A stretch of 64,000 nt of DNA, taken from positions 1-64,000 of the forward strand of contig JBGARZ010000001.1 in NCBI GenBank assembly GCA_044229975.1, given 5' to 3'. Within the stretch, counting starts at the first letter, position 1. Every line of letters starts with the position of its first letter. Both the position numbers and the translations under genes were made by a program. Source of the DNA: Polyangiales bacterium. Its GTDB lineage: Bacteria > Myxococcota_A > Polyangia > Polyangiales > Ga0077539. Under the pieces are notes generated by a model. It was not told the origin of the DNA, ran no database searches, and saw nothing but the letters and a program-made list of their open reading frames with translations. Positions 1 through 64,000 of the stretch are shown here, in pieces.

Positions 1-140
1 ATCGCCTTGAACTTCGCGCCCTTCGCCTTCGACAGCACCGAGCTGATCGCCGCCGTCAGGGTCGTCTTCCCATGGTCGATGTGACCGATGGTGCCGACGT
101 TGACGTGGGGCTTGCTGCGGCTGAACTTCTCCTTGGCCAT
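1..140 (-). CDS. tuf: Elongation factor Tu, 5' part (runs off window)
   Basis: Reverse strand reads [32 protein letters not shown], the EF-Tu N-terminus with the G1 motif; lies downstream of the Thr-Tyr-Gly-Thr tRNA cluster. Confidence 0.98.
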
Positions 141-190
141 GACTCTTCAGACCTCCGACAGGACCGCACTGTCGGCGGTCGTGGAACCGG

Positions 191-263
191 AGCTCACCAT
201 CGGGATTGAACCGACGACCTCGTCCTTACCAAGGACGTGCTCTACCAACTGAGCTAGGTGAGC
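191..263 (-). tRNA. tRNA-Thr(GGT)
   Basis: GCTCACCTAGCTCAGTTGGTAGAGC...GTCCTT GGT AAGGAC...GGTTCAATCC...GGTGAGCT cloverleaf. Confidence 0.95.
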
Positions 264-295
264 GAACAACGAACCAGAAAACCAACGATAACCAG

Positions 296-368
296 AGCGG
301 GAAACGGGATTCGAACCCGCGACAATCAGTTTGGAAAACTGAGGCTCTACCAACTGAGCTATTCCCGC
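296..368 (-). tRNA. tRNA-Gly(TCC)
   Basis: GCGGGAATAGCTCAGTTGGTAGAGC...TCAGT TT TCC AA ACTGA...GGTTCGAATCC...TTCCCGCT. Confidence 0.95.
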
Positions 369-375
369 GTCAGGG

Positions 376-458
376 TGGAGGGTGATGGATTTGAACCATC
401 GTAGGTGTGAACCGGCAGATTTACAGTCTGCTCCCTTTGGCCGCTCGGGCAACCCTCC
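376..458 (-). tRNA. tRNA-Tyr(GTA)
   Basis: GGAGGGTTGCCCGAGCGGCCAAAGGG..GCAGA CT GTA AA TCTGC, long variable arm, GGTTCAAATCC. Confidence 0.95.
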
Positions 459-522
459 GACAACTCAGCACTTCAAAGAACTCTATCCCTCACAACCCCT
501 CACCGTGGCACCCCGTTGAAGA

Positions 523-594
523 GGCTGGCGATGGGAGTTGAACCCACAACCCCTGGTTTACAAAACCAGTGCTCTGCCATTGAGCTACGCCAGC
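523..594 (-). tRNA. tRNA-Thr(TGT)
   Basis: GCTGGCGTAGCTCAATGGCAGAGC..CTGGT TT TGT AA ACCAG..GGTTCAACTCC..CGCCAGC. Confidence 0.95.
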
Positions 595-614
595 GCCGGA
601 TCGTGAGGCCGCGC

Positions 615-643
615 TGTATACACGGTCTCGCCATCCGTCGCAA
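615..643 (-). promoter_or_regulatory. Sigma70-type promoter of the tRNA-tuf operon
   Basis: TTGCGA-17 nt-TATACA followed by GC-rich discriminator GCGCGGCC, 20 nt before tRNA-Thr; a second candidate TTGACA-18-TAAGAC at 687-716. Confidence 0.55.
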
Positions 644-712
644 GACAGCAATCGCCCTACGAAACAGAGCCGAGTCAGGGAGCGGCGTCTTACCCCCATG
701 CCTCGACCGGTG

Positions 713-1795
713 TCAAGGCCGAGCGATCACCACCGCGCGCAGTCGCTCCACGGCCTCGTCCGCACGGCGCACCCACTCGTTGCTCGTGATGCCGATGCGG
801 CGCGCCATCGTGAGCGTCGCCTCCCAGCTCCGCAGCGCCCCCTGGAGCAACGGTCGCAGCCGCTCGGCCGTGCGCTCGCGGTACACCCGGCGCTGCGCGT
901 CGTCCCAGTCCGTCGGCGTCGGCGCGTCGACGATGGTGTCGTAGAGGTCGCGGTACATCTCGCCGATGCGAAACCCCGCCGCCGCGGCCCAGTCGGGGTG
1001 CCCCACCCTGATCGCCTCGTTGAACTGTACGTGCGCCCGCGTCACGAGCTGAACCCGTCGCGTGATGGCCGCCTCCGAGTCGGGCGCCTCGACCACGTAG
1101 CGCACCGCCAGCGCGCGACGCCGCGTGACCTCGGCGAGCACCACCTTCGCCTCCGCCGCGTGCGTGTCGTCGTCGAGCGCGCGAATCGCTTCCGGCGTCG
1201 GCGCGATGCTCGCTGCCTCGTTGGCCTCGCGCTCGGCCTCCTCCAGGTTGCCCTGCGCCAGACGCGCCGACGCGCGCCGCGCCGCGACCTCGACACGCTC
1301 GGTCAGGGTCAGCGGGAGCGAGCGCGTTCGCAGCGCGTCGGTGGCGTCGAGCACCCACGTCGGGTTGGCGCCCGACTCTCCCACTGCCGCGAGACGGAAG
1401 AGCGCGTCGTGGGCCAGCACCGGCTCGGTCGAAACCGCCGCGGATTGCATCGCCGTCGCCGCGTCGGGCCACCGCTGCGCGCGTTGCAGGCACAGCCCGC
1501 GGTTGTACTGCGTGAGCGGGATGATCGACGCCGTCGGAAACTGCGACAGCAGCCGGTCGAACTCGACCAGCGCCTCGGGGCAGTGCTGCTCGCGCATCAG
1601 CGCGATGCCGCGCTCGAAGAGCAGCGTCGCATCGAATGCGTCGCCTTGATTCGATCCCGACGCCCCCACGATGCGGAACTCCTCGCCCTGCGCCGTGCGG
1701 CGCGGCCCGTGGTGCTCCGGAGTGGTCGCGCGTGGCGTCGTCGTGGAAGCGCAGCCGAGCGAGGCGAGCAACACGAGGAGGGCGGTGGTTCGCAT
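713..1795 (-). CDS. TPR-repeat lipoprotein (BamD/YfiO-like helical repeats)
   Basis: Lipobox LASLGC; TPR-like helices (ALVEFDRLLSQFP, QYNRGLCL, AAGFRIGEMY). Confidence 0.7.
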   Translation of the reverse strand: MRTTALLVLLASLGCASTTTPRATTPEHHGPRRTAQGEEFRIVGASGSNQGDAFDATLLFERGIALMREQHCPEALVEFDRLLSQFPTASIIPLTQYNRGLCLQRAQRWPDAATAMQSAAVSTEPVLAHDALFRLAAVGESGANPTWVLDATDALRTRSLPLTLTERVEVAARRASARLAQGNLEEAEREANEAASIAPTPEAIRALDDDTHAAEAKVVLAEVTRRRALAVRYVVEAPDSEAAITRRVQLVTRAHVQFNEAIRVGHPDWAAAAGFRIGEMYRDLYDTIVDAPTPTDWDDAQRRVYRERTAERLRPLLQGALRSWEATLTMARRIGITSNEWVRRADEAVERLRAVVIARP

Positions 1796-1874
1796 CGTCC
1801 GGATGGAGGCCGGCAGGGCCGCGAAGGTTCCCGGGATGTTTCGCATACCGCGCGGAACGTACTACGACCGCCGC

Positions 1875-2804
1875 ATGAGCGACCGATCGGCCGGGCTCCG
1901 CGTCGGCGTCGATGAGAACGGCCTCGGACCGCGGCTCGGCCCGATGATCGTCACCGGTGCGCTGCTCGACGTCGGCACCACCTGGGAGCGCTTCGTTCGT
2001 GCCGCCCAGGCCATCGGCGTCGGTGACAGCAAGGGCCTCTGTGCCCACGGCGCCATGCGCGACGTCGAGGCCACCGTGCTCGCGTTGCTCGACGTTCACC
2101 TCGGGCTTCGCCCGGCAGACTTCGCGGAGCTCTTCGCGTCGCTCAGCCTCGATGACGACACCTCACTCCGCGCGCTCTGCCCCGACGGCGAGGCTCCGCG
2201 CATGTGCTTCGACGCCCCCATCGCCCTCCCCGCGTTTGGCGGCGTCGTGACGTCTGCGCATCGCGCTGGAGCGACCTCGCTCCGAGACGCCGGAGTGACC
2301 GTGCGCGCCGTGAGGTTTGCGAGCGTCTGCAACCGTCGCCTCCATCGCGAGCGCGACCGCGGACGCAGCCGCTTCGACGTCGACCTCGCCCGCATGCTCG
2401 ACCTCGTGCGCGCACTCTGGAAGATCGGCGGCGCCCCGGTCGACGCGGTGTGCGGGAAGGTCGGCGGGCGCAAGCGCTACGCAGACGCGCTCGGTGAGCT
2501 CAGCCCACTCGTCGCCATCGAGGAGGAGACCTCAGGGCGCTCGGCGTACCGCGTCCCGTCGGTGGGTCAGGTTGCCTTTCTTCAGGACGCCGACGCCACC
2601 GATCCTGCGGTGGGCCTGGCCTCGCTGGTGGGCAAATACGTGCGGGAGCTCTCGATGCATCGCATCCACCTCGACCTGCGCGCCCACGTCCCCGATCTCA
2701 CGCCCGCCAGCGGCTATCACGACCCCGTCACCACCCGATACATCGCCGCCACGGCGCTCATGCGGAAGACCCGCGGGGTGCCCGACGACTGCTTCGAGCG
2801 GTAG
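1875..2804 (+). CDS. Ribonuclease HII-like protein (divergent)
   Basis: VGVDENGLGPRLGPM, GDSK, DADAxxPxVxLASLVGKYxRE and SGY motifs. Confidence 0.75.
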   Translation: MSDRSAGLRVGVDENGLGPRLGPMIVTGALLDVGTTWERFVRAAQAIGVGDSKGLCAHGAMRDVEATVLALLDVHLGLRPADFAELFASLSLDDDTSLRALCPDGEAPRMCFDAPIALPAFGGVVTSAHRAGATSLRDAGVTVRAVRFASVCNRRLHRERDRGRSRFDVDLARMLDLVRALWKIGGAPVDAVCGKVGGRKRYADALGELSPLVAIEEETSGRSAYRVPSVGQVAFLQDADATDPAVGLASLVGKYVRELSMHRIHLDLRAHVPDLTPASGYHDPVTTRYIAATALMRKTRGVPDDCFER

Positions 2805-2830
2805 CGTTCTTCGGGGTACTCTCCGTCGCC

Positions 2831-3919
2831 ATGCGCGCCCCATCGCTGCTCGCCCTCACGCTCGCGACCCTCGGCTGCGGATCGACGGTCATCCTCCCGC
2901 CGCCCACCTCCGACGCCGGCGCCACGCCCGCTGATCAGGGCATCGCGCCAGGCGATGCACCTTCGACCGCGGACACGCCAACGACCACCGACGCGCCCGC
3001 GACCGAGTCGCTCAACGGGCGCTGGCGACTGACCCGCTACGAGGTCGACGGCGCCGATGGCACCCGACGCGCGCTCACCGACGTCGACGGCCCCATCCCG
3101 GGAGAGACGAACCTGGGCCGCGCCAACGGCGTGCTCGTGGTCGCCAACGACCGGCTCGCCGCGTCGATCGGGACGCTCATCGCCGGGCACTTCTACACCT
3201 ACGACACGGGCTACTCCGCCAACGGCTTTGGCCTCGCGGGGCTGCTCGATCAGACCACCGGACGCTTCACGCCCGTGGTCGCGCCGATGGGGGTCACCCT
3301 CCAGCGCAACCCCGACGGGACGATGTTCATCACGGGTGACGTCTTCGGCACGTCGCGCCTCACCTTCGCGCGCGCGCCGATCACCACCGTCGTCGATCGC
3401 ATCTCCACCACCGGGCTCGCGATGATTCGCGAGATGATGCCCGGCGTCACCCTCACCAACCTCCGCGTGGCCCTCTTCTGGGACCTCGTCGGCGCCGTCC
3501 CCGACGTCGAGACCAACGGCGTCGCCGTGCGCTTCACCGGCCGCTTCGCCACGTACCCCGTCGTGCTCGCGGGGCCGCCGCCCGAGGCCGTGCGCGCCCG
3601 CTTCGGCGGCGCCAGCGTCGCCCTCGCGCGCATCGCGCTCTACATCGATCAGGACGGCAGCCTGACCTTCGATCGCACGATGGACCGTGCCGTCGCCATC
3701 TCCCCGGTGGGCATCGCGTGGCGCGACGACGCGGCAGGCGACATGAGCGCGACCCCGGTGCGCGACCTCACGCCGGGATACCAGTACGTGCACATCCATG
3801 GTGATCCGGGTCTCCAGCGAGCCGCCGTCACGCCGTACGACAACGCCAATCTCGTCTCGCCCGACCTCCCGGTGTACCTCTCGATGTCGTCCATCCCGGT
3901 CATCCCCGACGTGCTCTGA
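2831..3919 (+). CDS. Hypothetical lipoprotein
   Basis: Lipobox LATLGC, Pro/Thr/Asp linker, beta-rich domains (LNGRWRL lipocalin-like start). Confidence 0.7.
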   Translation: MRAPSLLALTLATLGCGSTVILPPPTSDAGATPADQGIAPGDAPSTADTPTTTDAPATESLNGRWRLTRYEVDGADGTRRALTDVDGPIPGETNLGRANGVLVVANDRLAASIGTLIAGHFYTYDTGYSANGFGLAGLLDQTTGRFTPVVAPMGVTLQRNPDGTMFITGDVFGTSRLTFARAPITTVVDRISTTGLAMIREMMPGVTLTNLRVALFWDLVGAVPDVETNGVAVRFTGRFATYPVVLAGPPPEAVRARFGGASVALARIALYIDQDGSLTFDRTMDRAVAISPVGIAWRDDAAGDMSATPVRDLTPGYQYVHIHGDPGLQRAAVTPYDNANLVSPDLPVYLSMSSIPVIPDVL

Positions 3920-3921
3920 GG

Positions 3922-4659
3922 GTGCGCGTGGAAGGGGCATCGAGCGGGCGGCGGTTTGTCCCGGTGTGGCTCGGGCGCGTGCCCTATCGCGACGCGCACG
4001 CCCTCCAGGCGAGGCTCGTCGAGCGACGTACAGCGAAGGAGATTCCCGACACGCTCCTGCTGCTCGAACACCCCTCCGTCGTGACCCTCGGGCGCTCGGC
4101 CCATGGTGAAAATGTTCTCTTCACGGCCGACGCCCTCCAGGCGCGCGGCGTCGATCTCGTGGAGACCGAGCGCGGTGGTGACGTCACCTTCCACGGGCCC
4201 GGTCAGCTCGTGGCGTACCCCATCTTCGACCTCGCGCCCGACCGCCAGGACGTGCGCCGCTATGTGCGTGACCTCGTGCGGGTGATGTCCCTTCTGTGCG
4301 CCGACCACGGCCTCGGCGTGGGCCCACGCGACGACCTCATCGGCGCATGGATCGACCTCGAATCGCCGCACCAATGGCCCGGTCAGGAGCACAACCACGC
4401 GCCCGCGAAGATCGGCGCCATCGGCGTGAAGATCTCCCGCTGGGTCACCATGCACGGCTTCGCCCTCAACGCGACGACTGCGCTCGCAGACTTCGGGGTG
4501 ATCGTGCCGTGCGGCATCGCGCAGCATCCGGTGACGTCGCTGGAGGCGATGGGGGTGGAAGGGGTTCCGACGGTGGAGGCGCTGGCGCGGAGGGCCGTGA
4601 CGCACTTCGAGACGGTCTTCGGTGCCACCGCCGAAGCGATGGTCACCGAAGCGCCATAG
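3922..4659 (+). CDS. lipB: Lipoyl(octanoyl) transferase
   Basis: LLLEHPSVVTLGR, RGGDVTFHGPGQLVAYP, KIGAIG, HGFALN, IVPCG. Confidence 0.95.
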   Translation: MRVEGASSGRRFVPVWLGRVPYRDAHALQARLVERRTAKEIPDTLLLLEHPSVVTLGRSAHGENVLFTADALQARGVDLVETERGGDVTFHGPGQLVAYPIFDLAPDRQDVRRYVRDLVRVMSLLCADHGLGVGPRDDLIGAWIDLESPHQWPGQEHNHAPAKIGAIGVKISRWVTMHGFALNATTALADFGVIVPCGIAQHPVTSLEAMGVEGVPTVEALARRAVTHFETVFGATAEAMVTEAP

Positions 4660-4683
4660 CCAGCGCAGCGCTGTAGCGCCGGG

Positions 4684-7302
4684 TCAGTCTTCGATCATGT
4701 AGCGCGGCAGGATCGTCGACGGAACGCCCGTCGAGACCACCCAGAGCTGATGCGCGGCGCGCGTGGCGCCGATGTGCAGGAGGTGTCGCGACTCGTCGTC
4801 CTCGGGGTACTGCGAGCGCGTCACGTCGATGAGGATCACGTAGTCGAACTCCAACCCCTTCACCTGGCGGATGTCGGTGACCTCGACGCCCGGCTTGAAG
4901 GAGAAGTCCTGGTCGCGCACCCGCGCCAGCCGCGGAACCTCTGCCTTGAACAGGCCCTGGTAGTAGATCTCCGCGCGCTCGGGGTCGCGCGCGATGACCG
5001 CGACGTTGGCCCGCGGCTCCTGGAGCGACAGCTCGCGCAGCGCCTCCGCGAGGAAGGCAACCGCGGCCCCCACCTCGTTGAACCCGTGGAACTCCACCGG
5101 CGCACCGTGCCGCGTCGCGAGCGGCGGCTCCGCGTCGGCGAGGTGGCCGAGGATGTCGCGTGCAAAGGCCAGCACCTCCAGCGTCGAGCGGTAGCCGATG
5201 CGCAGCGGCTCCACCTGCACGCTCTGCAACCCGAGGTCGGACAGCACGCCCGACCAGTCGGAGAAGCCGTTGTCCATGTGCAGGCGCTGCGCGGTGTCGC
5301 CCGCCAGCGTCACGGACATGTCCTCCGAGGCGACGCCGAGCAGCACCGAGAGCTCGACCGGCGAGAGGTCCTGCGCCTCGTCGACGAAGAGGTGCTCGAA
5401 CTTCAACGGCTGCTTCGACGGACCACGCAGTGGGCCGCGCTTCACCTGGTAGAGCCGCAGCAGCAGCGCCTCGTCCTCGACGTCGATGGCGTCGTCGGCC
5501 TCGTCTTCCATCGCGCCGTCGGCCCCGCGCCGCGGGTCGACCTCGCCGCTGCCGCCGCGACGCTCGCCGTTGTTGTCATCGTCGTCGTGCGCCGCGCTCA
5601 CCTCGCGCTCGACCTTCAGCGAGTCCTCGACGGCGCCCCAGCCCATGTCCTCCGGCTCGGTCTCCTCTTCGCCGAAGCGCCCGCGCTCGGCGCGCTCGAC
5701 GTGCTCGCTGCGCTCCGCGCGGTCTTTGCCGCCGCCCTTGCGCCGCGCCTTGCGGCCGCCGTCGCCCTTGGGCTCGTCGTCGTCCTCGCTCGTGGTGTCG
5801 GCCACCACCCAGCGCGTGCAGCGCTCGGTGCTCCACCGCACGGCCACCGCCAGGTCGTTTTCGGTGAACACCCCCGGCGCCCAGCGCTCGGCCGCGCCCT
5901 TCAGCGCCTTGTAGTCCGTGATGAGCTCGGCCCAGTCCCACACCACGTCGCGTGCGCGGCGCATCCACGGATCCATCGTCCGCTGGAGGTCCATCTGCAC
6001 GCGCGACCCGAGGTCGGCGCCGCTCGAACCACCCAGCTCGCGCTCGCCGCGCATCCACTGTCCGAGGCCCGTCAGCCGTCGCGACAGCGCGTTGCCGTCG
6101 AGGGCCTTCCACGCCTTCGCCACCCGCTCGCCGATGCCGTTGCGCTCGCCGGTCGCCAGCACCGCGGCCTTCGCCTTCTGCTCCTCGATGGCGATGCGCT
6201 CGTCGATGAGCTTCAGCATCATCGGGTGCTTCTTCACCCGCGACACCACCGGCGGCGTGTCGTCGCGGTTCTCCGACGGAACCTTCGCGAAGTGCTTGCG
6301 CCGCTGCTGGTGAACCCACTCCTCGTAGGTGGTCACGAGCACGCCTTCGACGCCGAGGCTCGGCAGGACGCGCACGATGTACCGGGCCAGCGCGCGGTTG
6401 AACACCACGACCATCATCCGGTCGGGCGCGAAGCGCTTGGGGTTGTTGAAGGCCAGGTAGGCCATGCGGTGCAGGCCGATGGTGGTCTTGCCCGAACCCG
6501 CGCCGCCCTGGATGACCGCGAGCCCCGACGACGGCCGAGTGATGAGCTCGAACTGCCGCGGGTCGATGAGCGACGGAATCTCCGGCAGGTGCCGGTCTTC
6601 GCGCCCGTCGACGCCGACGCCCAGCTTGCCCTTCGACTTCGCCGCCTCACGACGCTCGTCCTCGGTGGGCGGGCGCACCGCGCTCATCTGGCCGCCCTGG
6701 AGCTTCGCGGCGTGGACGGTCGCGCGCTGCCACCCCTCCTTGCTGTTGAAGAACACCCCCTGCGGCGCGACCACCCGCTTCAGCGCGCCGCCGCGGATGA
6801 CCACCGCGCGGCGCACCGACACGACGCCCTCCAGCGTCTTGCCGCCGAACTCCTCCTCGTAGTCGTCGCCCTCCTGGTAGCGATAGTAGATCCGCGAGAC
6901 CGGGGCGTCGCGCCAGTCGACGATGCGGACACCGCGCTCGGTGTCGACGTAGGTGCTGTTGCCGATGAGCACGTCGCGGCTGCGACCGCCCTCGACCAGG
7001 CGCATGTGACCGAAGTAGGGGTTGCCCTCGTCGACCTTGCCCACCGGAACCTCGGCGCGACGCGTGGCCACGCCGCGGAGGCGTTCCATCTCTGCCATGA
7101 GCGCGGGCAGGTCTTCGTTGCGCGCGTCGCCGATGAGGTCGCGGAGCTCGACCATCTCGCGGTCGTAGTTGGTCTGGTAGGTGACCGGCACTGACGCCAG
7201 GTTCTCCACGCAGCGCTTGAGGATCTTCTCCTCCTCGGCGACGATGGTGCGGAGCTCTTTGTCAGCGGAGGGGTCCGCGCCCTTGGAAACGGGGTCGGTC
7301 AT
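4684..7302 (-). CDS. HelD-like SF1 ATPase (RNA polymerase recycling factor / UvrD-like)
   Basis: N-terminal PYFGH and IVDWRDAP; Walker A QGGAGSGKTT..LHR; VDEAQD; GDTAQ; YRST; KGLEFD; TRA. Confidence 0.8.
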   Translation of the reverse strand: MTDPVSKGADPSADKELRTIVAEEEKILKRCVENLASVPVTYQTNYDREMVELRDLIGDARNEDLPALMAEMERLRGVATRRAEVPVGKVDEGNPYFGHMRLVEGGRSRDVLIGNSTYVDTERGVRIVDWRDAPVSRIYYRYQEGDDYEEEFGGKTLEGVVSVRRAVVIRGGALKRVVAPQGVFFNSKEGWQRATVHAAKLQGGQMSAVRPPTEDERREAAKSKGKLGVGVDGREDRHLPEIPSLIDPRQFELITRPSSGLAVIQGGAGSGKTTIGLHRMAYLAFNNPKRFAPDRMMVVVFNRALARYIVRVLPSLGVEGVLVTTYEEWVHQQRRKHFAKVPSENRDDTPPVVSRVKKHPMMLKLIDERIAIEEQKAKAAVLATGERNGIGERVAKAWKALDGNALSRRLTGLGQWMRGERELGGSSGADLGSRVQMDLQRTMDPWMRRARDVVWDWAELITDYKALKGAAERWAPGVFTENDLAVAVRWSTERCTRWVVADTTSEDDDEPKGDGGRKARRKGGGKDRAERSEHVERAERGRFGEEETEPEDMGWGAVEDSLKVEREVSAAHDDDDNNGERRGGSGEVDPRRGADGAMEDEADDAIDVEDEALLLRLYQVKRGPLRGPSKQPLKFEHLFVDEAQDLSPVELSVLLGVASEDMSVTLAGDTAQRLHMDNGFSDWSGVLSDLGLQSVQVEPLRIGYRSTLEVLAFARDILGHLADAEPPLATRHGAPVEFHGFNEVGAAVAFLAEALRELSLQEPRANVAVIARDPERAEIYYQGLFKAEVPRLARVRDQDFSFKPGVEVTDIRQVKGLEFDYVILIDVTRSQYPEDDESRHLLHIGATRAAHQLWVVSTGVPSTILPRYMIED

Positions 7303-7315
7303 GGGGTCGGGCGTA

Positions 7316-7870
7316 CTACCCCCTTTCGCCCGCCGTTGCCACCGCCTCGCGGGCGGTCTTCGCGGCAGCCTTCGCCTCGGCCTTCGCCCGGTCGGCGGCC
7401 TCGCGCTCGGTGCCCAGGTACGGCTCGCGCGTGCCCATCACGTGGTCGAAGAACGGAAAGCTCACGCACCAATTGGCGTGCTGGTTGGGACCCATGTGGT
7501 GGTCGTAGTGCCAGGGCAGGTGCTCGCGCGCCCACTGCGGGTCGCGGTGCGCGCGCTTGTGGACGCGGTAGTAGTTCCAGTGGCTGAGCACGCAGCCCGC
7601 GGCGAACCACGGGTAGCGCTTGGCCAGCGGCAGGTGCACCAGCGTCGCGAACACCAGCCCCAGCGCCTCCTTCCCCTGCCCGTGCCAGCCGAACACCGAG
7701 CGCGCGTACTGGTGGTCGCCCATGCCCTCGCGCCGCGCGTGCTTGTGGTGGTCGTGCCAGTGGAAGCTCCAGAAGTTGCTGCGGTCCTTCCCCTGACCGT
7801 GCAGCACGTACTTGTGGATCACCCACTCCCACGCGTTGCTGTACAAGATCCCGAGCGGAAGTCCGATCAT
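7316..7870 (-). CDS. Sterol desaturase / fatty acid hydroxylase family protein
   Basis: His boxes EWVIHKYVLH, HWHDHH, YYRVHKRAH, HYDHH. Confidence 0.85.
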   Translation of the reverse strand: MIGLPLGILYSNAWEWVIHKYVLHGQGKDRSNFWSFHWHDHHKHARREGMGDHQYARSVFGWHGQGKEALGLVFATLVHLPLAKRYPWFAAGCVLSHWNYYRVHKRAHRDPQWAREHLPWHYDHHMGPNQHANWCVSFPFFDHVMGTREPYLGTEREAADRAKAEAKAAAKTAREAVATAGERG

Positions 7871-7902
7871 CGCCGCCTCCCTTCAACCGTCGTCACAAAA
7901 AC

Positions 7903-7920
7903 CATGACCGTTCAGTCATG
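7903..7920. promoter_or_regulatory. Probable TetR operator
   Basis: Palindrome CATGAC-N6-GTCATG in the 73-bp gap between the divergent desaturase and TetR genes. Confidence 0.65.
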
Positions 7921-7943
7921 TTATTGAGGGACCCGGCCCCCTG

Positions 7944-8639
7944 ATGTCAAGCGCCCGCAAGAAGTCACCCGCGGTGCGTCCGCGGAAGACCCCGTCCACG
8001 CGTCCGGGCCCCGAAGGCGGAGCGCGCGACGCCAACCGTAAAGCCCGCACCCAGGCCATCGCTCGCGCCGCGTTGGAGCTGTTTCTCCAGCGCGGGGTGG
8101 AGGCCGTCTCGGTCGACGACGTGGTGCGACGCGCGCGCGTCGCCAAGGGGAGCTTCTACACGTACTTCCGCGACCAGTCGGAGGTGGTCGACGCGCTCGT
8201 CGAGCCCGTGCGCGACGCCGTCCGTGGGGCGCTCGATCGATGTGACGCCGCGCTCCGCGAAGCGCGCGACCACGGGGCGCTGCTCGGCGCGTATCAGACA
8301 CTGGGCGTCGAGCTGTCGACGGCGGTGCTCGCGCACCCCGACGTCACGCGGCTCTACCTTCAGGAGCGACGCGCGCCCAACCACGGACCGCGTGCTCCCC
8401 TCGCCCGCCTCGCGGCCGAGATCGACGTGCGCGCCGTCACGCTCACCGAGGCTGCGCACGTGCATCGGATGCTCAAGCCGCTGGAGCCGAAGGTCACCGC
8501 GGCGACGGTCGTGGGCGCGGTCGAACACCTGCTGCACCGCGCGCTATCGGGCGCCGATCTCGGGCCGCCGGATGCCATTCCGGAGGTGTTGTTGCGACTG
8601 GTGCTGGAGGGTGTGGGCGTTCCGCCGCCGTCCGCGTGA
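7944..8639 (+). CDS. TetR/AcrR family transcriptional regulator
   Basis: AALELFLQRGVEAVSVDDVVRRARVAKGSFYTYF helix-turn-helix. Confidence 0.92.
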   Translation: MSSARKKSPAVRPRKTPSTRPGPEGGARDANRKARTQAIARAALELFLQRGVEAVSVDDVVRRARVAKGSFYTYFRDQSEVVDALVEPVRDAVRGALDRCDAALREARDHGALLGAYQTLGVELSTAVLAHPDVTRLYLQERRAPNHGPRAPLARLAAEIDVRAVTLTEAAHVHRMLKPLEPKVTAATVVGAVEHLLHRALSGADLGPPDAIPEVLLRLVLEGVGVPPPSA

Positions 8640-8758
8640 GACCTGATGGTTGACCCCATCTTCATCTCGCTGATGGGCGCCCAGGCCGGGGTTGGTCGCG
8701 TCCCGCGCCTGCACCGCCGGGCAAGCGAACGCCCACGCGATGTGCATCAGACCCGTCG

Positions 8759-8902
8759 GGGGCCCACGCCGCAGCGTCAGCGCGGCGCGCATCCGCGACG
8801 CACGCAGTCGAGTGCCGTCGCCCCGCGCGCCTCGACAGGTCGTTCGACCGCTGGCTGCGAACGACCCGTAGCGCGACGCGCTGACGCTGCGGCGTGGGCC
8901 CC
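8759..8902. repeat. REPIN/MITE-like inverted repeat doublet (32-bp arms, 1 mismatch)
   Basis: ggggcccacgccgcagcgtcagcgcggcgcgc at 8759-8790 and its reverse complement at 8871-8902; third copy at 37920-37951. Confidence 0.85.
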
Positions 8903-8975
8903 GGTGACTGCGGGCGTCGCGGTCGATTGCATCAGCCCATACCAGGGTACTGCCCCGTTGACGTCTCAACCGACC

Positions 8976-9180
8976 GCGACCCCTGTCGGGACCACCTCGC
9001 GATCGGTTGAGACTGCGTGCGACCCCTGCCGACACCACCTCGCGATCGGTTGAGACTGCGTGCGACCCCTGCCGACACCACCTCGCGATCGGTTGAGACT
9101 GCGTGCGACCCCTGCGGACACCACCTCGCCATCGGTTGAGACTGCGTGCGACCCCTGCGGACACCACCTCGCCATCGATT
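8976..9180. repeat. 43-bp tandem repeat, about 4.7 copies
   Basis: Unit gcgacccctgccgacaccacctcgcgatcggttgagactgcgt starting at 8976, 9019, 9062, 9105, 9148; no unique spacers. Confidence 0.92.
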
Positions 9181-9215
9181 GCGACACGTCTTCGCGCTGG
9201 GGCATCTTCTCGCCC

Positions 9216-12101
9216 ATGCGCTTCGCCGTTCCTGCCTTGATCGCTCTTGTCAGCGCTTGCTCCGCGGGACCCGTACTCCTCCCCGACGCATCCAACCCCG
9301 ACGCCGGACCATGCGGAGGCGCGTGTGGCGCCGGTACGGTCTGTGTCAGCGGGCGCTGCGTGGTGATGGACGATGTCGGCGCGAGCCTCGACGCGCCAGC
9401 GGTCGACGTCGGGACCGACCTCGGGGCGCCCGCGGACGCCGGAGCGCTCGACGTCAGCCCCCTGGACGTCGGCGATGACACCCACGCGGTCGACGTCGGC
9501 GGCGACACCGCTGCGGTTGATGCCCCCGCTACCTTCGATACGGCGCCCGACGTGCCCACGACACCCGATGTCCCGACCGTGCCCGATGTCCCAGTCGCGC
9601 TCGATGTCCCGCTGGCGTCTGACGTTCCCGTGACGCCCGACGACTCCACGCCGACGGTGCTGCACCCGATCGCGCCCCTCACCGGCGCCCACGCTCCTTC
9701 GCGCCGTCCGACCCTGCGCTGGGCGCTGCCGGCCGGCGTCGGCGGCGTGCGCGTGACCCTCTGCCGCAACCGCGCGCTCACCACCAGCTGCATCACCTAC
9801 GACGCAACGGGCACCAGCGGCGCGCCCACCGCCGACCTCGCGCCGGGCGTCTGGTACTGGAGCCTGCGGGCACTCACCAGCGGCGCCCCGACGGGAGCGG
9901 CGACCGCCGTCTGGCGGCTGCGCGTTGCGTCCGCGACCACCGCCGGGGCGCGCCCGTGGGGCGGCGATCCCGACTTCAACGGTGACGGCTACGCCGACGT
10001 CCTCGTCACTGAGCCGCAGGTCTCGGTCTCGGTCTACGACGGGGGTCCGACCGGGCTCGCGACGACGCCCCGTACCCTGGTCGCCCCCCTCGACTCGACT
10101 GGCTTCGCCCGGTCCGCGGACTTCGCGGGGGACTTCGACGGCGACGGGTACGGCGACCTCGTCGTGGGCTCGCCCGACTCCGACGCGGTGTACCTCTACC
10201 GCGGCTCGCCGGGCGGGGTGCTCACGGTCCCCACGGCGATCGTCGGCCCACGCAGCAGCCTGCTTGGGACGGCGGTCGCTGGGGCGGGTGACGTCGACGG
10301 CGATGGCTACGACGACGTCGTTACCACCAACCCGGGGGGCGCGGCCTTGTGGGTCCTCCCGGGCGGCGCCGCCGGGGTGGGGACGCCCGTCCGCGTGGGC
10401 AGCCTGTCCCCGCCCCCCTCCGCCGGATCCACCCTCCTCGGGGTCGGCGACGTCGACGGTGACGGCTTCGCCGATGTGGTGCTGGGTTCCCGGCTGCTGC
10501 GGGGCGCCGCGACGGGCTTCGCGCCAGGGATCTTCGTCGACTCCGGGGTCGTTGCCGTAGGCGACCTCAACAACGACGGCCTCGCCGACCTCGCCTCCCA
10601 ATTCGAGGCGTCGCGCTCGATGCGGGTCGTGCCCGGCGCCCGCACTTTCACCAACACCGCCACGAACGTGCCGGGCTCCGACGCGTTCTCGACCTCCAGC
10701 GACCAGCTCGGGAGGCGTGGCGGGGACTACAACGGCGACGGGTACGACGACCTCGTCGGTTACAACTGCATCGTGCCGGGAGGGCCGACCGGACCGGGGA
10801 CGCCCGTCGCGCTGATGTCCGGTTTCGGCACGGCCACCACCGCCGGGATGCTCGGTGCAGGCGACGTCGACGGCGACGGCTACGACGACGCGCTCTCGCG
10901 ACGCCGCTTCGAGTCGCTGGTGTACCTCACGCGCGGGACGGCGGCGGGGTTGGTGCTCGGCCGACTGACCTACACGGATCTGCGGGCGACGGATGGCACC
11001 TTCGACGCGACGCAGCCGCCGCTTGGTGTTGGGGACATCGATCACGACGGCCGCGCCGACCTCGCGCTCGGCCGGACCTTCTTCCGCGGGAGCGCCGCGG
11101 GCTTCGTGCGGGCGCCGACGTGGACCGTCGGGCGCGCGGGCGAGGCCGTCTCCGGCATGACGCGGGTGGGCGACGTCAATCGCGACGGCTACGACGACGT
11201 CCTCGCCTTCGGGCGTGAAGCCGTGACTGGCGGGACCGGATGGCGCTTCGCCTACTTCATCACGCCCGGATCGCCCACTGGCCCGACGGGGGCGCGCTAC
11301 GAGCTCGGCACGCCGACGGTCGAGCCCGTCATGCTCCCAGTGCCAGTCTCCTTCGCGGGCTACGCGGGGGACTTCAACGGAGACGGCTCCGCAGACGGAC
11401 TGCTGCCAGGGTACGGCTTCTTCACGATGGTTCGGGCGAGCTACTTCACGGGCCGGGCAACCTTCCCCACGACGACCCCGACGACCGAGTTCACCAGGCT
11501 GAACCCCACCTTCGCGGGCGACCTGAACCGCGACGGCTACGCCGACCTTCTGTACACCGACTCGGCAGGCATCCGCCGGGTGCTGCTGGGCTCGGCGACC
11601 GGTCCCGTCGAAGCGCCCACTGGCAGCCTCGCGTCGCCGAACCTCTCTATCCTCGGGGACGTCAACGGCGACGGCTACGCCGACCTGGGGTTGGGGGTGA
11701 CGAGCGGCGTCGAGATCCACCTCGGCTCGGCCGCCGGAGCGTCGGTTACGGCGAGCGCGATCTTCACGGGCGGCTACTCCTTCGGCGCGGTGGGAGACGT
11801 GAACGGCGACGGCTACGGCGACTGCGTCGGCGCCTCCACCACCACCTCCTCGTATCGGGACGCCTGGCTGTACGTGGGAAGCGCGACCGGCCCCACCAGC
11901 GCCGGCGCCCTCCGGGCCCCCGACGAGGCCACCCTCGTTCGGGGCTTCGGCCCCATCGGCTTCGGCGATGTCGACGGCGACGGCCGGAGCGACCTGGTCT
12001 TGCGGAACGCGCGTGGGGTGACGATCCAGCGCTTCGACGCCCCAGGAGCCCTCCCCACCACGCTGACCATCGGCACCGGCAGCGACGTGGTCTACCGCTG
12101 A
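9216..12101 (+). CDS. FG-GAP/VCBS repeat lipoprotein
   Basis: Lipobox LVSAC, small Cys motif, PDV-rich linker, Ig/Fn3-like domain, many GD(F/V)(N/D)GDGYxD repeats. Confidence 0.88.
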   Translation: MRFAVPALIALVSACSAGPVLLPDASNPDAGPCGGACGAGTVCVSGRCVVMDDVGASLDAPAVDVGTDLGAPADAGALDVSPLDVGDDTHAVDVGGDTAAVDAPATFDTAPDVPTTPDVPTVPDVPVALDVPLASDVPVTPDDSTPTVLHPIAPLTGAHAPSRRPTLRWALPAGVGGVRVTLCRNRALTTSCITYDATGTSGAPTADLAPGVWYWSLRALTSGAPTGAATAVWRLRVASATTAGARPWGGDPDFNGDGYADVLVTEPQVSVSVYDGGPTGLATTPRTLVAPLDSTGFARSADFAGDFDGDGYGDLVVGSPDSDAVYLYRGSPGGVLTVPTAIVGPRSSLLGTAVAGAGDVDGDGYDDVVTTNPGGAALWVLPGGAAGVGTPVRVGSLSPPPSAGSTLLGVGDVDGDGFADVVLGSRLLRGAATGFAPGIFVDSGVVAVGDLNNDGLADLASQFEASRSMRVVPGARTFTNTATNVPGSDAFSTSSDQLGRRGGDYNGDGYDDLVGYNCIVPGGPTGPGTPVALMSGFGTATTAGMLGAGDVDGDGYDDALSRRRFESLVYLTRGTAAGLVLGRLTYTDLRATDGTFDATQPPLGVGDIDHDGRADLALGRTFFRGSAAGFVRAPTWTVGRAGEAVSGMTRVGDVNRDGYDDVLAFGREAVTGGTGWRFAYFITPGSPTGPTGARYELGTPTVEPVMLPVPVSFAGYAGDFNGDGSADGLLPGYGFFTMVRASYFTGRATFPTTTPTTEFTRLNPTFAGDLNRDGYADLLYTDSAGIRRVLLGSATGPVEAPTGSLASPNLSILGDVNGDGYADLGLGVTSGVEIHLGSAAGASVTASAIFTGGYSFGAVGDVNGDGYGDCVGASTTTSSYRDAWLYVGSATGPTSAGALRAPDEATLVRGFGPIGFGDVDGDGRSDLVLRNARGVTIQRFDAPGALPTTLTIGTGSDVVYR

Positions 12102-13456
12102 TCGGGGCGCGGCACGACGGGCGGCGGCGCGATGACCACCGCGCGCCCTCGCCGGGCCACCACCACACACCCCTCCCCCCGCATCGCCTCATCGACACAC
12201 GGCCCGCGACGCTCGTCGCACACGAGGTACCTCCCCGGCGGGCACCAGCCGAGACCGCGCGCCGCCACCATCGCCGCCGTGCGCGCGCGCTGCTCGTGCA
12301 AGTCGCCCCACACCGGAACATCGCGCCCGATGACGGAGAGCCCCGGGTGCGTGGCGTTGACCATCACGAGTTCGCGCAGGTCAGGTTCCTCGCCGGCCCA
12401 CCGAGCGGCGCGCGCGACGTCGCCCTGGCAGTACCCGGACACGTAAAGCACCACCAGCACGACGACCGACTGCACCGCGGTAAGCGCGATGGCGATGCCC
12501 CGCTCGCGCGGTGACCACGCGGTCTTCGCGACGACGAGCGCGGCCGTCACCAGCGGCACCGCCACCAGCACAAAGCGGAACTCCTTGTGCGCGATGGCGC
12601 TCATCCCCGCGAGGTAGACGGCGGCAGTGGCGCCCGCGAGACCGAGGCGTCGGCGGTCGAAGGACGCGAGCGCGACCCACGCCCCCGCGGGCACCAACAG
12701 CGGCAGGCACGCGACGTAGAACCACGCGGGCCGAGCGCCGAAGTCGATGCGCGCGCGGTCGTCGACGAGGTTGTAGCGGAGGTACGCGAGCACCGAGTGG
12801 AAGGCGTCGCCCCAGAAGAGACGATCGGCGACGCCGAGCGCAACGACGGGAATCACGATACCAAGTGCCGCGCGAACGAGCGCCGACCGATCACGACGGA
12901 GGACAAGCGCGACGGCGGGCGCCACGAGGAGGAGACCCGACGGGTAGCGCAGCACGAAGGCGGCGCCGAGCCAGAGGCCCATGCGAAATGGCGCGGCGTC
13001 GAAGCACGCGAGGGCCATGAGCACGGCGAGCAGCGAGAGCGACTCGCCCATCGGGCGGAAGAGAAGATTGGCGATGGGGACCGAGCACGCGATGAGCGCC
13101 ACGGCGAGCTCGGCGCGGGCCTCATCGGTGCGCCGCAGGAGGTGCGCGTGGAGCGCGACGAGGGCGCGCAGCGAGCAGAGACCCGTGACGAGGTGCAGCG
13201 CGTGGAGGATGGCAGTGGGAGACGTGACGCCGAGGCGACGCACGACCGAGAGCAGCGCCGCCACGAGGCCGGGGCCGAGGACGTTGCGCATGCCGAGGTA
13301 CCACTCGCGGGTGGTGGTTCCGTAGCCGACGACCCAGCGCTGGGCGGGCTCGACCCACTGATGGACCTCGTCGGGGTGGAGGCGTCCGCCGATGGCGACG
13401 GCGCAGACGAGCTGGAGCGCGGCCGAGACGAGCAGCCAGCGGCCGAGGCGGGTCAC
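12092..13456 (-). CDS. Alg9/PIG-B-like mannosyltransferase (GT22, GT-C fold)
   Basis: HPDEVHQWVEPA..GYG...EW..GMR, later HKEFRF; multi-TM; GTG start overlaps upstream stop (GTGA). Confidence 0.8.
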   Translation of the reverse strand: MTRLGRWLLVSAALQLVCAVAIGGRLHPDEVHQWVEPAQRWVVGYGTTTREWYLGMRNVLGPGLVAALLSVVRRLGVTSPTAILHALHLVTGLCSLRALVALHAHLLRRTDEARAELAVALIACSVPIANLLFRPMGESLSLLAVLMALACFDAAPFRMGLWLGAAFVLRYPSGLLLVAPAVALVLRRDRSALVRAALGIVIPVVALGVADRLFWGDAFHSVLAYLRYNLVDDRARIDFGARPAWFYVACLPLLVPAGAWVALASFDRRRLGLAGATAAVYLAGMSAIAHKEFRFVLVAVPLVTAALVVAKTAWSPRERGIAIALTAVQSVVVLVVLYVSGYCQGDVARAARWAGEEPDLRELVMVNATHPGLSVIGRDVPVWGDLHEQRARTAAMVAARGLGWCPPGRYLVCDERRGPCVDEAMRGEGCVVVARRGRAVVIAPPPVVPRPDQR

Positions 13457-13920
13457 CGCAGGGCGAGACGGTAGGCCACGCGCTGACAGCCGTTGGGGTC
13501 GAGGCGCACGCTCGCGAAGTACGCGCCCGGCGCGGGCGGCGCGAAGGGCTGCTCGCGCGGGTCCCAGTTGGGGGCGCGCGCGAAGACCGGGATGAGGAGC
13601 TGGCCGAGCACCTGCCCCTGCGGCGCATGAACGCTGAGCGTCGCCGTCGCGCCGAGGCTGTTCTCCTGCGCCTGCCCGAGGATGTGCACCGTCACGGGGC
13701 GCGCGTCGGGCATCGACACGCGGTACCAGGCCACCTGCCCGCAACCGATGGCCCCGGTGGTCTCCTCGCCCGGAACCAACGGAATCGCCGTCTCCATCGA
13801 GCTGTTGGGCAGCGCGAAGGTCTCGTTGCTCGACGCCTCCAGCGACGCCTCCTGCGTGACGCGCGTCGTCGCGCAGCCGAAGGTCAACACACCCAGCAAG
13901 GCGACGATTGAACGGTTCAC
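13453..13920 (-). CDS. Small lipoprotein with PPC-like beta-sandwich
   Basis: Lipobox LTFGC; AWYRV...PGAYFASV pattern. Confidence 0.65.
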   Translation of the reverse strand: MNRSIVALLGVLTFGCATTRVTQEASLEASSNETFALPNSSMETAIPLVPGEETTGAIGCGQVAWYRVSMPDARPVTVHILGQAQENSLGATATLSVHAPQGQVLGQLLIPVFARAPNWDPREQPFAPPAPGAYFASVRLDPNGCQRVAYRLALR

Positions 13921-14021
13921 GGGGGCCTCCACCGACCCGCCTTCTGCCACGGCCGACGGGGTCGAGGGAAGGGCATCCAATACGCTTGTGGCAGCGTAAC
14001 CGCAGTGCGAAGGTGCCGCGC

Positions 14022-14870
14022 ATGCGACGTCCCACGGACGAGGAGCTCGGTCTCCTCAGCGTGACCGAGAGGGTCTGTTTCGAGATCGCCGATGTGGTCA
14101 ACCGCCGACCACTCGCCAAGCGAGCCGCACACGCGTTTCTCGCGAGCGTGGGCCAGACGTGGGTGCACTACTCGACCCGCCACCTCGTGCACCACCTCGG
14201 GCTCGAACGCCTGCAGAAGCTCGACCCCGATCGCGGGGTCTTTCTGGTGTCCAACCACCGGAGCTTCTTCGACTTCTATGCCATCTCGTCGGTGATGCTC
14301 CGCGCCTGCCCCTGGATCACCGCCATCTACTTTCCGGTGCGCTCCAACTTCTTCTACGAGGGCCCGCTGGGGGTCTTGGTCAACATGGTGATGTCGGCGT
14401 GGGCCATGTACCCGCCGGTCATGCGGCAGTCGTCCAAGCGCGCGTTCAACCAGTTCACCCTCGACGCGGTCGACTCCTTCCTGCGCGATCGCGGGAGCGT
14501 CATCGGGTACCACCCCGAGGGGCGACGCGGCACCGGGCCCGACCCCTACGAGCTGCTGCCCGCCAGCGTCGGCACGGGTAGCATCATCTACCGCGCGCGA
14601 CCCGTGGTGGTGCCGGTGTTCACGCTCGGGCTCGTCAACGACATCACCCGGCAGGTGGCGGGCAACTTCAACGGCAAGGGCGAGAGCGTCACCATGGTGT
14701 TCGGCGAAGCCCTCGACCTCGAACGCTTCTACGCCATGCCCGCCGAGGCAGAGACCTACAAGGCCATCGCCGACCACGTGCGCGACGCGATCATGGCGCT
14801 CTCGGTCGACGAGCGGGCCCTGCGACGCGCGAAGGGCCTGCGCTCACACGAGGTCGTCGGCTCAGCGTAG
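14022..14870 (+). CDS. Lysophospholipid acyltransferase (PlsC family)
   Basis: NHRSFFD (HX4D) and HPEGRR motifs. Confidence 0.88.
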   Translation: MRRPTDEELGLLSVTERVCFEIADVVNRRPLAKRAAHAFLASVGQTWVHYSTRHLVHHLGLERLQKLDPDRGVFLVSNHRSFFDFYAISSVMLRACPWITAIYFPVRSNFFYEGPLGVLVNMVMSAWAMYPPVMRQSSKRAFNQFTLDAVDSFLRDRGSVIGYHPEGRRGTGPDPYELLPASVGTGSIIYRARPVVVPVFTLGLVNDITRQVAGNFNGKGESVTMVFGEALDLERFYAMPAEAETYKAIADHVRDAIMALSVDERALRRAKGLRSHEVVGSA

Positions 14871-17800
14871 TCGGCGACGGCGAGCGGACAGCGCGACAGC
14901 GAGCGCGCCGACGATCCACCAGCCCCGAGGCACACGGTGGGTCGAACCAGCGGAGCACGCACAGCCCGCCGGGTCGTCGGCTCGGCGCGGGGTCATCGGA
15001 CCGACGGTGCGCTCGCGGACCGTGACCGTGCCAGTGGCCATGGTCTCGTGTCCGCCCACGTCGGTCGCGCTCGCGCGGATGGTGTAGACGCCCGGCGCCA
15101 GGTAGCTGCGCGCGTCGGCCGCGATGCCGTCGAACGCGAGGCGCACCGTGCGCGAAGGGAGCGGCGTGCGGAGCGTCTCGTCGTCGAGCGATCGCACCAC
15201 GACGCCCGACGGGTCGAGGAGGTCGGCGCGGGTGCGCGCGAGGCCGGTGCGATCGGCGAAGGTCACCTCCAGGTTGCTCGTCTCCAGCGGCGGCGCGAAG
15301 GACTCGGGGTTGGCCCCGATGCGGATGGTGGGCGGGGCGCGATCGACCACCGTGAAGCCATCGGACTGCGCCTCGGCGCTCGATCCGTCGGCCCCGACGG
15401 CGACGACGCCCACGCGGTAGCGACCGCCGACGCGGAGGGGAAGATCGGACACGCGCGCCCGGTCGCCGCTGACCTCGGTGTACTCGGGAAACTGCAACGC
15501 GGTGCCCGCGAGCGTGGTGACCCGCACCTGGAAGCGCGTGGCGCCGGCGGGAGGGTTCCAGCGCGCGGTGATGGTGTCGAAGGTCTCGACCTCGTCGAGG
15601 TCGGTGTCGCTGGCGTCGTCGGCGGGGTCGGTGTCGCGAACGCCTTCGGGTGTGGGGAGCGTGCGAGCGCCGAGCGCGTAGAGGTACCCGTCGCCCACGG
15701 AGACGAGCACGTCGTCGGTGCCGTCACCGTCGGCGTCGCCCACCACCGGCTCGCCGACGGGGTAGTGGAAGTCGTGCGCCCAGCGGAGCGCCAGCGTGCA
15801 GGCGTCGAGCGCGTAGAGCCAGCCGTCGGTGCTGCCCACGAGCACCACCGGGTGCCCCTCCCCGTCGGCATCGGTGACGGAGGTGACGTTGCTGAGCGTG
15901 ACGGACCGCGCCGTCGCCGGGACCGCGTCGAGCGTGGGGTACACCCGACCGCCCACCAGCGAGGCGCGCGCGATGGTGGCCGCAGCGGGCGCGTCACCGT
16001 CGGCGGTGAGGTCCTGGGGATGGATGACGCGGAGCTCGGGGGTGCCCTGCGGGTTGACCGTGAAGGCGGGCCGACTGGCGCAGCGGAGCACCGTGCCGCC
16101 CGCGACGGAGAGCGGGACGTCGGCGAGGCGACCGCGGCGCTGGAGGTCGAGGCCATAGAGCCCATCGGAGAGGCTCCCCTGGAGATAGAACTCGGGTGCG
16201 CTGCCGCTCCACGACGACACGACGGGCGAGCCATAGGGCACACCCATCCCATCGGGCGAGGCGGTGCCGTCGCGACCGTCGAGGCGGTTGACCGTGCCGT
16301 AGCAGGTCAGCACGTCGTCGGTGCCATCGCCGGTGAGGTCGGCCACGGCGAAGGAGCCCACGGCCGAGGAGATGGCGCGCGAGAAGGTGTTCCAGCGGAC
16401 GGAGCCGTCGCGGCCGCGGAAGGCCGACGGGCGCGCGACGTTGCCGGGTTCGAGGCGCTGCAGGAAGAGGTCGACGCCCGGCTCGCCGACGCGTCGCACC
16501 GGCAGCACGTCGCCCACCACCCGCGAGCCCGCGGGACCAGCGGCCTCCGCCATCGACCAGCGGGTCGAGGTGCCCTGCATGGGATCGATGGACAACAGCG
16601 CCCGACCGTCGATGGCCGCCACGTCGTTGGCGCCGTCGCCGTCGAGGTCGGAGATGAGGGGCCACGCCGCACGGCCGCGCGCCCATCGCACCGTCGGCGG
16701 GACGGCGAGCGATCCGCGACGCGCGTCGAGTCGCACCAGCGCCGGTCGGCTGTCGGTGACCAGCACCACGCGCTCGCCCCCGGAGGCGCCGGGCAGGGTG
16801 CCGATGACGGGCGTCGGACCGACGAGCGTCGAGCCGGAGTAGTACCCGCCGACGCGCATCCCAGGAATGGTGAACTCGGTGCCCACGAGGCGGTTGGTGG
16901 GGCGCAGCTCGCGGTCGAGCGCGAGCAGGTAGCCATCACTCGTGACGACCAGCGGCTGGGCGTAGTCGCGCGAGAGGCGATCGCCCGACAGGAAGGTCAG
17001 CATCGTCGTGGCCGCGGGCGCGTCGAGGGTGCCGCGCGCGGTGGGCGTCGACCCGCCGATGTCATAGGCGACGAGCGTCGTGACGACGCGCGCCTCGGGC
17101 TCAAGCGCGGGGTCGAAGGCCGCCGTGAGGAGCTCGAGCGGTGAGCTCGCGTCGTCGTCGAGCTGCATGGTGAGCGGGCGAGACGCGAGGCCCACGCGCG
17201 GCGCGAGCGACGGGTCGAGGGCCACGATGGGGCGGCGCTCGGGCAGCGTCCAACGCGCGGTGAGCACGCCCGCCGCGTAGGTGAAGGCCGCGGTCGCGCG
17301 GTCGTCCTGCACGCCGACGATGACGGGCTGGTTGCCCCGCGAGGCAGAGGCTGGGAGCACGCCGACGAGCTCGAAGCCGTCGCGGGTGGCGCGCACCGTT
17401 CCGGTCGCGGCATCGCGGACGCTCAGGCTCCACCGACGCATGACGCCGTCGTAGTTGCTGAACACCACTTCGAGCTGACCGTCGCCATCGAGGTCGACCA
17501 CGCTGTCGGCGGAGAACGCCAGGTTGCCCCCGGCGGGGTCGGCCTGCACCGCCTCCCACTTGAGCGTCGCGGTCGAGCGCGTGGGGAGCGGCGGGTCGAA
17601 CACGGCGACGCGGCGCGCCCCGAACCCGGGTGTGCCCGCGCGGACGGAGTTGGTCACCACGACGAGCTCGCGCGCGGGGTCGTCGTCGACGTTGACCGCC
17701 ATTGGCACGGACATCTGCGTGAACGACCCCGACGGTGGCGCAGGGATGGTCCATCGGACGACCCCGGAGCGGCCGTCGAGGACGAGCATCTCGGTGTCGC

Positions 17801-18485
17801 CCTGGGTGACCAGCACCTCGGACATGCCGTCGCCGTCGAGGTCGGTGATGAGGTCGTTCTGGGTTCCGCAGCGCGAGGCCGACATGGGGAGCTGCCAGAG
17901 CGTGCGGGGCGCCGCGAAGCCGTCGCGAAACGAGTACGCCGCAGCCGCGATGGAGCCCTGCACGCACTCGCCGACGTACAGCTCGTCGAGGCCGTCGCCG
18001 TCGAGGTCGCCCATCCGCACGTTGGCCGTGAAGCCGCGCACCTCACGCGGCACCTCCCACAGCACGCGGCCGTCGCCCCCGTTGAGCACCATCGCGGCTC
18101 CGCGATCGCCGATGACGACGACCTCGTTGCGTCCGTCGCGATCGAGGTCGCCGATGCCGACGAGGGACGCCGCGGCCACGAGCGGGCTCTCCCACACCAG
18201 CGAGTCGTCGGCGTGCTTGCAGATGACCTTGCCGCTCGCGACGAAGACCACGTCGGTCACCCCGTCGCGGTCGACGTCGGCGACCCGCCATTGATCGGCG
18301 CGGAGCTGCCCCCCGAGGTAGTGCCGCCAGCGGATCGCAGGAGCCGGCAGACGGATAGGCCCCAGCGCGGCGCCCGTGCGCTGCGGGTCGTGCCGGAGGT
18401 TGGGCCAGTCGTGGGCACCCACGACGGCGGGCGCCAGCACGAGGGACAGGACGAGCCAGCGAGGGGCGACGGTGGGAGCGGTCAT
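14862..18485 (-). CDS. Large surface protein: PQQ/FG-GAP beta-propellers, Fn3- and FlgD-like Ig domains, MYXO-CTERM-like tail
   Basis: Signal peptide, DWPNLRHDPQRTG, DLDGDG repeats, C-terminal GCACSAG...WWIVGALAVALSARRRR. Confidence 0.85.
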   Translation of the reverse strand: MTAPTVAPRWLVLSLVLAPAVVGAHDWPNLRHDPQRTGAALGPIRLPAPAIRWRHYLGGQLRADQWRVADVDRDGVTDVVFVASGKVICKHADDSLVWESPLVAAASLVGIGDLDRDGRNEVVVIGDRGAAMVLNGGDGRVLWEVPREVRGFTANVRMGDLDGDGLDELYVGECVQGSIAAAAYSFRDGFAAPRTLWQLPMSASRCGTQNDLITDLDGDGMSEVLVTQGDTEMLVLDGRSGVVRWTIPAPPSGSFTQMSVPMAVNVDDDPARELVVVTNSVRAGTPGFGARRVAVFDPPLPTRSTATLKWEAVQADPAGGNLAFSADSVVDLDGDGQLEVVFSNYDGVMRRWSLSVRDAATGTVRATRDGFELVGVLPASASRGNQPVIVGVQDDRATAAFTYAAGVLTARWTLPERRPIVALDPSLAPRVGLASRPLTMQLDDDASSPLELLTAAFDPALEPEARVVTTLVAYDIGGSTPTARGTLDAPAATTMLTFLSGDRLSRDYAQPLVVTSDGYLLALDRELRPTNRLVGTEFTIPGMRVGGYYSGSTLVGPTPVIGTLPGASGGERVVLVTDSRPALVRLDARRGSLAVPPTVRWARGRAAWPLISDLDGDGANDVAAIDGRALLSIDPMQGTSTRWSMAEAAGPAGSRVVGDVLPVRRVGEPGVDLFLQRLEPGNVARPSAFRGRDGSVRWNTFSRAISSAVGSFAVADLTGDGTDDVLTCYGTVNRLDGRDGTASPDGMGVPYGSPVVSSWSGSAPEFYLQGSLSDGLYGLDLQRRGRLADVPLSVAGGTVLRCASRPAFTVNPQGTPELRVIHPQDLTADGDAPAAATIARASLVGGRVYPTLDAVPATARSVTLSNVTSVTDADGEGHPVVLVGSTDGWLYALDACTLALRWAHDFHYPVGEPVVGDADGDGTDDVLVSVGDGYLYALGARTLPTPEGVRDTDPADDASDTDLDEVETFDTITARWNPPAGATRFQVRVTTLAGTALQFPEYTEVSGDRARVSDLPLRVGGRYRVGVVAVGADGSSAEAQSDGFTVVDRAPPTIRIGANPESFAPPLETSNLEVTFADRTGLARTRADLLDPSGVVVRSLDDETLRTPLPSRTVRLAFDGIAADARSYLAPGVYTIRASATDVGGHETMATGTVTVRERTVGPMTPRRADDPAGCACSAGSTHRVPRGWWIVGALAVALSARRRRLR

Positions 18486-18525
18486 GGTGATGGCCCCGTT
18501 GGGTGCGCCGTCACCCCGGGGAGGT

Positions 18526-19317
18526 TCACGCCGCCATGGCGCGAATGAGGACGACGGTGATGTTGTCGAGACCACCGGCCAGGTTGGCCGCGTCGATGAG
18601 CGCCGAGCACGCGTCGGTGAGGGCCTCGTGCTCGTGGACGATCTGCGCGATGCGACGGTCGGAGAGCATGCCGGTGAGGCCGTCGCAGCAGAGGAGCAGC
18701 GTGTCGCCGACGTGGAGTTCGTGCCGGTGCAGCTCCACCGCGACGTCGGGCTTCATCCCGAGCGCGCGGGTGATGACGTTCTTGTACGGGAACTTCTTGA
18801 GCTGCTCGTCGGTGAGGTCGGGCCGCGTGCGGCGGTACTCCTCCAACAGCGAGTGGTCGGTGGTGAGCGGCTCGATGGTGCCGGTGGCGCGCACCATGTA
18901 CCCGCGCGAGTCGCCGACGTGGGCAACCCAGGCCGCGCCGTGTCGCACGAGCGCGCCCACGAAGGTGGTGCCCATGCCGCGCCGGTCGGGGCTCTCGCGC
19001 GACGACTCGTAGATGCGGAGGTTGGCGTACTGCACCGCGATGCCGAGGGTGTCGGCGTCGTAGCGCTCGCCGCGCGCCTGCTTGAAGGGCCACGACAGCG
19101 ACGGCTCGTCGCGGGTGTCCTCGAAGAACTGGCACACGACGTCGACGGCCATCGCGCTGGCGACCTCGCCGGCGTTGTGACCGCCCATGCCGTCGGCCAC
19201 GAGGTAGAGGCCCTCGTCAGGCGCGACCTTGAACGAGTCCTCGTTGTGGGCCCGCTTGCGACCAACGTCCGTGAGGGCCGCGTACTCCACCTGAAGGCGC
19301 TCGGGCATCGGGGGCAT
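18526..19317 (-). CDS. PP2C-type Ser/Thr phosphatase (Stp1/IreP family)
   Basis: TDVGRKRAHNED, VADGMGG, HVGDSR, CCDGL, GGLDNIT. Confidence 0.93.
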   Translation of the reverse strand: MPPMPERLQVEYAALTDVGRKRAHNEDSFKVAPDEGLYLVADGMGGHNAGEVASAMAVDVVCQFFEDTRDEPSLSWPFKQARGERYDADTLGIAVQYANLRIYESSRESPDRRGMGTTFVGALVRHGAAWVAHVGDSRGYMVRATGTIEPLTTDHSLLEEYRRTRPDLTDEQLKKFPYKNVITRALGMKPDVAVELHRHELHVGDTLLLCCDGLTGMLSDRRIAQIVHEHEALTDACSALIDAANLAGGLDNITVVLIRAMAA

Positions 19318-19341
19318 TGTCGTCAGGAGCGAAGGACGAGG

Positions 19342-19953
19342 TCAACGACGTTCGGGGTGGGGCGTCTCATCGATGAGCAGGTTGGAGTCCGTCCAGCGCC
19401 AGCGGGCGACGTGGAGGCCGGCGCCCTCCTCCCCCTCCGGGATCACGAAGGAGAAGGTCAGCAGCCGCCCGCCCCCGGGGTGGGGGGTGAGCGCCGGCGC
19501 CGGGCCGCGGATGACCCCGCCGTCGCCAAGATCGAGGGGTTCGCGCCCCAGCATCGCCACATACTCGGGGTACGCCATCCCGACCACGGTGCGAGCCAGG
19601 CGCGTCGCGTCGGGAATCTCCCCGCGCTCGATCCACAAGGTCAGCGCCCGCTCGGCCCCTGCAACCCCCTCCCACGCGCGGGAGCTTTCGATCAACGCGG
19701 CGCCCGGCCGGCCCCCGCGTTCGAAGCGCACGAACACCGTCCCCGGCGGCGCGGGCACCGACAGCAGGTATGGTGCGCTCGTCGCGGCGTCGCTGTTGGC
19801 CGCGAGGCCGCGGGCGGCGACCTCCATCGTGGGGATCTGCGCTGGCCGGGGCGCTCCCTCGCGGGGCGCAGGCCGACCGGGTTCGTTGGGGGAGCGCTTG
19901 CACGCCGCGAGGAGAAGCAGGCACGCCAGCGAGGTGGAGCGGAGGTGGTTCAT
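19342..19953 (-). CDS. Hypothetical lipoprotein
   Basis: Lipobox LLAAC; co-oriented upstream of the PP2C gene. Confidence 0.6.
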   Translation of the reverse strand: MNHLRSTSLACLLLLAACKRSPNEPGRPAPREGAPRPAQIPTMEVAARGLAANSDAATSAPYLLSVPAPPGTVFVRFERGGRPGAALIESSRAWEGVAGAERALTLWIERGEIPDATRLARTVVGMAYPEYVAMLGREPLDLGDGGVIRGPAPALTPHPGGGRLLTFSFVIPEGEEGAGLHVARWRWTDSNLLIDETPHPERR

Positions 19954-20043
19954 GGGGCTTTCGGGGGCGTAGGCGGCCGCGACTCTATACCGCCCAACGA
20001 CGCCTTGACACTGTCGGGGTCGAGGTGAAAAGGTCGCGCCAGC

Positions 20044-20997
20044 GTGGTGTTACGTGTTGTTGCAGCCGGTCGGTCAGACGTCGGCCTCTTGCGGGAGCAC
20101 AACGAAGACAGCTTCGCGCTCCTCCACGCCCACGGGCTCTTCGTCGTCGCCGACGGCATGGGCGGGCACCGCGCCGGAGAGGTCGCCTCGCAGCTCGCCA
20201 CGAGCGCGGTGACGGCCTTCTTCGACAGCACGATCCGCGAAGACGCGACGTGGCCCTTTCACTACGACCCGACGCTTTCAGTCGAGGAAAACCGGCTCAT
20301 CACGAGCATCAAGGTGGCCAACCGCTCGATCTACGAGGAGGGCGCCCGCGCGGCGGCGCACCGCGGGATGGGCACCACCTTCGTCGGCATCCTGGTGGCG
20401 CGGCAGGGGGCCAAGGTCTTCGTCGGGCACGTGGGCGACAGCCGCTGCTACCGGGTGCGCGACGGGGCCATCACCCTGCTCACGCAAGACCACTCGCTCG
20501 TCAACGAGTACATGCGCTCGATGCCCGACCTGCCCGCGGCGCAGCGCGACGAGCTGCCCCGCAACGTCATCACCCGCGCCCTGGGGATGAACGACGTGGT
20601 GCTCGTCGACCTGCACGCCGAAGACTCGCGCGAGGACGACATCTACGTGCTCTGCTCCGACGGGCTGTCGGGGATGGTGAGCGACGAGGAGATCCTGCAC
20701 GTGGTGACGGCCTTCGACGACCCGGAGGTGGCGTGCCGCGCCCTCATCGCGATGGCCAACGACCATGGTGGCGAGGACAACATCACGGCGCTGGTGGTGC
20801 GCCTAGTCGACGGTGAGCGGGAGTTTGTACCGCGGCGGCTGGCGTCGTCGATGGAAGAGACGCGACAGGTGGCCCTGCCCGACTTCAGCGACCGGACGGC
20901 CGAGATGCAGCGCGACGTGATCGTCGATGGTCGGGACGAGCTCGATCAGTGCGTGACCGACCCCGCGATTCGCCTCCCGGACGTGAAGCCCGAGTAG
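20044..20997 (+). CDS. PP2C-type Ser/Thr phosphatase with C-terminal extension
   Basis: SDVGLLREHNED, VADGMGG, DATWPF, HVGDSR, CSDGL, GGEDNIT. Confidence 0.93.
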   Translation: MVLRVVAAGRSDVGLLREHNEDSFALLHAHGLFVVADGMGGHRAGEVASQLATSAVTAFFDSTIREDATWPFHYDPTLSVEENRLITSIKVANRSIYEEGARAAAHRGMGTTFVGILVARQGAKVFVGHVGDSRCYRVRDGAITLLTQDHSLVNEYMRSMPDLPAAQRDELPRNVITRALGMNDVVLVDLHAEDSREDDIYVLCSDGLSGMVSDEEILHVVTAFDDPEVACRALIAMANDHGGEDNITALVVRLVDGEREFVPRRLASSMEETRQVALPDFSDRTAEMQRDVIVDGRDELDQCVTDPAIRLPDVKPE

Positions 20998-21022
20998 CGC
21001 ATCGGAGGTCGGCCGCGGGCGG

Positions 21023-21568
21023 TCAGCGCGCCGGGGTGGCGGGGTCGTTGGAGAACGGGCCGTTGGGGGCGTTTTCTTCCGGGGTCGGCTGACGCCGGAC
21101 GCGGTCGCGGAAGAGCGACCATGGGCCGCCTCCGGATTCGTTTTCGCCCATGCCCCACTCGCCGTTGGCGCGCCCGTTGGCCGCGGTGTCGACCCAGAAG
21201 AGCAGGTACCCCTTGCCCGAGAGCGGCGCGATGCGGCCGCAGGCGCGCTGGCTCTCGGTCCACGTGAAGCGCAGGAGGTTGCCGGTGGTGTGGCCCTCGA
21301 TGCGGCCCGTCGCGCGGCACGACGCGCGGTTGTACGCGTAGGTGCCCACCACGAGGTCGCCCGTCTGCTCCAGGAAGACGTCGCCGATCTGCCCCGAGTT
21401 GAAGCTCCCGCTGAAGCTCTCGTTGGCGGGCATCGGGCCGGGGCGGATGTCCACCTCGGTCATGGTGGGTCCGTCGTTGCCCGAGTAGCGGTAGGTGGTG
21501 CGAACCTGCGAGCCCGAACAGGCCGCAAGCATCAGGGTCGTGGTCAGGGTCAGCGCGCGTGCGGTCAT
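21023..21568 (-). CDS. Hypothetical lipoprotein
   Basis: Lipobox MLAAC; Gly/Trp-rich beta-barrel-like domain. Confidence 0.7.
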   Translation of the reverse strand: MTARALTLTTTLMLAACSGSQVRTTYRYSGNDGPTMTEVDIRPGPMPANESFSGSFNSGQIGDVFLEQTGDLVVGTYAYNRASCRATGRIEGHTTGNLLRFTWTESQRACGRIAPLSGKGYLLFWVDTAANGRANGEWGMGENESGGGPWSLFRDRVRRQPTPEENAPNGPFSNDPATPAR

Positions 21569-21596
21569 CGATCGGTGCTCCATCGGTTGTGGGCCG

Positions 21597-23585
21597 ATGA
21601 TGCCCTCCCGCGGGCCGCCACAACAGCCCTCTTCGGAGGTACCTTCGCGCTCCCCCGTGTCGGCCGCACCGCCCCCTACCGCCCCCAAGAGCACGGCCCG
21701 CGACCTCGCGCCGGTGCTCGCCTTCGCCCTCCCCGCGCTCGTCGGCGTCCTCGCGGGGGCTAACTCCATGGGCTTCTACGACGCGCCCGAGCTCGCCTCG
21801 TGCGCCGCGGGCCTCGGCGTCAGTCACCCCCCCGGTCACCCGCTCTTCGTCGCCTTCGCCGCCGTCGCCACGCTCCTCCCCATCGGCGCCGTCCCGCTGC
21901 GCGTCACCCTCCTCGGCGCGCTCTGCCTCGGCCTGATGGGCCGCCTCGCCTACGGCCTCACGCTCCCGCTCGTCGACGCCGTCCTCGATGGGCCGACTCC
22001 GGTGCCGCGCGCGCACCGCGCCCCGTGGCTCGCCCTCGGTCATGCCCTCGGTGCCGTCGTCGGCATCGTCACGGTGCGCCAGTCCAGCCGCCCCGAGGTC
22101 TACGCGCTTGCGGGCCTGCTCGGCGCGGCCACCCTGTTCATCGGCACTGCCCCGACCGGTCTCTCGCTCGCCGCCCGCGCCCGCCTCGGCGTGCTCACCC
22201 TCGCCCTCGGCGGAACCAACCACCACTTCATCGCCCTCACCACCGCCCCCGTCGCCATCCTCTCGCTCGTCGATCGGGTGCGCGCCGGTGGTCTCCGCGC
22301 GGTGCCCCGGATGCTCCTCCCGTGGACGGTGCTGGGTGCCCTCGGGCTCGCGCCGTATGCGCTGCTCGGCCTGCGCGCCAGGGCCGCCGCCAGCATCGTA
22401 CGGGTGCGTACGGTCGGCGACCTCGTGTGGACCGTCACCGCCCGCGCCTTCCAGAAGAACACCGGCGGCGGCGTCCCCGGCTCCTTCCGCGAGCACCTGC
22501 TCGACGTCCTCGACTGGATCGGCTCGTCCCTCTCCCCCATCGGCCTGCTCGCGGCCGTCGTCGCGCTCTTCGTCGCGTCGCGCCGCAAGCTCCCGTGGGC
22601 CCTGCGTCTCGCGCTCGTCGCGCTCACCGGGATGCTCGCCCGCGCCGCCCTCGGCTTCGTCGCGGGCAACCCCGACGCCGCTGGATATCTGGTGCCAGCA
22701 GTCTTCGTCATCGGTGTCCTCGGCGCCGCGGCGTCGTCGTATGGATGGCGCCGCATCCACGACGCGCCCGCGGCCCCCGAAGGGCCGTCGCCCCTCGCCC
22801 GTCGGCTGCTCATGGTGGCGCTGGTGTTGCTGCCTGCGCTTACCTTCCTCCCGATGGGCACTCTCGCCCTGTCCGAGACACTCGGTGACCGCGGCGACGC
22901 TCCAGAAGTAGTCACCGCGGCCGACCTCGACACGCTGCCCGCACGCGCCGTCGTGCTCGCGTATGCGCCCGAGACGGCGTTTCGTCTCCGGTACGCGCAG
23001 CTCGTCGAAGGCGAACGCCCCGATGTCACGGTCATCCCCGCGCCCTTCGTCCCGTGGCCCGGCATGACCAACACGCTCCTCGCCCGCGACGGGGCGCTGC
23101 TCCCGGTCGTTCGCGACTTCCTCTCCCGCGGCGAGCCCCGCATGTCGGGCCTGCTCGATCTCGCCCAGCGCCGCCCCGTCCGCATTGAGCTCGACCCGCA
23201 CAATCTCTTCGAGGCCGTCCCCTACGTGCTCCCACGCGGCGACTTCGCCGAGGTGCGCACCGAGCCCACCACCCTCACCGCGGTGCGCGCGACGGCCCCC
23301 GCCCACCTCGCCCGCCTCGAACGCCTCCGCGAAGCCCTCCAGCGCTCCCCGGGCGCCGACCGCGAGCCGCGCATCGCCGAGTACATCCTCTGGCGCGCCT
23401 ACCACGACGCCCTCTTCTTCGCGGCCCGCGGCGCCCGCAACGAGGCCCGCGCCGCCGTCGCCGCCGCCCGCCGCGTGCACCCCAACGAGCGCGAGCTGGT
23501 CGGCCTCGCCGCCGCCCTCAATGAACAAGGCGAAGGCCCCATCGACGTGACGCCCTACGTCGTGCGCGCCCACGTCCGGCAGTGA
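21597..23585 (+). CDS. DUF2723 / TMEM260-like protein O-mannosyltransferase
   Basis: DAPEL....LGVSHPPGHPLF and EVYAL motifs; many TM segments; start uncertain. Confidence 0.8.
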   Translation: MMPSRGPPQQPSSEVPSRSPVSAAPPPTAPKSTARDLAPVLAFALPALVGVLAGANSMGFYDAPELASCAAGLGVSHPPGHPLFVAFAAVATLLPIGAVPLRVTLLGALCLGLMGRLAYGLTLPLVDAVLDGPTPVPRAHRAPWLALGHALGAVVGIVTVRQSSRPEVYALAGLLGAATLFIGTAPTGLSLAARARLGVLTLALGGTNHHFIALTTAPVAILSLVDRVRAGGLRAVPRMLLPWTVLGALGLAPYALLGLRARAAASIVRVRTVGDLVWTVTARAFQKNTGGGVPGSFREHLLDVLDWIGSSLSPIGLLAAVVALFVASRRKLPWALRLALVALTGMLARAALGFVAGNPDAAGYLVPAVFVIGVLGAAASSYGWRRIHDAPAAPEGPSPLARRLLMVALVLLPALTFLPMGTLALSETLGDRGDAPEVVTAADLDTLPARAVVLAYAPETAFRLRYAQLVEGERPDVTVIPAPFVPWPGMTNTLLARDGALLPVVRDFLSRGEPRMSGLLDLAQRRPVRIELDPHNLFEAVPYVLPRGDFAEVRTEPTTLTAVRATAPAHLARLERLREALQRSPGADREPRIAEYILWRAYHDALFFAARGARNEARAAVAAARRVHPNERELVGLAAALNEQGEGPIDVTPYVVRAHVRQ

Positions 23586-23631
23586 CGCGCCCTTCCACCG
23601 CGCGCCTGCTTGGGTCGATACTCCGCGGCCC

Positions 23632-24465
23632 ATGAGCTCACTCCGCCAGCGCCTCGACGAGTCCGCCGCTGCCATCCGCGCCCGCGACCCGCGCGTCCCC
23701 TCCGTCGCGCTCGTGCTCGGCTCCGGGCTCGGCGCCTTCGCGGACACCCTCGCCGAAGCCACCACCATTCCGTTTGCGGAGGTTCCCAACCTCGCCAACG
23801 TCACCGTCCCGGGTCACGCGGGCAAGCTGGTCATCGGTCGTGTCGCGGGTGGTCCTTCGCCGGTGGTCGCCGCGCTCGCCGGGCGCATCCACCTGTACGA
23901 AGGGCACAGCCCCGACGACGTGGTGTTCAACGTGCGGGCGCTGCTCACGCTCGGCGTGAAGACGGTCATCGTGACCAACGCCGCGGGCGGCATCTCGCCG
24001 ACGCTGCGCCCCGGCGACCTCACGCTCATCACCGACCACCTCAACTTCACCGGTCGCTCGGCCCTCATCGGACCCAACGACGACAGCCTCGGCGCGCGCT
24101 TCCCCGACATGACCGACGCGTACGATCCGGCCCTGCGCAAGCTCGCCCACGCCGCCGCCGAGTCCGTCGGGCAGACGCTGCGCGAGGGCGTCTACGCCGG
24201 GCTCCTCGGCCCGAGCTACGAGACCCCGGCCGAGATTCGCATGCTCCGCGCGCTGGGCGCCGACCTCGTCGGCATGAGCACCGTGGTCGAAGTCGTCGCC
24301 GCTCGGCACATGGGCGCGAAGGTGCTCGGCATGTCGTGCGTGACCAACCTCGCGGCCGGCGTCTCGCCGCACGCCCTCTCGCACGCCGAGGTCGAAGACA
24401 CCGCCCGCGCCGCGCGTTCGCGCTTCATCGCGCTGCTCGAAGCCATCCTCCGCGGGCTCGCGTGA
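23632..24465 (+). CDS. punA: Purine-nucleoside phosphorylase (trimeric type)
   Basis: LGSGLG, GHAG, GRIHLYEG, TNAAGG, GPSYETPAE, VGMST, TN. Confidence 0.93.
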   Translation: MSSLRQRLDESAAAIRARDPRVPSVALVLGSGLGAFADTLAEATTIPFAEVPNLANVTVPGHAGKLVIGRVAGGPSPVVAALAGRIHLYEGHSPDDVVFNVRALLTLGVKTVIVTNAAGGISPTLRPGDLTLITDHLNFTGRSALIGPNDDSLGARFPDMTDAYDPALRKLAHAAAESVGQTLREGVYAGLLGPSYETPAEIRMLRALGADLVGMSTVVEVVAARHMGAKVLGMSCVTNLAAGVSPHALSHAEVEDTARAARSRFIALLEAILRGLA

Positions 24466-24917
24466 AGGCCGACGATCCGCGCTGGGCCGCCCTCGCCCGC
24501 TCCGCCGAGCGCATGCGCGCCCGCTCGCATGCCCCGTATTCGCGCTACCGCGTCGGCGCCGCGCTGCTCACCACCGCCGGGGTCTCGCGCGGCTGCAACG
24601 TCGAAAACGCCTCGTACCCGCTCTGCGTCTGCGCCGAGACCAACGCCGTCGTCCACGCCGTCGCGCGCGGCTGGCGGGACTTCGTCGCGCTCGCCGTCGC
24701 CACCGAAGGACCGCAACCGGGCGCGCCGTGCGGAGCGTGTCGACAGATCCTCGCGGAGTTTTCCGTCGACCTGCCCGTCGGGCTCGTCGTGGCGGGCGAG
24801 GTGAAGCGCGTGGTGACGGTGCGGGAGCTCCTCCCGCTGACGTTTACGGGAGACTACCTGTCGACGGGTGAGCCTCCGCAAACGCCGCGTGCAGCGCCGG
24901 GGCCTCGCCGCGGATGA
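24462..24917 (+). CDS. cdd: Cytidine deaminase
   Basis: APYSRYRVGAAL, GCNVENASY, CAE, PCGACRQ; GTGA overlap with PNP stop. Confidence 0.93.
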   Translation: MKADDPRWAALARSAERMRARSHAPYSRYRVGAALLTTAGVSRGCNVENASYPLCVCAETNAVVHAVARGWRDFVALAVATEGPQPGAPCGACRQILAEFSVDLPVGLVVAGEVKRVVTVRELLPLTFTGDYLSTGEPPQTPRAAPGPRRG

Positions 24918-25623
24918 CCTGCTCGGGTCGATAGCCGGTGTCGATGCGGTCGACCACGAGCGAGCGGTCGACGACGGTGAAGGCCACGCGCCACTCCTTC
25001 AGCGAGAGCACCCCGCGCGGACCGTCACGCCGGATGCGGCGATAGGCGTGCGCCTGCGGGCCGAGCGCGAGGGCGCGGTCGACGGGCTCACGTAGTTCGA
25101 CGCCGTGCGCGGCGAGCCAGCGAAGGTGCGTGACGGCGAGGTCACTCCAATGGACGTCCCAGGGGGGTTCGGGGTCGGCGGCGATCCAGCCGGTGGTGGC
25201 GTCGGGGACCGCGTCCGCGAAGGGAACGTACGGCTTGATGTCGAGCACCGGGCTCCCGTCGATCATGTCGACGCCGAGCACGTCGATGCGGAGCCCGTCG
25301 ACGCGCACGATGCGGAGGATGGACAGCCCGATGGGGTTGGGGCGATGGGGTGATCGGGTCGAGAAGACCCCGCGGCGACCCTGTCGACTGCGCGGCGGCA
25401 ACACGGTCGGGCGCCAGTGTTGATTGAGGTGAAACCAGTACACGAGCCAGAGGTGGCTCCACTGGTCGAGGTCGCGGAGGGCGTCTTCGTAGCGATGGCC
25501 GGGGAGGAGCTCGACGGTGCCGGGTGCCTCGCCTGCGGCGTACGGTTGGCGAGGGGCTTCGCGGCGTTCGGTGAAGGGGGTCCGCACGACGCCGATGGGG
25601 GCGAAGACGGCGTCGGGCATCAT
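24844..25623 (-). CDS. trmO: tRNA (t6A37-N6)-methyltransferase
   Basis: PIGVVRTPF..APRQP, VLPPR, GVFSTRSPHRPNPIGLS, DGSPVLDIKPY. Confidence 0.92.
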   Translation of the reverse strand: MMPDAVFAPIGVVRTPFTERREAPRQPYAAGEAPGTVELLPGHRYEDALRDLDQWSHLWLVYWFHLNQHWRPTVLPPRSRQGRRGVFSTRSPHRPNPIGLSILRIVRVDGLRIDVLGVDMIDGSPVLDIKPYVPFADAVPDATTGWIAADPEPPWDVHWSDLAVTHLRWLAAHGVELREPVDRALALGPQAHAYRRIRRDGPRGVLSLKEWRVAFTVVDRSLVVDRIDTGYRPEQVIRGEAPALHAAFAEAHPSTGSLP

Positions 25624-27200
25624 CGCGGCGTGAAGCGGTACCCGGAGTTGGGCGCGACGGCGCCCGCGCGGTTGAGGCTGACGAGGCGGCCAACGTTTCC
25701 GTCGTAGGACTCCAGCCCGATGGTCGCTTCGGCGCCGCGCGAGTAGCCGTTGTTGCGGTTCTCGTTGCAGTAGATGAACTCGATCACGTTGGTGGTCTGG
25801 AAGAGGCGGGCCTCGAAGGACACGTTGGTCCCGCCGTCGCGGTAGAAGGTCGCGCCCTGCCAGGAGACGTGAGCGACGCGGTTGGGCGCGGTGCCATCGA
25901 TCCAGAAGTACACGTCGGCCGCACCGTTGATGGTGAGGTCATCCCAGAAGGGCGCCACGACGCCGCGCGGCTGCCCCGAGAACGCGATGGAGTGATTGCG
26001 CCACGCGCTGGTGTTGTAGGGCGCCGTCTCGGTCGTGATGAACATGAAAAAGCCGTTGCTGGAGAAGGCCAGCTTGTCGAGCGCGCGCCCGAAGTAGTTG
26101 AACGAGAACCCCAGCGCCTGGATGTCGGAGACGGTGTCGTCGCCATCCATGATCTGCGCGGTGCCTGAAGTGGGGACCGGCGTGCAGCGCAGAGAGAAGA
26201 GCTGCTCCTGGCTGTAGCTGTTGGAGTTCTCCCAGGGGATCACGTCGAGCACGACCTCGTAGGCCCCCGACCCCGCCGACGAACCCGAGCGGTACCCGTC
26301 GACGACCAGGTAGTAGTTGCCCGGCGGGAGGTCGACGGTGCCACCGCCCGCGAAGCCCGGGAGGTTGCCGTTGTTGATGCACGCGACCTCGTCGCGGAAG
26401 CGGTCGTCGTCACCACCCTGCTCGGCGCAGTTCTGCGTGAGGTACACGACCGGAACGAAGCCGGGTGTCCCCGTCGGGCGGGCCGTCCAGGTGAGGCGGC
26501 TGTGCTCCGTGAGCGTCACGAGGTAGCCAACCTCGGGGTTGGTGTCCGTTCCGTCGGCGCAGGTGCCCTGGTACTCGTTGGTGCGACCCATCGTCGTGCT
26601 CGTCATGAGGTAGCGACCGACACCGTTGATCGCCGCCGTGCCCGAGAGGTTGCAGGTCTCGGTGGGCGCACCGACCACGGTGAGACCCGCGTCGGGAGTG
26701 CCCGCGTCGGGAGTGCCCACGTCGGGAGTGCCCACGTCGGGAGCGCCCACGTCGGGAGTGCCCACGTCGGGAGTGCCCACGTCGGGAGTGCCCACATCGC
26801 GCGGCCCGGTGTCGATCACGCCGGTGTCGATCACGCCGGTGTCCCGCGGCCCGACGTCGGTCGTGCCCACGTCCATCGCGCCGGTGTCGACGGTCCCCGT
26901 GTCGATGGTCACGACATCCCTGCCGCCAACATCGGGCGTGACCACATCGGGCACCACCCCACCATCGACGACGTCGCGACCCGCATCACCGCCCGCGTCG
27001 CGCACCGGGACGTCGCCGCCCACATCGATGGTCCCGGCGTCGACCGGTGAGCCCACGTCTTCCACCAAGCCGACATCGTCCGCCGCGGTGTCCTCGACCG
27101 CTCCGCCGTCGTCCGCGACCACCAGCGTCGGGTTGCCCAACCCGCACCCGGCGAGCGCCCACGACAACACCAACCATCGCGCGGCAACCGCAGGCTTCAT
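25620..27200 (-). CDS. Lipoprotein with DVGTP-repeat linker and extracellular beta-sandwich domains
   Basis: Lipobox LAGC; PGNYYLVVDG; GFSFNYFG..SSNG..VAPFWDDL (NIDO-like). Confidence 0.8.
   Translation of the reverse strand: MKPAVAARWLVLSWALAGCGLGNPTLVVADDGGAVEDTAADDVGLVEDVGSPVDAGTIDVGGDVPVRDAGGDAGRDVVDGGVVPDVVTPDVGGRDVVTIDTGTVDTGAMDVGTTDVGPRDTGVIDTGVIDTGPRDVGTPDVGTPDVGTPDVGAPDVGTPDVGTPDAGTPDAGLTVVGAPTETCNLSGTAAINGVGRYLMTSTTMGRTNEYQGTCADGTDTNPEVGYLVTLTEHSRLTWTARPTGTPGFVPVVYLTQNCAEQGGDDDRFRDEVACINNGNLPGFAGGGTVDLPPGNYYLVVDGYRSGSSAGSGAYEVVLDVIPWENSNSYSQEQLFSLRCTPVPTSGTAQIMDGDDTVSDIQALGFSFNYFGRALDKLAFSSNGFFMFITTETAPYNTSAWRNHSIAFSGQPRGVVAPFWDDLTINGAADVYFWIDGTAPNRVAHVSWQGATFYRDGGTNVSFEARLFQTTNVIEFIYCNENRNNGYSRGAEATIGLESYDGNVGRLVSLNRAGAVAPNSGYRFTPR
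26691..26795. repeat. 15-bp coding tandem repeat x7
   Basis: Unit close to gtcgggagtgcccac, encoding (V/A)G(T/A)PD on the minus strand. Confidence 0.92.
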
Positions 27201-27283
27201 CAGCGCCGCACTCTATCCAAACAGTCTGGAGACTTCACCCGCTCCGACCATCGGCGCCCACCTTGACGATCCCATCCCATCTA

Positions 27284-27298
27284 TGAGAGTGACTCTCA
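27284..27298. promoter_or_regulatory. Fur-like 7-1-7 operator upstream of the imelysin operon
   Basis: Perfect palindrome TGAGAGT-G-ACTCTCA just after TTGACG (27263); near-identical copy at 39953-39967. Confidence 0.7.
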
Positions 27299-27365
27299 CA
27301 ACCGGATGAATCAGGGCCCGCATGAGCGTGCTTTTGCCTGCAATCCCGGCGGATGGAGTGATCGA

Positions 27366-28556
27366 GTGAAGAAGCGAATGATCCTTTCGGGCGCCCTCCT
27401 CGGCGTGGTCGCGGCCCTGGCTGGTTGCAGCGACGAGGCCAGTCCGGCCACCACCAACCCGCCCGTTCCGGCGGCGGAGGCGGCGCCGGTTCTCGCGCAG
27501 CACGTCGGGCTGGTGCACGGCAGCTACGCGCTGGTGGTCAACCAGACGACGGCGATGCAGACGGCCATCAACACCTTCCTCACGACCCCGAGCGAGGCCA
27601 ACCTCGCCGCGGCGCGCACGGCCTGGGCTACGGCTCGTGTGACGTACGGGCAGACCGAGGCGTACCGCTTCTACGGCGGCCCCATCGACAACGAGATGAC
27701 CGGCGTCGAAGGCCAGGTCAACGCGTGGCCCATGGACGAGAACTTCGTCGACTACGTCACCGCCACGCCCATGAGCGGGATCATCAACGACACGACGACG
27801 TACCCGACGCTCTCGCGCGAGGCGATCTTGATGCAGAACGAGCGCGGCGGAGAGACCAACATCGCCACCGGCTGGCACGCCATCGAGTTCCTGTTGTGGG
27901 GCCAGGACCTGAGCGCGACGGGCCCGGGCGCCCGCCCGTACACCGACTACGTCACGGGCGCGGGCGGCACCGCGGCCAACCAGATGCGCCGCGGTCAGTA
28001 CCTCCGCCTCGTCACCGAGCAGCTCGTGGCCGACCTCACCACCGTGCGTGACGCGTGGACCCCGGGGACGCCCGGCAACTACGGCGCGACCTTCGGCGCC
28101 GACACCACGGTGGCCCTCCGCCGCATGCTCACGGGCCTCGGGTCGCTCTCGGGCGCCGAGCTCGCGGGCGAGCGCATGAGCGTGGCCTACAACTCCCGCG
28201 AGCAGGAGAACGAACACTCCTGCTTCAGCGACACCACGCACTCCGACCTGCTCAACAACGCCATCGGCATCCAGAACGTGTACCTTGGCCGCCTCGGCTC
28301 CATGGACGGCCCTGGTCTCAACGACCTCGTGCGCTCCCGCGACGCCGCGCTCAACACCCGGATGGAAGCCCAGCTCCAGTCGAGCATCGACCTGATCCGT
28401 GCGATTCCGGCGCCCTTCGATCAGGCCATCCTCGGCGCCGACACCACGCCGGGGCGCAGGGCCATCAAGGCGGCCATCGATGCGCTGCGCCTCCAGCGCA
28501 ACACCATCGTCGAAGTCGCCGCCCGCCTCGGCGTGTCGCTCACCCTCGAAGAGTAG
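27366..28556 (+). CDS. Imelysin-family iron-regulated lipoprotein (IrpA/IcmP-like)
   Basis: Lipobox LAGC; NAWP.DE..DY, GWHAIEFLLWGQD, ELAGER, EHSCFSD. Confidence 0.92.
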   Translation: MKKRMILSGALLGVVAALAGCSDEASPATTNPPVPAAEAAPVLAQHVGLVHGSYALVVNQTTAMQTAINTFLTTPSEANLAAARTAWATARVTYGQTEAYRFYGGPIDNEMTGVEGQVNAWPMDENFVDYVTATPMSGIINDTTTYPTLSREAILMQNERGGETNIATGWHAIEFLLWGQDLSATGPGARPYTDYVTGAGGTAANQMRRGQYLRLVTEQLVADLTTVRDAWTPGTPGNYGATFGADTTVALRRMLTGLGSLSGAELAGERMSVAYNSREQENEHSCFSDTTHSDLLNNAIGIQNVYLGRLGSMDGPGLNDLVRSRDAALNTRMEAQLQSSIDLIRAIPAPFDQAILGADTTPGRRAIKAAIDALRLQRNTIVEVAARLGVSLTLEE

Positions 28557-28560
28557 TCCG

Positions 28561-29969
<1,409 letters not shown>

Positions 29970-29973
<4 letters not shown>

Positions 29974-31070
29974 AGTCCCTTCCTTGTCTCGTCGCCTCGC
30001 TCGCCCTCGTCTCCGCCTGCTCCGATGACGCCGTCGTCGAGGTCGATCGCAACGCCGTGCTGCGCGACCTCACCGACAACGTGATGCTCCCCACGTACCG
30101 CGACCTCACCCCGCGCATGGACGCGCTCTCTCAGTCTCTCGGTGCGCTGTGCGCGACCCCGAGCAGCGAGAGTCTCACGGCGGCCCGCACCGCCTGGAGC
30201 GACGCACGCGGAGCGTGGAAGCGCGCGGCGGCCTTCCGCGGCGGCCCGATGGAGACGCTCAACACCTATCCCACGGTGGACTTCTACCCGGTGAGCACGA
30301 CGGCGGTGGAGGCGCTCATCGCGGGCGCCGACCCCCTCACCGCCGACAGCCTCGACGCGGTCGGAACCAACCGCCGCGGCCTCCCCGGCATCGAGGTCGT
30401 GCTCTTCGACGGCACCCGCGACGCGCCCACCCTCCTCGCCGCGTTGCGCGACGGCAGCGGGCCCTCGCGGCGCTGTCAGTACCTCGTCGCCGCGGGCGCC
30501 AACGTCGCACGCGCGACCACCGCCTTCGTCACCGCCTGGGAGCCGACGGGCGGCGGGTACGCCCGCACGCTCGCGACGGCGGGACAGGGGTCGAGCATCA
30601 CGACGTCGCGTGCGGCCATCGACCTCGTGGTCAACCAGGTCATCAACACGCTCGACGTGTTGCAGGTGTCGCGGCTGAGCGTTCCCAACGGGTCGCGCAA
30701 CGGCGGAACGCAGCAGCCCGACCAGACCGAGTCCATCCCCAGCGGACGCTCGACCACCGACCTCAGCGACTCGCTCGCGGGTGTGCGGGAGCTCTACTAC
30801 GGCACGCACGGTACGAGGCAGGGCCTCGGCATCGGGGCGATGGTCGTGGCGCGCAACCCGTCGCTCGACCGCAGCGTGCGCGCGGAGTTCGACGCGACGG
30901 CGCAGGCGCTCGCGGCCATCACCGTTCCGGTGCCGCGCGCGGTGACCGAGCAGCGCCCGCAGGTGGAGGCCGCCATCACCGAGCTCGGTCGCCTGAAGCG
31001 GCTCATCAAGGTCGACGTCGCCAACGCGCTCGGCGTGACCATCTCGTTCACCGACAACGACGGCGACTAA
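29970..31070 (+). CDS. Second imelysin-family lipoprotein
   Basis: Lipobox LVSAC; RGLPGIEVVLF; C-terminal FTDNDGD; GTGA coupling. Confidence 0.88.
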
Positions 31071-31075
31071 GCGCG

Positions 31076-32500
31076 GTGCTGGCGCGGTTGCGAGCCCGGC
31101 TCGACGCCCCGGTGGACGTCGCCTCCCTCGCGGCCTTCCGCATCTTCTTCGGGGCGATGATGTTCGCGGGCGTCGTGCGCTTCGCCGCGCGCGGATGGAT
31201 CGCCCCGCTCTACATCGAGCCCCGGCACTACTTCACGTACGTGGGCTTCTCGTGGGTGCGGCCGCTGCCGGGACCATGGATGTACGCGCTCTTCGCGGTG
31301 ATGGGCTGCGCGGCGCTCGGGCTCACCGTGGGGTGGCGCACCCGCGTGAGCGCGCTGGTCTTCGCGGTGACGTTCACGTGGGTCGAGCTCATCGACAAGA
31401 CCAACTACCTCAACCACTACTACCTGGTGTCGCTGCTGGCCTTCTGGCTGGCGCTGCTGCCAGTGGGCGGGGCGTTTTCGCTCGATGCGCGGCGCGACCC
31501 GTCGCTCGCGCGCTCGACGGTGCCGACCTGGATGGTGTGGTTCGTCCGCGCGCAGCTCGGGCTGGTGTACTTCTGCGCGGGCGTCGCGAAGCTGCGCCCC
31601 GACTGGTTGCTGCGGGCCGAGCCGCTGCACACGTGGCTGCTCGCCCGGGCGGATGTGCCGGTGCTGGGTGCGCTCTTCCGCTACCGGGCGACGGCCTTTG
31701 CGTTCAGCTACGGGGGCCTGGTCTTCGACCTGGGCGTGGCCTTCGCGCTCTGCCATCGGCGCACGCGACCGTGGGCCTACGCGGCGGTGGTGGCGTTCCA
31801 CGCGCTGACGTGGTCGCTGTTCAACATCGGGATGTTTCCGTGGGTGATGGTGGTCTGCACGACGGTGTTCTTCGGGGCGTCGTGGCCGCGGATACTCGTC
31901 TCCAAGGTCACCGCGCCCGGCCGCCGCGGGTTGAAAACCCACGGCAGCCAAGATGATGTCCGCGCCGCGGACTGTCCGATGTCCACGCACAATGACCAGC
32001 CCGCATCGCGGGCTTTCCCTTGGCTGCCGTGGGTTTTCAACCCGCGGCGGCCGGGCGCGACGGGCGCTCTCCTCCCCCTCGCCGCGCTGCACCTCGTGGT
32101 GCAGCTCGCGCTCCCGTGGCGGCACCTGCTCTACCCCGGCAACGTGCTCTGGAACGAGCAGGGCTTCCGCCTCGCCTGGCACGTCATGCTCATCGAGAAG
32201 TCCGGCGACGTGGAGTTTCACGTCCGCGACCCCCACACCGGCCAGCGCTGGACCGTCATGCCCGAGGAGTTTCTCACTCCCCTCCAAGGCCGGATGATGG
32301 CGCCCGTCCCCGACATGATCGTGCAGGCCGCCGGGTGGGTGCGCGACGATTTCGCCCGCCGCGGTCACCCCGATGTGGTGGTCACCGTCGACGCGTACAC
32401 CTCGCTCAACGGGCGGCCCGCGCGGCGGCTCATCGACCCCGCCGTCGACCTCGGGCGCGAGCGCGACTCGCTCGGCCCGAAGCCGTGGATCACACCTTGA
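31076..32500 (+). CDS. HTTM-domain vitamin K-dependent gamma-carboxylase-like protein
   Basis: LAAFRIFFG, DKTNYLNHYYL, YFCAGVAKLRPDW, FNIGMFP, GFRLAWHVML.EK, SLNGR..LIDP.VDL. Confidence 0.9.
   Translation: MLARLRARLDAPVDVASLAAFRIFFGAMMFAGVVRFAARGWIAPLYIEPRHYFTYVGFSWVRPLPGPWMYALFAVMGCAALGLTVGWRTRVSALVFAVTFTWVELIDKTNYLNHYYLVSLLAFWLALLPVGGAFSLDARRDPSLARSTVPTWMVWFVRAQLGLVYFCAGVAKLRPDWLLRAEPLHTWLLARADVPVLGALFRYRATAFAFSYGGLVFDLGVAFALCHRRTRPWAYAAVVAFHALTWSLFNIGMFPWVMVVCTTVFFGASWPRILVSKVTAPGRRGLKTHGSQDDVRAADCPMSTHNDQPASRAFPWLPWVFNPRRPGATGALLPLAALHLVVQLALPWRHLLYPGNVLWNEQGFRLAWHVMLIEKSGDVEFHVRDPHTGQRWTVMPEEFLTPLQGRMMAPVPDMIVQAAGWVRDDFARRGHPDVVVTVDAYTSLNGRPARRLIDPAVDLGRERDSLGPKPWITP
31912..32059. mobile_element. 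REPIN/MITE-like palindromic element inside the HTTM CDS
   Basis: Perfect 41-bp inverted arms (31912-31952 and 32019-32059), each with hairpin GGGTT-GAA-AACCC. Confidence 0.8.
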
Positions 32501-33890
32501 GCTTCTTCCAACCGCCGCGGCTGAACTTCACGCCCATCAGCACCGCCAGCGCCACGCCGTAGGCCGCCGCCGCGAGCCACACGCCGATGAGCCCGAGGCC
32601 CATCACCTTCCCCAGCAGCCACGCCAGCGGAACCAGACAGAAGAAGTGGAGCACCAGCTCCACCACCATCACGAAGCGCGTCTCGCCCGCCCCGAAGAGC
32701 GCCTGCGTCAGGATCATCGCCGTCGCGATCACCGGCCCCATGCACGCCATGATCTTCATCGGCCCGGCGCCCACCACGATGACCTCCGGCGCGTGCGTGA
32801 ACACCCCGAGCACCCGGTCGGGAAACACGAACATGAACAGCCCCAGCGCCCCGAAGAGCATCACGCCCAGCTTCACGCTCGTCCACGCGTAGCGCTCGGC
32901 CAGCTCAGGGTCGCCCTGCCCCAGGCTCTGCCCGACCAGCGTCGCCGTCGCGGTGCCGAAGGCGAGGCAGGACACGAAGGTCGCGCTCAGCACCTCGATG
33001 ATGATGGTGGTCGCCGCGCCGTTGAAGCTCGCCGCCGCGCCCGCGCGAATCGCGTCGTCGTCGATGGACGAGACCACCTTCGTGAAGATGAGGAAGCCCG
33101 TCATCACCGCCGTCGTCGCCACGCCGCCTGGCACCGACAGCTTCAGGAGCTGCTTCATGGTCGTCCACGACAGCACCCCCGGCCGGTAGAACTGGAACGC
33201 CGCCCGGTCGACGCCGCGCAGCGAGAAGCCGACCATCACCAGCAGGCCGATCCACGACGACACGCACGCCGCGACGCCGGCGCCCGACACGCCCATGTTG
33301 GGCGCGCCGAAGCGGCCGAAGATCAGGATCCAGCAGAGCAGGCCGTTGACGACGTTCATCGCGAGGGCGGCGAAGAGGTGCAGGTGCGTCTGGCCGACGC
33401 CGTCGTAGAAGCTCTTGTACGCAGCCGTCGCGGCCATCGAGGCGACACCCACGAAGCGCCACTGGGCGTACCCGACGCCGAGCGCCACCACGTTGGCGTT
33501 GTCGCTCAACTGGCGAAACACCCACGGCAGGCTGAACCACCCGCCGATCGTCCCGACGGCTCCGCCGACGAGGGCGATGACGGCGGCGTTGGGGAGCACC
33601 GCGCCTGCTTCGAGGGGACGGCCCTCGCCGATGCGCCGCGCCGTCGTGGCCTGGGTGCCCACGGAGATGGACGACAGGAAGCCGCCCACCGCCCACAGCA
33701 GCATGAGCGACGGCGTAAGCGCGAACTGCCCATCAGTGGCCACCTGCCGCGGGAGCTGGCCGATGAAGTAGGTGTCCACGATGTTGACCCCGGTCTGGGT
33801 CAGCATGGCCAGGATCACCGGGCCGGCGAGCTGGAGGATGCGCGCGGCCTTCGCACGATCGAGCCACGGACGCGAGGTCGTTGAGGTCAT
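32490..33890 (-). CDS. MATE family efflux transporter
   Basis: LAGPVILAML..NIVDTYFIGQL, G.P.MGVSGAGVA, duplicated 6-TM halves. Confidence 0.92.
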   Translation of the reverse strand: MTSTTSRPWLDRAKAARILQLAGPVILAMLTQTGVNIVDTYFIGQLPRQVATDGQFALTPSLMLLWAVGGFLSSISVGTQATTARRIGEGRPLEAGAVLPNAAVIALVGGAVGTIGGWFSLPWVFRQLSDNANVVALGVGYAQWRFVGVASMAATAAYKSFYDGVGQTHLHLFAALAMNVVNGLLCWILIFGRFGAPNMGVSGAGVAACVSSWIGLLVMVGFSLRGVDRAAFQFYRPGVLSWTTMKQLLKLSVPGGVATTAVMTGFLIFTKVVSSIDDDAIRAGAAASFNGAATTIIIEVLSATFVSCLAFGTATATLVGQSLGQGDPELAERYAWTSVKLGVMLFGALGLFMFVFPDRVLGVFTHAPEVIVVGAGPMKIMACMGPVIATAMILTQALFGAGETRFVMVVELVLHFFCLVPLAWLLGKVMGLGLIGVWLAAAAYGVALAVLMGVKFSRGGWKKLKV

Positions 33891-33994
33891 AGGTGCTTCG
33901 GTGCCCGTCTCGCTTGCGGAAGTGGGGACCACTACCCGGAAGGCGGAGACGTTGACAAGGCGCTGTGAGAGGGACTAACCCCCGCAGCGTCTCC

Positions 33995-34765
33995 ATGGAG
34001 GTCTCAGTGGTCGATCACGGTCGCTCGAAGCACAACGCCGCGTGGTCGGCTTTCACCTGGGTCGTCCGGGTCGCCGCGCTCGGCGCCCTCGCCGGTGGCT
34101 GCACCAGCCCCGACTATCCCAACTGCGAAAACGACCGCCACTGCCAGCGCGACGGGCACCGCGAGTTCTGCGTGAACCGTCACTGCCAGCAGTGCCGTAG
34201 TGGTGCCGATTGCGGCGCCGAGCAGACCTGCCTGCGTGGGCGCTGCGTCGACGGCGTCAACGCCTGCGACGGCGACAACGACTGCCTCTCGGGCCAGGTG
34301 TGCACCGAGCACCGCTGCGTCGCGCGCCCCGAGTGCGACGCCACGCGCACCTGCGGCACCGGCCGTCACTGCGAGGTCGGCCACTGCGTCGCCGATCCGA
34401 CCGAGGACACCGACCCCGTCGACAACCGCGGCCCGGTCTGCAACCTCGAGCCGCCGTACTTCGACTTCGACGACAACGCGCTCAGCCCCGCCGCCCGCGA
34501 GACCCTCGCCCGCGACGCCGAGTGCCTGCGCCGCGAGACCGGCAGCCGCTACACCCTCATCGGCCGCTGCGACTCCCGCGGCACCACCGAGTACAACCTC
34601 GCCCTCGGCGAGCGGCGCGCCCGCGTGGTGCGCCAGTACCTGATGAACCTCGGCGTGCTGCCCGATCGCATCGCGGTGTCGTCCGAGGGCTCCGAAGGCG
34701 CCACCGGCACCGATGACGAGGGCTACCGCCGCGACCGCCGCGTGGACTTCCGCCAGAGGCCCTGA
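33995..34765 (+). CDS. pal: Pal/OmpA-family lipoprotein with Cys-rich N-terminal repeats
   Basis: Lipobox LAGGC; YFDFD, G.CDSRGTTEYNLALGERRA, RRV. Confidence 0.85.
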   Translation: MEVSVVDHGRSKHNAAWSAFTWVVRVAALGALAGGCTSPDYPNCENDRHCQRDGHREFCVNRHCQQCRSGADCGAEQTCLRGRCVDGVNACDGDNDCLSGQVCTEHRCVARPECDATRTCGTGRHCEVGHCVADPTEDTDPVDNRGPVCNLEPPYFDFDDNALSPAARETLARDAECLRRETGSRYTLIGRCDSRGTTEYNLALGERRARVVRQYLMNLGVLPDRIAVSSEGSEGATGTDDEGYRRDRRVDFRQRP

Positions 34766-34770
34766 ACCCG

Positions 34771-35595
34771 ATGCCGTCGACGCTTCGCCCCGCCGCGCTC
34801 GTCGTGATGGCCGCCCTCAGCACCGGCTGCTGGGTGACGACCTCCGAAGCCGACCACACCCGCCGCGCCTTCGAGACCCGCGTCCGTGCGCTGGAGACCA
34901 ACGACCAGCAGCGCCGCCAGCAGCTCAACGAGGCCGTCGAGCGCGCCACCGCACAGGTCGCCACCCTCAACGAACAGCTCGAACAGGCCCGCACCCAGAC
35001 GCGCAACACCGCCGACCTCGGGGCCCGCATCGAGTCCTTTGAGGAGCGCATCCGCGGCCTCACCGGCACCCTCGAAGAACTCCGCCACTCGCTCGACGAG
35101 ACGGCCACGGCCCGCTCGCAGATCAACTCCCGCATCGAGGTCGTCGAGCGGCGGCTGGGCGTCGCGCCGATGGTCGATCCGTCGCAGGTTCCGGCCGACA
35201 ACACGGCGCTCTTCGCGCTCGCGCGGCAGGCCTTCGATGCGCGCGACTACGCCCGGGCCCGCTTCCTCGCGCAGGCGCTGGTCGCTCGCGCGGCGACCGA
35301 CGCGCTCGCCGACGACGCGAAGCTCCTCATCGGCCGCAGCCACCTCGCGGAGAACCGCGCCGCCACGGCGGTGCAGGAGTTTGCCTCCATCACGCGCGAC
35401 TACCCGTCGGGCGACGCGGTGCCCGACACCCTGGCCGCGCTCGCCGAGGCGTACACCAACCTGCGGATGTGCGTGCTGGCCCAGCGAACGCTTCGGCTGC
35501 TCATCGAGCGTCACGGCCGCACCCCGGCGGGCACCCAGGCTCCGGCCCGACTCGAAGCCGTGCGGCGGCTGCCGCGCGAGGCCTGCACGGAATGA
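34771..35595 (+). CDS. cpoB: Tol-Pal protein YbgF/CpoB-like (coiled coil + TPR)
   Basis: Lipobox, heptad coiled coil, TPR with DYP..D; directly after pal. Confidence 0.75.
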   Translation: MPSTLRPAALVVMAALSTGCWVTTSEADHTRRAFETRVRALETNDQQRRQQLNEAVERATAQVATLNEQLEQARTQTRNTADLGARIESFEERIRGLTGTLEELRHSLDETATARSQINSRIEVVERRLGVAPMVDPSQVPADNTALFALARQAFDARDYARARFLAQALVARAATDALADDAKLLIGRSHLAENRAATAVQEFASITRDYPSGDAVPDTLAALAEAYTNLRMCVLAQRTLRLLIERHGRTPAGTQAPARLEAVRRLPREACTE

Positions 35596-36962
35596 GCTCG
35601 GCCGCGCGCCCCGATCGCGGTGCGCCCGGTCCGTTGAGCGACACCACGCTCCGCATCGGCGCGGACGGCGTTCGCCTGGGCAACCGCATCGGCGAGGGAA
35701 CCCTCTCCGAGGTCTACCGCGGCACCCAGCAGTCCCTCGGCCGCGCCGTCGCGGTGAAGGTGCTCAAAGGCTCCGTCGCACCGACCTCGCCCCTCGGCCG
35801 CCGCTTCGAGCGCGAAGGCTCCCTGCTCGCCTCCCTCGCCCACCAGAACATCCCGCAGATCGTCGACGTCGGTCGCACCGAAGACGGCCGCCCCTTCCTG
35901 GTGATGGAGCTCGTCGAAGGCCCCACGCTCGCCGCACTTCGCGCCCCGCGTGAGGTGCTCGCGGCCGATGTCGCGACCATCATCGCGCTCAAGGTCGCCC
36001 GCGCGCTGGAGTACGCGCACCTGCGCGGCATCGTCCACCGCGACCTGAAGCCCGGCAACGTGCTCATCTCGCGGCGCGGCGAGGTGAAGCTCGCGGACTT
36101 CGGCCTCGCCCGCGAGATCAACGACACCGTCGACGACCGCCTCGGCGTGGTCGGAACGCCCGCGTACATGTCCCCCGAGCAGGTGCTCGGCGACAAGATG
36201 GACTTCCGCTCGGACATCTTCTCCTTCGGCATCGTCCTGTACGAAGCGCTCACGGGTCGCCGCCCCTTCCAGGAAGACCCGGGGCGCACGGTGATGCAGA
36301 AGATCCGCCTCGATCGCTACGTGTCGCCGCGGAGGTTTCGACCGGAGGTTCCGACGACGCTGGAGCGCATCCTCTCGCGCTGCCTGGAGAAGAACCCCTC
36401 GTATCGCTACCCCAGCACCGGCAGCCTCTGCGACGACCTCAACGAGCACCTCGCGCGGCGCGGCGTCATCTCGCACGAAGCCCGCCTGGTCGGGTACCTG
36501 CGCGAGTGCGGTCTCATCGAGGAACGCGACGTCCACGATGCGCTCGGACCGATGGCGGGCGCGTGGTCGAAGGCGCCGCCGAAGTACCACCCGATGCGGC
36601 AGATGGTGGCCGGGCAGTTCGCGGCGCTGGGCATTGCGCTCGGTGCGCTCGCGACGCTCGAGCTCACCCGCGGCCGCGAGCAGGACCCGACGGCCCTCAT
36701 CGGTCCGCGCCCCGCGGGTGCCGCGGGCGTCGGTCAGCTCCGCGTGCTCGCGCGCCCGTGGGCCGAGGTCATCGTCGACGGAACCACCGTGGACACCACG
36801 CCCATGAGCCGATCGGTTCCGCTCGCGCCGGGGCAGCACTTCATCCGCCTGCGCAACCCGGCGTACGTCACCGAAGACCGCGCCGTCCAGGTGAGCGCGG
36901 GGCAGACCGTCTGGATCGACGTCGACCTCCGCCCCACCCACGAGGCCCCCAGTGCGCCGTAG
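35592..36962 (+). CDS. Membrane Ser/Thr protein kinase with C-terminal PEGA-like domain
   Basis: VAVK, HRDLKPGN, DFG, GTPAYMSPE; TM; PWAEVIVDG..LAPGQH. Confidence 0.93.
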   Translation: MSSAARPDRGAPGPLSDTTLRIGADGVRLGNRIGEGTLSEVYRGTQQSLGRAVAVKVLKGSVAPTSPLGRRFEREGSLLASLAHQNIPQIVDVGRTEDGRPFLVMELVEGPTLAALRAPREVLAADVATIIALKVARALEYAHLRGIVHRDLKPGNVLISRRGEVKLADFGLAREINDTVDDRLGVVGTPAYMSPEQVLGDKMDFRSDIFSFGIVLYEALTGRRPFQEDPGRTVMQKIRLDRYVSPRRFRPEVPTTLERILSRCLEKNPSYRYPSTGSLCDDLNEHLARRGVISHEARLVGYLRECGLIEERDVHDALGPMAGAWSKAPPKYHPMRQMVAGQFAALGIALGALATLELTRGREQDPTALIGPRPAGAAGVGQLRVLARPWAEVIVDGTTVDTTPMSRSVPLAPGQHFIRLRNPAYVTEDRAVQVSAGQTVWIDVDLRPTHEAPSAP

Positions 36963-37893
36963 CGCCGTGGCGTTGGTGCTCGGTCTGGTGCTCGCGGGTC
37001 GCGCGGCGCTCGCCGACGTGACGCATGTGTTCACGCGGGGCGAGACCTTCGCGGCCATCGCCGAGCGCTACTACGGCAACACGGCGATGGAGCCCGTGGT
37101 CGTCGCGGCCAACTTCCTCCACCTGCAAGCGAACCCCAATCTCCCGACGGGAGTGCACCTCACCATCCCGAGCGTCGGGTACCACCGCGTCGCGACGGGC
37201 GAGACCTGGGAGCGGTTGGCGGCACGTCACCTCGGCGACGCCAATCGCGCGGCGTATCTCGCGCGCATCAACGGCGGGGTGTTCGGCGTGTCGCCGAGCG
37301 TCGGGGCGGTGATACGGCTTCCGTACCTGCTTCGATATGTGGTCGAGGCCGAGGAGCCGATGTTCGAGGTCGCGCGGCGCTTCTATGGCGACCGGGCGAT
37401 GGTGCAGTTCATCTCGGAGTTCAATCGGATGTCGTCGCAGCGGCTGGCGCGGGGGCAGTTGCTCATCCTGCCGCTCGCCGACCTCGTGCTGCGCGAGACG
37501 GCCGCCGACAGCGCCGACACCGCGCTCATCGCCGCGCACACCGCGCAGCGCCAGGTCGACCGGGAGATTCCGACGCTCGAACAGTTCGTGACGCGTGGGC
37601 TCTACGTCGAAGCGGTGGCGCTCGGCGGGCGGCTGCTCGGGCACGACGATCTCGCGAGCCCGCAGCGGGTGGTGGTGCTGCGACACGTGGCCGAGGCGTA
37701 CGCGGCGCTCGACCGGCGTGACCTCGCGGCGGATGCGTTCCGCGATTTGCTGAGACTCGAACCGGCCTTCGTGATGGACCCGGTGCGCACGGCGCCGAAG
37801 GTGCTCGACGCGCTCAGCCTGGCGCGAGGGACGGCACCCGAGCAGACGCTGCGGGCGGCACCGCCGACGGGGCGGCCGGATACGGCGCACTGA
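36952..37893 (+). CDS. LysM-repeat + TPR secreted protein
   Basis: Three LysM-like repeats (GETFAAIAERYYG, GETWERLAARHLG, FEVARRFYG). Confidence 0.8.
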   Translation: MRRSAVALVLGLVLAGRAALADVTHVFTRGETFAAIAERYYGNTAMEPVVVAANFLHLQANPNLPTGVHLTIPSVGYHRVATGETWERLAARHLGDANRAAYLARINGGVFGVSPSVGAVIRLPYLLRYVVEAEEPMFEVARRFYGDRAMVQFISEFNRMSSQRLARGQLLILPLADLVLRETAADSADTALIAAHTAQRQVDREIPTLEQFVTRGLYVEAVALGGRLLGHDDLASPQRVVVLRHVAEAYAALDRRDLAADAFRDLLRLEPAFVMDPVRTAPKVLDALSLARGTAPEQTLRAAPPTGRPDTAH

Positions 37894-37896
37894 AGC

Positions 37897-38131
37897 GACC
37901 ACGCCCGCGGTCGACGTCCGGGGCCCACGCCGCAGCGTTAGCGCGGCGCGCGTCCGCCCACGCCCGCGGTCACCGGCCTTACCCGGAGGGACGCGACCGC
38001 CCACGCCCGCGGTCACCGACCTTACCCGAAGGGACGCGACCGCTTGCGCCCGCGGTCGTCGGTCCGGAGCGCGTCGGGCGAGGTCGCGGTCGCGTCCCTC
38101 CGGGTAAGGCCTCCGACCGCGGGCGTGGGCG
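37897..38131. repeat. Intergenic REP-like mosaic: 43-bp direct repeats plus an inverted copy
   Basis: cgcccacgcccgcggtcaccggccttacccggagggacgcgac at 37955 and 37998, inverted at 38089-38131; 32-bp arm at 37920 shared with 8759. Confidence 0.85.
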
Positions 38132-38179
38132 GGTGCGCGCCAGAGCGACGGAGGTCGTCCGGGCGGGGTGTCTCGCTCT

Positions 38180-38545
38180 CTACTGCGTGCACACGCAGCG
38201 CGCCGTCGCACCGGCGACCACGCACGTCTGGTTTGCCCCGCATGCCGGTTCGTCCCCGCAGCGGCACGATCCGGGATCGCACCGGTCGGCCCGCAGGCAG
38301 ATCTCGGTCCCCGGGAGGCACAGTGCTGTTGCGAAGGGGTTGTTTCCCGCGGAGACCTGCGCCCACCGCACGCACGCGGCCTGCCCCTGACCATCACAGA
38401 TACCCGCGTGAATTGGCTGATCCGAGGCGGGCGCGCAGGCCCGCGCGACGTCCGCGCGACCTGCGTCCTCGTCCTCGCGCACGGCGGTCCCGCTGCACGC
38501 TGCGAGCGCCGTCAGCGCCGCAAGAAACCCCACCGCGTCCCGCAT
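38180..38545 (-). CDS. Small Cys-rich lipoprotein (121 aa)
   Basis: Lipobox ALAAC; about 12 further Cys. Confidence 0.65.
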   Translation of the reverse strand: MRDAVGFLAALTALAACSGTAVREDEDAGRADVARACAPASDQPIHAGICDGQGQAACVRWAQVSAGNNPFATALCLPGTEICLRADRCDPGSCRCGDEPACGANQTCVVAGATARCVCTQ

Positions 38546-39020
38546 CGCGACCATCACACGCACCATGGCACCGATCGGCGACCGGGACCAACGCCCCGCT
38601 CGCCGCCAACCGCAGCGTGGTCGCGTCCCTCCGGGTCTGACGTCCACTGCGCGCGTGGATGGATGCTCTCCGAAGCAACAGCACCTGTATGGGAGAGGCG
38701 TCAGCTCGACGCGTCGGTTGCATCCTTGGGCCACGGGATCTGTCCCCGCGTGAGCGGGTGGAACTCGCCGTCGGTGGGAGTGCATCAACGGCGTGTTTAC
38801 CACGGTGCGCTCGCGTGTTTCCCCCACGCCCTACCGTCCACCTCGCCCCTCCGCCACCGACGCCACCAACACCCCCCGTGTACCGCGCGCCCCTTCGCCA
38901 CCCGCTCCGCGACGCACTGGTTCTTCTGGACACCGCTCGCGCACCGACGGCACGATCACCACGATGGACCCGTCTGCCGGTACATCACCGGCGCGGCCGT
39001 CACTGGAGGGATGACGTTCC

Positions 39021-39875
39021 ATGAGCAAGGCGAAGACCCGCACTCCCAAACCCAAGCGCGCCCCCGCGAAGACCGCCACCGCGCGTGACCCCGACGTGCC
39101 CGTCGTCGACGGCTCACAGGCCGCCTACGACGCCTTCCTCCCCGCCGCCCTCCAGATCGCCGAAGCCGACGTGCGCCCCTTCCGCTACGACGCCTCGCTC
39201 GCCTTCCACAACGTCACCCGCGGCCTCGCCGCGCTCCAGCCCCACGAGGCCACCCTCCGCGCCGAGCTCCCGCGCACCGACGTCGCCGCGCTCCGCACCC
39301 TGCCCGACCTCGCGCTCGCCGTGATCTTCGCCGCCGATCAGGTCGACCGCGGCGCCGCCCGCAGCGACGGAACCACCGCCCGCCTCCTCAAAGAAGCCTT
39401 CGCCAGCCGCACGCTGCTCCTCGACGCCGCCACCGCGCTCGCGGGCAAGGGGCTCATCCCCAGGCGCTCTGTCGCCAAGATCCGCGAGGGCCGCGGCAAC
39501 ATCGACGCCGCCAGCGACTGCGTCGCGCTCGCCGCCCTCTTCCAGAAGCACGCCGCCGCCGTGAAGGGCCGCCACGCCCTCGCGAAGTCCGACCTCGCCG
39601 CCGCCAGCGACGTCGGCAACGCGCTGCTCAAGATCCTCATGCCGAAGCGCTCCCGCACCCGCACGACGCCCGCCGCCGTCCTGGACGCCATCGAAAACCG
39701 CGACCGCCTCTGGACCCTCCTCGTCGAGCGCTTCGAAGGCCCCCACGGCCTCGAACGAGCCGCCATGCACCTGTGGGGACGCGACGCCGCCGAGCACGTT
39801 CCCCCGCTGCTCTCCTTCAAGCCCGCCGCCCGCGCGAAGCCCGCACCCGCCCCCGCACCCGCCCCGGTCGCCTGA
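39021..39875 (+). CDS. Hypothetical helical protein
   Basis: GGAGG RBS, strong GC3 bias, Lys-rich N-terminus, PAPAPA tail. Confidence 0.75.
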   Translation: MSKAKTRTPKPKRAPAKTATARDPDVPVVDGSQAAYDAFLPAALQIAEADVRPFRYDASLAFHNVTRGLAALQPHEATLRAELPRTDVAALRTLPDLALAVIFAADQVDRGAARSDGTTARLLKEAFASRTLLLDAATALAGKGLIPRRSVAKIREGRGNIDAASDCVALAALFQKHAAAVKGRHALAKSDLAAASDVGNALLKILMPKRSRTRTTPAAVLDAIENRDRLWTLLVERFEGPHGLERAAMHLWGRDAAEHVPPLLSFKPAARAKPAPAPAPAPVA

Positions 39876-39951
39876 CGCCTTCCGTCGGCATTCTCCGACA
39901 ACACCTGTTGACCCGCCCCGCGCTCCGCGAGTATCCGTCCACACCCATCGT

Positions 39952-42195
39952 ATGCGAGTGATTCTCACCTTCACCAGCCGAGCTTCCTGGCTCGCCGGGG
40001 CCCTCGCATTCGCTCCGTCCGTCGCCTGGGCGCAGCCCGCACCGTCGCCGTCCGCATCGCCATCGCCGCCCGCCGACGATGACGACTCCGGCGAGGCCAT
40101 CGTGCGGGGCTCCTCCGCCCGCGCGATGGCGCGCATCCCCGGCGCGACCACCGTCATCAGCGAGCGCGAGATGCAGCGCACGCAGCCGCTCTCGGCCAAC
40201 GAGGCGCTGCGCCGCGTTCCCGGCGTCTACGTGCGCGACGAGGAGGGCATGGGCCTGCGCCCCAACATCTCCATCCGCGGCATGGACCCGACGCGCAGCC
40301 GCCGCGTGCTCGTCCTCGAAGACGGCATCCCCATCTCGCTCGCGCCCTACAGCGAACCCGAGATGTATTACAACCCGCCCGTCGAGCGGATGGGGCGCAT
40401 CGAGGTGATCCGCGGCTCGGGCAACGTGCTCTACGGACCGTCGACCGTCGGCGGCGTCATCAACTACGTCACGCCCGCGCCGCCCATGCGCGAGTCGTAC
40501 AGCCTCCGCACCACCGCGGGTGATCGCGGCTTCTTCATGGGCCAGATGACCTACGGCAACCGCGTCGGCAACGCGGGCTTCGTCGTGAGCGCGCTGCGCC
40601 GCCAGGGCGACGGCTTCCGCGGAATGGGCTTCGAGGTCACCGACGTCTACGGGAAGTTCGTGCTCCAACTTGGTCCGCGGCAGGAGCTGATGGCGCGCCT
40701 CGGCGTCTACAACGAGGGTTCCAACTCGACCTACCTCGGGCTCACGCAGTCCATGTACGAGCGCGACCCGCGGCAGAACCCCGTCCCCAACGACTTCTTC
40801 TCCGTGCAGCGTTTCAGCGGCGCGCTCTCCCACACGTGGACGCCCAACAGCACGTTTCAGCTCCGCACGCTGGCGTACGGGTACACCACCACGCGCAACT
40901 GGGACTTCCAGCGCTACGACCGCACGCCGATGGCCAACCCGAGCCTCCCCATCGCCGAGCAGCGACCCGGAACGCTCCTCTACGACCGCATCGTCGGCGA
41001 CCAGTCGACGCCCGGCGGCGCCATCTACCTGCGCGACGAGTCCCTCTCCGCCGACCGCGCCTATCAGGTCTACGGCTTCGAGCCGCGGCTGCGCGCGCGC
41101 TTCCGCACCGGCCCCTTCCGACACGACGTCGACCTCGGCGGACGCGTGCTCCACGAGAACTCCACGGTGCAGGTCATCCTCGGTCGCGGCGCCACCTCGC
41201 GCTCCGGCGACCTCGCCACGGAACAAGAACGCAACGGCACCGCCCTCGCCGCCTTCCTGCAAGAGCGATGGTTCATCACCGATCGGCTCAACCTTGTTCC
41301 GGGTGTGCGGGTCGAGAGCTACTTCTCGGAGGTGGTGCAGCGCCGCGACCTCGGCATGGACATCAACCGCACCTCCAACAGCCATTTCGTCGAGGTGATC
41401 CCCGGCGTGAGCGCGAGCTACCAGTGGCCCGCCGTCACGCTCTTCGGCGGCATGCACCGCGGGTACGCGCCGCCGCGCATCCTGCCGACCATCAACAGCT
41501 CGGCGCGTGACCAGCTCCTCGCGGCCGAGGAGAGCCTCAACTACGAGCTCGGGGCGCGCGTCTCGGTGGGCAACTGGCTGCGCGCCGAGGCCACCGGCTT
41601 CCTCATGGATTTCTCCAACGAGACCGTCCAGGTGTCGGGCGAGGACACGGAGTTCGCGTCCATCGGGCACACGCGGCACACGGGCGTCGAGGCCGCCGCG
41701 CAGGTCGACATCGGCCGCGCGCTGCACTCACGAACCAGCGTGTTCATCGGGCTGCGGTACACCTTCGTCGACGCGCGTGTGGTGGGCGATCGCACGGCCG
41801 CGGACGGCGTCACGCGCTTCGTCGACGGCAACACGGTGCCGTACGCGGTGCCGCACACGATGGTCACGAGCGTCGGCTTCGAGACCGCGTGGGGCCTCTC
41901 CGCGCAGGCGTCGTGGCTGTACGTGTCGCAACACTTCAGCGACGTGGACAACTCGCTCTTCCCCGCGGCCAACGGGCTCTTCGGGCCGATTCCCGCGTAC
42001 CAGACGGTCGACCTCGCGGCCCGCTACAACCACCGCCGCACGGGCCTCGGCGTGTCGCTCACGGTGAAGAACCTCCAGGGGTACTTCACCGACGAGCGCG
42101 GGATTCCCAACGTCTACATCGCCTCGCGCTCACCGCAGGGGATCTTCCCCGGAGGCTTCGGCCAGACCATGGTCGGCCTCCAGTGGAACCACTGA
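39952..42195 (+). CDS. TonB-dependent receptor, FecA-like
   Basis: Plug EALRRVPGV..PNISIRG..RS..VLVLEDG.P, RIEVIRGSG..YGP.TVGGVINY; beta-barrel strands. Confidence 0.93.
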   Translation: MRVILTFTSRASWLAGALAFAPSVAWAQPAPSPSASPSPPADDDDSGEAIVRGSSARAMARIPGATTVISEREMQRTQPLSANEALRRVPGVYVRDEEGMGLRPNISIRGMDPTRSRRVLVLEDGIPISLAPYSEPEMYYNPPVERMGRIEVIRGSGNVLYGPSTVGGVINYVTPAPPMRESYSLRTTAGDRGFFMGQMTYGNRVGNAGFVVSALRRQGDGFRGMGFEVTDVYGKFVLQLGPRQELMARLGVYNEGSNSTYLGLTQSMYERDPRQNPVPNDFFSVQRFSGALSHTWTPNSTFQLRTLAYGYTTTRNWDFQRYDRTPMANPSLPIAEQRPGTLLYDRIVGDQSTPGGAIYLRDESLSADRAYQVYGFEPRLRARFRTGPFRHDVDLGGRVLHENSTVQVILGRGATSRSGDLATEQERNGTALAAFLQERWFITDRLNLVPGVRVESYFSEVVQRRDLGMDINRTSNSHFVEVIPGVSASYQWPAVTLFGGMHRGYAPPRILPTINSSARDQLLAAEESLNYELGARVSVGNWLRAEATGFLMDFSNETVQVSGEDTEFASIGHTRHTGVEAAAQVDIGRALHSRTSVFIGLRYTFVDARVVGDRTAADGVTRFVDGNTVPYAVPHTMVTSVGFETAWGLSAQASWLYVSQHFSDVDNSLFPAANGLFGPIPAYQTVDLAARYNHRRTGLGVSLTVKNLQGYFTDERGIPNVYIASRSPQGIFPGGFGQTMVGLQWNH
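39953..39967. promoter_or_regulatory. Fur-like operator overlapping the receptor start codon
   Basis: TGCGAGT-G-ATTCTCA, 13/15 identical to 27284-27298; TTGACC at 39908. Confidence 0.65.
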
Positions 42196-42202
42196 CCGCG
42201 CG

Positions 42203-45139
42203 CTACAGCGTCGCGGCCACCGAGAGCACGTAGGACGTCATCGAGGGCGCCGGGGCCGCCGCCGTCGAGACGCCGTGCACGCAGACCGTGTACGTGCCCG
42301 CCGGGAGTCCGCCCGCGCCCGGAAACACCGTGCGTCGCGCGCCGTCGATGTTGGCGCAGTCGCCGGGGCCGTTCTTGTTGGCGACGAGTCGGATGGTGAC
42401 GCCGTCGGTGTCGTACAGCTCCATCGCGAGCTCGCCCGTCGCGAGGGGACAGCGCCCGTTGCCGTCGCTCGCGAAGGCCACGACGTTGCCGCCCGCGGGC
42501 ACCCGCACGGCCACGCAGTCCACGTCGTTGTACGGGAGCGCCCCGGCGACCGCGGTGGGCGCCGAGATCGCCCGCGACGCGACGAGCGCAGGCGTGTCGT
42601 TGCCCTCGACCTCGGCGGTCAGCGCGCCGCAGCGGCCGCGCACCACCGAGCTCGCGAGGCACGCCTGACCCGACGGGCAGAGGGTGGTGCCCACGAGGGG
42701 ATCGCAGTCGCCCGTGGTGACCGCCGCGCAGGTGCTCGGGGGCGTGAGCGAGCAGGTGAGCCCCGCGACGCAGGTGTTGCCAGCGCCGCAGCGCGCGCCC
42801 GCGACCGAGGCCGTGGCGCGGCACACGCCGTTGACGGTGTCGCCCGGGTTGGGAACGCAGGTGAGCCCCGCGGAGCAGTAGTGCGTGGGCCAGCGGCACG
42901 CCTCGCCGACGCCCACGCGGAAGATGCAGCGCCCGGCTCCCGTGTCGGTGGTGCACACCGCGCCGCCGTCGCAGCGCGTACCGCTCGCGCGGCAGTCGCC
43001 GCCCGCGACCCCGGTGCCGCCGCAGATTCCGTGGAAGGGGTCCGTCGGGTCGAAGCGGTAGCAGGTGCTGCCGGTGGCGCAGGCCGTCTGGAGCGAGCAG
43101 CTACCACCCGTGGTGGAGATCGTTCCGCAGACCTCGTCGCCCGACGGGGTGGTGAGGCAGGTCAAGCCGCTGTCGCAGCGTGTGCCGCTCGCGCGGCAGG
43201 TGCTCCCGTAGACGGTCCCGTCGGCGCGGCAGAGGCCCGAGATGGACTCCAGCGGGCCGACGCAGTGGTACCCCGTGGGGCACACGTTGCGGGTCGGATC
43301 ACACGCGCCGTTGGCGACCGACGGGATCATGCACTGCGTGACGCCGGTGCTCGTGATGACGCCGCACGCGAGGCCGGTGTCGCACTGCGGGGCGGCGCTT
43401 CGGCACGGGGAGCCGATGTCGCTGCCGGGCGCCACGCAGGTGCCGCGCGTGGTGCCGAAGATGATCGTGCGGCAGTAGTTGCCGCCGCTGCAGCGGTTGT
43501 AGTCGTCGCACGAGGCGCCGAGGCCGACGTCGCGGACGCAGACGTTGGCGGCGGCGCCGGTGGTGCCGCAGCTCAGGCCGACGTCGCACTGCGGGGAGGC
43601 CGTGCGGCACGTGGCGCCGACGCCGGTGCCCGCCGCGCGGCAGATGCCCGTCTCGCTGCCGGCCAGCGGGAGCGCGCAGGTCAGGCCGCTCGCGCAGCGG
43701 CCGGTGGCGCTGTCGGCGCGGCAGGTGGAGCCCGACGGGATGGTGTTGTCCTCGGTGATGGTGAGCTCGAAGGCGCCGCGGTCGAAGGTTCCGCTGGTGA
43801 GCGGCGAGTAGCCGCCGACGACGAGGTAGAGCGTGTAGCCGGCCGGGAGCGAGTCGATGTTGATGCGCGAGGTGAGCCCGCGCGTCGACGCGAGGTCGGG
43901 GTCGTCGTCGTTGCACGGGCTGGTGATCGACGCCGCGCAGCTCGCGGCGGCATAGAGCACCGTGTCGAGGCTGGCGCGCGTGCCTGGGTTGGAGGTGGTC
44001 ACCCGCAGCGTCGCGCTCATGGTGGTCGTGTAGCGGTAGATCACCTGGCCCGTGGAGCGCGGACACGACGCCGTCGCGTTGACGATGGGCGAGCGCGACG
44101 CGAGCACGCCGCCCGGGTTTTGCGTCGACCAGGCCGTGGTGTTGTCACCGAGGATGCGGAGCACGTTGCCCGTGCGGATGCCGACGCGCGCGGCGTCGAT
44201 CACCGAGAGCCCGGCGCACTGCTCGCCGCACACGCCGCCCGGCGGGCACTCGCACGCGCCCGCGGTGCAGCGCTCGCCCGAGGGGCACGATCGGTTGCAG
44301 CCGCCGCAGTGGGTCGCGTTGGTGGCGGTGTCGACGCACTGGCTCCCGCAGAGGGTGCCCGCGGTGCACGCGCAGGCGCCCGCGACGCAGGTCGACCCGA
44401 CGCCGCAGGGGTTGTCGCAGCGACCGCAGTGGGTGTTGGAGCTGGACACGTCGAGGCACACGCCGCCGCATCGCACCCGCGTGCCGTCACACTCGCAGCG
44501 CCCCGAACGACAGACCTCGCCCGCCGCGCACGTCGCGCCGTCGTCGACCGTTCCGTCGCAGTCGTCGTCGCGCCCGTTGCATGTCTCGACTGCACCCTGG
44601 AACACCGCCGGGTTGCCGTCGTCGCAGTCGTCGCCGCCGCAGACGCGCGGCGCGTGCATGTCACCGTCGCCGTCGAGCGGGCGCGCGACACAGATGCGCG
44701 TGGCGGGGTCGCAGCGCTCGCCGGTGGTGCACGGGTCGGTGTCGGCGCAGTCGAGGTCGCTGCCGCAGATGCGCGGAGGCACGTCCACCGCCGGAGGCAC
44801 GTCCACCACTGGAGGCACATCGACGGCAGGAGGAACATCGACGGCCGGAGGAACATCGGGCGTCACGACCACGTCCGGCGCCGCGGTGACATCGTCGGAG
44901 GAGACGACATCCACTCCGGGAACCACATCATCAGCAGGCGTCCCATCGACGGTGGGAGTGACGTCGACGGTCGGCATCGCGTCGATGGCCGGACCCACGT
45001 CCACGCCCTGCTTTCCGTCGAGCACCACTGCGACATCGGCCGCGTCGGCGGAGGCGTCGTTGGTGTTGAAGTTGCCGCCCAGCGAAGGCGAACAGGCAAC
45101 GACGGAGAGGAGCCCAAGCAGGAAAAGTGGCCGACCCAT
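42203..45139 (-). CDS. Large Cys-rich lipoprotein with MopE-like metal-binding motif
   Basis: Lipobox VVAC; DGDGD..DCDD..P...ETCNG.DDDCDG; HCG.C repeats; PPC-like domains. Confidence 0.8.
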   Translation of the reverse strand: MGRPLFLLGLLSVVACSPSLGGNFNTNDASADAADVAVVLDGKQGVDVGPAIDAMPTVDVTPTVDGTPADDVVPGVDVVSSDDVTAAPDVVVTPDVPPAVDVPPAVDVPPVVDVPPAVDVPPRICGSDLDCADTDPCTTGERCDPATRICVARPLDGDGDMHAPRVCGGDDCDDGNPAVFQGAVETCNGRDDDCDGTVDDGATCAAGEVCRSGRCECDGTRVRCGGVCLDVSSSNTHCGRCDNPCGVGSTCVAGACACTAGTLCGSQCVDTATNATHCGGCNRSCPSGERCTAGACECPPGGVCGEQCAGLSVIDAARVGIRTGNVLRILGDNTTAWSTQNPGGVLASRSPIVNATASCPRSTGQVIYRYTTTMSATLRVTTSNPGTRASLDTVLYAAASCAASITSPCNDDDPDLASTRGLTSRINIDSLPAGYTLYLVVGGYSPLTSGTFDRGAFELTITEDNTIPSGSTCRADSATGRCASGLTCALPLAGSETGICRAAGTGVGATCRTASPQCDVGLSCGTTGAAANVCVRDVGLGASCDDYNRCSGGNYCRTIIFGTTRGTCVAPGSDIGSPCRSAAPQCDTGLACGVITSTGVTQCMIPSVANGACDPTRNVCPTGYHCVGPLESISGLCRADGTVYGSTCRASGTRCDSGLTCLTTPSGDEVCGTISTTGGSCSLQTACATGSTCYRFDPTDPFHGICGGTGVAGGDCRASGTRCDGGAVCTTDTGAGRCIFRVGVGEACRWPTHYCSAGLTCVPNPGDTVNGVCRATASVAGARCGAGNTCVAGLTCSLTPPSTCAAVTTGDCDPLVGTTLCPSGQACLASSVVRGRCGALTAEVEGNDTPALVASRAISAPTAVAGALPYNDVDCVAVRVPAGGNVVAFASDGNGRCPLATGELAMELYDTDGVTIRLVANKNGPGDCANIDGARRTVFPGAGGLPAGTYTVCVHGVSTAAAPAPSMTSYVLSVAATL

Positions 45140-45234
45140 GATGCCTCGGACCATACAGGACATCGCGTGTCGACCGGGCGTCACCGATCGCCCACTTCTC
45201 GGCCCCGCCTGACCCGTGGGGCTACACTGCGACC

Positions 45235-45888
45235 GTGCTTCGCCTTCCTACGTTTGCGCTCGCCTTGCTCCTCGCCCCCGTGGCTTCTGGAGCGCAGGGA
45301 ACGATCCAGGCGCGCGACCCGCGACGACCCGCGCCGCTCGACCCGCCCCCTGAGTGTGAGCTGTGGCGAGGGCACATCGCGGGCAACGACCCCACGGCCG
45401 AAGCGACGCTCCAGCTCTGCACGGAGGGAGACAACGTCCACGGGGTGTTTCTGTGGTCGTCGCTGGAGAGCGGGTGGGACCGTCGGCGCTTCACCGGGCA
45501 GTGGCTCGAAGCCCGCCAACGGCTCGTGCTCAACGACACCGTCATGATGGAGAACCACCCGGCCAACGGCTGGAGGCTCTGCCTCGCCGACCGCTATGAC
45601 CTTCGCCGCGTCAACGACGGTGAGCTCACGGGGGAGTTCTGGTCGAACGCCTGCAACGACCACGGGTCGCTGCGCATCACGCGCGTCGGACCGACGGCGC
45701 CCCCTGACGCCGCGCCCGCCCTGCCCCTGAGCACGCCGACACCACCGCGCGCAACCACGCCCACGCGGCGGCGCGTGCTCGGATGCACCGCGACCCCGGC
45801 GGGTCAGACGTCAGGGTCGGCGTTGTGGGGGAGCTTGCTGGCGCTGGCCGCGCTCAGCCGCTGCCGAGGCTCGAAAGCCCGTAGATGA
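45235..45888 (+). CDS. Secreted protein with MYXO-CTERM-like tail
   Basis: Signal peptide; C-terminal GCTA...LWGSLLALAAL followed by basic residues. Confidence 0.65.
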   Translation: MLRLPTFALALLLAPVASGAQGTIQARDPRRPAPLDPPPECELWRGHIAGNDPTAEATLQLCTEGDNVHGVFLWSSLESGWDRRRFTGQWLEARQRLVLNDTVMMENHPANGWRLCLADRYDLRRVNDGELTGEFWSNACNDHGSLRITRVGPTAPPDAAPALPLSTPTPPRATTPTRRRVLGCTATPAGQTSGSALWGSLLALAALSRCRGSKARR

Positions 45889-46018
45889 TCGAGATGGCGA
45901 TGACGAGGGTCACGACCAGGACGCCGACGAACTTCGGCCCCGACCACTCCTTGTCGTAGGCGCGCATGCGCTGGAAATCTTCGGACTCTTCGAGGTCGAC
46001 GGTGTGGCTGTCGGACAT
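45854..46018 (-). CDS. 54-aa single-pass membrane protein (absent from ORF track)
   Basis: MSDSHTVDLEESEDFQRMRAYDKEWSGPKFVGVLVVTLVIAISIIYGLSSLGSG; GGAG upstream; high GC3. Confidence 0.7.
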   Translation of the reverse strand: MSDSHTVDLEESEDFQRMRAYDKEWSGPKFVGVLVVTLVIAISIIYGLSSLGSG

Positions 46019-46067
46019 GGTCTTCGCTTCGCTCCGATCGCCCTTGTAGGCGCAACGCCGCGTCGAA

Positions 46068-47639
46068 TCAACCGGGCCGTGCGCCGCTCGCCGTGATGTG
46101 CTCGACCAGCGGCCCGTAGCCCTGGATCGCAGTGCGCTGGAGGTAGAGGCCCATGGCCCGCGCGCCGCCCAGCTCCTCGCCGCCGCCCGCGTGACCGGGG
46201 CCGCCGTGGACGAGTTGGGGGAGCACCGCGCCGGGGCCGATCCAGGCGCCTGCGACCTTGGCGTGCACCGCCGTCACGCGACCGTGATACGGCGCCGCGC
46301 CCATCACGACCTCGGACGCAAACGCCCGGTCTTCGCTGTACACCGAGGTGACCAGACCGCCGCCGCCGCGGCCCACCAGCGCCACGGCCTCCGCCGCGCC
46401 CTCGAAGGGAATCAGCGTCGCGCTCGGGCCGAAGACCTCCACCGAGTGCACGGCCTCGCCGCGCGCGTTGTCGTCGACGCGCAACAAGGTCGGCGCCACG
46501 AAGTACCCCTTGCCTGCCGCGACGCCTTCGCCGGTGATCCGATCGGGGCCGCCGCCCACGGCGCGCGCCCCCGACGCGATGAGCCGCTCCAAGCCCGCGC
46601 GCACGTGATCGAGCTGCGCCGCCGTTGCGACCGGACCCATGGTCACGCCGTCCACCTGGGGGTTGCCCACGCGCACCACGGCGAGGCGCTCCAGCACGTC
46701 TTCCTCCAGGTCGTCCATGCGCTCGCGCGGAACGAACACCCGACGGATCGCGGTGCACTTCTGCCCGGCCTTCTGGGTGATGTCGCGGGCGAGGTCGCTG
46801 ACCATGAGCGTCCAGGTGTCGTCACCGCGCTCGACGTCGGGGCCGAGCACGGCGCCGTTGAGGCTGTCGGCTTCGATGTTCACATGCGTTCCGCTCGCGA
46901 CGAGGTTGGGCCGCGCACGCAGGAGCGCACCGGTCTTCCCCGACCCCGTGAACGCGAACACGTCCTGCGGACCGAGGTGGGCGAGCAGGTCACCCGGGTT
47001 GCCGACCGAGAGCGAGAGAGCGCCGTCGGGCAGCGCGCCGGTCGCGAGGAGGAGCTCCATCGCGCGCGACGCGAGCCATGCGGTAGCGGGCGCGGGCTTG
47101 GCGAGCACCGGAACGCCCGCGAGCAACGCGACGGCGGCCTTCTCGGCGAGGCCCCACACGGGGAAGTTGAACGCGTTGACGTGCACCGCGACGCCGACGC
47201 GCGAGACGAGCACGTGCTGCGCGGTGACCTTGGACGAGCGCCCGAGGGAGATGGACGCGCCGTCGAGGAGCCAGCGTGCGTCGCCGAGTGATGCGCCGAG
47301 CTCGGCGTACCAGGTGAGCGTGCCAATGGCGCCGTCGACGTCGAACTTCGCGTCGGAGCGGGTGTTGCCGCCGTTGATCATGGCGATGTCGAGCAGCTCG
47401 TCGCGGTGCGCGTGGAGCGCTCCGGCCAGCGCCTTCAACATCGCGCCGCGCTGCGCAAAGGACATCTCGCGAAGGGCGGGGCCGCCCTTGGTGCGCGCGT
47501 GGGCGAGCGCTGCGGCGTAGTCGATGCCATCGGGTCGGAGCGAGGCGACGGCCTCCTCGGTCGACGGGTTGAGCAGGTCGACGCGATCACCCGAACCGTC
47601 GATCCACTGGCCTGCGAGGTAGCTCCGGACGTTCTCCAT
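46068..47639 (-). CDS. Aldehyde dehydrogenase, PaaZ-N / 3,4-dehydroadipyl-CoA semialdehyde dehydrogenase type
   Basis: HVNAFNFPVWG..EK, FTGS, EADSLN, KAGQKCTAIRR, EVFGP, HGGPG.AGGGEELGG. Confidence 0.9.
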   Translation of the reverse strand: MENVRSYLAGQWIDGSGDRVDLLNPSTEEAVASLRPDGIDYAAALAHARTKGGPALREMSFAQRGAMLKALAGALHAHRDELLDIAMINGGNTRSDAKFDVDGAIGTLTWYAELGASLGDARWLLDGASISLGRSSKVTAQHVLVSRVGVAVHVNAFNFPVWGLAEKAAVALLAGVPVLAKPAPATAWLASRAMELLLATGALPDGALSLSVGNPGDLLAHLGPQDVFAFTGSGKTGALLRARPNLVASGTHVNIEADSLNGAVLGPDVERGDDTWTLMVSDLARDITQKAGQKCTAIRRVFVPRERMDDLEEDVLERLAVVRVGNPQVDGVTMGPVATAAQLDHVRAGLERLIASGARAVGGGPDRITGEGVAAGKGYFVAPTLLRVDDNARGEAVHSVEVFGPSATLIPFEGAAEAVALVGRGGGGLVTSVYSEDRAFASEVVMGAAPYHGRVTAVHAKVAGAWIGPGAVLPQLVHGGPGHAGGGEELGGARAMGLYLQRTAIQGYGPLVEHITASGARPG

Positions 47640-47681
47640 GGCGGCGCACGCTAGCGCCCCACGGACCGCGCGCGCAATCGA

Positions 47682-48842
47682 CTACGCCGCCGTGGTGCGC
47701 TCCTCGGTGAGCGTGAACCCGCGCTCGCGCAGCCGCTCGACGAAGCGCCCCGCGTCGACGGCGGACTCCAGGCGATGCGCGCCGGGTGCGATCTCCCCGG
47801 CGGCCATCATCAGGCACACGATGGACGCCGGAAACGCCGTGGTGCGCTCCATCGCGGTGAAGCCGGTGGCCTCGTCGTGGTCGTCGCGCAGGGAGAGGGT
47901 CAGCGTCTCGGTTCCGTTGGTGCACGTGATGCGGAGCAGGACGAGGTCGCGGTCGTCGGGAAACGCCAGCTTCGCCCGTGCGAGCGAGTGGAAGAGGGCG
48001 CGCGGGACGACGCCCTTGCCGAGCACGTCGATGGGTTCGAGGTCGAGGAGCCCGAGGTCCTTGAGCAGCTTCACCTTCGCGAAGTGACCGGCGTAGCGGA
48101 TGGTCTTGTAGTCGTACGAGTCGACCTTGCCCTCGAAGGTCCACGGACACGTCGAGGTTCCGCCCGACGTGGTGAACGCCTCCAGCGCGGGCATCCCCAC
48201 CCACGACACCTCTTCGAGCTCATCGAAGGTGTCGACCTCCACGCGCTTGCTGCCGCGCAGAAACACGGCCTTCCCGAAGTACTCGTTGGTCAGCCCCTCG
48301 ACCGAGAACACCAGCTTGTAGTCGAGCGGCGGCCGCGGCACCTGCGGCAATCCCCCGCACCGAACGCTCACCCGACGCGCCCCCGGCACACGCTCCATCG
48401 CGTACACCGCGATGGTGTTGCCCATCCCCGGCGCGAGCCCGAGGTCGGGGACGATGCTCACGCCGCGGGAGCGCGCCTCGGCGTCGAGCGCGAGCTCCTC
48501 CCACACCACGTCGGTGTTGCCACCGAGGTCGCCAAACGAGCTACCCGCCTCGATGGCCGACTTCGCCGCATCGAGGTTGAGGTAGTAGGGCAGGCCCGAG
48601 AGCGTCACGGCCACGCCCGCGAGCGCCGCCGTCACCGCCGTACGATCGCGCGCGTCGAGGGCCGCCCCCGTCGCCGCCTCTCGTCCGAGCAGGGCGTTGA
48701 TGCGCGCGGCGCCCGTCATGGCTCGCTCACCGTCGTGGTCGAAGAGGCGCACCCGTCCGCCGCCAAAGCGCGCCATGTCGTAGGCCGCCGCCGTGCCCTG
48801 CATCCCGGCGCCGAGCACCGCCATGTCTCTCGTCGTGGTCAT
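47682..48842 (-). CDS. Saccharopine dehydrogenase / lysine 6-dehydrogenase family
   Basis: GAGMQG, DLGGN, GLAPG, GGLP, EAF.TSGG, YKTIRY.GH, AMERTT. Confidence 0.88.
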   Translation of the reverse strand: MTTTRDMAVLGAGMQGTAAAYDMARFGGGRVRLFDHDGERAMTGAARINALLGREAATGAALDARDRTAVTAALAGVAVTLSGLPYYLNLDAAKSAIEAGSSFGDLGGNTDVVWEELALDAEARSRGVSIVPDLGLAPGMGNTIAVYAMERVPGARRVSVRCGGLPQVPRPPLDYKLVFSVEGLTNEYFGKAVFLRGSKRVEVDTFDELEEVSWVGMPALEAFTTSGGTSTCPWTFEGKVDSYDYKTIRYAGHFAKVKLLKDLGLLDLEPIDVLGKGVVPRALFHSLARAKLAFPDDRDLVLLRITCTNGTETLTLSLRDDHDEATGFTAMERTTAFPASIVCLMMAAGEIAPGAHRLESAVDAGRFVERLRERGFTLTEERTTAA

Positions 48843-50506
48843 CGTGTTCCTCCGTCGGCGCGCAGGGTGTCGGCATCGCCCGCGGGAGACAAGGGCTCTC
48901 GCGCCATGGCCTCCATCCGCCCGGTCACCGAGCCGTCGATCCAGCGCGCGTAGCGATCCCGCGGTTGGGGGCCGCAGGTGAGGTAGGTCTCGTAGTACCG
49001 ACGGGCGCACGACCGATCACCGCGGCGCCGCGCGAGGTCGCCCAGCACCACCAGCGCCCGCGCGCACCGCGAGCCCTCCACGTCGAGGCACTCCCGCGCC
49101 GCCGTCATCGCATCGTCGAAGCGCCCCTCGCGCTCGGCCAGCGTCGCCCTCCACAGCGCGACGTCTTCCAGCGCAGCGCCGTCACGCTCGGCGCGATCGA
49201 GCTCCACGCGCGGGTCGGCCAGTCCCGACGCCGAGAGCGCCTCCACCAGCCAGATGCGCGTGTCCGGGTCGGGCTCCTCCTCCAGCGCCGCGAGAAACTG
49301 CTCCGCCGCGCCGCTCGCATCGCCCTGCACCAGCCGCGCGACCCCGAATGACTCCCTCGCCACCGGCGCGCCCTCCGACGCAACGGACGCGCGCAGGTAC
49401 CAGCGCTCGGCGGTCATGTCGTCGCCGCGCTCCAGCGCGAGGTCGCCGCGCGCGAGCGACACGAAGAGGGGATCATCCTCGGCGGCCCGGCGGGCGATGT
49501 CGGCCTCCAGGGCGGCGAGGGTCTGCTCGGCCTCGGCCGCGCGCCCCATGCGACGCAGCGCGCTGGTGATGTTGACCCGGTAGAACGCCGCACACGGGTC
49601 GAGCGTCGCCGCCGCGCGGTAGTCCTCCAGGGCGCCCGAGAGGTCGAGGTCGCGCTCCCGCTCGACGCCGCGGTTGTTGCGCAGGTCGGGGTCGGTGGGT
49701 GCCCAGGTCATCGCGGCGTCGAGCCACGCCCGGCGCGCGTGCAGCCCTTCGAGAATGCCCACGACCGACACCACCTGACCGACCAGCTCGCGTGCGTCGA
49801 GCGGTCGCTCGTAGAGCCCTTCGCGCGGCCGACACAGCGGCAGCACCGGCTCGGGCAAGGGCGGTGCGCCGTCGCGCGTGAGGTCGACGTCCCAGCGCGG
49901 CCCCGGCCCCATGAAGCGCACGTAGATGTGCTGCCGCCGCAGAACGCCCGCGAGAGGAATGTCGAGCCGTCGACCGAGCGCGAGCAGCAGCACCGAGAGC
50001 CCCTCGCAGTAGCCGCGCTTGCGCTCGATGACGGTGTCGATGAGGTCGTTGTCGGGGTCGTTGTAGAGGCCGTTGGGGTCGCTCACGGCTTCGAAGCGCC
50101 AGACGTGAAACACATGGCGCACCAGCGTTCGCAGGCGGCAGCGCGCGTCGCACGAGCGTGGGAGGGCGACGCGCACCTCGGCGGCCATGGCGTCGAGCTG
50201 ACGCAGCACCGCGGCGACGTCGACGTCGGGGTCGCGGGCCCGGGACATCCAGGCGCTCACCTCGCCGAGATCGATGTCGGCGGCGGGGCGCGCGACGAGG
50301 GCGCGGATGTGTTCGTACGAAGGGTCGCCGTCGAGGGAGGGGCGCGGCGGCTCGGCGTCGGGGCACCGCGGAACGGGGTCGCAGGTCTCGGGGGGTGTCG
50401 CGACGATGCGGGGGGCGTCGATGGCAGCGGGGCGCGAGGGCGCCGGGTGGCACGCGACGAGGGCCACCAGGGCGAACAAGAGCATCGGGAGCCAGGAGCG
50501 CGGCAT
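48839..50506 (-). CDS. Transglutaminase-like (SirB1-type) + TPR lipoprotein
   Basis: Lipobox LVAC; DTVIERKRGYC.GLS.L...LGRRL, HIYVR; TPRs. Confidence 0.78.
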   Translation of the reverse strand: MPRSWLPMLLFALVALVACHPAPSRPAAIDAPRIVATPPETCDPVPRCPDAEPPRPSLDGDPSYEHIRALVARPAADIDLGEVSAWMSRARDPDVDVAAVLRQLDAMAAEVRVALPRSCDARCRLRTLVRHVFHVWRFEAVSDPNGLYNDPDNDLIDTVIERKRGYCEGLSVLLLALGRRLDIPLAGVLRRQHIYVRFMGPGPRWDVDLTRDGAPPLPEPVLPLCRPREGLYERPLDARELVGQVVSVVGILEGLHARRAWLDAAMTWAPTDPDLRNNRGVERERDLDLSGALEDYRAAATLDPCAAFYRVNITSALRRMGRAAEAEQTLAALEADIARRAAEDDPLFVSLARGDLALERGDDMTAERWYLRASVASEGAPVARESFGVARLVQGDASGAAEQFLAALEEEPDPDTRIWLVEALSASGLADPRVELDRAERDGAALEDVALWRATLAEREGRFDDAMTAARECLDVEGSRCARALVVLGDLARRRGDRSCARRYYETYLTCGPQPRDRYARWIDGSVTGRMEAMAREPLSPAGDADTLRADGGTR

Positions 50507-50652
50507 CGGGCGACGGGAGAGCGTGCACCATCCTACACACGCGCCCCAACTTCACTCGGGCGATCAGGTCCTGACCCGTGACAGCCGATACGCACTGTGG
50601 GTCACCCCGAGTGACTGCGTGTGGAAGGAGACCCGTGCGTCGAGGACTCGTG

Positions 50653-51020
50653 ATGGCACTCGTAGGGCCGTGGATCGCCGTCGCTGGCGCAGGGATGTTT
50701 GCGTTGCAGCGCCATGCCGCCATCGCCGGGTCCGATCGTGCCGAGCTCGACCGTTGGCCCGCGGGGAGTTCCCTCCGGCGGTCCCCCGGCCGAGGCGACG
50801 CTGGTCTGCTTCGTTCACCCGCGCTGGCCCTGGCCCCCGGACGTCGATGCGCGATCTGGAGCGGGTGATCTCCCGACGCCCGGGCGCCACGTCGGTGCAG
50901 GGGGTCTTCCGCGAGGACGCGGACGATCCGGCGGAGTCGGCGACCTGGACGATGCCGGAGAGGGCCAGAGCGGCGCTCGCGGCGGCGTCTGGCTGCGGGA
51001 TGGGACCGGTCGCGCGATGA
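50653..51020 (+). pseudogene. Frameshifted RedB-like thioredoxin-fold gene
   Basis: Three frames join into ..WPAGSSLRRSPG / TLVCFVHPR / RTSMRDLERVI..; HPxCPC replaced by HPRWPW. Confidence 0.6.
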
Positions 51021-51200
51021 CCAGCCCCTCCGTCGATGAGCGCGCGACGCAGCTCTACGCCGAGCACCGCGACCGGGTGATGACGGCGACCGACCGCACC
51101 TTCGCGGCGCGGCTCCCGGGGGGCGCAGTGGTTCGGCGTGATGGTGTTCGCGATGGTGCTCACCGACACCGGCGGCAACCGGGTGGTGCGCTACGCGGGC
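51017..51200 (+). pseudogene. Truncated RedC-like sensor kinase N-terminus
   Basis: ATGA-coupled MTSPSVDERATQLYAEHRDRVMTATDRTFA, frameshift, then QWFGVMVFAMVLT; no kinase domain follows. Confidence 0.55.
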
Positions 51201-51208
51201 CCGACGCC

Positions 51209-52216
51209 CTAACGCGGGTCGGCGCAGCAGCGGAAGCCGGTGGAGTAGTCGCGGTAGTCGAAGTTGTGAGCGGTGGTTGTGTAGAGGCAGCCGTGGCCGT
51301 TGATCTCGGCGTCGACGTAGAAGCCGCCCTTGAAGGTGCCGGCGGTGTCGTTGATCCACTCGTGGAGATTGCCGACCATGTCGGCGAGGCCGTAGGGCGA
51401 GAGGCACTCGGAGAAGGCGCCGCTCGGAGCGAGAGAGTCGGGCTGCTGGTTGATGCCTGGGTTGTTCATGCGCTCGGACGTGAACACCCCCACGGACGTC
51501 CCGTAGAACTGCACCACCGGGTGGGGGGTGCGGGCTTCGTTGCAGCGCCGACGGACGTACGTGTTGCCGTAGGGGTAGATCAGGTTGGCGGGGCCGCGGC
51601 ACCCGGCGACCCAGTCGGCGAGGGCGCACAGCCGCTTGCCCGCGTTGACGCAGGCGGCCCTCGCTTGTGAACCCGAGATGTACCCTTGCGGGACTTCGCC
51701 CTCGGCGGAGAGGGCGCTCACCCATCGGGTTCCGGGGTTGAGGTACGGCGACCAGGCGGAGACGCCGCCGTCCATGTCGCGCGCCTCGAGGTGGGCCTCC
51801 CAGCGATCGATGCAGACGCGTCCCTGCACGAGGGCCATCTCCGCGGGGCACCCGCCGTCGAGCACGGGAGCTCGATCGGCTGGGACATCGCGAGCCACGA
51901 CATCGGGGCGATCGGCCATCGCGTCGCGGGCGCCGGCGTCGAGCGGACGGTCGCGCGGAACATCGGCCGCGGCGTCGACGCGGGCATCGCGGGAGGCGTC
52001 GGCGGAGGCGTCGGGGCGGTCGACGAGCGGGGGGACGTCATCGTCGACGATGGCATCAGAGGTGGCGGTGACGTCGGGTTGATCGTCGAGCGCGGGCTGG
52101 TCTTCGATGGTGGCTTCGGGGGAGGCGTCGTCGAGGTCGGTGGTGTCGTCGATGGTCTGGCCGCAGCCAACGGTGACGACGAGTGCGATCGCTCCAAGCA
52201 CGGTGCGGTGGATCAT
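51209..52216 (-). CDS. SUMF1/FGE-sulfatase-domain lipoprotein
   Basis: CPAEM, CIDRWE, AC..AGKRLC, YPYG, DMVGNLHEW, GFRCC. Confidence 0.88.
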   Translation of the reverse strand: MIHRTVLGAIALVVTVGCGQTIDDTTDLDDASPEATIEDQPALDDQPDVTATSDAIVDDDVPPLVDRPDASADASRDARVDAAADVPRDRPLDAGARDAMADRPDVVARDVPADRAPVLDGGCPAEMALVQGRVCIDRWEAHLEARDMDGGVSAWSPYLNPGTRWVSALSAEGEVPQGYISGSQARAACVNAGKRLCALADWVAGCRGPANLIYPYGNTYVRRRCNEARTPHPVVQFYGTSVGVFTSERMNNPGINQQPDSLAPSGAFSECLSPYGLADMVGNLHEWINDTAGTFKGGFYVDAEINGHGCLYTTTAHNFDYRDYSTGFRCCADPR

Positions 52217-52465
52217 TGGGCTCTCAGGCTCCGGGGTTGTCACGCCGACGCGGGTGACGGCGCGCTTCTCGCGCCTGGGCGGGGCCGGGGTTGCGCGTCG
52301 CCCGCGTCACATCCCCTCCAGCGAATCGCCGGTAGCTCATGGTGTCGACGCTATCGCCGTGGGAGCGGGCAACGTCAACGGACGCCCTCGACGGGTGTGC
52401 CTTCGGACTCGTGGGCGGTGCCCCGGACGGCGGGGACCAAGGACAACGAGGTGACGAAACCGCTG

Positions 52466-52539
52466 TGCGCCCGGCGCGAATCGAACGCGCAACCTACGGC
52501 TTAGAAGGCCGCCGCTCTATCCGATTGAGCTACGGGCAC
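52466..52539 (-). tRNA. tRNA-Arg(TCT)
   Basis: GTGCCCGTAGCTCAATCGGATAGAGC GCGGC CT TCT AA GCCGT..GTTCGATTC. Confidence 0.93.
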
Positions 52540-52553
52540 GGAAGGATGAAGGG

Positions 52554-52627
52554 TCGGAGTGGAGGGATTCGAACCCACGACATCTAGCTCCCAAAGCTAG
52601 TGCACTACCAGGCTGTGCTACACTCCG
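52554..52627 (-). tRNA. tRNA-Pro(TGG)
   Basis: CGGAGTGTAGCACAGCCTGGTAGTGCA CTAGC TT TGG GA GCTAG..GGTTCGAATCC. Confidence 0.93.
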
Positions 52628-52750
52628 CGGCCGTCGACCGACGGGCGACCCTACCACGCCGCCTCGGGGTACGCGCACCGAGCCCGTGATTTTTTCTGGT
52701 ATCCCCTGGTGACATCATCCCGAACCTGGGGTACAAGCCGTCTCCCGTTT

Positions 52751-52824
52751 GGTGGCCGTAGCTCAGCTGGTAGAGCATCGGATTGTGGCTCCGATGGTCG
52801 CGGGTTCAATCCCCGTCGGTCACC
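52751..52824 (+). tRNA. tRNA-His(GTG)
   Basis: G-1 then GTGGCCGTAGCTCAG..TCGGA TT GTG GC TCCGA..; C73; promoter GTGACA-17-TACAAG at 52709-52737. Confidence 0.93.
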
Positions 52825-52841
52825 CCCAGAAGTCTCCTCCT

Positions 52842-52914
52842 GCGCCCGTAGCTCAATGGATAGAGCATCGGACTTCGGATCCGAGGGTTAGAGGTTCGAC
52901 CCCTCTCGGGCGCG
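52842..52914 (+). tRNA. tRNA-Arg(TCG)
   Basis: GCGCCCGTAGCTCAATGGATAGAGCA TCGGA CT TCG GA TCCGA..GGTTCGAC. Confidence 0.92.
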
Positions 52915-52980
52915 CCGCCAACATCGGCGCCGTATTTGTTGACAGCATTCTTAGCCTACGATAGACGCTGTTTCCGCTTC

Positions 52981-53056
52981 GCGACATTAGCTCAATTGGT
53001 AGAGCAGTGGACTCTTAATCCATTGGCTCTCGGTTCAAGTCCGAGATGTCGCACCA
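52981..53056 (+). tRNA. tRNA-Lys(CTT)
   Basis: GTGGA CT CTT AA TCCAT; encoded CCA; own TTGACA-17-TAGACG at 52939-52967. Confidence 0.93.
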
Positions 53057-53062
53057 ACGAAG

Positions 53063-53085
53063 AAGGCCCCTCTCGGGGCCTTTTT
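53063..53085 (+). terminator. Intrinsic terminator after the tRNA cluster
   Basis: AAGGCCCC-TCTC-GGGGCCTT followed by TTT. Confidence 0.8.
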
Positions 53086-53140
53086 CATGTCCGATGAAAC
53101 CTTCGACGGCGCAGCCCCGAGAGGCCCGTGCCCCGACGGT

Positions 53141-55720
53141 CTACTGTTCTTCTTCTTCGTCGCTGGTGTTGAAGACGAAGTTCGACTCGTAGTCCTCATC
53201 CGTAAACGGAGGAATCGGGTTGGCGCGCAGGAGGTTCTCCAGGCACTGCCCGACCGGCGGCTGGGCAAACGCTCCGTTGATACGCACCTCGCTCGGGCGC
53301 CCCGTCGAGCCCGCGTAGACCACCGACACCCGAACGTGTCGACTGCCGGTCGTACCCACGCACTGCCGCACGCTCGGCTCGAGCACCTCTTCGAGTCGCG
53401 TCATGTCGCGACGACGAGGGTGCGCACGCGGGGGGTCGTTGGTCGCGCCGAAGACCTCGACGTTCCAGGGAGCCGCGGGGTTGGCCGTCGGCGTCGAGGC
53501 ATCGACGGTCACGTTGAGGCGCGCGAGCGGAGGGACATCACTCGCGATCGCCGCGACATCGGCGGCCGGGACCACCACGGCGTCGACGGACACCGCGTCG
53601 AGGGCAGCAGCCCCGGCATCGCGCACGATCGGCGCGGAGGCGTCGGGCGCAGTCGCGACGACCGGCGCCGGGACGATGGGCGCAGGCACCAGCACCGCAG
53701 GGACGTTTCGCGGTGGCTCAGGGCGGTTCATTCGCGCGAGGTAGATCTGTCCACCCGTCACGATGGCGGCCGCCGCGATGATGGACGCGCCGAGGATCTT
53801 CACCTTCGCGAGGTTTGCGGGAGGCGGCTCGACCGGAGGCGGGGCAACGAACGATGGGCCCTCGGGCGGCCGCGCGCTGGCGAAGCGGGCGTGGTCCGGC
53901 GGAGCGAACGACGGAGCGATCGGCGGCGGGATGGAGACCGGGTCGAGCACCGGCTCCGGCGACACCGGCGCAAACACCGGGACCTGCTCGAAAGACACCG
54001 GCGGCACGTACGCCTGCGGCGCGACGACAGGGTTGTCGGGCGGAATCACGAACACCGGCATCGAAGGCTCCGGGTCGCGCTCGGGCTCCGGCTCAGGTTC
54101 GGGCTCGATCTCCACCTCGGGGTCGGGGGACGGCTCAGGCGGACGCACGCTCACCTTCGGCAGCGACGGCATCGACGCCGGCCGCGCCGGCACCTCAGGA
54201 GCGGCTGGGATCTCCCAGCTATCGGCCTCGTCATCGACCAGCGAGGCGGGGATCTCCGCGTCCATCTCGAAGGTGACCTCCGTCGACGGCGACGGTGGCT
54301 CGGGGGCAGGCGGCGGAGCGCTGCCGCGGAGGATGGTCGGCGAGCGAGATGGCACCCGCGGGATGGGCGGCGGGGGCGCCGAGGTCACGCGGGGAAGCGG
54401 GCGGCCACTGATGGGAGTTCCTGGGGGGGCGAGCGGGATGTCGAGCCCTTCGATGTCCGCGATGTTGAAGAGGTCGTTGCGCGCCCCCGGCTCGGACGGG
54501 CCCGGCCTGTTGGAAGGCGACGCGGGCGGCAGGCGCGCGGGCGGAAAGGTCGGCCGCTCGGTCTCGTCGACGACGCGCTCGGTGCCCGGCGGGTGGATGC
54601 GCGGAACCTCCACCTTCTGCGTCGGCATCTGCGGTCGTCCGCCCACCATCTTCGGCCTCGCCGGGTTGGCGGCGATGGTCGCCTCCAACGCCGCACGCTC
54701 AGGGTCGACGGCCTTCGCGCGAGGCGCCATCCCCGGCGGCCGCGACGAGTTGCCCGCGCCGAGGATGGTCGACTTCATCACGTCGAGCTCGACGGGCGTC
54801 AGCACGGGCGTTCCGGCCGGCGGCGACCCCAGCACCGGCGCGACCCGCGGCGCCGGCGCCCTCGCCGCGACCCCCATCGCCGTCGAGAGCGCGTCGGCCA
54901 TCGCCGTCGCCGTCGCGAAGGTCTTCGACGCCTCGGCCGACCACGCCCGCGTGAGCACGGCGTCGACCGCCTTCGGCACCTCCGGGCGCAGCGCGTTGGC
55001 CGACGGCCGCACGCCCCGCAGGATGGCCGCCGACAAGCTCGCCTCGGTGGCGCCCTGAAACGCCGGGCGCCCCGTCAGGCACTCGAAGGCCACCGAGGCC
55101 AGCGCGAACACGTCGCCGCGCGGCGACGGCCGCTGGAGCAGCTCGTCGGGGGAGAGATACTGCCGCGCCTGGAGCGGAACCCGCGCGCTCACGAGCCCCG
55201 CCTCGACCAGCGCCTGCGCGAGCCCGCACTCCTCGACGCGTACGTCCCGCTCCGGGCCGACCAGGGTGATGGTGTCGGGCGAGAGACGCCGATGCAGCAC
55301 CGGAGGAGAGGCAGCGTGCAGTGCGTCGAGCACGCCCGCGACGACGTGGACGACGCGCACACACTCGGCCGTGTCGAGCGAGCCCGCTGCGTCGAGGGTC
55401 ATCCGCAGCGAGGTCGCGCCCTCGGTGGCCGTGGTGGTCACCACGAGCAGACCCACGGGGTCGTCGATGACGTCGACGAGAGACGGAATCGCCGCCAGCT
55501 GCAGGCGCTGGATGCGGTCGAGCTCGCGGCGCACCACCCGCAGCGCGTCGTTGGACGCGACCAGCGTGAAGCGGCGCACCTCGAAGCGCTCGCGCCCGCT
55601 GCCTTCACGGCGCGCGCGGTAGACCTCGGTCATCACCCCGTTTCGCAGGTGGCGCTCGATCACGCACTGGCCGCCGACGGTCGTATCCACGGGGAGAGTC
55701 TGGTTGCTGGTGGCGGCCAT
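53141..55720 (-). CDS. Transmembrane pseudokinase with Pro-rich linker and TonB-C/AgmX-like periplasmic domain
   Basis: Kinase fold with degenerate motifs (EVRR, HRRLSPDT, ECG, YLSPDE); TM ILGASIIAAAAIV; C-terminal Cys pair. Confidence 0.8.
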   Translation of the reverse strand: MAATSNQTLPVDTTVGGQCVIERHLRNGVMTEVYRARREGSGRERFEVRRFTLVASNDALRVVRRELDRIQRLQLAAIPSLVDVIDDPVGLLVVTTTATEGATSLRMTLDAAGSLDTAECVRVVHVVAGVLDALHAASPPVLHRRLSPDTITLVGPERDVRVEECGLAQALVEAGLVSARVPLQARQYLSPDELLQRPSPRGDVFALASVAFECLTGRPAFQGATEASLSAAILRGVRPSANALRPEVPKAVDAVLTRAWSAEASKTFATATAMADALSTAMGVAARAPAPRVAPVLGSPPAGTPVLTPVELDVMKSTILGAGNSSRPPGMAPRAKAVDPERAALEATIAANPARPKMVGGRPQMPTQKVEVPRIHPPGTERVVDETERPTFPPARLPPASPSNRPGPSEPGARNDLFNIADIEGLDIPLAPPGTPISGRPLPRVTSAPPPPIPRVPSRSPTILRGSAPPPAPEPPSPSTEVTFEMDAEIPASLVDDEADSWEIPAAPEVPARPASMPSLPKVSVRPPEPSPDPEVEIEPEPEPEPERDPEPSMPVFVIPPDNPVVAPQAYVPPVSFEQVPVFAPVSPEPVLDPVSIPPPIAPSFAPPDHARFASARPPEGPSFVAPPPVEPPPANLAKVKILGASIIAAAAIVTGGQIYLARMNRPEPPRNVPAVLVPAPIVPAPVVATAPDASAPIVRDAGAAALDAVSVDAVVVPAADVAAIASDVPPLARLNVTVDASTPTANPAAPWNVEVFGATNDPPRAHPRRRDMTRLEEVLEPSVRQCVGTTGSRHVRVSVVYAGSTGRPSEVRINGAFAQPPVGQCLENLLRANPIPPFTDEDYESNFVFNTSDEEEEQ

Positions 55721-55772
55721 CGTCGATTCGACGAAGTATCGCCGCCCTGCGCAGCCGACGCCAGAAGCAGGC

Positions 55773-56384
55773 TCAGAGCGAGGCGAGGTACGCGCGCAGC
55801 CGCGGGAGCATCACCCGCAACGCCGCACCACGGTGCGACAGCGCGTGCTTCGCCGACGATGGGAGCTCCGCCATCGTGCGCGTCTCTCCGTCCGGGACGA
55901 ACAGCGAGTCGTACCCGAAGCCCCCTTCCCCTCGCGGCGCGCGCGTGATGGCGCCCGCGCACTCTCCCTCCTCGTAGAGCACCTCCGCGCCGAGTGCGCC
56001 CGCCGAGTCGGCCAACGCGAGCACGCACCGAAACCTCGCCGTGCGAAGCGCGTCGGGCACATCCACGAGGCGTTGGAGCAGCAGCACGCGGTTGCCTTCG
56101 TCGTCGCCGTGGCGGCCCGCGAAGCGCGCGGAGAAGACCCCGGGCGCTCCGTCGAGCGCGTCGACGCAGAGCCCCGAGTCGTCGGCGAGGCAGGGCAATC
56201 CCGTGCGGCGCGCGGCCTCGGTCGCCTTCTGCGCGGCGTTGCCCCGGAAGGTGTCGGCGGTCTCGGGGAGGTCGTCGATGCCGACGTCCGAGAGGCCGAT
56301 CACGCGCATCCCGGTGAGAAGCTCGCGCAGCTCGCGCAGCTTGCCCTGGTTGGCCGTCGCCAGGAGGAGCGCCCGGTCACTCAC
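55773..56384 (-). CDS. rdgB: Non-canonical purine NTP pyrophosphatase
   Basis: ATANQGKLRE, ETADTF..NA..KA, ADDSGL..DAL.GAPG..SAR, FGYD, SHRG. Confidence 0.95.
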   Translation of the reverse strand: MSDRALLLATANQGKLRELRELLTGMRVIGLSDVGIDDLPETADTFRGNAAQKATEAARRTGLPCLADDSGLCVDALDGAPGVFSARFAGRHGDDEGNRVLLLQRLVDVPDALRTARFRCVLALADSAGALGAEVLYEEGECAGAITRAPRGEGGFGYDSLFVPDGETRTMAELPSSAKHALSHRGAALRVMLPRLRAYLASL

Positions 56385-57204
56385 GCGAAGGCACCGGGTC
56401 GCCCCGCTCCTGGAGCCCGCGCAGCAGCACCGACTCGATGGTGGGTGGCAGGCGCATCGCGCGCACGGCCGTCGCGCTGTCGGGCTGCGGGCCCGTGAAG
56501 CAGCGGCACGTCCGCATGTACTGGCGGCCGACGAGGCGCGCGAGGTTGACCATCTCTGCATCCACCGCCGGGTCGGGACGGCGACCGCGGCGCGAGCGGC
56601 GGGCGGCCGTGGGGTTGAGCGCCTCGACCGCGACGATGCGGCCGTTGGCGTAGGGGTCACCGCGGAGCAGGCGCTCCATGGTGTCTTCGGACGACAGCAC
56701 GCGATCCATGGAGGAGAGGCAGCTCCGCACCTCGCGCGCACCAGCGAGCCAGGGAGTGAAATCAAAGGGCGCCGCGGGGGCCACGCAGAACTGACCGTCG
56801 GCGCGGCGCAGGGTGTGAAGCGCGGCCGTGACGTCTTCGAGCGTGCGAAGGTCGCTCTCGGCGAGCACCCGACCGCCCGTGACCATGCGACGTCGACAGG
56901 GCGTGTACGCGCGCTCGGCCCCCGTGACGTCATCGAACTGCGCCGCCCGCAGCGTCTCATCGCAGGGGTCGCGCGGCCGACGAGGCTCCGGGGGAAGCGG
57001 GGTGAGCGGGACGGCGTTGACCACGCGCGGCGCACCGCGACGACCCGGGGCGCGGGACGACGGGCGCGCGGCCGGACGAGAGGAGGTGGTCGTGGCGGGA
57101 TGAGGCGCGGGGACCGAGGCGTCTCCGCGCGGCTGGGCGACGGCGACGGGCGCGGCCAGAAGCAGCGCACCCGCGACCCAGAGGACACCGCATCGTGGAC
57201 CCAT
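56377..57204 (-). CDS. Hypothetical secreted protein
   Basis: Signal peptide AVA|QP, several Cys, overlaps rdgB start. Confidence 0.6.
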   Translation of the reverse strand: MGPRCGVLWVAGALLLAAPVAVAQPRGDASVPAPHPATTTSSRPAARPSSRAPGRRGAPRVVNAVPLTPLPPEPRRPRDPCDETLRAAQFDDVTGAERAYTPCRRRMVTGGRVLAESDLRTLEDVTAALHTLRRADGQFCVAPAAPFDFTPWLAGAREVRSCLSSMDRVLSSEDTMERLLRGDPYANGRIVAVEALNPTAARRSRRGRRPDPAVDAEMVNLARLVGRQYMRTCRCFTGPQPDSATAVRAMRLPPTIESVLLRGLQERGDPVPSRE

Positions 57205-57277
57205 CGCTCGCAACCCGAAGGCCATAGCGCCGACGGGCGGCACCGGGCCAGCTTCTGACGCCGATTGGGGCGGTTGG

Positions 57278-58027
57278 TCAGCGAAGGAGCGCGCCCAGGT
57301 CGACGCCCGCCGCGGCGATGGCAGCGCGCTGTACGCCCACCAGCGAAGCGACGCCCGCGAGGCCCACGTCGACGAGGCCATCCACGCGTGACCGCGGCAC
57401 CGGGTCTCCCTCGGCCGTGCACTGAAGCTCCACCAGCGCGCCTGCCTCGGTCGCGACGATGTTGGCGTCCATCTCGGCGTCGCGGTCTTCCTCGTAGCAG
57501 AGGTCGAGCATCGACTCGCCGCCGACCATGCCCGCGCTGATGGCCGCCACCAGCGACACCAGCGGCTTCGCCGTCACGAGCCCCTTGCGGCGCAGTCCGT
57601 CGAGCGCCACCGCGAGCGCGACCATGGAGCCGGTGATGCTGGCGGTGCGTGTTCCGCCGTCGGCTTCGAGCACGTCGCAGTCGAGGGTGATGGTGCGCTC
57701 GCCCAGGGCGCGCGGGTCCACCGCCGCCCGCAGCGCCCGCCCGATGAGCCGCGCGATCTCCTGCGAGCGACCGGAGAGCGGGCGGCCGTTGAAGCCGTCG
57801 CGGTTCTGGCGCTTCGGGCCGGTGCGCGGGTGCATCAGGTACTCCGCCGTGACCCACCCCTTCCCCTTGCCCTTGAGGAAGTCCTTCACGCCCTCGTCCA
57901 CGCTCGCCACGCACAGCACCACCGTGCCGCCCGCGCGGTAGAGCACGCTGCCATCCGCCTGGCGCTTCCAGCCGACCTCCATGGTCACGGGCCGCAGCGC
58001 GTCGAGGGTCCTACCGTCCTTCCGCAT
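57278..58027 (-). CDS. rph: Ribonuclease PH
   Basis: MRKDGR..LRPV, GWVTAEY, GRSQEI.RLIGRALR, DCDVLEADGGTRTASITG, DLCYEED. Confidence 0.95.
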   Translation of the reverse strand: MRKDGRTLDALRPVTMEVGWKRQADGSVLYRAGGTVVLCVASVDEGVKDFLKGKGKGWVTAEYLMHPRTGPKRQNRDGFNGRPLSGRSQEIARLIGRALRAAVDPRALGERTITLDCDVLEADGGTRTASITGSMVALAVALDGLRRKGLVTAKPLVSLVAAISAGMVGGESMLDLCYEEDRDAEMDANIVATEAGALVELQCTAEGDPVPRSRVDGLVDVGLAGVASLVGVQRAAIAAAGVDLGALLR

Positions 58028-59612
58028 CGTCTGTTCCTTCGCCGGCGCCCTCGGCCCCCGCGGCGGGCAGCCATATCACGAAGCTCGCGCCCCCACCGTC
58101 GGCCGCGCTCGCGCGCTCGGCGTCGAGGCTCCCGCCATGGGCCACGGCGATCTCGCGCGACAACGACAGCCCCAGCCCCGACCCCCGCGCCTTCGTCGTG
58201 AAGAACAACTCGAACAGGTGCGCCATCGCCTCCGGACTCAGCCCGGGCCCCGCGTCGCTCACGCACACCGCCGCGCCCGCGACGCCGTCCCTCGCCCTCG
58301 CGATCACCCGCACCGTCACCCGCGGCTCGGCCACCGACGCGAGCTCCATCGCCTCGCGCGCGTTGCGCAGCAGGTTGAGCAGCGCCTGCCGGAGCTGCGA
58401 CTCGTCGGCGCGCACCACCGGAACGCCCGGCTCGATCACCTTCGCGAGCTCCACGCCCGCCACGCTCATCTCCTGCGCGACGAAGAGCACCGTGTCCTCG
58501 ACCAGCGCCCCGAGGTCTTCGCGCTGCAACCGCGGCGTCGGCAGGCGGGCCACGCGCAGGTACTCCTCGGTGATGCGCGTGAGCCGGTCGATCTCCTTCT
58601 GGATGGACCCGACCAGCCGCCGCGACTCGCTCCCCGGCTCACCCAACGCGTCGAGCTCGTCGCCCAGCATCTCGGCGTTGAGCGCCATGGACGACAGCGG
58701 GTTGCGGACCTCGTGCGTGACGTGCGCCGCCATGCGCCCCACCGCCGCCAGCCGCTCGGCCCGCAGTTGCCGCTCGTTGGCCTCGCGCAGCGCGACGTCG
58801 CGCGCCCCCACCGCGCCGACCATGCGCTCGAACTCCTGCGCCAGCTCGCCGATCTCGTCCTCGGCCGTCGGCACGGGCACCGCGTCGAGCTCGCCTCGCG
58901 CCACCGCCCGCGCCCGGTCGCGCAGCCTCGCCAGCGGGTCGAGGATGCGCCGCGCCCGCAGCGTCGTCAGCACCCCGAGCAGCACCGCCACCACCGTCGC
59001 CATCAGCGTCAGGCGCTGCGTCAGTCGCCGCTCGCGCTCGGCCCCCTCGGAGATCACGCGCACCCGGGCCCGCAGGCGACCCACGAGCGCCTTCAGTCGG
59101 GTCTCGGTCTCGATCTCGCGGCTGACCAGCGTGTCCCGCGTCGCGCGCGACGTGACCTCGTCGCCGTGCGCCAGCGCCTGCATCAAGCCGCCGAACGCCG
59201 GCTCGTTGCGGGCGTAGGTGCGGTCGATGAGCCCGATGGTGCGCGAGGCGTCCGCCAGCAGGCTGTGGTCCTCGGCCTCGACGGCGAGCGGGAGGCTGCG
59301 CCGCACCACGCGCTGGACCTCCGCGAGGAAGCCGCGGCGCAGGCTGCGGGTGCGGTCGAAGAAGAACTGCGACCCCTGCCGCTCGCGCTGCTCAAGGATG
59401 CGCTCGAGCACCGCGATGAGGAGCCCCTCGTTGCCGCGCGCGTCTCCCAGCATGAGCGTGATCTGGACGTAGCCCTCGTTGGCCAGCCGCAGCGAACGCA
59501 CCGCCTTCTGCTGCCGGTAGAACGACCACCCCGCCACCGCGCCGAAGGCGATGATCAGCGTCGCAAAGCCCGCCACGATCTGCGTGCGGACGCTTCGGGT
59601 GCGGCGGGCCAT
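58011..59612 (-). CDS. HAMP-domain sensor histidine kinase
   Basis: Two TMs, HAMP (DEIGELA), HEVRNPL, NLLRNA, DAGPG, FFTTK, GSGLGL. Confidence 0.93.
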   Translation of the reverse strand: MARRTRSVRTQIVAGFATLIIAFGAVAGWSFYRQQKAVRSLRLANEGYVQITLMLGDARGNEGLLIAVLERILEQRERQGSQFFFDRTRSLRRGFLAEVQRVVRRSLPLAVEAEDHSLLADASRTIGLIDRTYARNEPAFGGLMQALAHGDEVTSRATRDTLVSREIETETRLKALVGRLRARVRVISEGAERERRLTQRLTLMATVVAVLLGVLTTLRARRILDPLARLRDRARAVARGELDAVPVPTAEDEIGELAQEFERMVGAVGARDVALREANERQLRAERLAAVGRMAAHVTHEVRNPLSSMALNAEMLGDELDALGEPGSESRRLVGSIQKEIDRLTRITEEYLRVARLPTPRLQREDLGALVEDTVLFVAQEMSVAGVELAKVIEPGVPVVRADESQLRQALLNLLRNAREAMELASVAEPRVTVRVIARARDGVAGAAVCVSDAGPGLSPEAMAHLFELFFTTKARGSGLGLSLSREIAVAHGGSLDAERASAADGGGASFVIWLPAAGAEGAGEGTDDAEGR

Positions 59613-59716
59613 CTCCTCGCAACGGCCTACCAGATCGCCCCGCGCGCGACCACCGATGCGATCGCCGCCGTCACGTTGGAGACTCGACCCGCGGGATCTG
59701 GTATCGGCTTCGCCTC

Positions 59717-61414
59717 ATGCGATCCCTCGTGCGTGCGTGGTGGGTGGTTCCTGGTGTGTTGGCGGCGTGCTCCTCGGACCCGGCGCCCGTCGTCGCCGAC
59801 GCGGGCGGCACCGATGTTCCCGTCGTCACCGACGCCGCGGTCACCACCGACACGCCCGCCGTGACCGACGCCCCCGTCGTCGAACAGCGACCCATGGTGA
59901 CCACCAACCGCGGCCCCATCCTCGGCGCCGTCGAGGGCGAGATCGCCCACTTCTACGGCGTCCCCTACGCGGCGCCTCCCCTCGGCAACCTCCGCTGGCG
60001 CGCGCCCGAGCCCGCCACCGCATGGACCGCCCCGCGCGACGCCTCACGCAAGGGTCCGGCGTGTCCGCAGGCCCTCGGCCTCCTCACGGGCGGCAACCTC
60101 ACCAACGAGGACTGCCTCGTCCTCAATGTGTGGACCCCGGCGCCCGCCCTCGCCGCGCCCGCGACCACGCGGCACCCGGTGATGGTCTTCGTGCACGGCG
60201 GCGGGTTCAACGCGGGCACCGGCATGGACGGGCAGTTCGACGGGCCCGAGCTCGCGCGCCGCGGCGCCGTCGTGGTGACCTTCAACTACCGCCTCGGGCA
60301 GCTCGGCTTCCTCGGGCACTCCGCGCTCGCGGCCGAGGACACCGCGCACCACAGCTCCGGCAACTACGGGTTCATGGACCAGCAGGCCGCGCTCCGCTGG
60401 GTGCGCGACAACGCCGCGGCCTTCGGCGGCGACGCGAGCAACGTCACGATCTTCGGCGAGAGCGCGGGCGGCATCTCGGTGTGCGCCCACGTCGTGTCAC
60501 CCCTCTCCGCGGGCCTCTTCCACCGGGCCATCACGCAGAGCGGGCCGTGCAGCTTCCTCATCACCCCGCTGCGTGACGAGGACGCCCGCGCGCCCATCCA
60601 GTCCGCCGTCTCGCAGGGTCGCCTCTTCGCCGAGGCCGTCGGCTGCGGCACCGCCACCGACGTCCCCGCCTGCATGCGCGCGAAGACCGTGGAACAGATC
60701 CTCGCCGCCGCGCCGCGCCCCGTCGAGCTCGAACGCTACGGCGCGCGCTACCAGCCCACCATCGACGGCTACGTCCTCACCGAGCCGCCGTGGGTCTCGC
60801 TCACCGCCGGTCGCTTCAACCGCGTGCCGTTCATCACCGGCTCCAACCAGGACGAAGGAACCGTCTTCACCCGCGGCACGACCATCGCCGACGAGGCCGC
60901 CTACCGCGCCGCCGTCATGCCGCTCGTGCCCGACCACATCGACGACGTGCTGCGCCTCTACCCCGCGTCGGCGTACGGCAACAGCCCGCTCGCGGCCTTC
61001 ACCGCCTTCGCGGGCGACGCCGTCTTCACCTGCGCCTCTCGCGCGCAGGCGCGCCTCGTCGCCGCCACCGGGACGCCGTCGTTTCAGTACTACTTCAGCC
61101 GGCTCAACCAGCGCGCCAACGCGGTCACCATGCTGGGCGTCTACCACTCGGCGGAGATTCCCTACGTCTTCGGTCGCTTCACGGGGTTCTTCGGCCGCAC
61201 CGACGCCGACAGCGCGATCGCCGACGCGATGGGCAACGCGTGGACCCGCTTCGCCGCGACGGGCAACCCCAACGCCGCGGGCTCCACCACCTGGACGGCG
61301 TTCACGGCCGCCAACGACACCTACCTGGAGTTCGGCGACACCACGCGCACGGGCACCGGTCTCCGTCGCGACCGCTGCGACGTGATGGAGCCCTGGATCC
61401 TCCCGACGCGCTGA
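59717..61414 (+). CDS. Carboxylesterase type B lipoprotein
   Basis: GVPYA.PP.G.LRW, EDCL.LNVW, HGGG, FGESAG, H..EI. Confidence 0.93.
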   Translation: MRSLVRAWWVVPGVLAACSSDPAPVVADAGGTDVPVVTDAAVTTDTPAVTDAPVVEQRPMVTTNRGPILGAVEGEIAHFYGVPYAAPPLGNLRWRAPEPATAWTAPRDASRKGPACPQALGLLTGGNLTNEDCLVLNVWTPAPALAAPATTRHPVMVFVHGGGFNAGTGMDGQFDGPELARRGAVVVTFNYRLGQLGFLGHSALAAEDTAHHSSGNYGFMDQQAALRWVRDNAAAFGGDASNVTIFGESAGGISVCAHVVSPLSAGLFHRAITQSGPCSFLITPLRDEDARAPIQSAVSQGRLFAEAVGCGTATDVPACMRAKTVEQILAAAPRPVELERYGARYQPTIDGYVLTEPPWVSLTAGRFNRVPFITGSNQDEGTVFTRGTTIADEAAYRAAVMPLVPDHIDDVLRLYPASAYGNSPLAAFTAFAGDAVFTCASRAQARLVAATGTPSFQYYFSRLNQRANAVTMLGVYHSAEIPYVFGRFTGFFGRTDADSAIADAMGNAWTRFAATGNPNAAGSTTWTAFTAANDTYLEFGDTTRTGTGLRRDRCDVMEPWILPTR

Positions 61415-61421
61415 AGCAGCG

Positions 61422-63176
61422 CTACGGAGTCGGCGTAACGGTGCCGCGGGTGTTGTCCCGCGCGAAGTCCGACACGAGCCCCGGCACCGGGTTGCGCGTG
61501 CCGTCATCGGCCGCCGTCAGCGGGTCGATGTGGGTCATGCCTTCGACGAAGAGCGAGCGAAAGCCACGCTCGCTCATGCGCGTGGCACCCGCCGCGGGCA
61601 GGTCGCTTCCGACCATTGGCGCGACACGGGCGCGCATGCCTTCGAACGCCGACGCACGACCGACGAGCCCGGCGGCGATGGCCAGCACCGGCACGTCGAC
61701 CTCCGCCCCGTGCATCGCGCGAACGCCCTCCCTCACCTGCCAGCTATCGCTCGCGAGGCGGAGGTTGCCGACGATGGCGGTGTCGAGCGAGAGGCGCGTG
61801 GGGAAGTACCACTCGGAGAAGTTGGTGGGCGTCGTGGCCCAGGCCGACGCAGCGTTGGCGAGCGGCGTGAACTCGGCTGGCGTGGCGGCGAGCGCATCGG
61901 TCCACGCGTAGGTCTCGGTGCGCCCGGCGGGCACGGTGAGCTGCTCGGTGCTCGCGAAGGGGTTGGCCACCATGCGCAGCGGACCGCCCGTGGGCTGGCC
62001 GACGGACATGCGCGCGAAGGCGAGCGGGCACGAGCGGTCGTCGAAGGCCATGCCCATCGCCGCGCCATTGGTGAGCGGCGGAACCACCGTGAGGCTGAAC
62101 AACAACCGCAGCACGCGGTCACGATCGGGGTCGCGCACGACGGCGGCCGGCGTGAGCAATGCGCGGCGAGCGACGATCTCGGAAGTGGCGAGCGCCGCGA
62201 CGCCGAGGATGGGCAGCGCAGTGAAATAAGGACCGCTGCGGCGGATGGTCTCGATGCCCGCGGTGCTGCCGAAGGGGCCCGTCATGGAGCCGGTGCGCCA
62301 GGCGGCTTCGGTGGTGGCTGTTCCGCCCGCGACGCCGTCGATGACGACGAGGCCCGCGATGCTGCGGTAGCCCGCGGCGCCGTCGAAGTCCCAGGCGGCG
62401 TACGACTCCACCATGGTCGCGCCGAGCGAGTGGCCCACCAGCACGACGTGCTCGCGTGACTGCGGAACCCGCGCGATGACAGCACGGAGGTCGTTGATGG
62501 TCGTCGCGAGGCCCCACTCGCTCATGAACGACAGCGACGACTCGTTGGGGGCGCGGTAGCCGGGGAAGGCGGTTCCGCCGAGGGTGATGGAGCGGTCGTA
62601 GTAGTAGCCGGCGGCGACCTCGGGGTCGGCGAGGCGGTCGGCGGCGTTCATGCCGCGAAGGTCTTCGAGGAGGTTGGCGCGGCGGTCGATGACCCAGACT
62701 TCCACGGGCGCGCCGGCCGTGACCGAGCGCTTCACCAGCGACCTCGCCAGCGGGTCGAAGGACCCGGCGCCGCCGAGAAAGCCGGGCATCATGACCACCA
62801 CCGAGCGCACCTCCGCGGCGGGCGTGGCGTCGCGCCGGTAGCGCATCACCGGCACACGATTGAACATCGCGGGCGTGGCCGTCATGGCGGTGGGGTTGGC
62901 GGGCGGCGACGGGGCGTCGACGAAGAAGCGCTCGCGACGAACGCCCGCCTCGACGAGCGCACCATCGGGCGGTGGCAGGTCGGGCAGGTCGCGCACCGTG
63001 GGCTTCGGCTCGACGTCGTCGACCACGTCCGCGACGGCGGGTGCATCGACCGTGGGTGCATCGACCGTGGGTGCGTCGACGGCGGTCGAGGCGTCGGGAG
63101 TGGCGGGCGCCGGGTCGGAGCAACCGACGAGGGAGCCCAGCAACGAGAGCACGACCGCGCGCGAGCTGGATGTCAT
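61422..63176 (-). CDS. Alpha/beta-hydrolase lipoprotein
   Basis: Lipobox LVGC; PGF.GG oxyanion; GHSLG nucleophile; C-terminal THID. Confidence 0.8.
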   Translation of the reverse strand: MTSSSRAVVLSLLGSLVGCSDPAPATPDASTAVDAPTVDAPTVDAPAVADVVDDVEPKPTVRDLPDLPPPDGALVEAGVRRERFFVDAPSPPANPTAMTATPAMFNRVPVMRYRRDATPAAEVRSVVVMMPGFLGGAGSFDPLARSLVKRSVTAGAPVEVWVIDRRANLLEDLRGMNAADRLADPEVAAGYYYDRSITLGGTAFPGYRAPNESSLSFMSEWGLATTINDLRAVIARVPQSREHVVLVGHSLGATMVESYAAWDFDGAAGYRSIAGLVVIDGVAGGTATTEAAWRTGSMTGPFGSTAGIETIRRSGPYFTALPILGVAALATSEIVARRALLTPAAVVRDPDRDRVLRLLFSLTVVPPLTNGAAMGMAFDDRSCPLAFARMSVGQPTGGPLRMVANPFASTEQLTVPAGRTETYAWTDALAATPAEFTPLANAASAWATTPTNFSEWYFPTRLSLDTAIVGNLRLASDSWQVREGVRAMHGAEVDVPVLAIAAGLVGRASAFEGMRARVAPMVGSDLPAAGATRMSERGFRSLFVEGMTHIDPLTAADDGTRNPVPGLVSDFARDNTRGTVTPTP

Positions 63177-63214
63177 GACGGTAGGAGTACGCCGACCGCG
63201 CGGCCGTTGCACCG

Positions 63215-64000
63215 TCAGCGCGAAGGCGGAAAGCGCAGGGTCAGACCGAGGCCCACCTGGAGCAGGCGAGCGTCCTCGTCGAGCGAGGCGGTGAGCGGGT
63301 CGTCGTTGAGTTCGAGCACGTGGACGTAGCGCACCACGGGGCCGATCGCGACCGCACGCGACACGCGGAAGTCCACGCCGAGCCCCGCATCGACGCCGAA
63401 GCGCAACAGGCCGCCGGTGAACACCACCGCCCCCGCGGCCGACGCCCAGGGCTGCACCGTACCGTTGCGTACGGTGAGGCGAAGCCCGCCGCCCACCAGC
63501 GTCGCGACGCCCGGGTCGCCCCCGTCGCGCGGGAACAGAACGCCGCCGCTCATCACCTCCAGCCCGAGCACCACGCCCGCCTCACCCGGCGTGGGTCGAC
63601 GGAGGTCGAAGCCGATTCGCAGCGACCCGGCGATTCCGTGGGTGATCGCCTTCACGTTGCCCATGTACGCGCTCGCGTTGGCGTTGCGCTGATACTCCGA
63701 GAGCATGTTGGCGTAGAGCCCCTCGCCCCGCACCGACACCCGCTGCGCGATGCCCTCGGTCGGCGTCACGACGGGCGGCGCCGGTAGCGAGAGCGCCTCG
63801 GTGTCCACCGCCTCGCCGCCATCGGGCGTGAGGCGCAGGCTGAGGCTCGTCGCGCCCGCGTTCCAGCGCACCGGCACCACCCAGTCGCCCGCAGACGCTC
63901 CGGCGCGCGCACCCTCGGGCGCTGCGCCGCCTCGCGCCTCGACCCGCAAGCCGCCCTCCGCGTACGGAACATCCCGCTGATCGACGACACGCAACCGCAC
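63215..64000 (-). CDS. C-terminal part of a protein ending in an outer-membrane beta-barrel (5' end outside window)
   Basis: Alternating amphipathic strands (GVDAGLGVDF, GPVVRY, VGLGLTLRF). Confidence 0.6.
   Translation of the reverse strand: MRLRVVDQRDVPYAEGGLRVEARGGAAPEGARAGASAGDWVVPVRWNAGATSLSLRLTPDGGEAVDTEALSLPAPPVVTPTEGIAQRVSVRGEGLYANMLSEYQRNANASAYMGNVKAITHGIAGSLRIGFDLRRPTPGEAGVVLGLEVMSGGVLFPRDGGDPGVATLVGGGLRLTVRNGTVQPWASAAGAVVFTGGLLRFGVDAGLGVDFRVSRAVAIGPVVRYVHVLELNDDPLTASLDEDARLLQVGLGLTLRFPPSR

Follow-up and report, generated by a model that had tools for sequence, protein, structure and literature searches.

An imelysin operon with a vitamin K-dependent carboxylase homologue in an interchangeable gene slot, and a conserved aspartate tail as its candidate substrate

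The window (the whole stretch of DNA analysed, 64,000 nucleotides from a Polyangiales bacterium) contains a single operon encoding a GxHxxE imelysin (imelysin A), a DUF1111 di-haem protein (DHOR), a GxxxxE imelysin (imelysin B) and a homologue of the human vitamin K-dependent carboxylase GGCX (HTTM/VKGC; Table 1). Imelysin B ends in a conserved D-x-D tail. That other bacteria carry either of two unrelated proteins in this gene slot suggests that VKGC modifies the tail. Although we stop just short of calling it probable, VKGC may bind imelysin B and carboxylate a tail aspartate, which would turn the protein into a tethered iron chelator.

A preliminary description, made from the sequence alone, had proposed an imelysin-DHOR-imelysin-HTTM/VKGC operon with a FecA-like receptor, the last gene standing in place of DUF1513. 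Profile matches bear out this gene content, and the fourth gene is indeed HTTM/VKGC. The two most informative features, the D-x-D tail of imelysin B and the hydroxylase that alternates with HTTM, had no place in that description. The signature motifs are GWHAIE at 169 in imelysin A and GLPGIE at 137 in imelysin B, whose start overlaps the DHOR end through GTGA. The 7.5 kb separating operon and receptor hold unrelated genes (MATE, OmpA-domain, TPR, Ser/Thr kinase, LysM and one unassigned protein), and an Rfam search of 27000-42500 gave no matches. The palindrome in the VKGC gene is a 49-codon insertion, which weighs against tail modification by this enzyme although it is located in a low-confidence loop of the AF2 model; its boundaries are those of the repeat arms, DNA alignments with two related loci (L007 and L014) being poor.

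Table 1. Features of the operon, the receptor and their upstream regions
Feature	Position	Strand	Description
TTGACG, -35-like hexamer	27263..27268	+	5' of operon; canonical -10 element not detected
Fur-type 7-1-7 palindromic box 1	27282..27300 (core 27284-27298)		Rank 1 in genome, matrix from relatives
Imelysin A	27366..28556	+	PF09375, E 4e-82; GxHxxE type (ICMP/LruB-like); predicted lipoprotein; without acidic tail
DHOR/DUF1111 di-haem oxidoreductase	~28561..29973	+	PF06537, E 3e-99; two CxxCH motifs; predicted lipoprotein; putative start
Imelysin B	29970..31070	+	PF09375, E 7e-46; GxxxxE type (IPPA/PA4372-like); predicted lipoprotein
Codons of imelysin B C-terminal D-N-D-G-D tail and stop	31053..31070	+	Conserved; candidate substrate
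HTTM/VKGC gene	31076..32500	+	PF05090, E 1e-82; PF22777, E 8e-46; GGCX homologue; Lys172 = human Lys218
REP-like palindrome, 148 bp	31912..32059		Inside VKGC gene, loop region; reading frame stays open
TTGACC, -35-like hexamer	39908..39913	+	5' of receptor
Fur-type box 2	39951..39969		Rank 5 in genome; overlaps predicted ATG of receptor
FecA-like TonB-dependent receptor	39952..42195	+	PF00593, PF07715; orthologous to receptors abutting operon in relatives

The D-x-D tail marks one imelysin type: it occurs in 142/145 B-type or GDND-type rows and in 0/75 imelysin A-type rows, duplicates included. Two tail aspartates, D344 and D346, show no variation across 70 sequences. The tail is conserved yet predicted to be flexible; the AF2 model scores 88-99 over the body and averages 57 over the last six residues, and the tail residues are also disordered in the IPPA crystal. 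IPPA expressed in Escherichia coli showed no Fe3+ binding, which fits a need for modification and also fits a protein that binds no iron at all.

The AF2 model of VKGC (pLDDT 91.8) has the HTTM and lumenal domain fold of GGCX (Foldseek TM ~0.8, E 1e-22). The equivalents of human K218, W223, N159, H160, F286, H287, F294 and F299 are kept in 70/70 aligned homologues and that of D263 in 69/70; the catalytic Lys218 and the vitamin K/CO2 pocket (W223, D263, F286, F294, F299) are present in 69-70 of the 70. With the exception of H287, which is not named there, these are base, quinone-pocket, CO2-site and carboxylate-binding residues (PMC12647623, PMC12589487). Other positions differ: in the Glu-binding triad N159/H160/Y395, the tyrosine is F in 45/70 homologues and remains Y in only 10/70; of N158 and R436, which accompany the triad, the former is replaced by L in 70/70 and the latter is lost, as is H440; and A takes the place of K217. 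There is no PBD-2 propeptide lobe: the alignment reaches only to about human residue 490, and VKGC is 474 aa long. Because several GGCX Glu-site residues are changed and this lobe is absent, protein carboxylation may not occur. A Leptospira orthologue is known only as an epoxidase. In the genome the classic menB is above the cut-off, one VKOR-family gene is present, and the futalosine pathway marker PF02621 has no match.

The fourth slot is interchangeable among HTTM, fatty-acid hydroxylase and DUF1513. Thirty-five of 80 fatty-acid hydroxylase loci hold an imelysin, at least nine of them in the full order imelysin-DHOR-imelysin(DADGD)-hydroxylase, and an HTTM or DUF1513 match was found in 0/80. 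DUF1513 comes after DGD-tailed imelysins in Sulfitobacter and Pseudomonas. The starred branches of the imelysin tree mark at least five partner changes. The genome studied here also carries the hydroxylase version: at C32:669318-671450, next to a second receptor gene, the hydroxylase is fused to a GDND-type imelysin, so that both versions can be compared side by side; the fusion is kept in 12/12 loci of the same family. A search of the genome for DUF1513, run without a positive control, gave no match, and a sequence-based structure search with DUF1513 found no meaningful relative in the PDB. We know of no catalytic activity of DUF1513. The His-box di-iron site of the hydroxylases is usually cytoplasmic and the tail is exported, which counts against tail modification.

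Since the tail is equally conserved beside DUF1513, it may stay unmodified and serve simply for docking or metal binding. VKGC would then oxidise quinol as a redox partner, acting solely as an epoxidase or oxidase and coupling the menaquinone pool either to DHOR or to the reduction or release of iron. We consider this unlikely. The invariant quinone-side residues next to several changed substrate-side ones, the conservation of the tail with three unrelated partners, DUF1513 included, and the fact that the operon also encodes DHOR, a redox protein with two haems, all agree with it, but pure quinol oxidation does not need N159, H160 or the CO2-site F299, which are invariant in 70/70. Moreover, HTTM often occurs with a D-x-D imelysin and a receptor where the fetched stretch has no DHOR match (for example the upstream copy in L008, and L045, L048, L069, L141 and L142).

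It is more doubtful still that the enzymes of the fourth slot act on a lipid or small molecule instead of the tail, such as a chelator or lipoprotein acyl chains, with imelysin B only binding or carrying the product. Members of the fatty-acid hydroxylase family do act on lipids, the bacterial carboxylase MloH is described as acting on a polyketide-peptide intermediate, and imelysins are reported to have a small-molecule pocket (Xu et al. 2011, PMC3143127). However, within the loci that the chosen queries mapped, the cassette has no recurrent chelator-biosynthesis gene beside it, and the strictly terminal D-x-D, conserved yet disordered, is left unexplained.

The four-gene order is present in 44/70 HTTM loci, from Bacteroidota, Chloroflexota, Verrucomicrobiota and Myxococcota. 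In the loci found through HTTM, a D-x-D imelysin lies directly 5' of HTTM in 55/60 full-length rows, and three of the other five are at contig edges; HTTM is thus conserved beside the imelysins, as had been anticipated. A family-based phylum sample gave a D-x-D imelysin in 27 of the top 29 loci. Among weaker VKGC-domain matches, 10/20 have no imelysin nearby, so the HTTM-imelysin pairing holds for one clade only. The cassette is neither specific to Myxococcota nor unnoticed: it is annotated in RefSeq, and a Riemerella version is listed as iron-induced (PMC5609570). In the literature outside subscription journals, imelysin is not mentioned jointly with HTTM or with DUF1513, gamma-carboxylase and imelysin appear together only in PMC5609570, and no imelysin appears among the matches listed for the hydroxylase.

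Operon and receptor had also been described as carrying near-identical sequences, each downstream of a TTGAC hexamer. Both are present. Three mismatches separate the 19-mer at 27282 from that at 39951; the two are mutual closest matches in the 10,025,150-base genome, which has no third site within three mismatches of either. A TTGAC within 45 bp has a chance of about 1.5% in each case, the spacing from hexamer start to box start is unequal, at 19 bp for the operon and 43 bp for the receptor, and a sigma-70 scan of 27100-42400 found no full promoter and no -10 element. A box with at most three mismatches lies 5' of imelysin A in 11/26 relatives, against 0.27 expected. The same box also precedes the haem-uptake operon hmuY-receptor-hmuTUV-hemS, and weaker matches precede bfd-bfr and exbD-tonB. 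These sites rule out a private two-site operator: of the operator claimed for the split pair, the shared Fur-type box and the iron regulation it implies are supported, but its restriction to operon and receptor is not.

Genome-wide rarity of the box was discarded as proof, since shuffles preserving local composition gave comparable or higher numbers of sites: the matrix scan found five real sites at a score of at least 18 (2-7 in shuffles) and 41 at a score of at least 12 (57-72 in shuffles). Only the position and conservation of the box therefore count. The matrix sites were chosen by closeness to a pattern that combines the two boxes of the window with a Fur consensus, which makes the high ranking of these boxes partly circular. 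The box looks like an ordinary, general Fur-type box. The genome has one clear and three weaker Fur-family matches, the best protein, encoded at C32:476812-477288, fitting ferric Fur (E 4e-32) better than PerR (6e-18) or Zur (7e-10), all below cut-off. Cassette and receptor are likely switched on under iron starvation by Fur binding to the boxes. That a different member of the Fur family instead ties the regulon to zinc, manganese, lanthanides or peroxide stress is very improbable: three weaker candidates exist, and the Leptospira homologues also rise with H2O2 (bioRxiv 10.1101/2020.04.03.015982), but the box precedes haem-uptake and, weakly, bfd-bfr and exbD-tonB genes, the best family member resembles ferric Fur far more than Zur or PerR (below cut-off in each case), and the Riemerella homologues are listed as iron-induced, rising when iron is withheld.

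The best NCBIfam matches of the receptor are TIGR01783 and FecA NF041676, both below cut-off; with 157 bits against the equivalog cut-off of 1100, it is FecA-like only. Its orthologues adjoin the operon in two relatives (L005 and L006), in agreement with the earlier proposal that it belongs with the operon.

These observations suggest the following mechanism. Iron starvation would switch on cassette and receptor through Fur-type control. VKGC would carboxylate an aspartate of the D-x-D tail with the help of menaquinol, O2 and CO2, creating a malonate-type ligand and hence a protein-tethered Fe(III) chelator; the hydroxylase version would yield beta-hydroxy-Asp. The modified tail would bind iron and hand it over to or from the receptor, and DHOR would change the iron redox state during this hand-over. 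A precedent supporting aspartate as the VKGC target is MloH, a bacterial enzyme cited as carboxylating an aspartyl residue (Law et al. 2018, as cited in PMC12647623 and bioRxiv 10.64898/2026.08.19.745780). Extended across many phyla, the proposal becomes more tentative: the D-x-D tail of a lipoprotein would be a ribosomally made, protein-tethered siderophore, turned into an Fe(III) ligand after translation by any one of three unrelated enzymes, namely a vitamin K-dependent carboxylase that forms beta-carboxy-Asp, a di-iron hydroxylase that forms beta-hydroxy-Asp, or DUF1513.

Imelysin operons have long been recognised as Fur targets but lack a mechanism, and to our knowledge almost no substrates have been described for the widespread bacterial GGCX homologues. 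Through the D-x-D tail and the three-way swap, these two open questions become one. If the proposal is true, bacteria perform vitamin K-dependent protein carboxylation, a large bacterial clade of GGCX homologues gains a function, the ancestral job of a blood-clotting enzyme is hinted at, and a protein-bound type of siderophore is defined. If it is false, this is an ordinary, widespread iron-uptake operon.

The Fur-regulated operons PA4370-PA4373 of Pseudomonas aeruginosa and IPPA of Psychrobacter (PMC3143127) share the GxHxxE imelysin, DUF1111 and GxxxxE imelysin, and IPPA, like imelysin B, terminates in DGD. Their fourth gene is DUF1513, in contrast to HTTM/VKGC here, and the available text of that paper mentions no carboxylase. 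The Leptospira LruB operon (LIMLP_14170-14180; bioRxiv 10.1101/2020.04.03.015982) encodes imelysin, thiol peroxidase and imelysin, lies near a TonB receptor (LIMLP_14160) and is up under iron limitation; carboxylase, hydroxylase and desaturase are mentioned nowhere in that report. In Riemerella anatipestifer, RAYM_09779-09794 combine a TonB receptor, a 'vitamin K-dependent gamma-carboxylase' and an imelysin, and are listed as 2.1-3.1-fold up without iron and 1.4-1.9-fold up in a fur mutant (PMC5609570). Unlike the operon studied here, the listed genes include no DHOR, and they stand as a table entry, with no function proposed in the available text; the receptor here is a separate transcription unit, unlike that cassette. 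MloH of malonomycin biosynthesis, a bacterial VKGC orthologue set beside VKGC here by its published description only, differs in belonging to a biosynthetic cluster and taking a PKS-NRPS intermediate as its substrate. Human GGCX (PDB 9wfc, 9bvk and others) shares the fold, the Lys218 base, W223, D263, the F286/F294/F299 pocket and N159/H160. VKGC here is without the PBD-2 lobe or the Arch domain, mostly has F for Y395 and carries N158L and K217A; in place of a Gla-domain substrate, its candidate target is a C-terminal aspartate.

The four genes and the TonB receptor are present as the preliminary description had them (27366-32500 for the four-gene cassette), and imelysin A, the di-haem oxidoreductase (DHOR, DUF1111) and imelysin B carry lipoprotein-like signals with a cysteine when read by eye. 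A 284-aa protein directly 5' of the receptor (39021-39875) has no Pfam match. Two further DHOR-like genes (G000:C2:322-1488 and C30:88638-89594) have no imelysin neighbours.

Positions of the features discussed, in the window unless a contig of the source genome (G000:C) is named
Feature	Position	Remark
Box 1	27282-27300	upstream of imelysin A
Imelysin A	27366-28556	start read from sequence
DHOR	about 28561-29973	start read from sequence
Imelysin B	29970-31070	start read from sequence
HTTM + VKGC-lumenal protein	31076-32500	start read from sequence
REP-like palindrome	31912-32059	148 bp, near-perfect, 38-bp arms; inside VKGC gene
Box 2	39951-39969	overlaps predicted ATG of receptor
TonB receptor	39952-42195	start read from sequence
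Second cassette (L105)	G000:C32:669318-675511	hydroxylase-imelysin(GDND) fusion, TonB receptor, DUF5122 beta-propeller lipoprotein

The suggested neighbourhood survey showed that the HTTM-imelysin arrangement is kept in relatives and beyond Myxococcota: a search with the HTTM protein gave 70 loci, 44 of which have the order imelysin A-DHOR-imelysin B-HTTM (Bacteroidota, Chloroflexota, Verrucomicrobiota, Myxococcota and SAR324), while many of the remainder are incomplete at their ends or arranged imelysin-HTTM-receptor. The RefSeq annotation of Chondrinema has the same four-gene order plus a receptor. In Riemerella, PMC5609570 reports 2.1-3.1-fold induction without iron, and a 1.4-1.9-fold rise in the fur mutant, for a receptor and an imelysin together with a gene listed as 'vitamin K-dependent gamma-carboxylase'. 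Operons of this type, their regulation by iron and the occurrence of a VKGC in them are already known or annotated. In the mainly open-access literature searched, no paper was found that proposes what the HTTM-imelysin pairing, the imelysin tail or the exchange with a hydroxylase (see below) does; passages of PMC5561996 and PMC9478572 mention imelysins alone, and bioRxiv 10.64898/2026.08.19.745780 treats a different pair, HTTM-DUF5819.

The two boxes are indeed near-identical, differing at 3 of 19 positions, and no other site in the 10.0-Mb genome lies within three mismatches of either. TTGAC precedes both, but at unequal spacing, and a sigma-70 scan of the cassette-receptor region found no full promoter. 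The Fur box consensus has a 7-1-7 form, and the box here shares it, its sequence being a Fur-type palindrome; such a consensus also appears in PMC5609570. Counting matches with at most three mismatches against shuffled sequence, the box lies upstream of imelysin A in 11/26 relatives' loci (0.27 expected), of the hydroxylase-imelysin fusion in 7/13 (0.03 expected) and of closer homologues of the window receptor in 2/5 (0.03 expected); it precedes the second receptor type, mostly operon-internal, in 0/21 loci. With a partly circular matrix built from 18 such sites, the window boxes rank 1st and 5th in the genome, sites upstream of a multicopper oxidase and an hmuY-receptor-hmuY-hmuTUV-hemS operon take ranks 2 and 3, lower-scoring sites precede bfd-bfr (13.4) and exbD-tonB (12.3), and the site ahead of the second imelysin locus ranks 88th; because of this circularity, and because the scores by themselves do not exceed composition-matched shuffles, the case for the box rests on position and conservation. 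The genome encodes one clear Fur gene and three weak family matches. Together, the boxes of relatives, the haem, bfd-bfr and exbD-tonB sites and the Fur gene indicate that the boxes belong to an ordinary predicted Fur-type iron regulon, and the idea of one operator private to operon and receptor falls. That the metal is other than iron seems very improbable.

Locus L146 (G000:C32:1107177-1117837) holds the haem-uptake operon and, after it, a multicopper-oxidase lipoprotein with a box of its own; the Fur-type boxes there, at 1117885 and 1108930, are both strong. A Fur-like 19-mer in five identical copies (G000:C4:2937, C34:362068, C34:218887, C32:709340 and C14:52230), each preceding an identical-looking 447-aa ORF, is probably an insertion-sequence end.

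The window receptor forms one clade (SH-aLRT 98, quick tree) with those of two Polyangiales (Myxococcota) loci, L005 and L006, where the receptor lies convergent immediately after HTTM with its own box. Thus, the distant receptor belongs with the cassette, as the proposed split regulon required, but the simplest account of the split is that two units, each with its own box, were rearranged, rather than a one-operator pair.

The HTTM/VKGC protein aligns with human GGCX residues 50-490 (E 2e-43), and its structure model (pLDDT 91.8) matches GGCX with a TM of about 0.8. Functional residues named in PMC12647623 and PMC12589487 were mapped onto 70 homologues: K218, W223, N159, H160, F286, F294 and F299 are kept in 70/70, D263 in 69/70, and V210 and G259 each in 67/70. 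Y395 is mostly F, N158 always L and K217 A; R436 and H440 are lost, Arg is new at position 396 in 64/70, and the GGCX propeptide lobe is missing. What GGCX uses to activate the quinol is kept, together with half of its carboxylate site, and the parts that dock the substrate are rebuilt. Both menB and a VKOR-family gene are present in the genome. The palindrome, which we take to be REP/REPIN-like, adds about 49 codons in a loop while the frame stays open; its arm is common to 14 genome loci, four of them full-length two-arm elements, and L007 and L014, both closely related, do not have it. One more HTTM-domain gene, a distant one (G000:C11:587576-588655, E 8e-7), has Flp/Tad-like pilus genes, by eye, as neighbours and no imelysin.

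An imelysin with a D-x-D end lies directly 5' of HTTM in 55/60 full-length rows among loci found with the HTTM query; the exceptions are three rows at a contig edge, L011 with its imelysin broken, and L038, which has none. Of the 29 top loci read from a PF22777 search of 301 genomes sampled by phylum, 27 have an adjacent D-x-D imelysin, one is truncated and one lacks it. Ten of 20 weaker, hand-chosen matches adjoin such an imelysin; the ten without mostly lack the YLNHY motif, and the pairing is therefore specific to one HTTM clade. Counting duplicates, the tail occurs in 0/75 A-type (GxHxxE) versus 142/145 B-type (GxxxxE) or GDND-type rows. It is invariant in the alignment and predicted to be loose (pLDDT 57 for the last six residues versus 88-99 in the body). 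The IPPA sequence ends in the same motif, disordered in its crystal; E. coli-made IPPA bound neither haem nor Fe3+, according to PMC3143127. A divergent VKGC-domain group (L182-L186, L188, L190, L194, L198, L199 and L171), mostly without YLNHY, has no imelysin nearby; some members follow ORFs of 676-1044 codons, two of which end in a similar WRWR motif, and these proteins may have other substrates.

In the second cassette, with weak Fur-type boxes ahead of its first and last genes, a fatty-acid hydroxylase and an imelysin with a GDND end form one in-frame fusion. The fusion recurs in 12/12 same-family loci, each with an internal lipoprotein-like signal, and in other genomes (L045, L048, L069, L141 and L142) the GDND-type imelysin adjoins HTTM instead. 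Among the best 80 of 555 metagenome hydroxylase loci, 35 have an imelysin (34 D-x-D tailed, one EGD-ended; 20 groups at 70% identity, 7 at 55%), at least nine have the exact order imelysin A-DHOR-imelysin B-hydroxylase, and 0/80 have an HTTM or DUF1513 match in the retrieved DNA. In Sulfitobacter and Pseudomonas plasmids, imelysins with a DGD tail are followed by DUF1513. For 46 imelysins picked by hand, the starred branches of a quick tree force at least five changes each for the HTTM and hydroxylase labels, a count that may truly be somewhat lower since the hydroxylase is not directly adjacent in L217, L246, L252 and L269.

VKGC and hydroxylase, unrelated O2-using membrane enzymes, swap beside the same Asp-rich tail, and both enzyme types can functionalise a C-H bond adjoining a carboxylate; their simplest shared job would be to put a second metal ligand on a tail Asp. 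The VKGC would produce beta-carboxy-Asp and the hydroxylase beta-hydroxy-Asp, a common siderophore ligand, and a citrate-like iron complex formed by the tail would suit the FecA-like receptor. We infer this scheme as a whole from the swap; against it, the Glu site of the VKGC is altered, the hydroxylase active site is likely cytoplasmic, and DUF1513, the third occupant of the slot, has no known chemistry. The tail could instead be an unmodified docking motif beside a redox-only VKGC, which we consider rather doubtful, or the fourth-slot enzymes could act on a small molecule or lipid, which is unlikely. Tail modification would have a counterpart in MloH, which makes beta-carboxy-Asp as cited in PMC12647623 and bioRxiv 10.64898/2026.08.19.745780; MloH, however, carboxylates Asp on a malonomycin intermediate, whereas the VKGC would do so on an imelysin tail.
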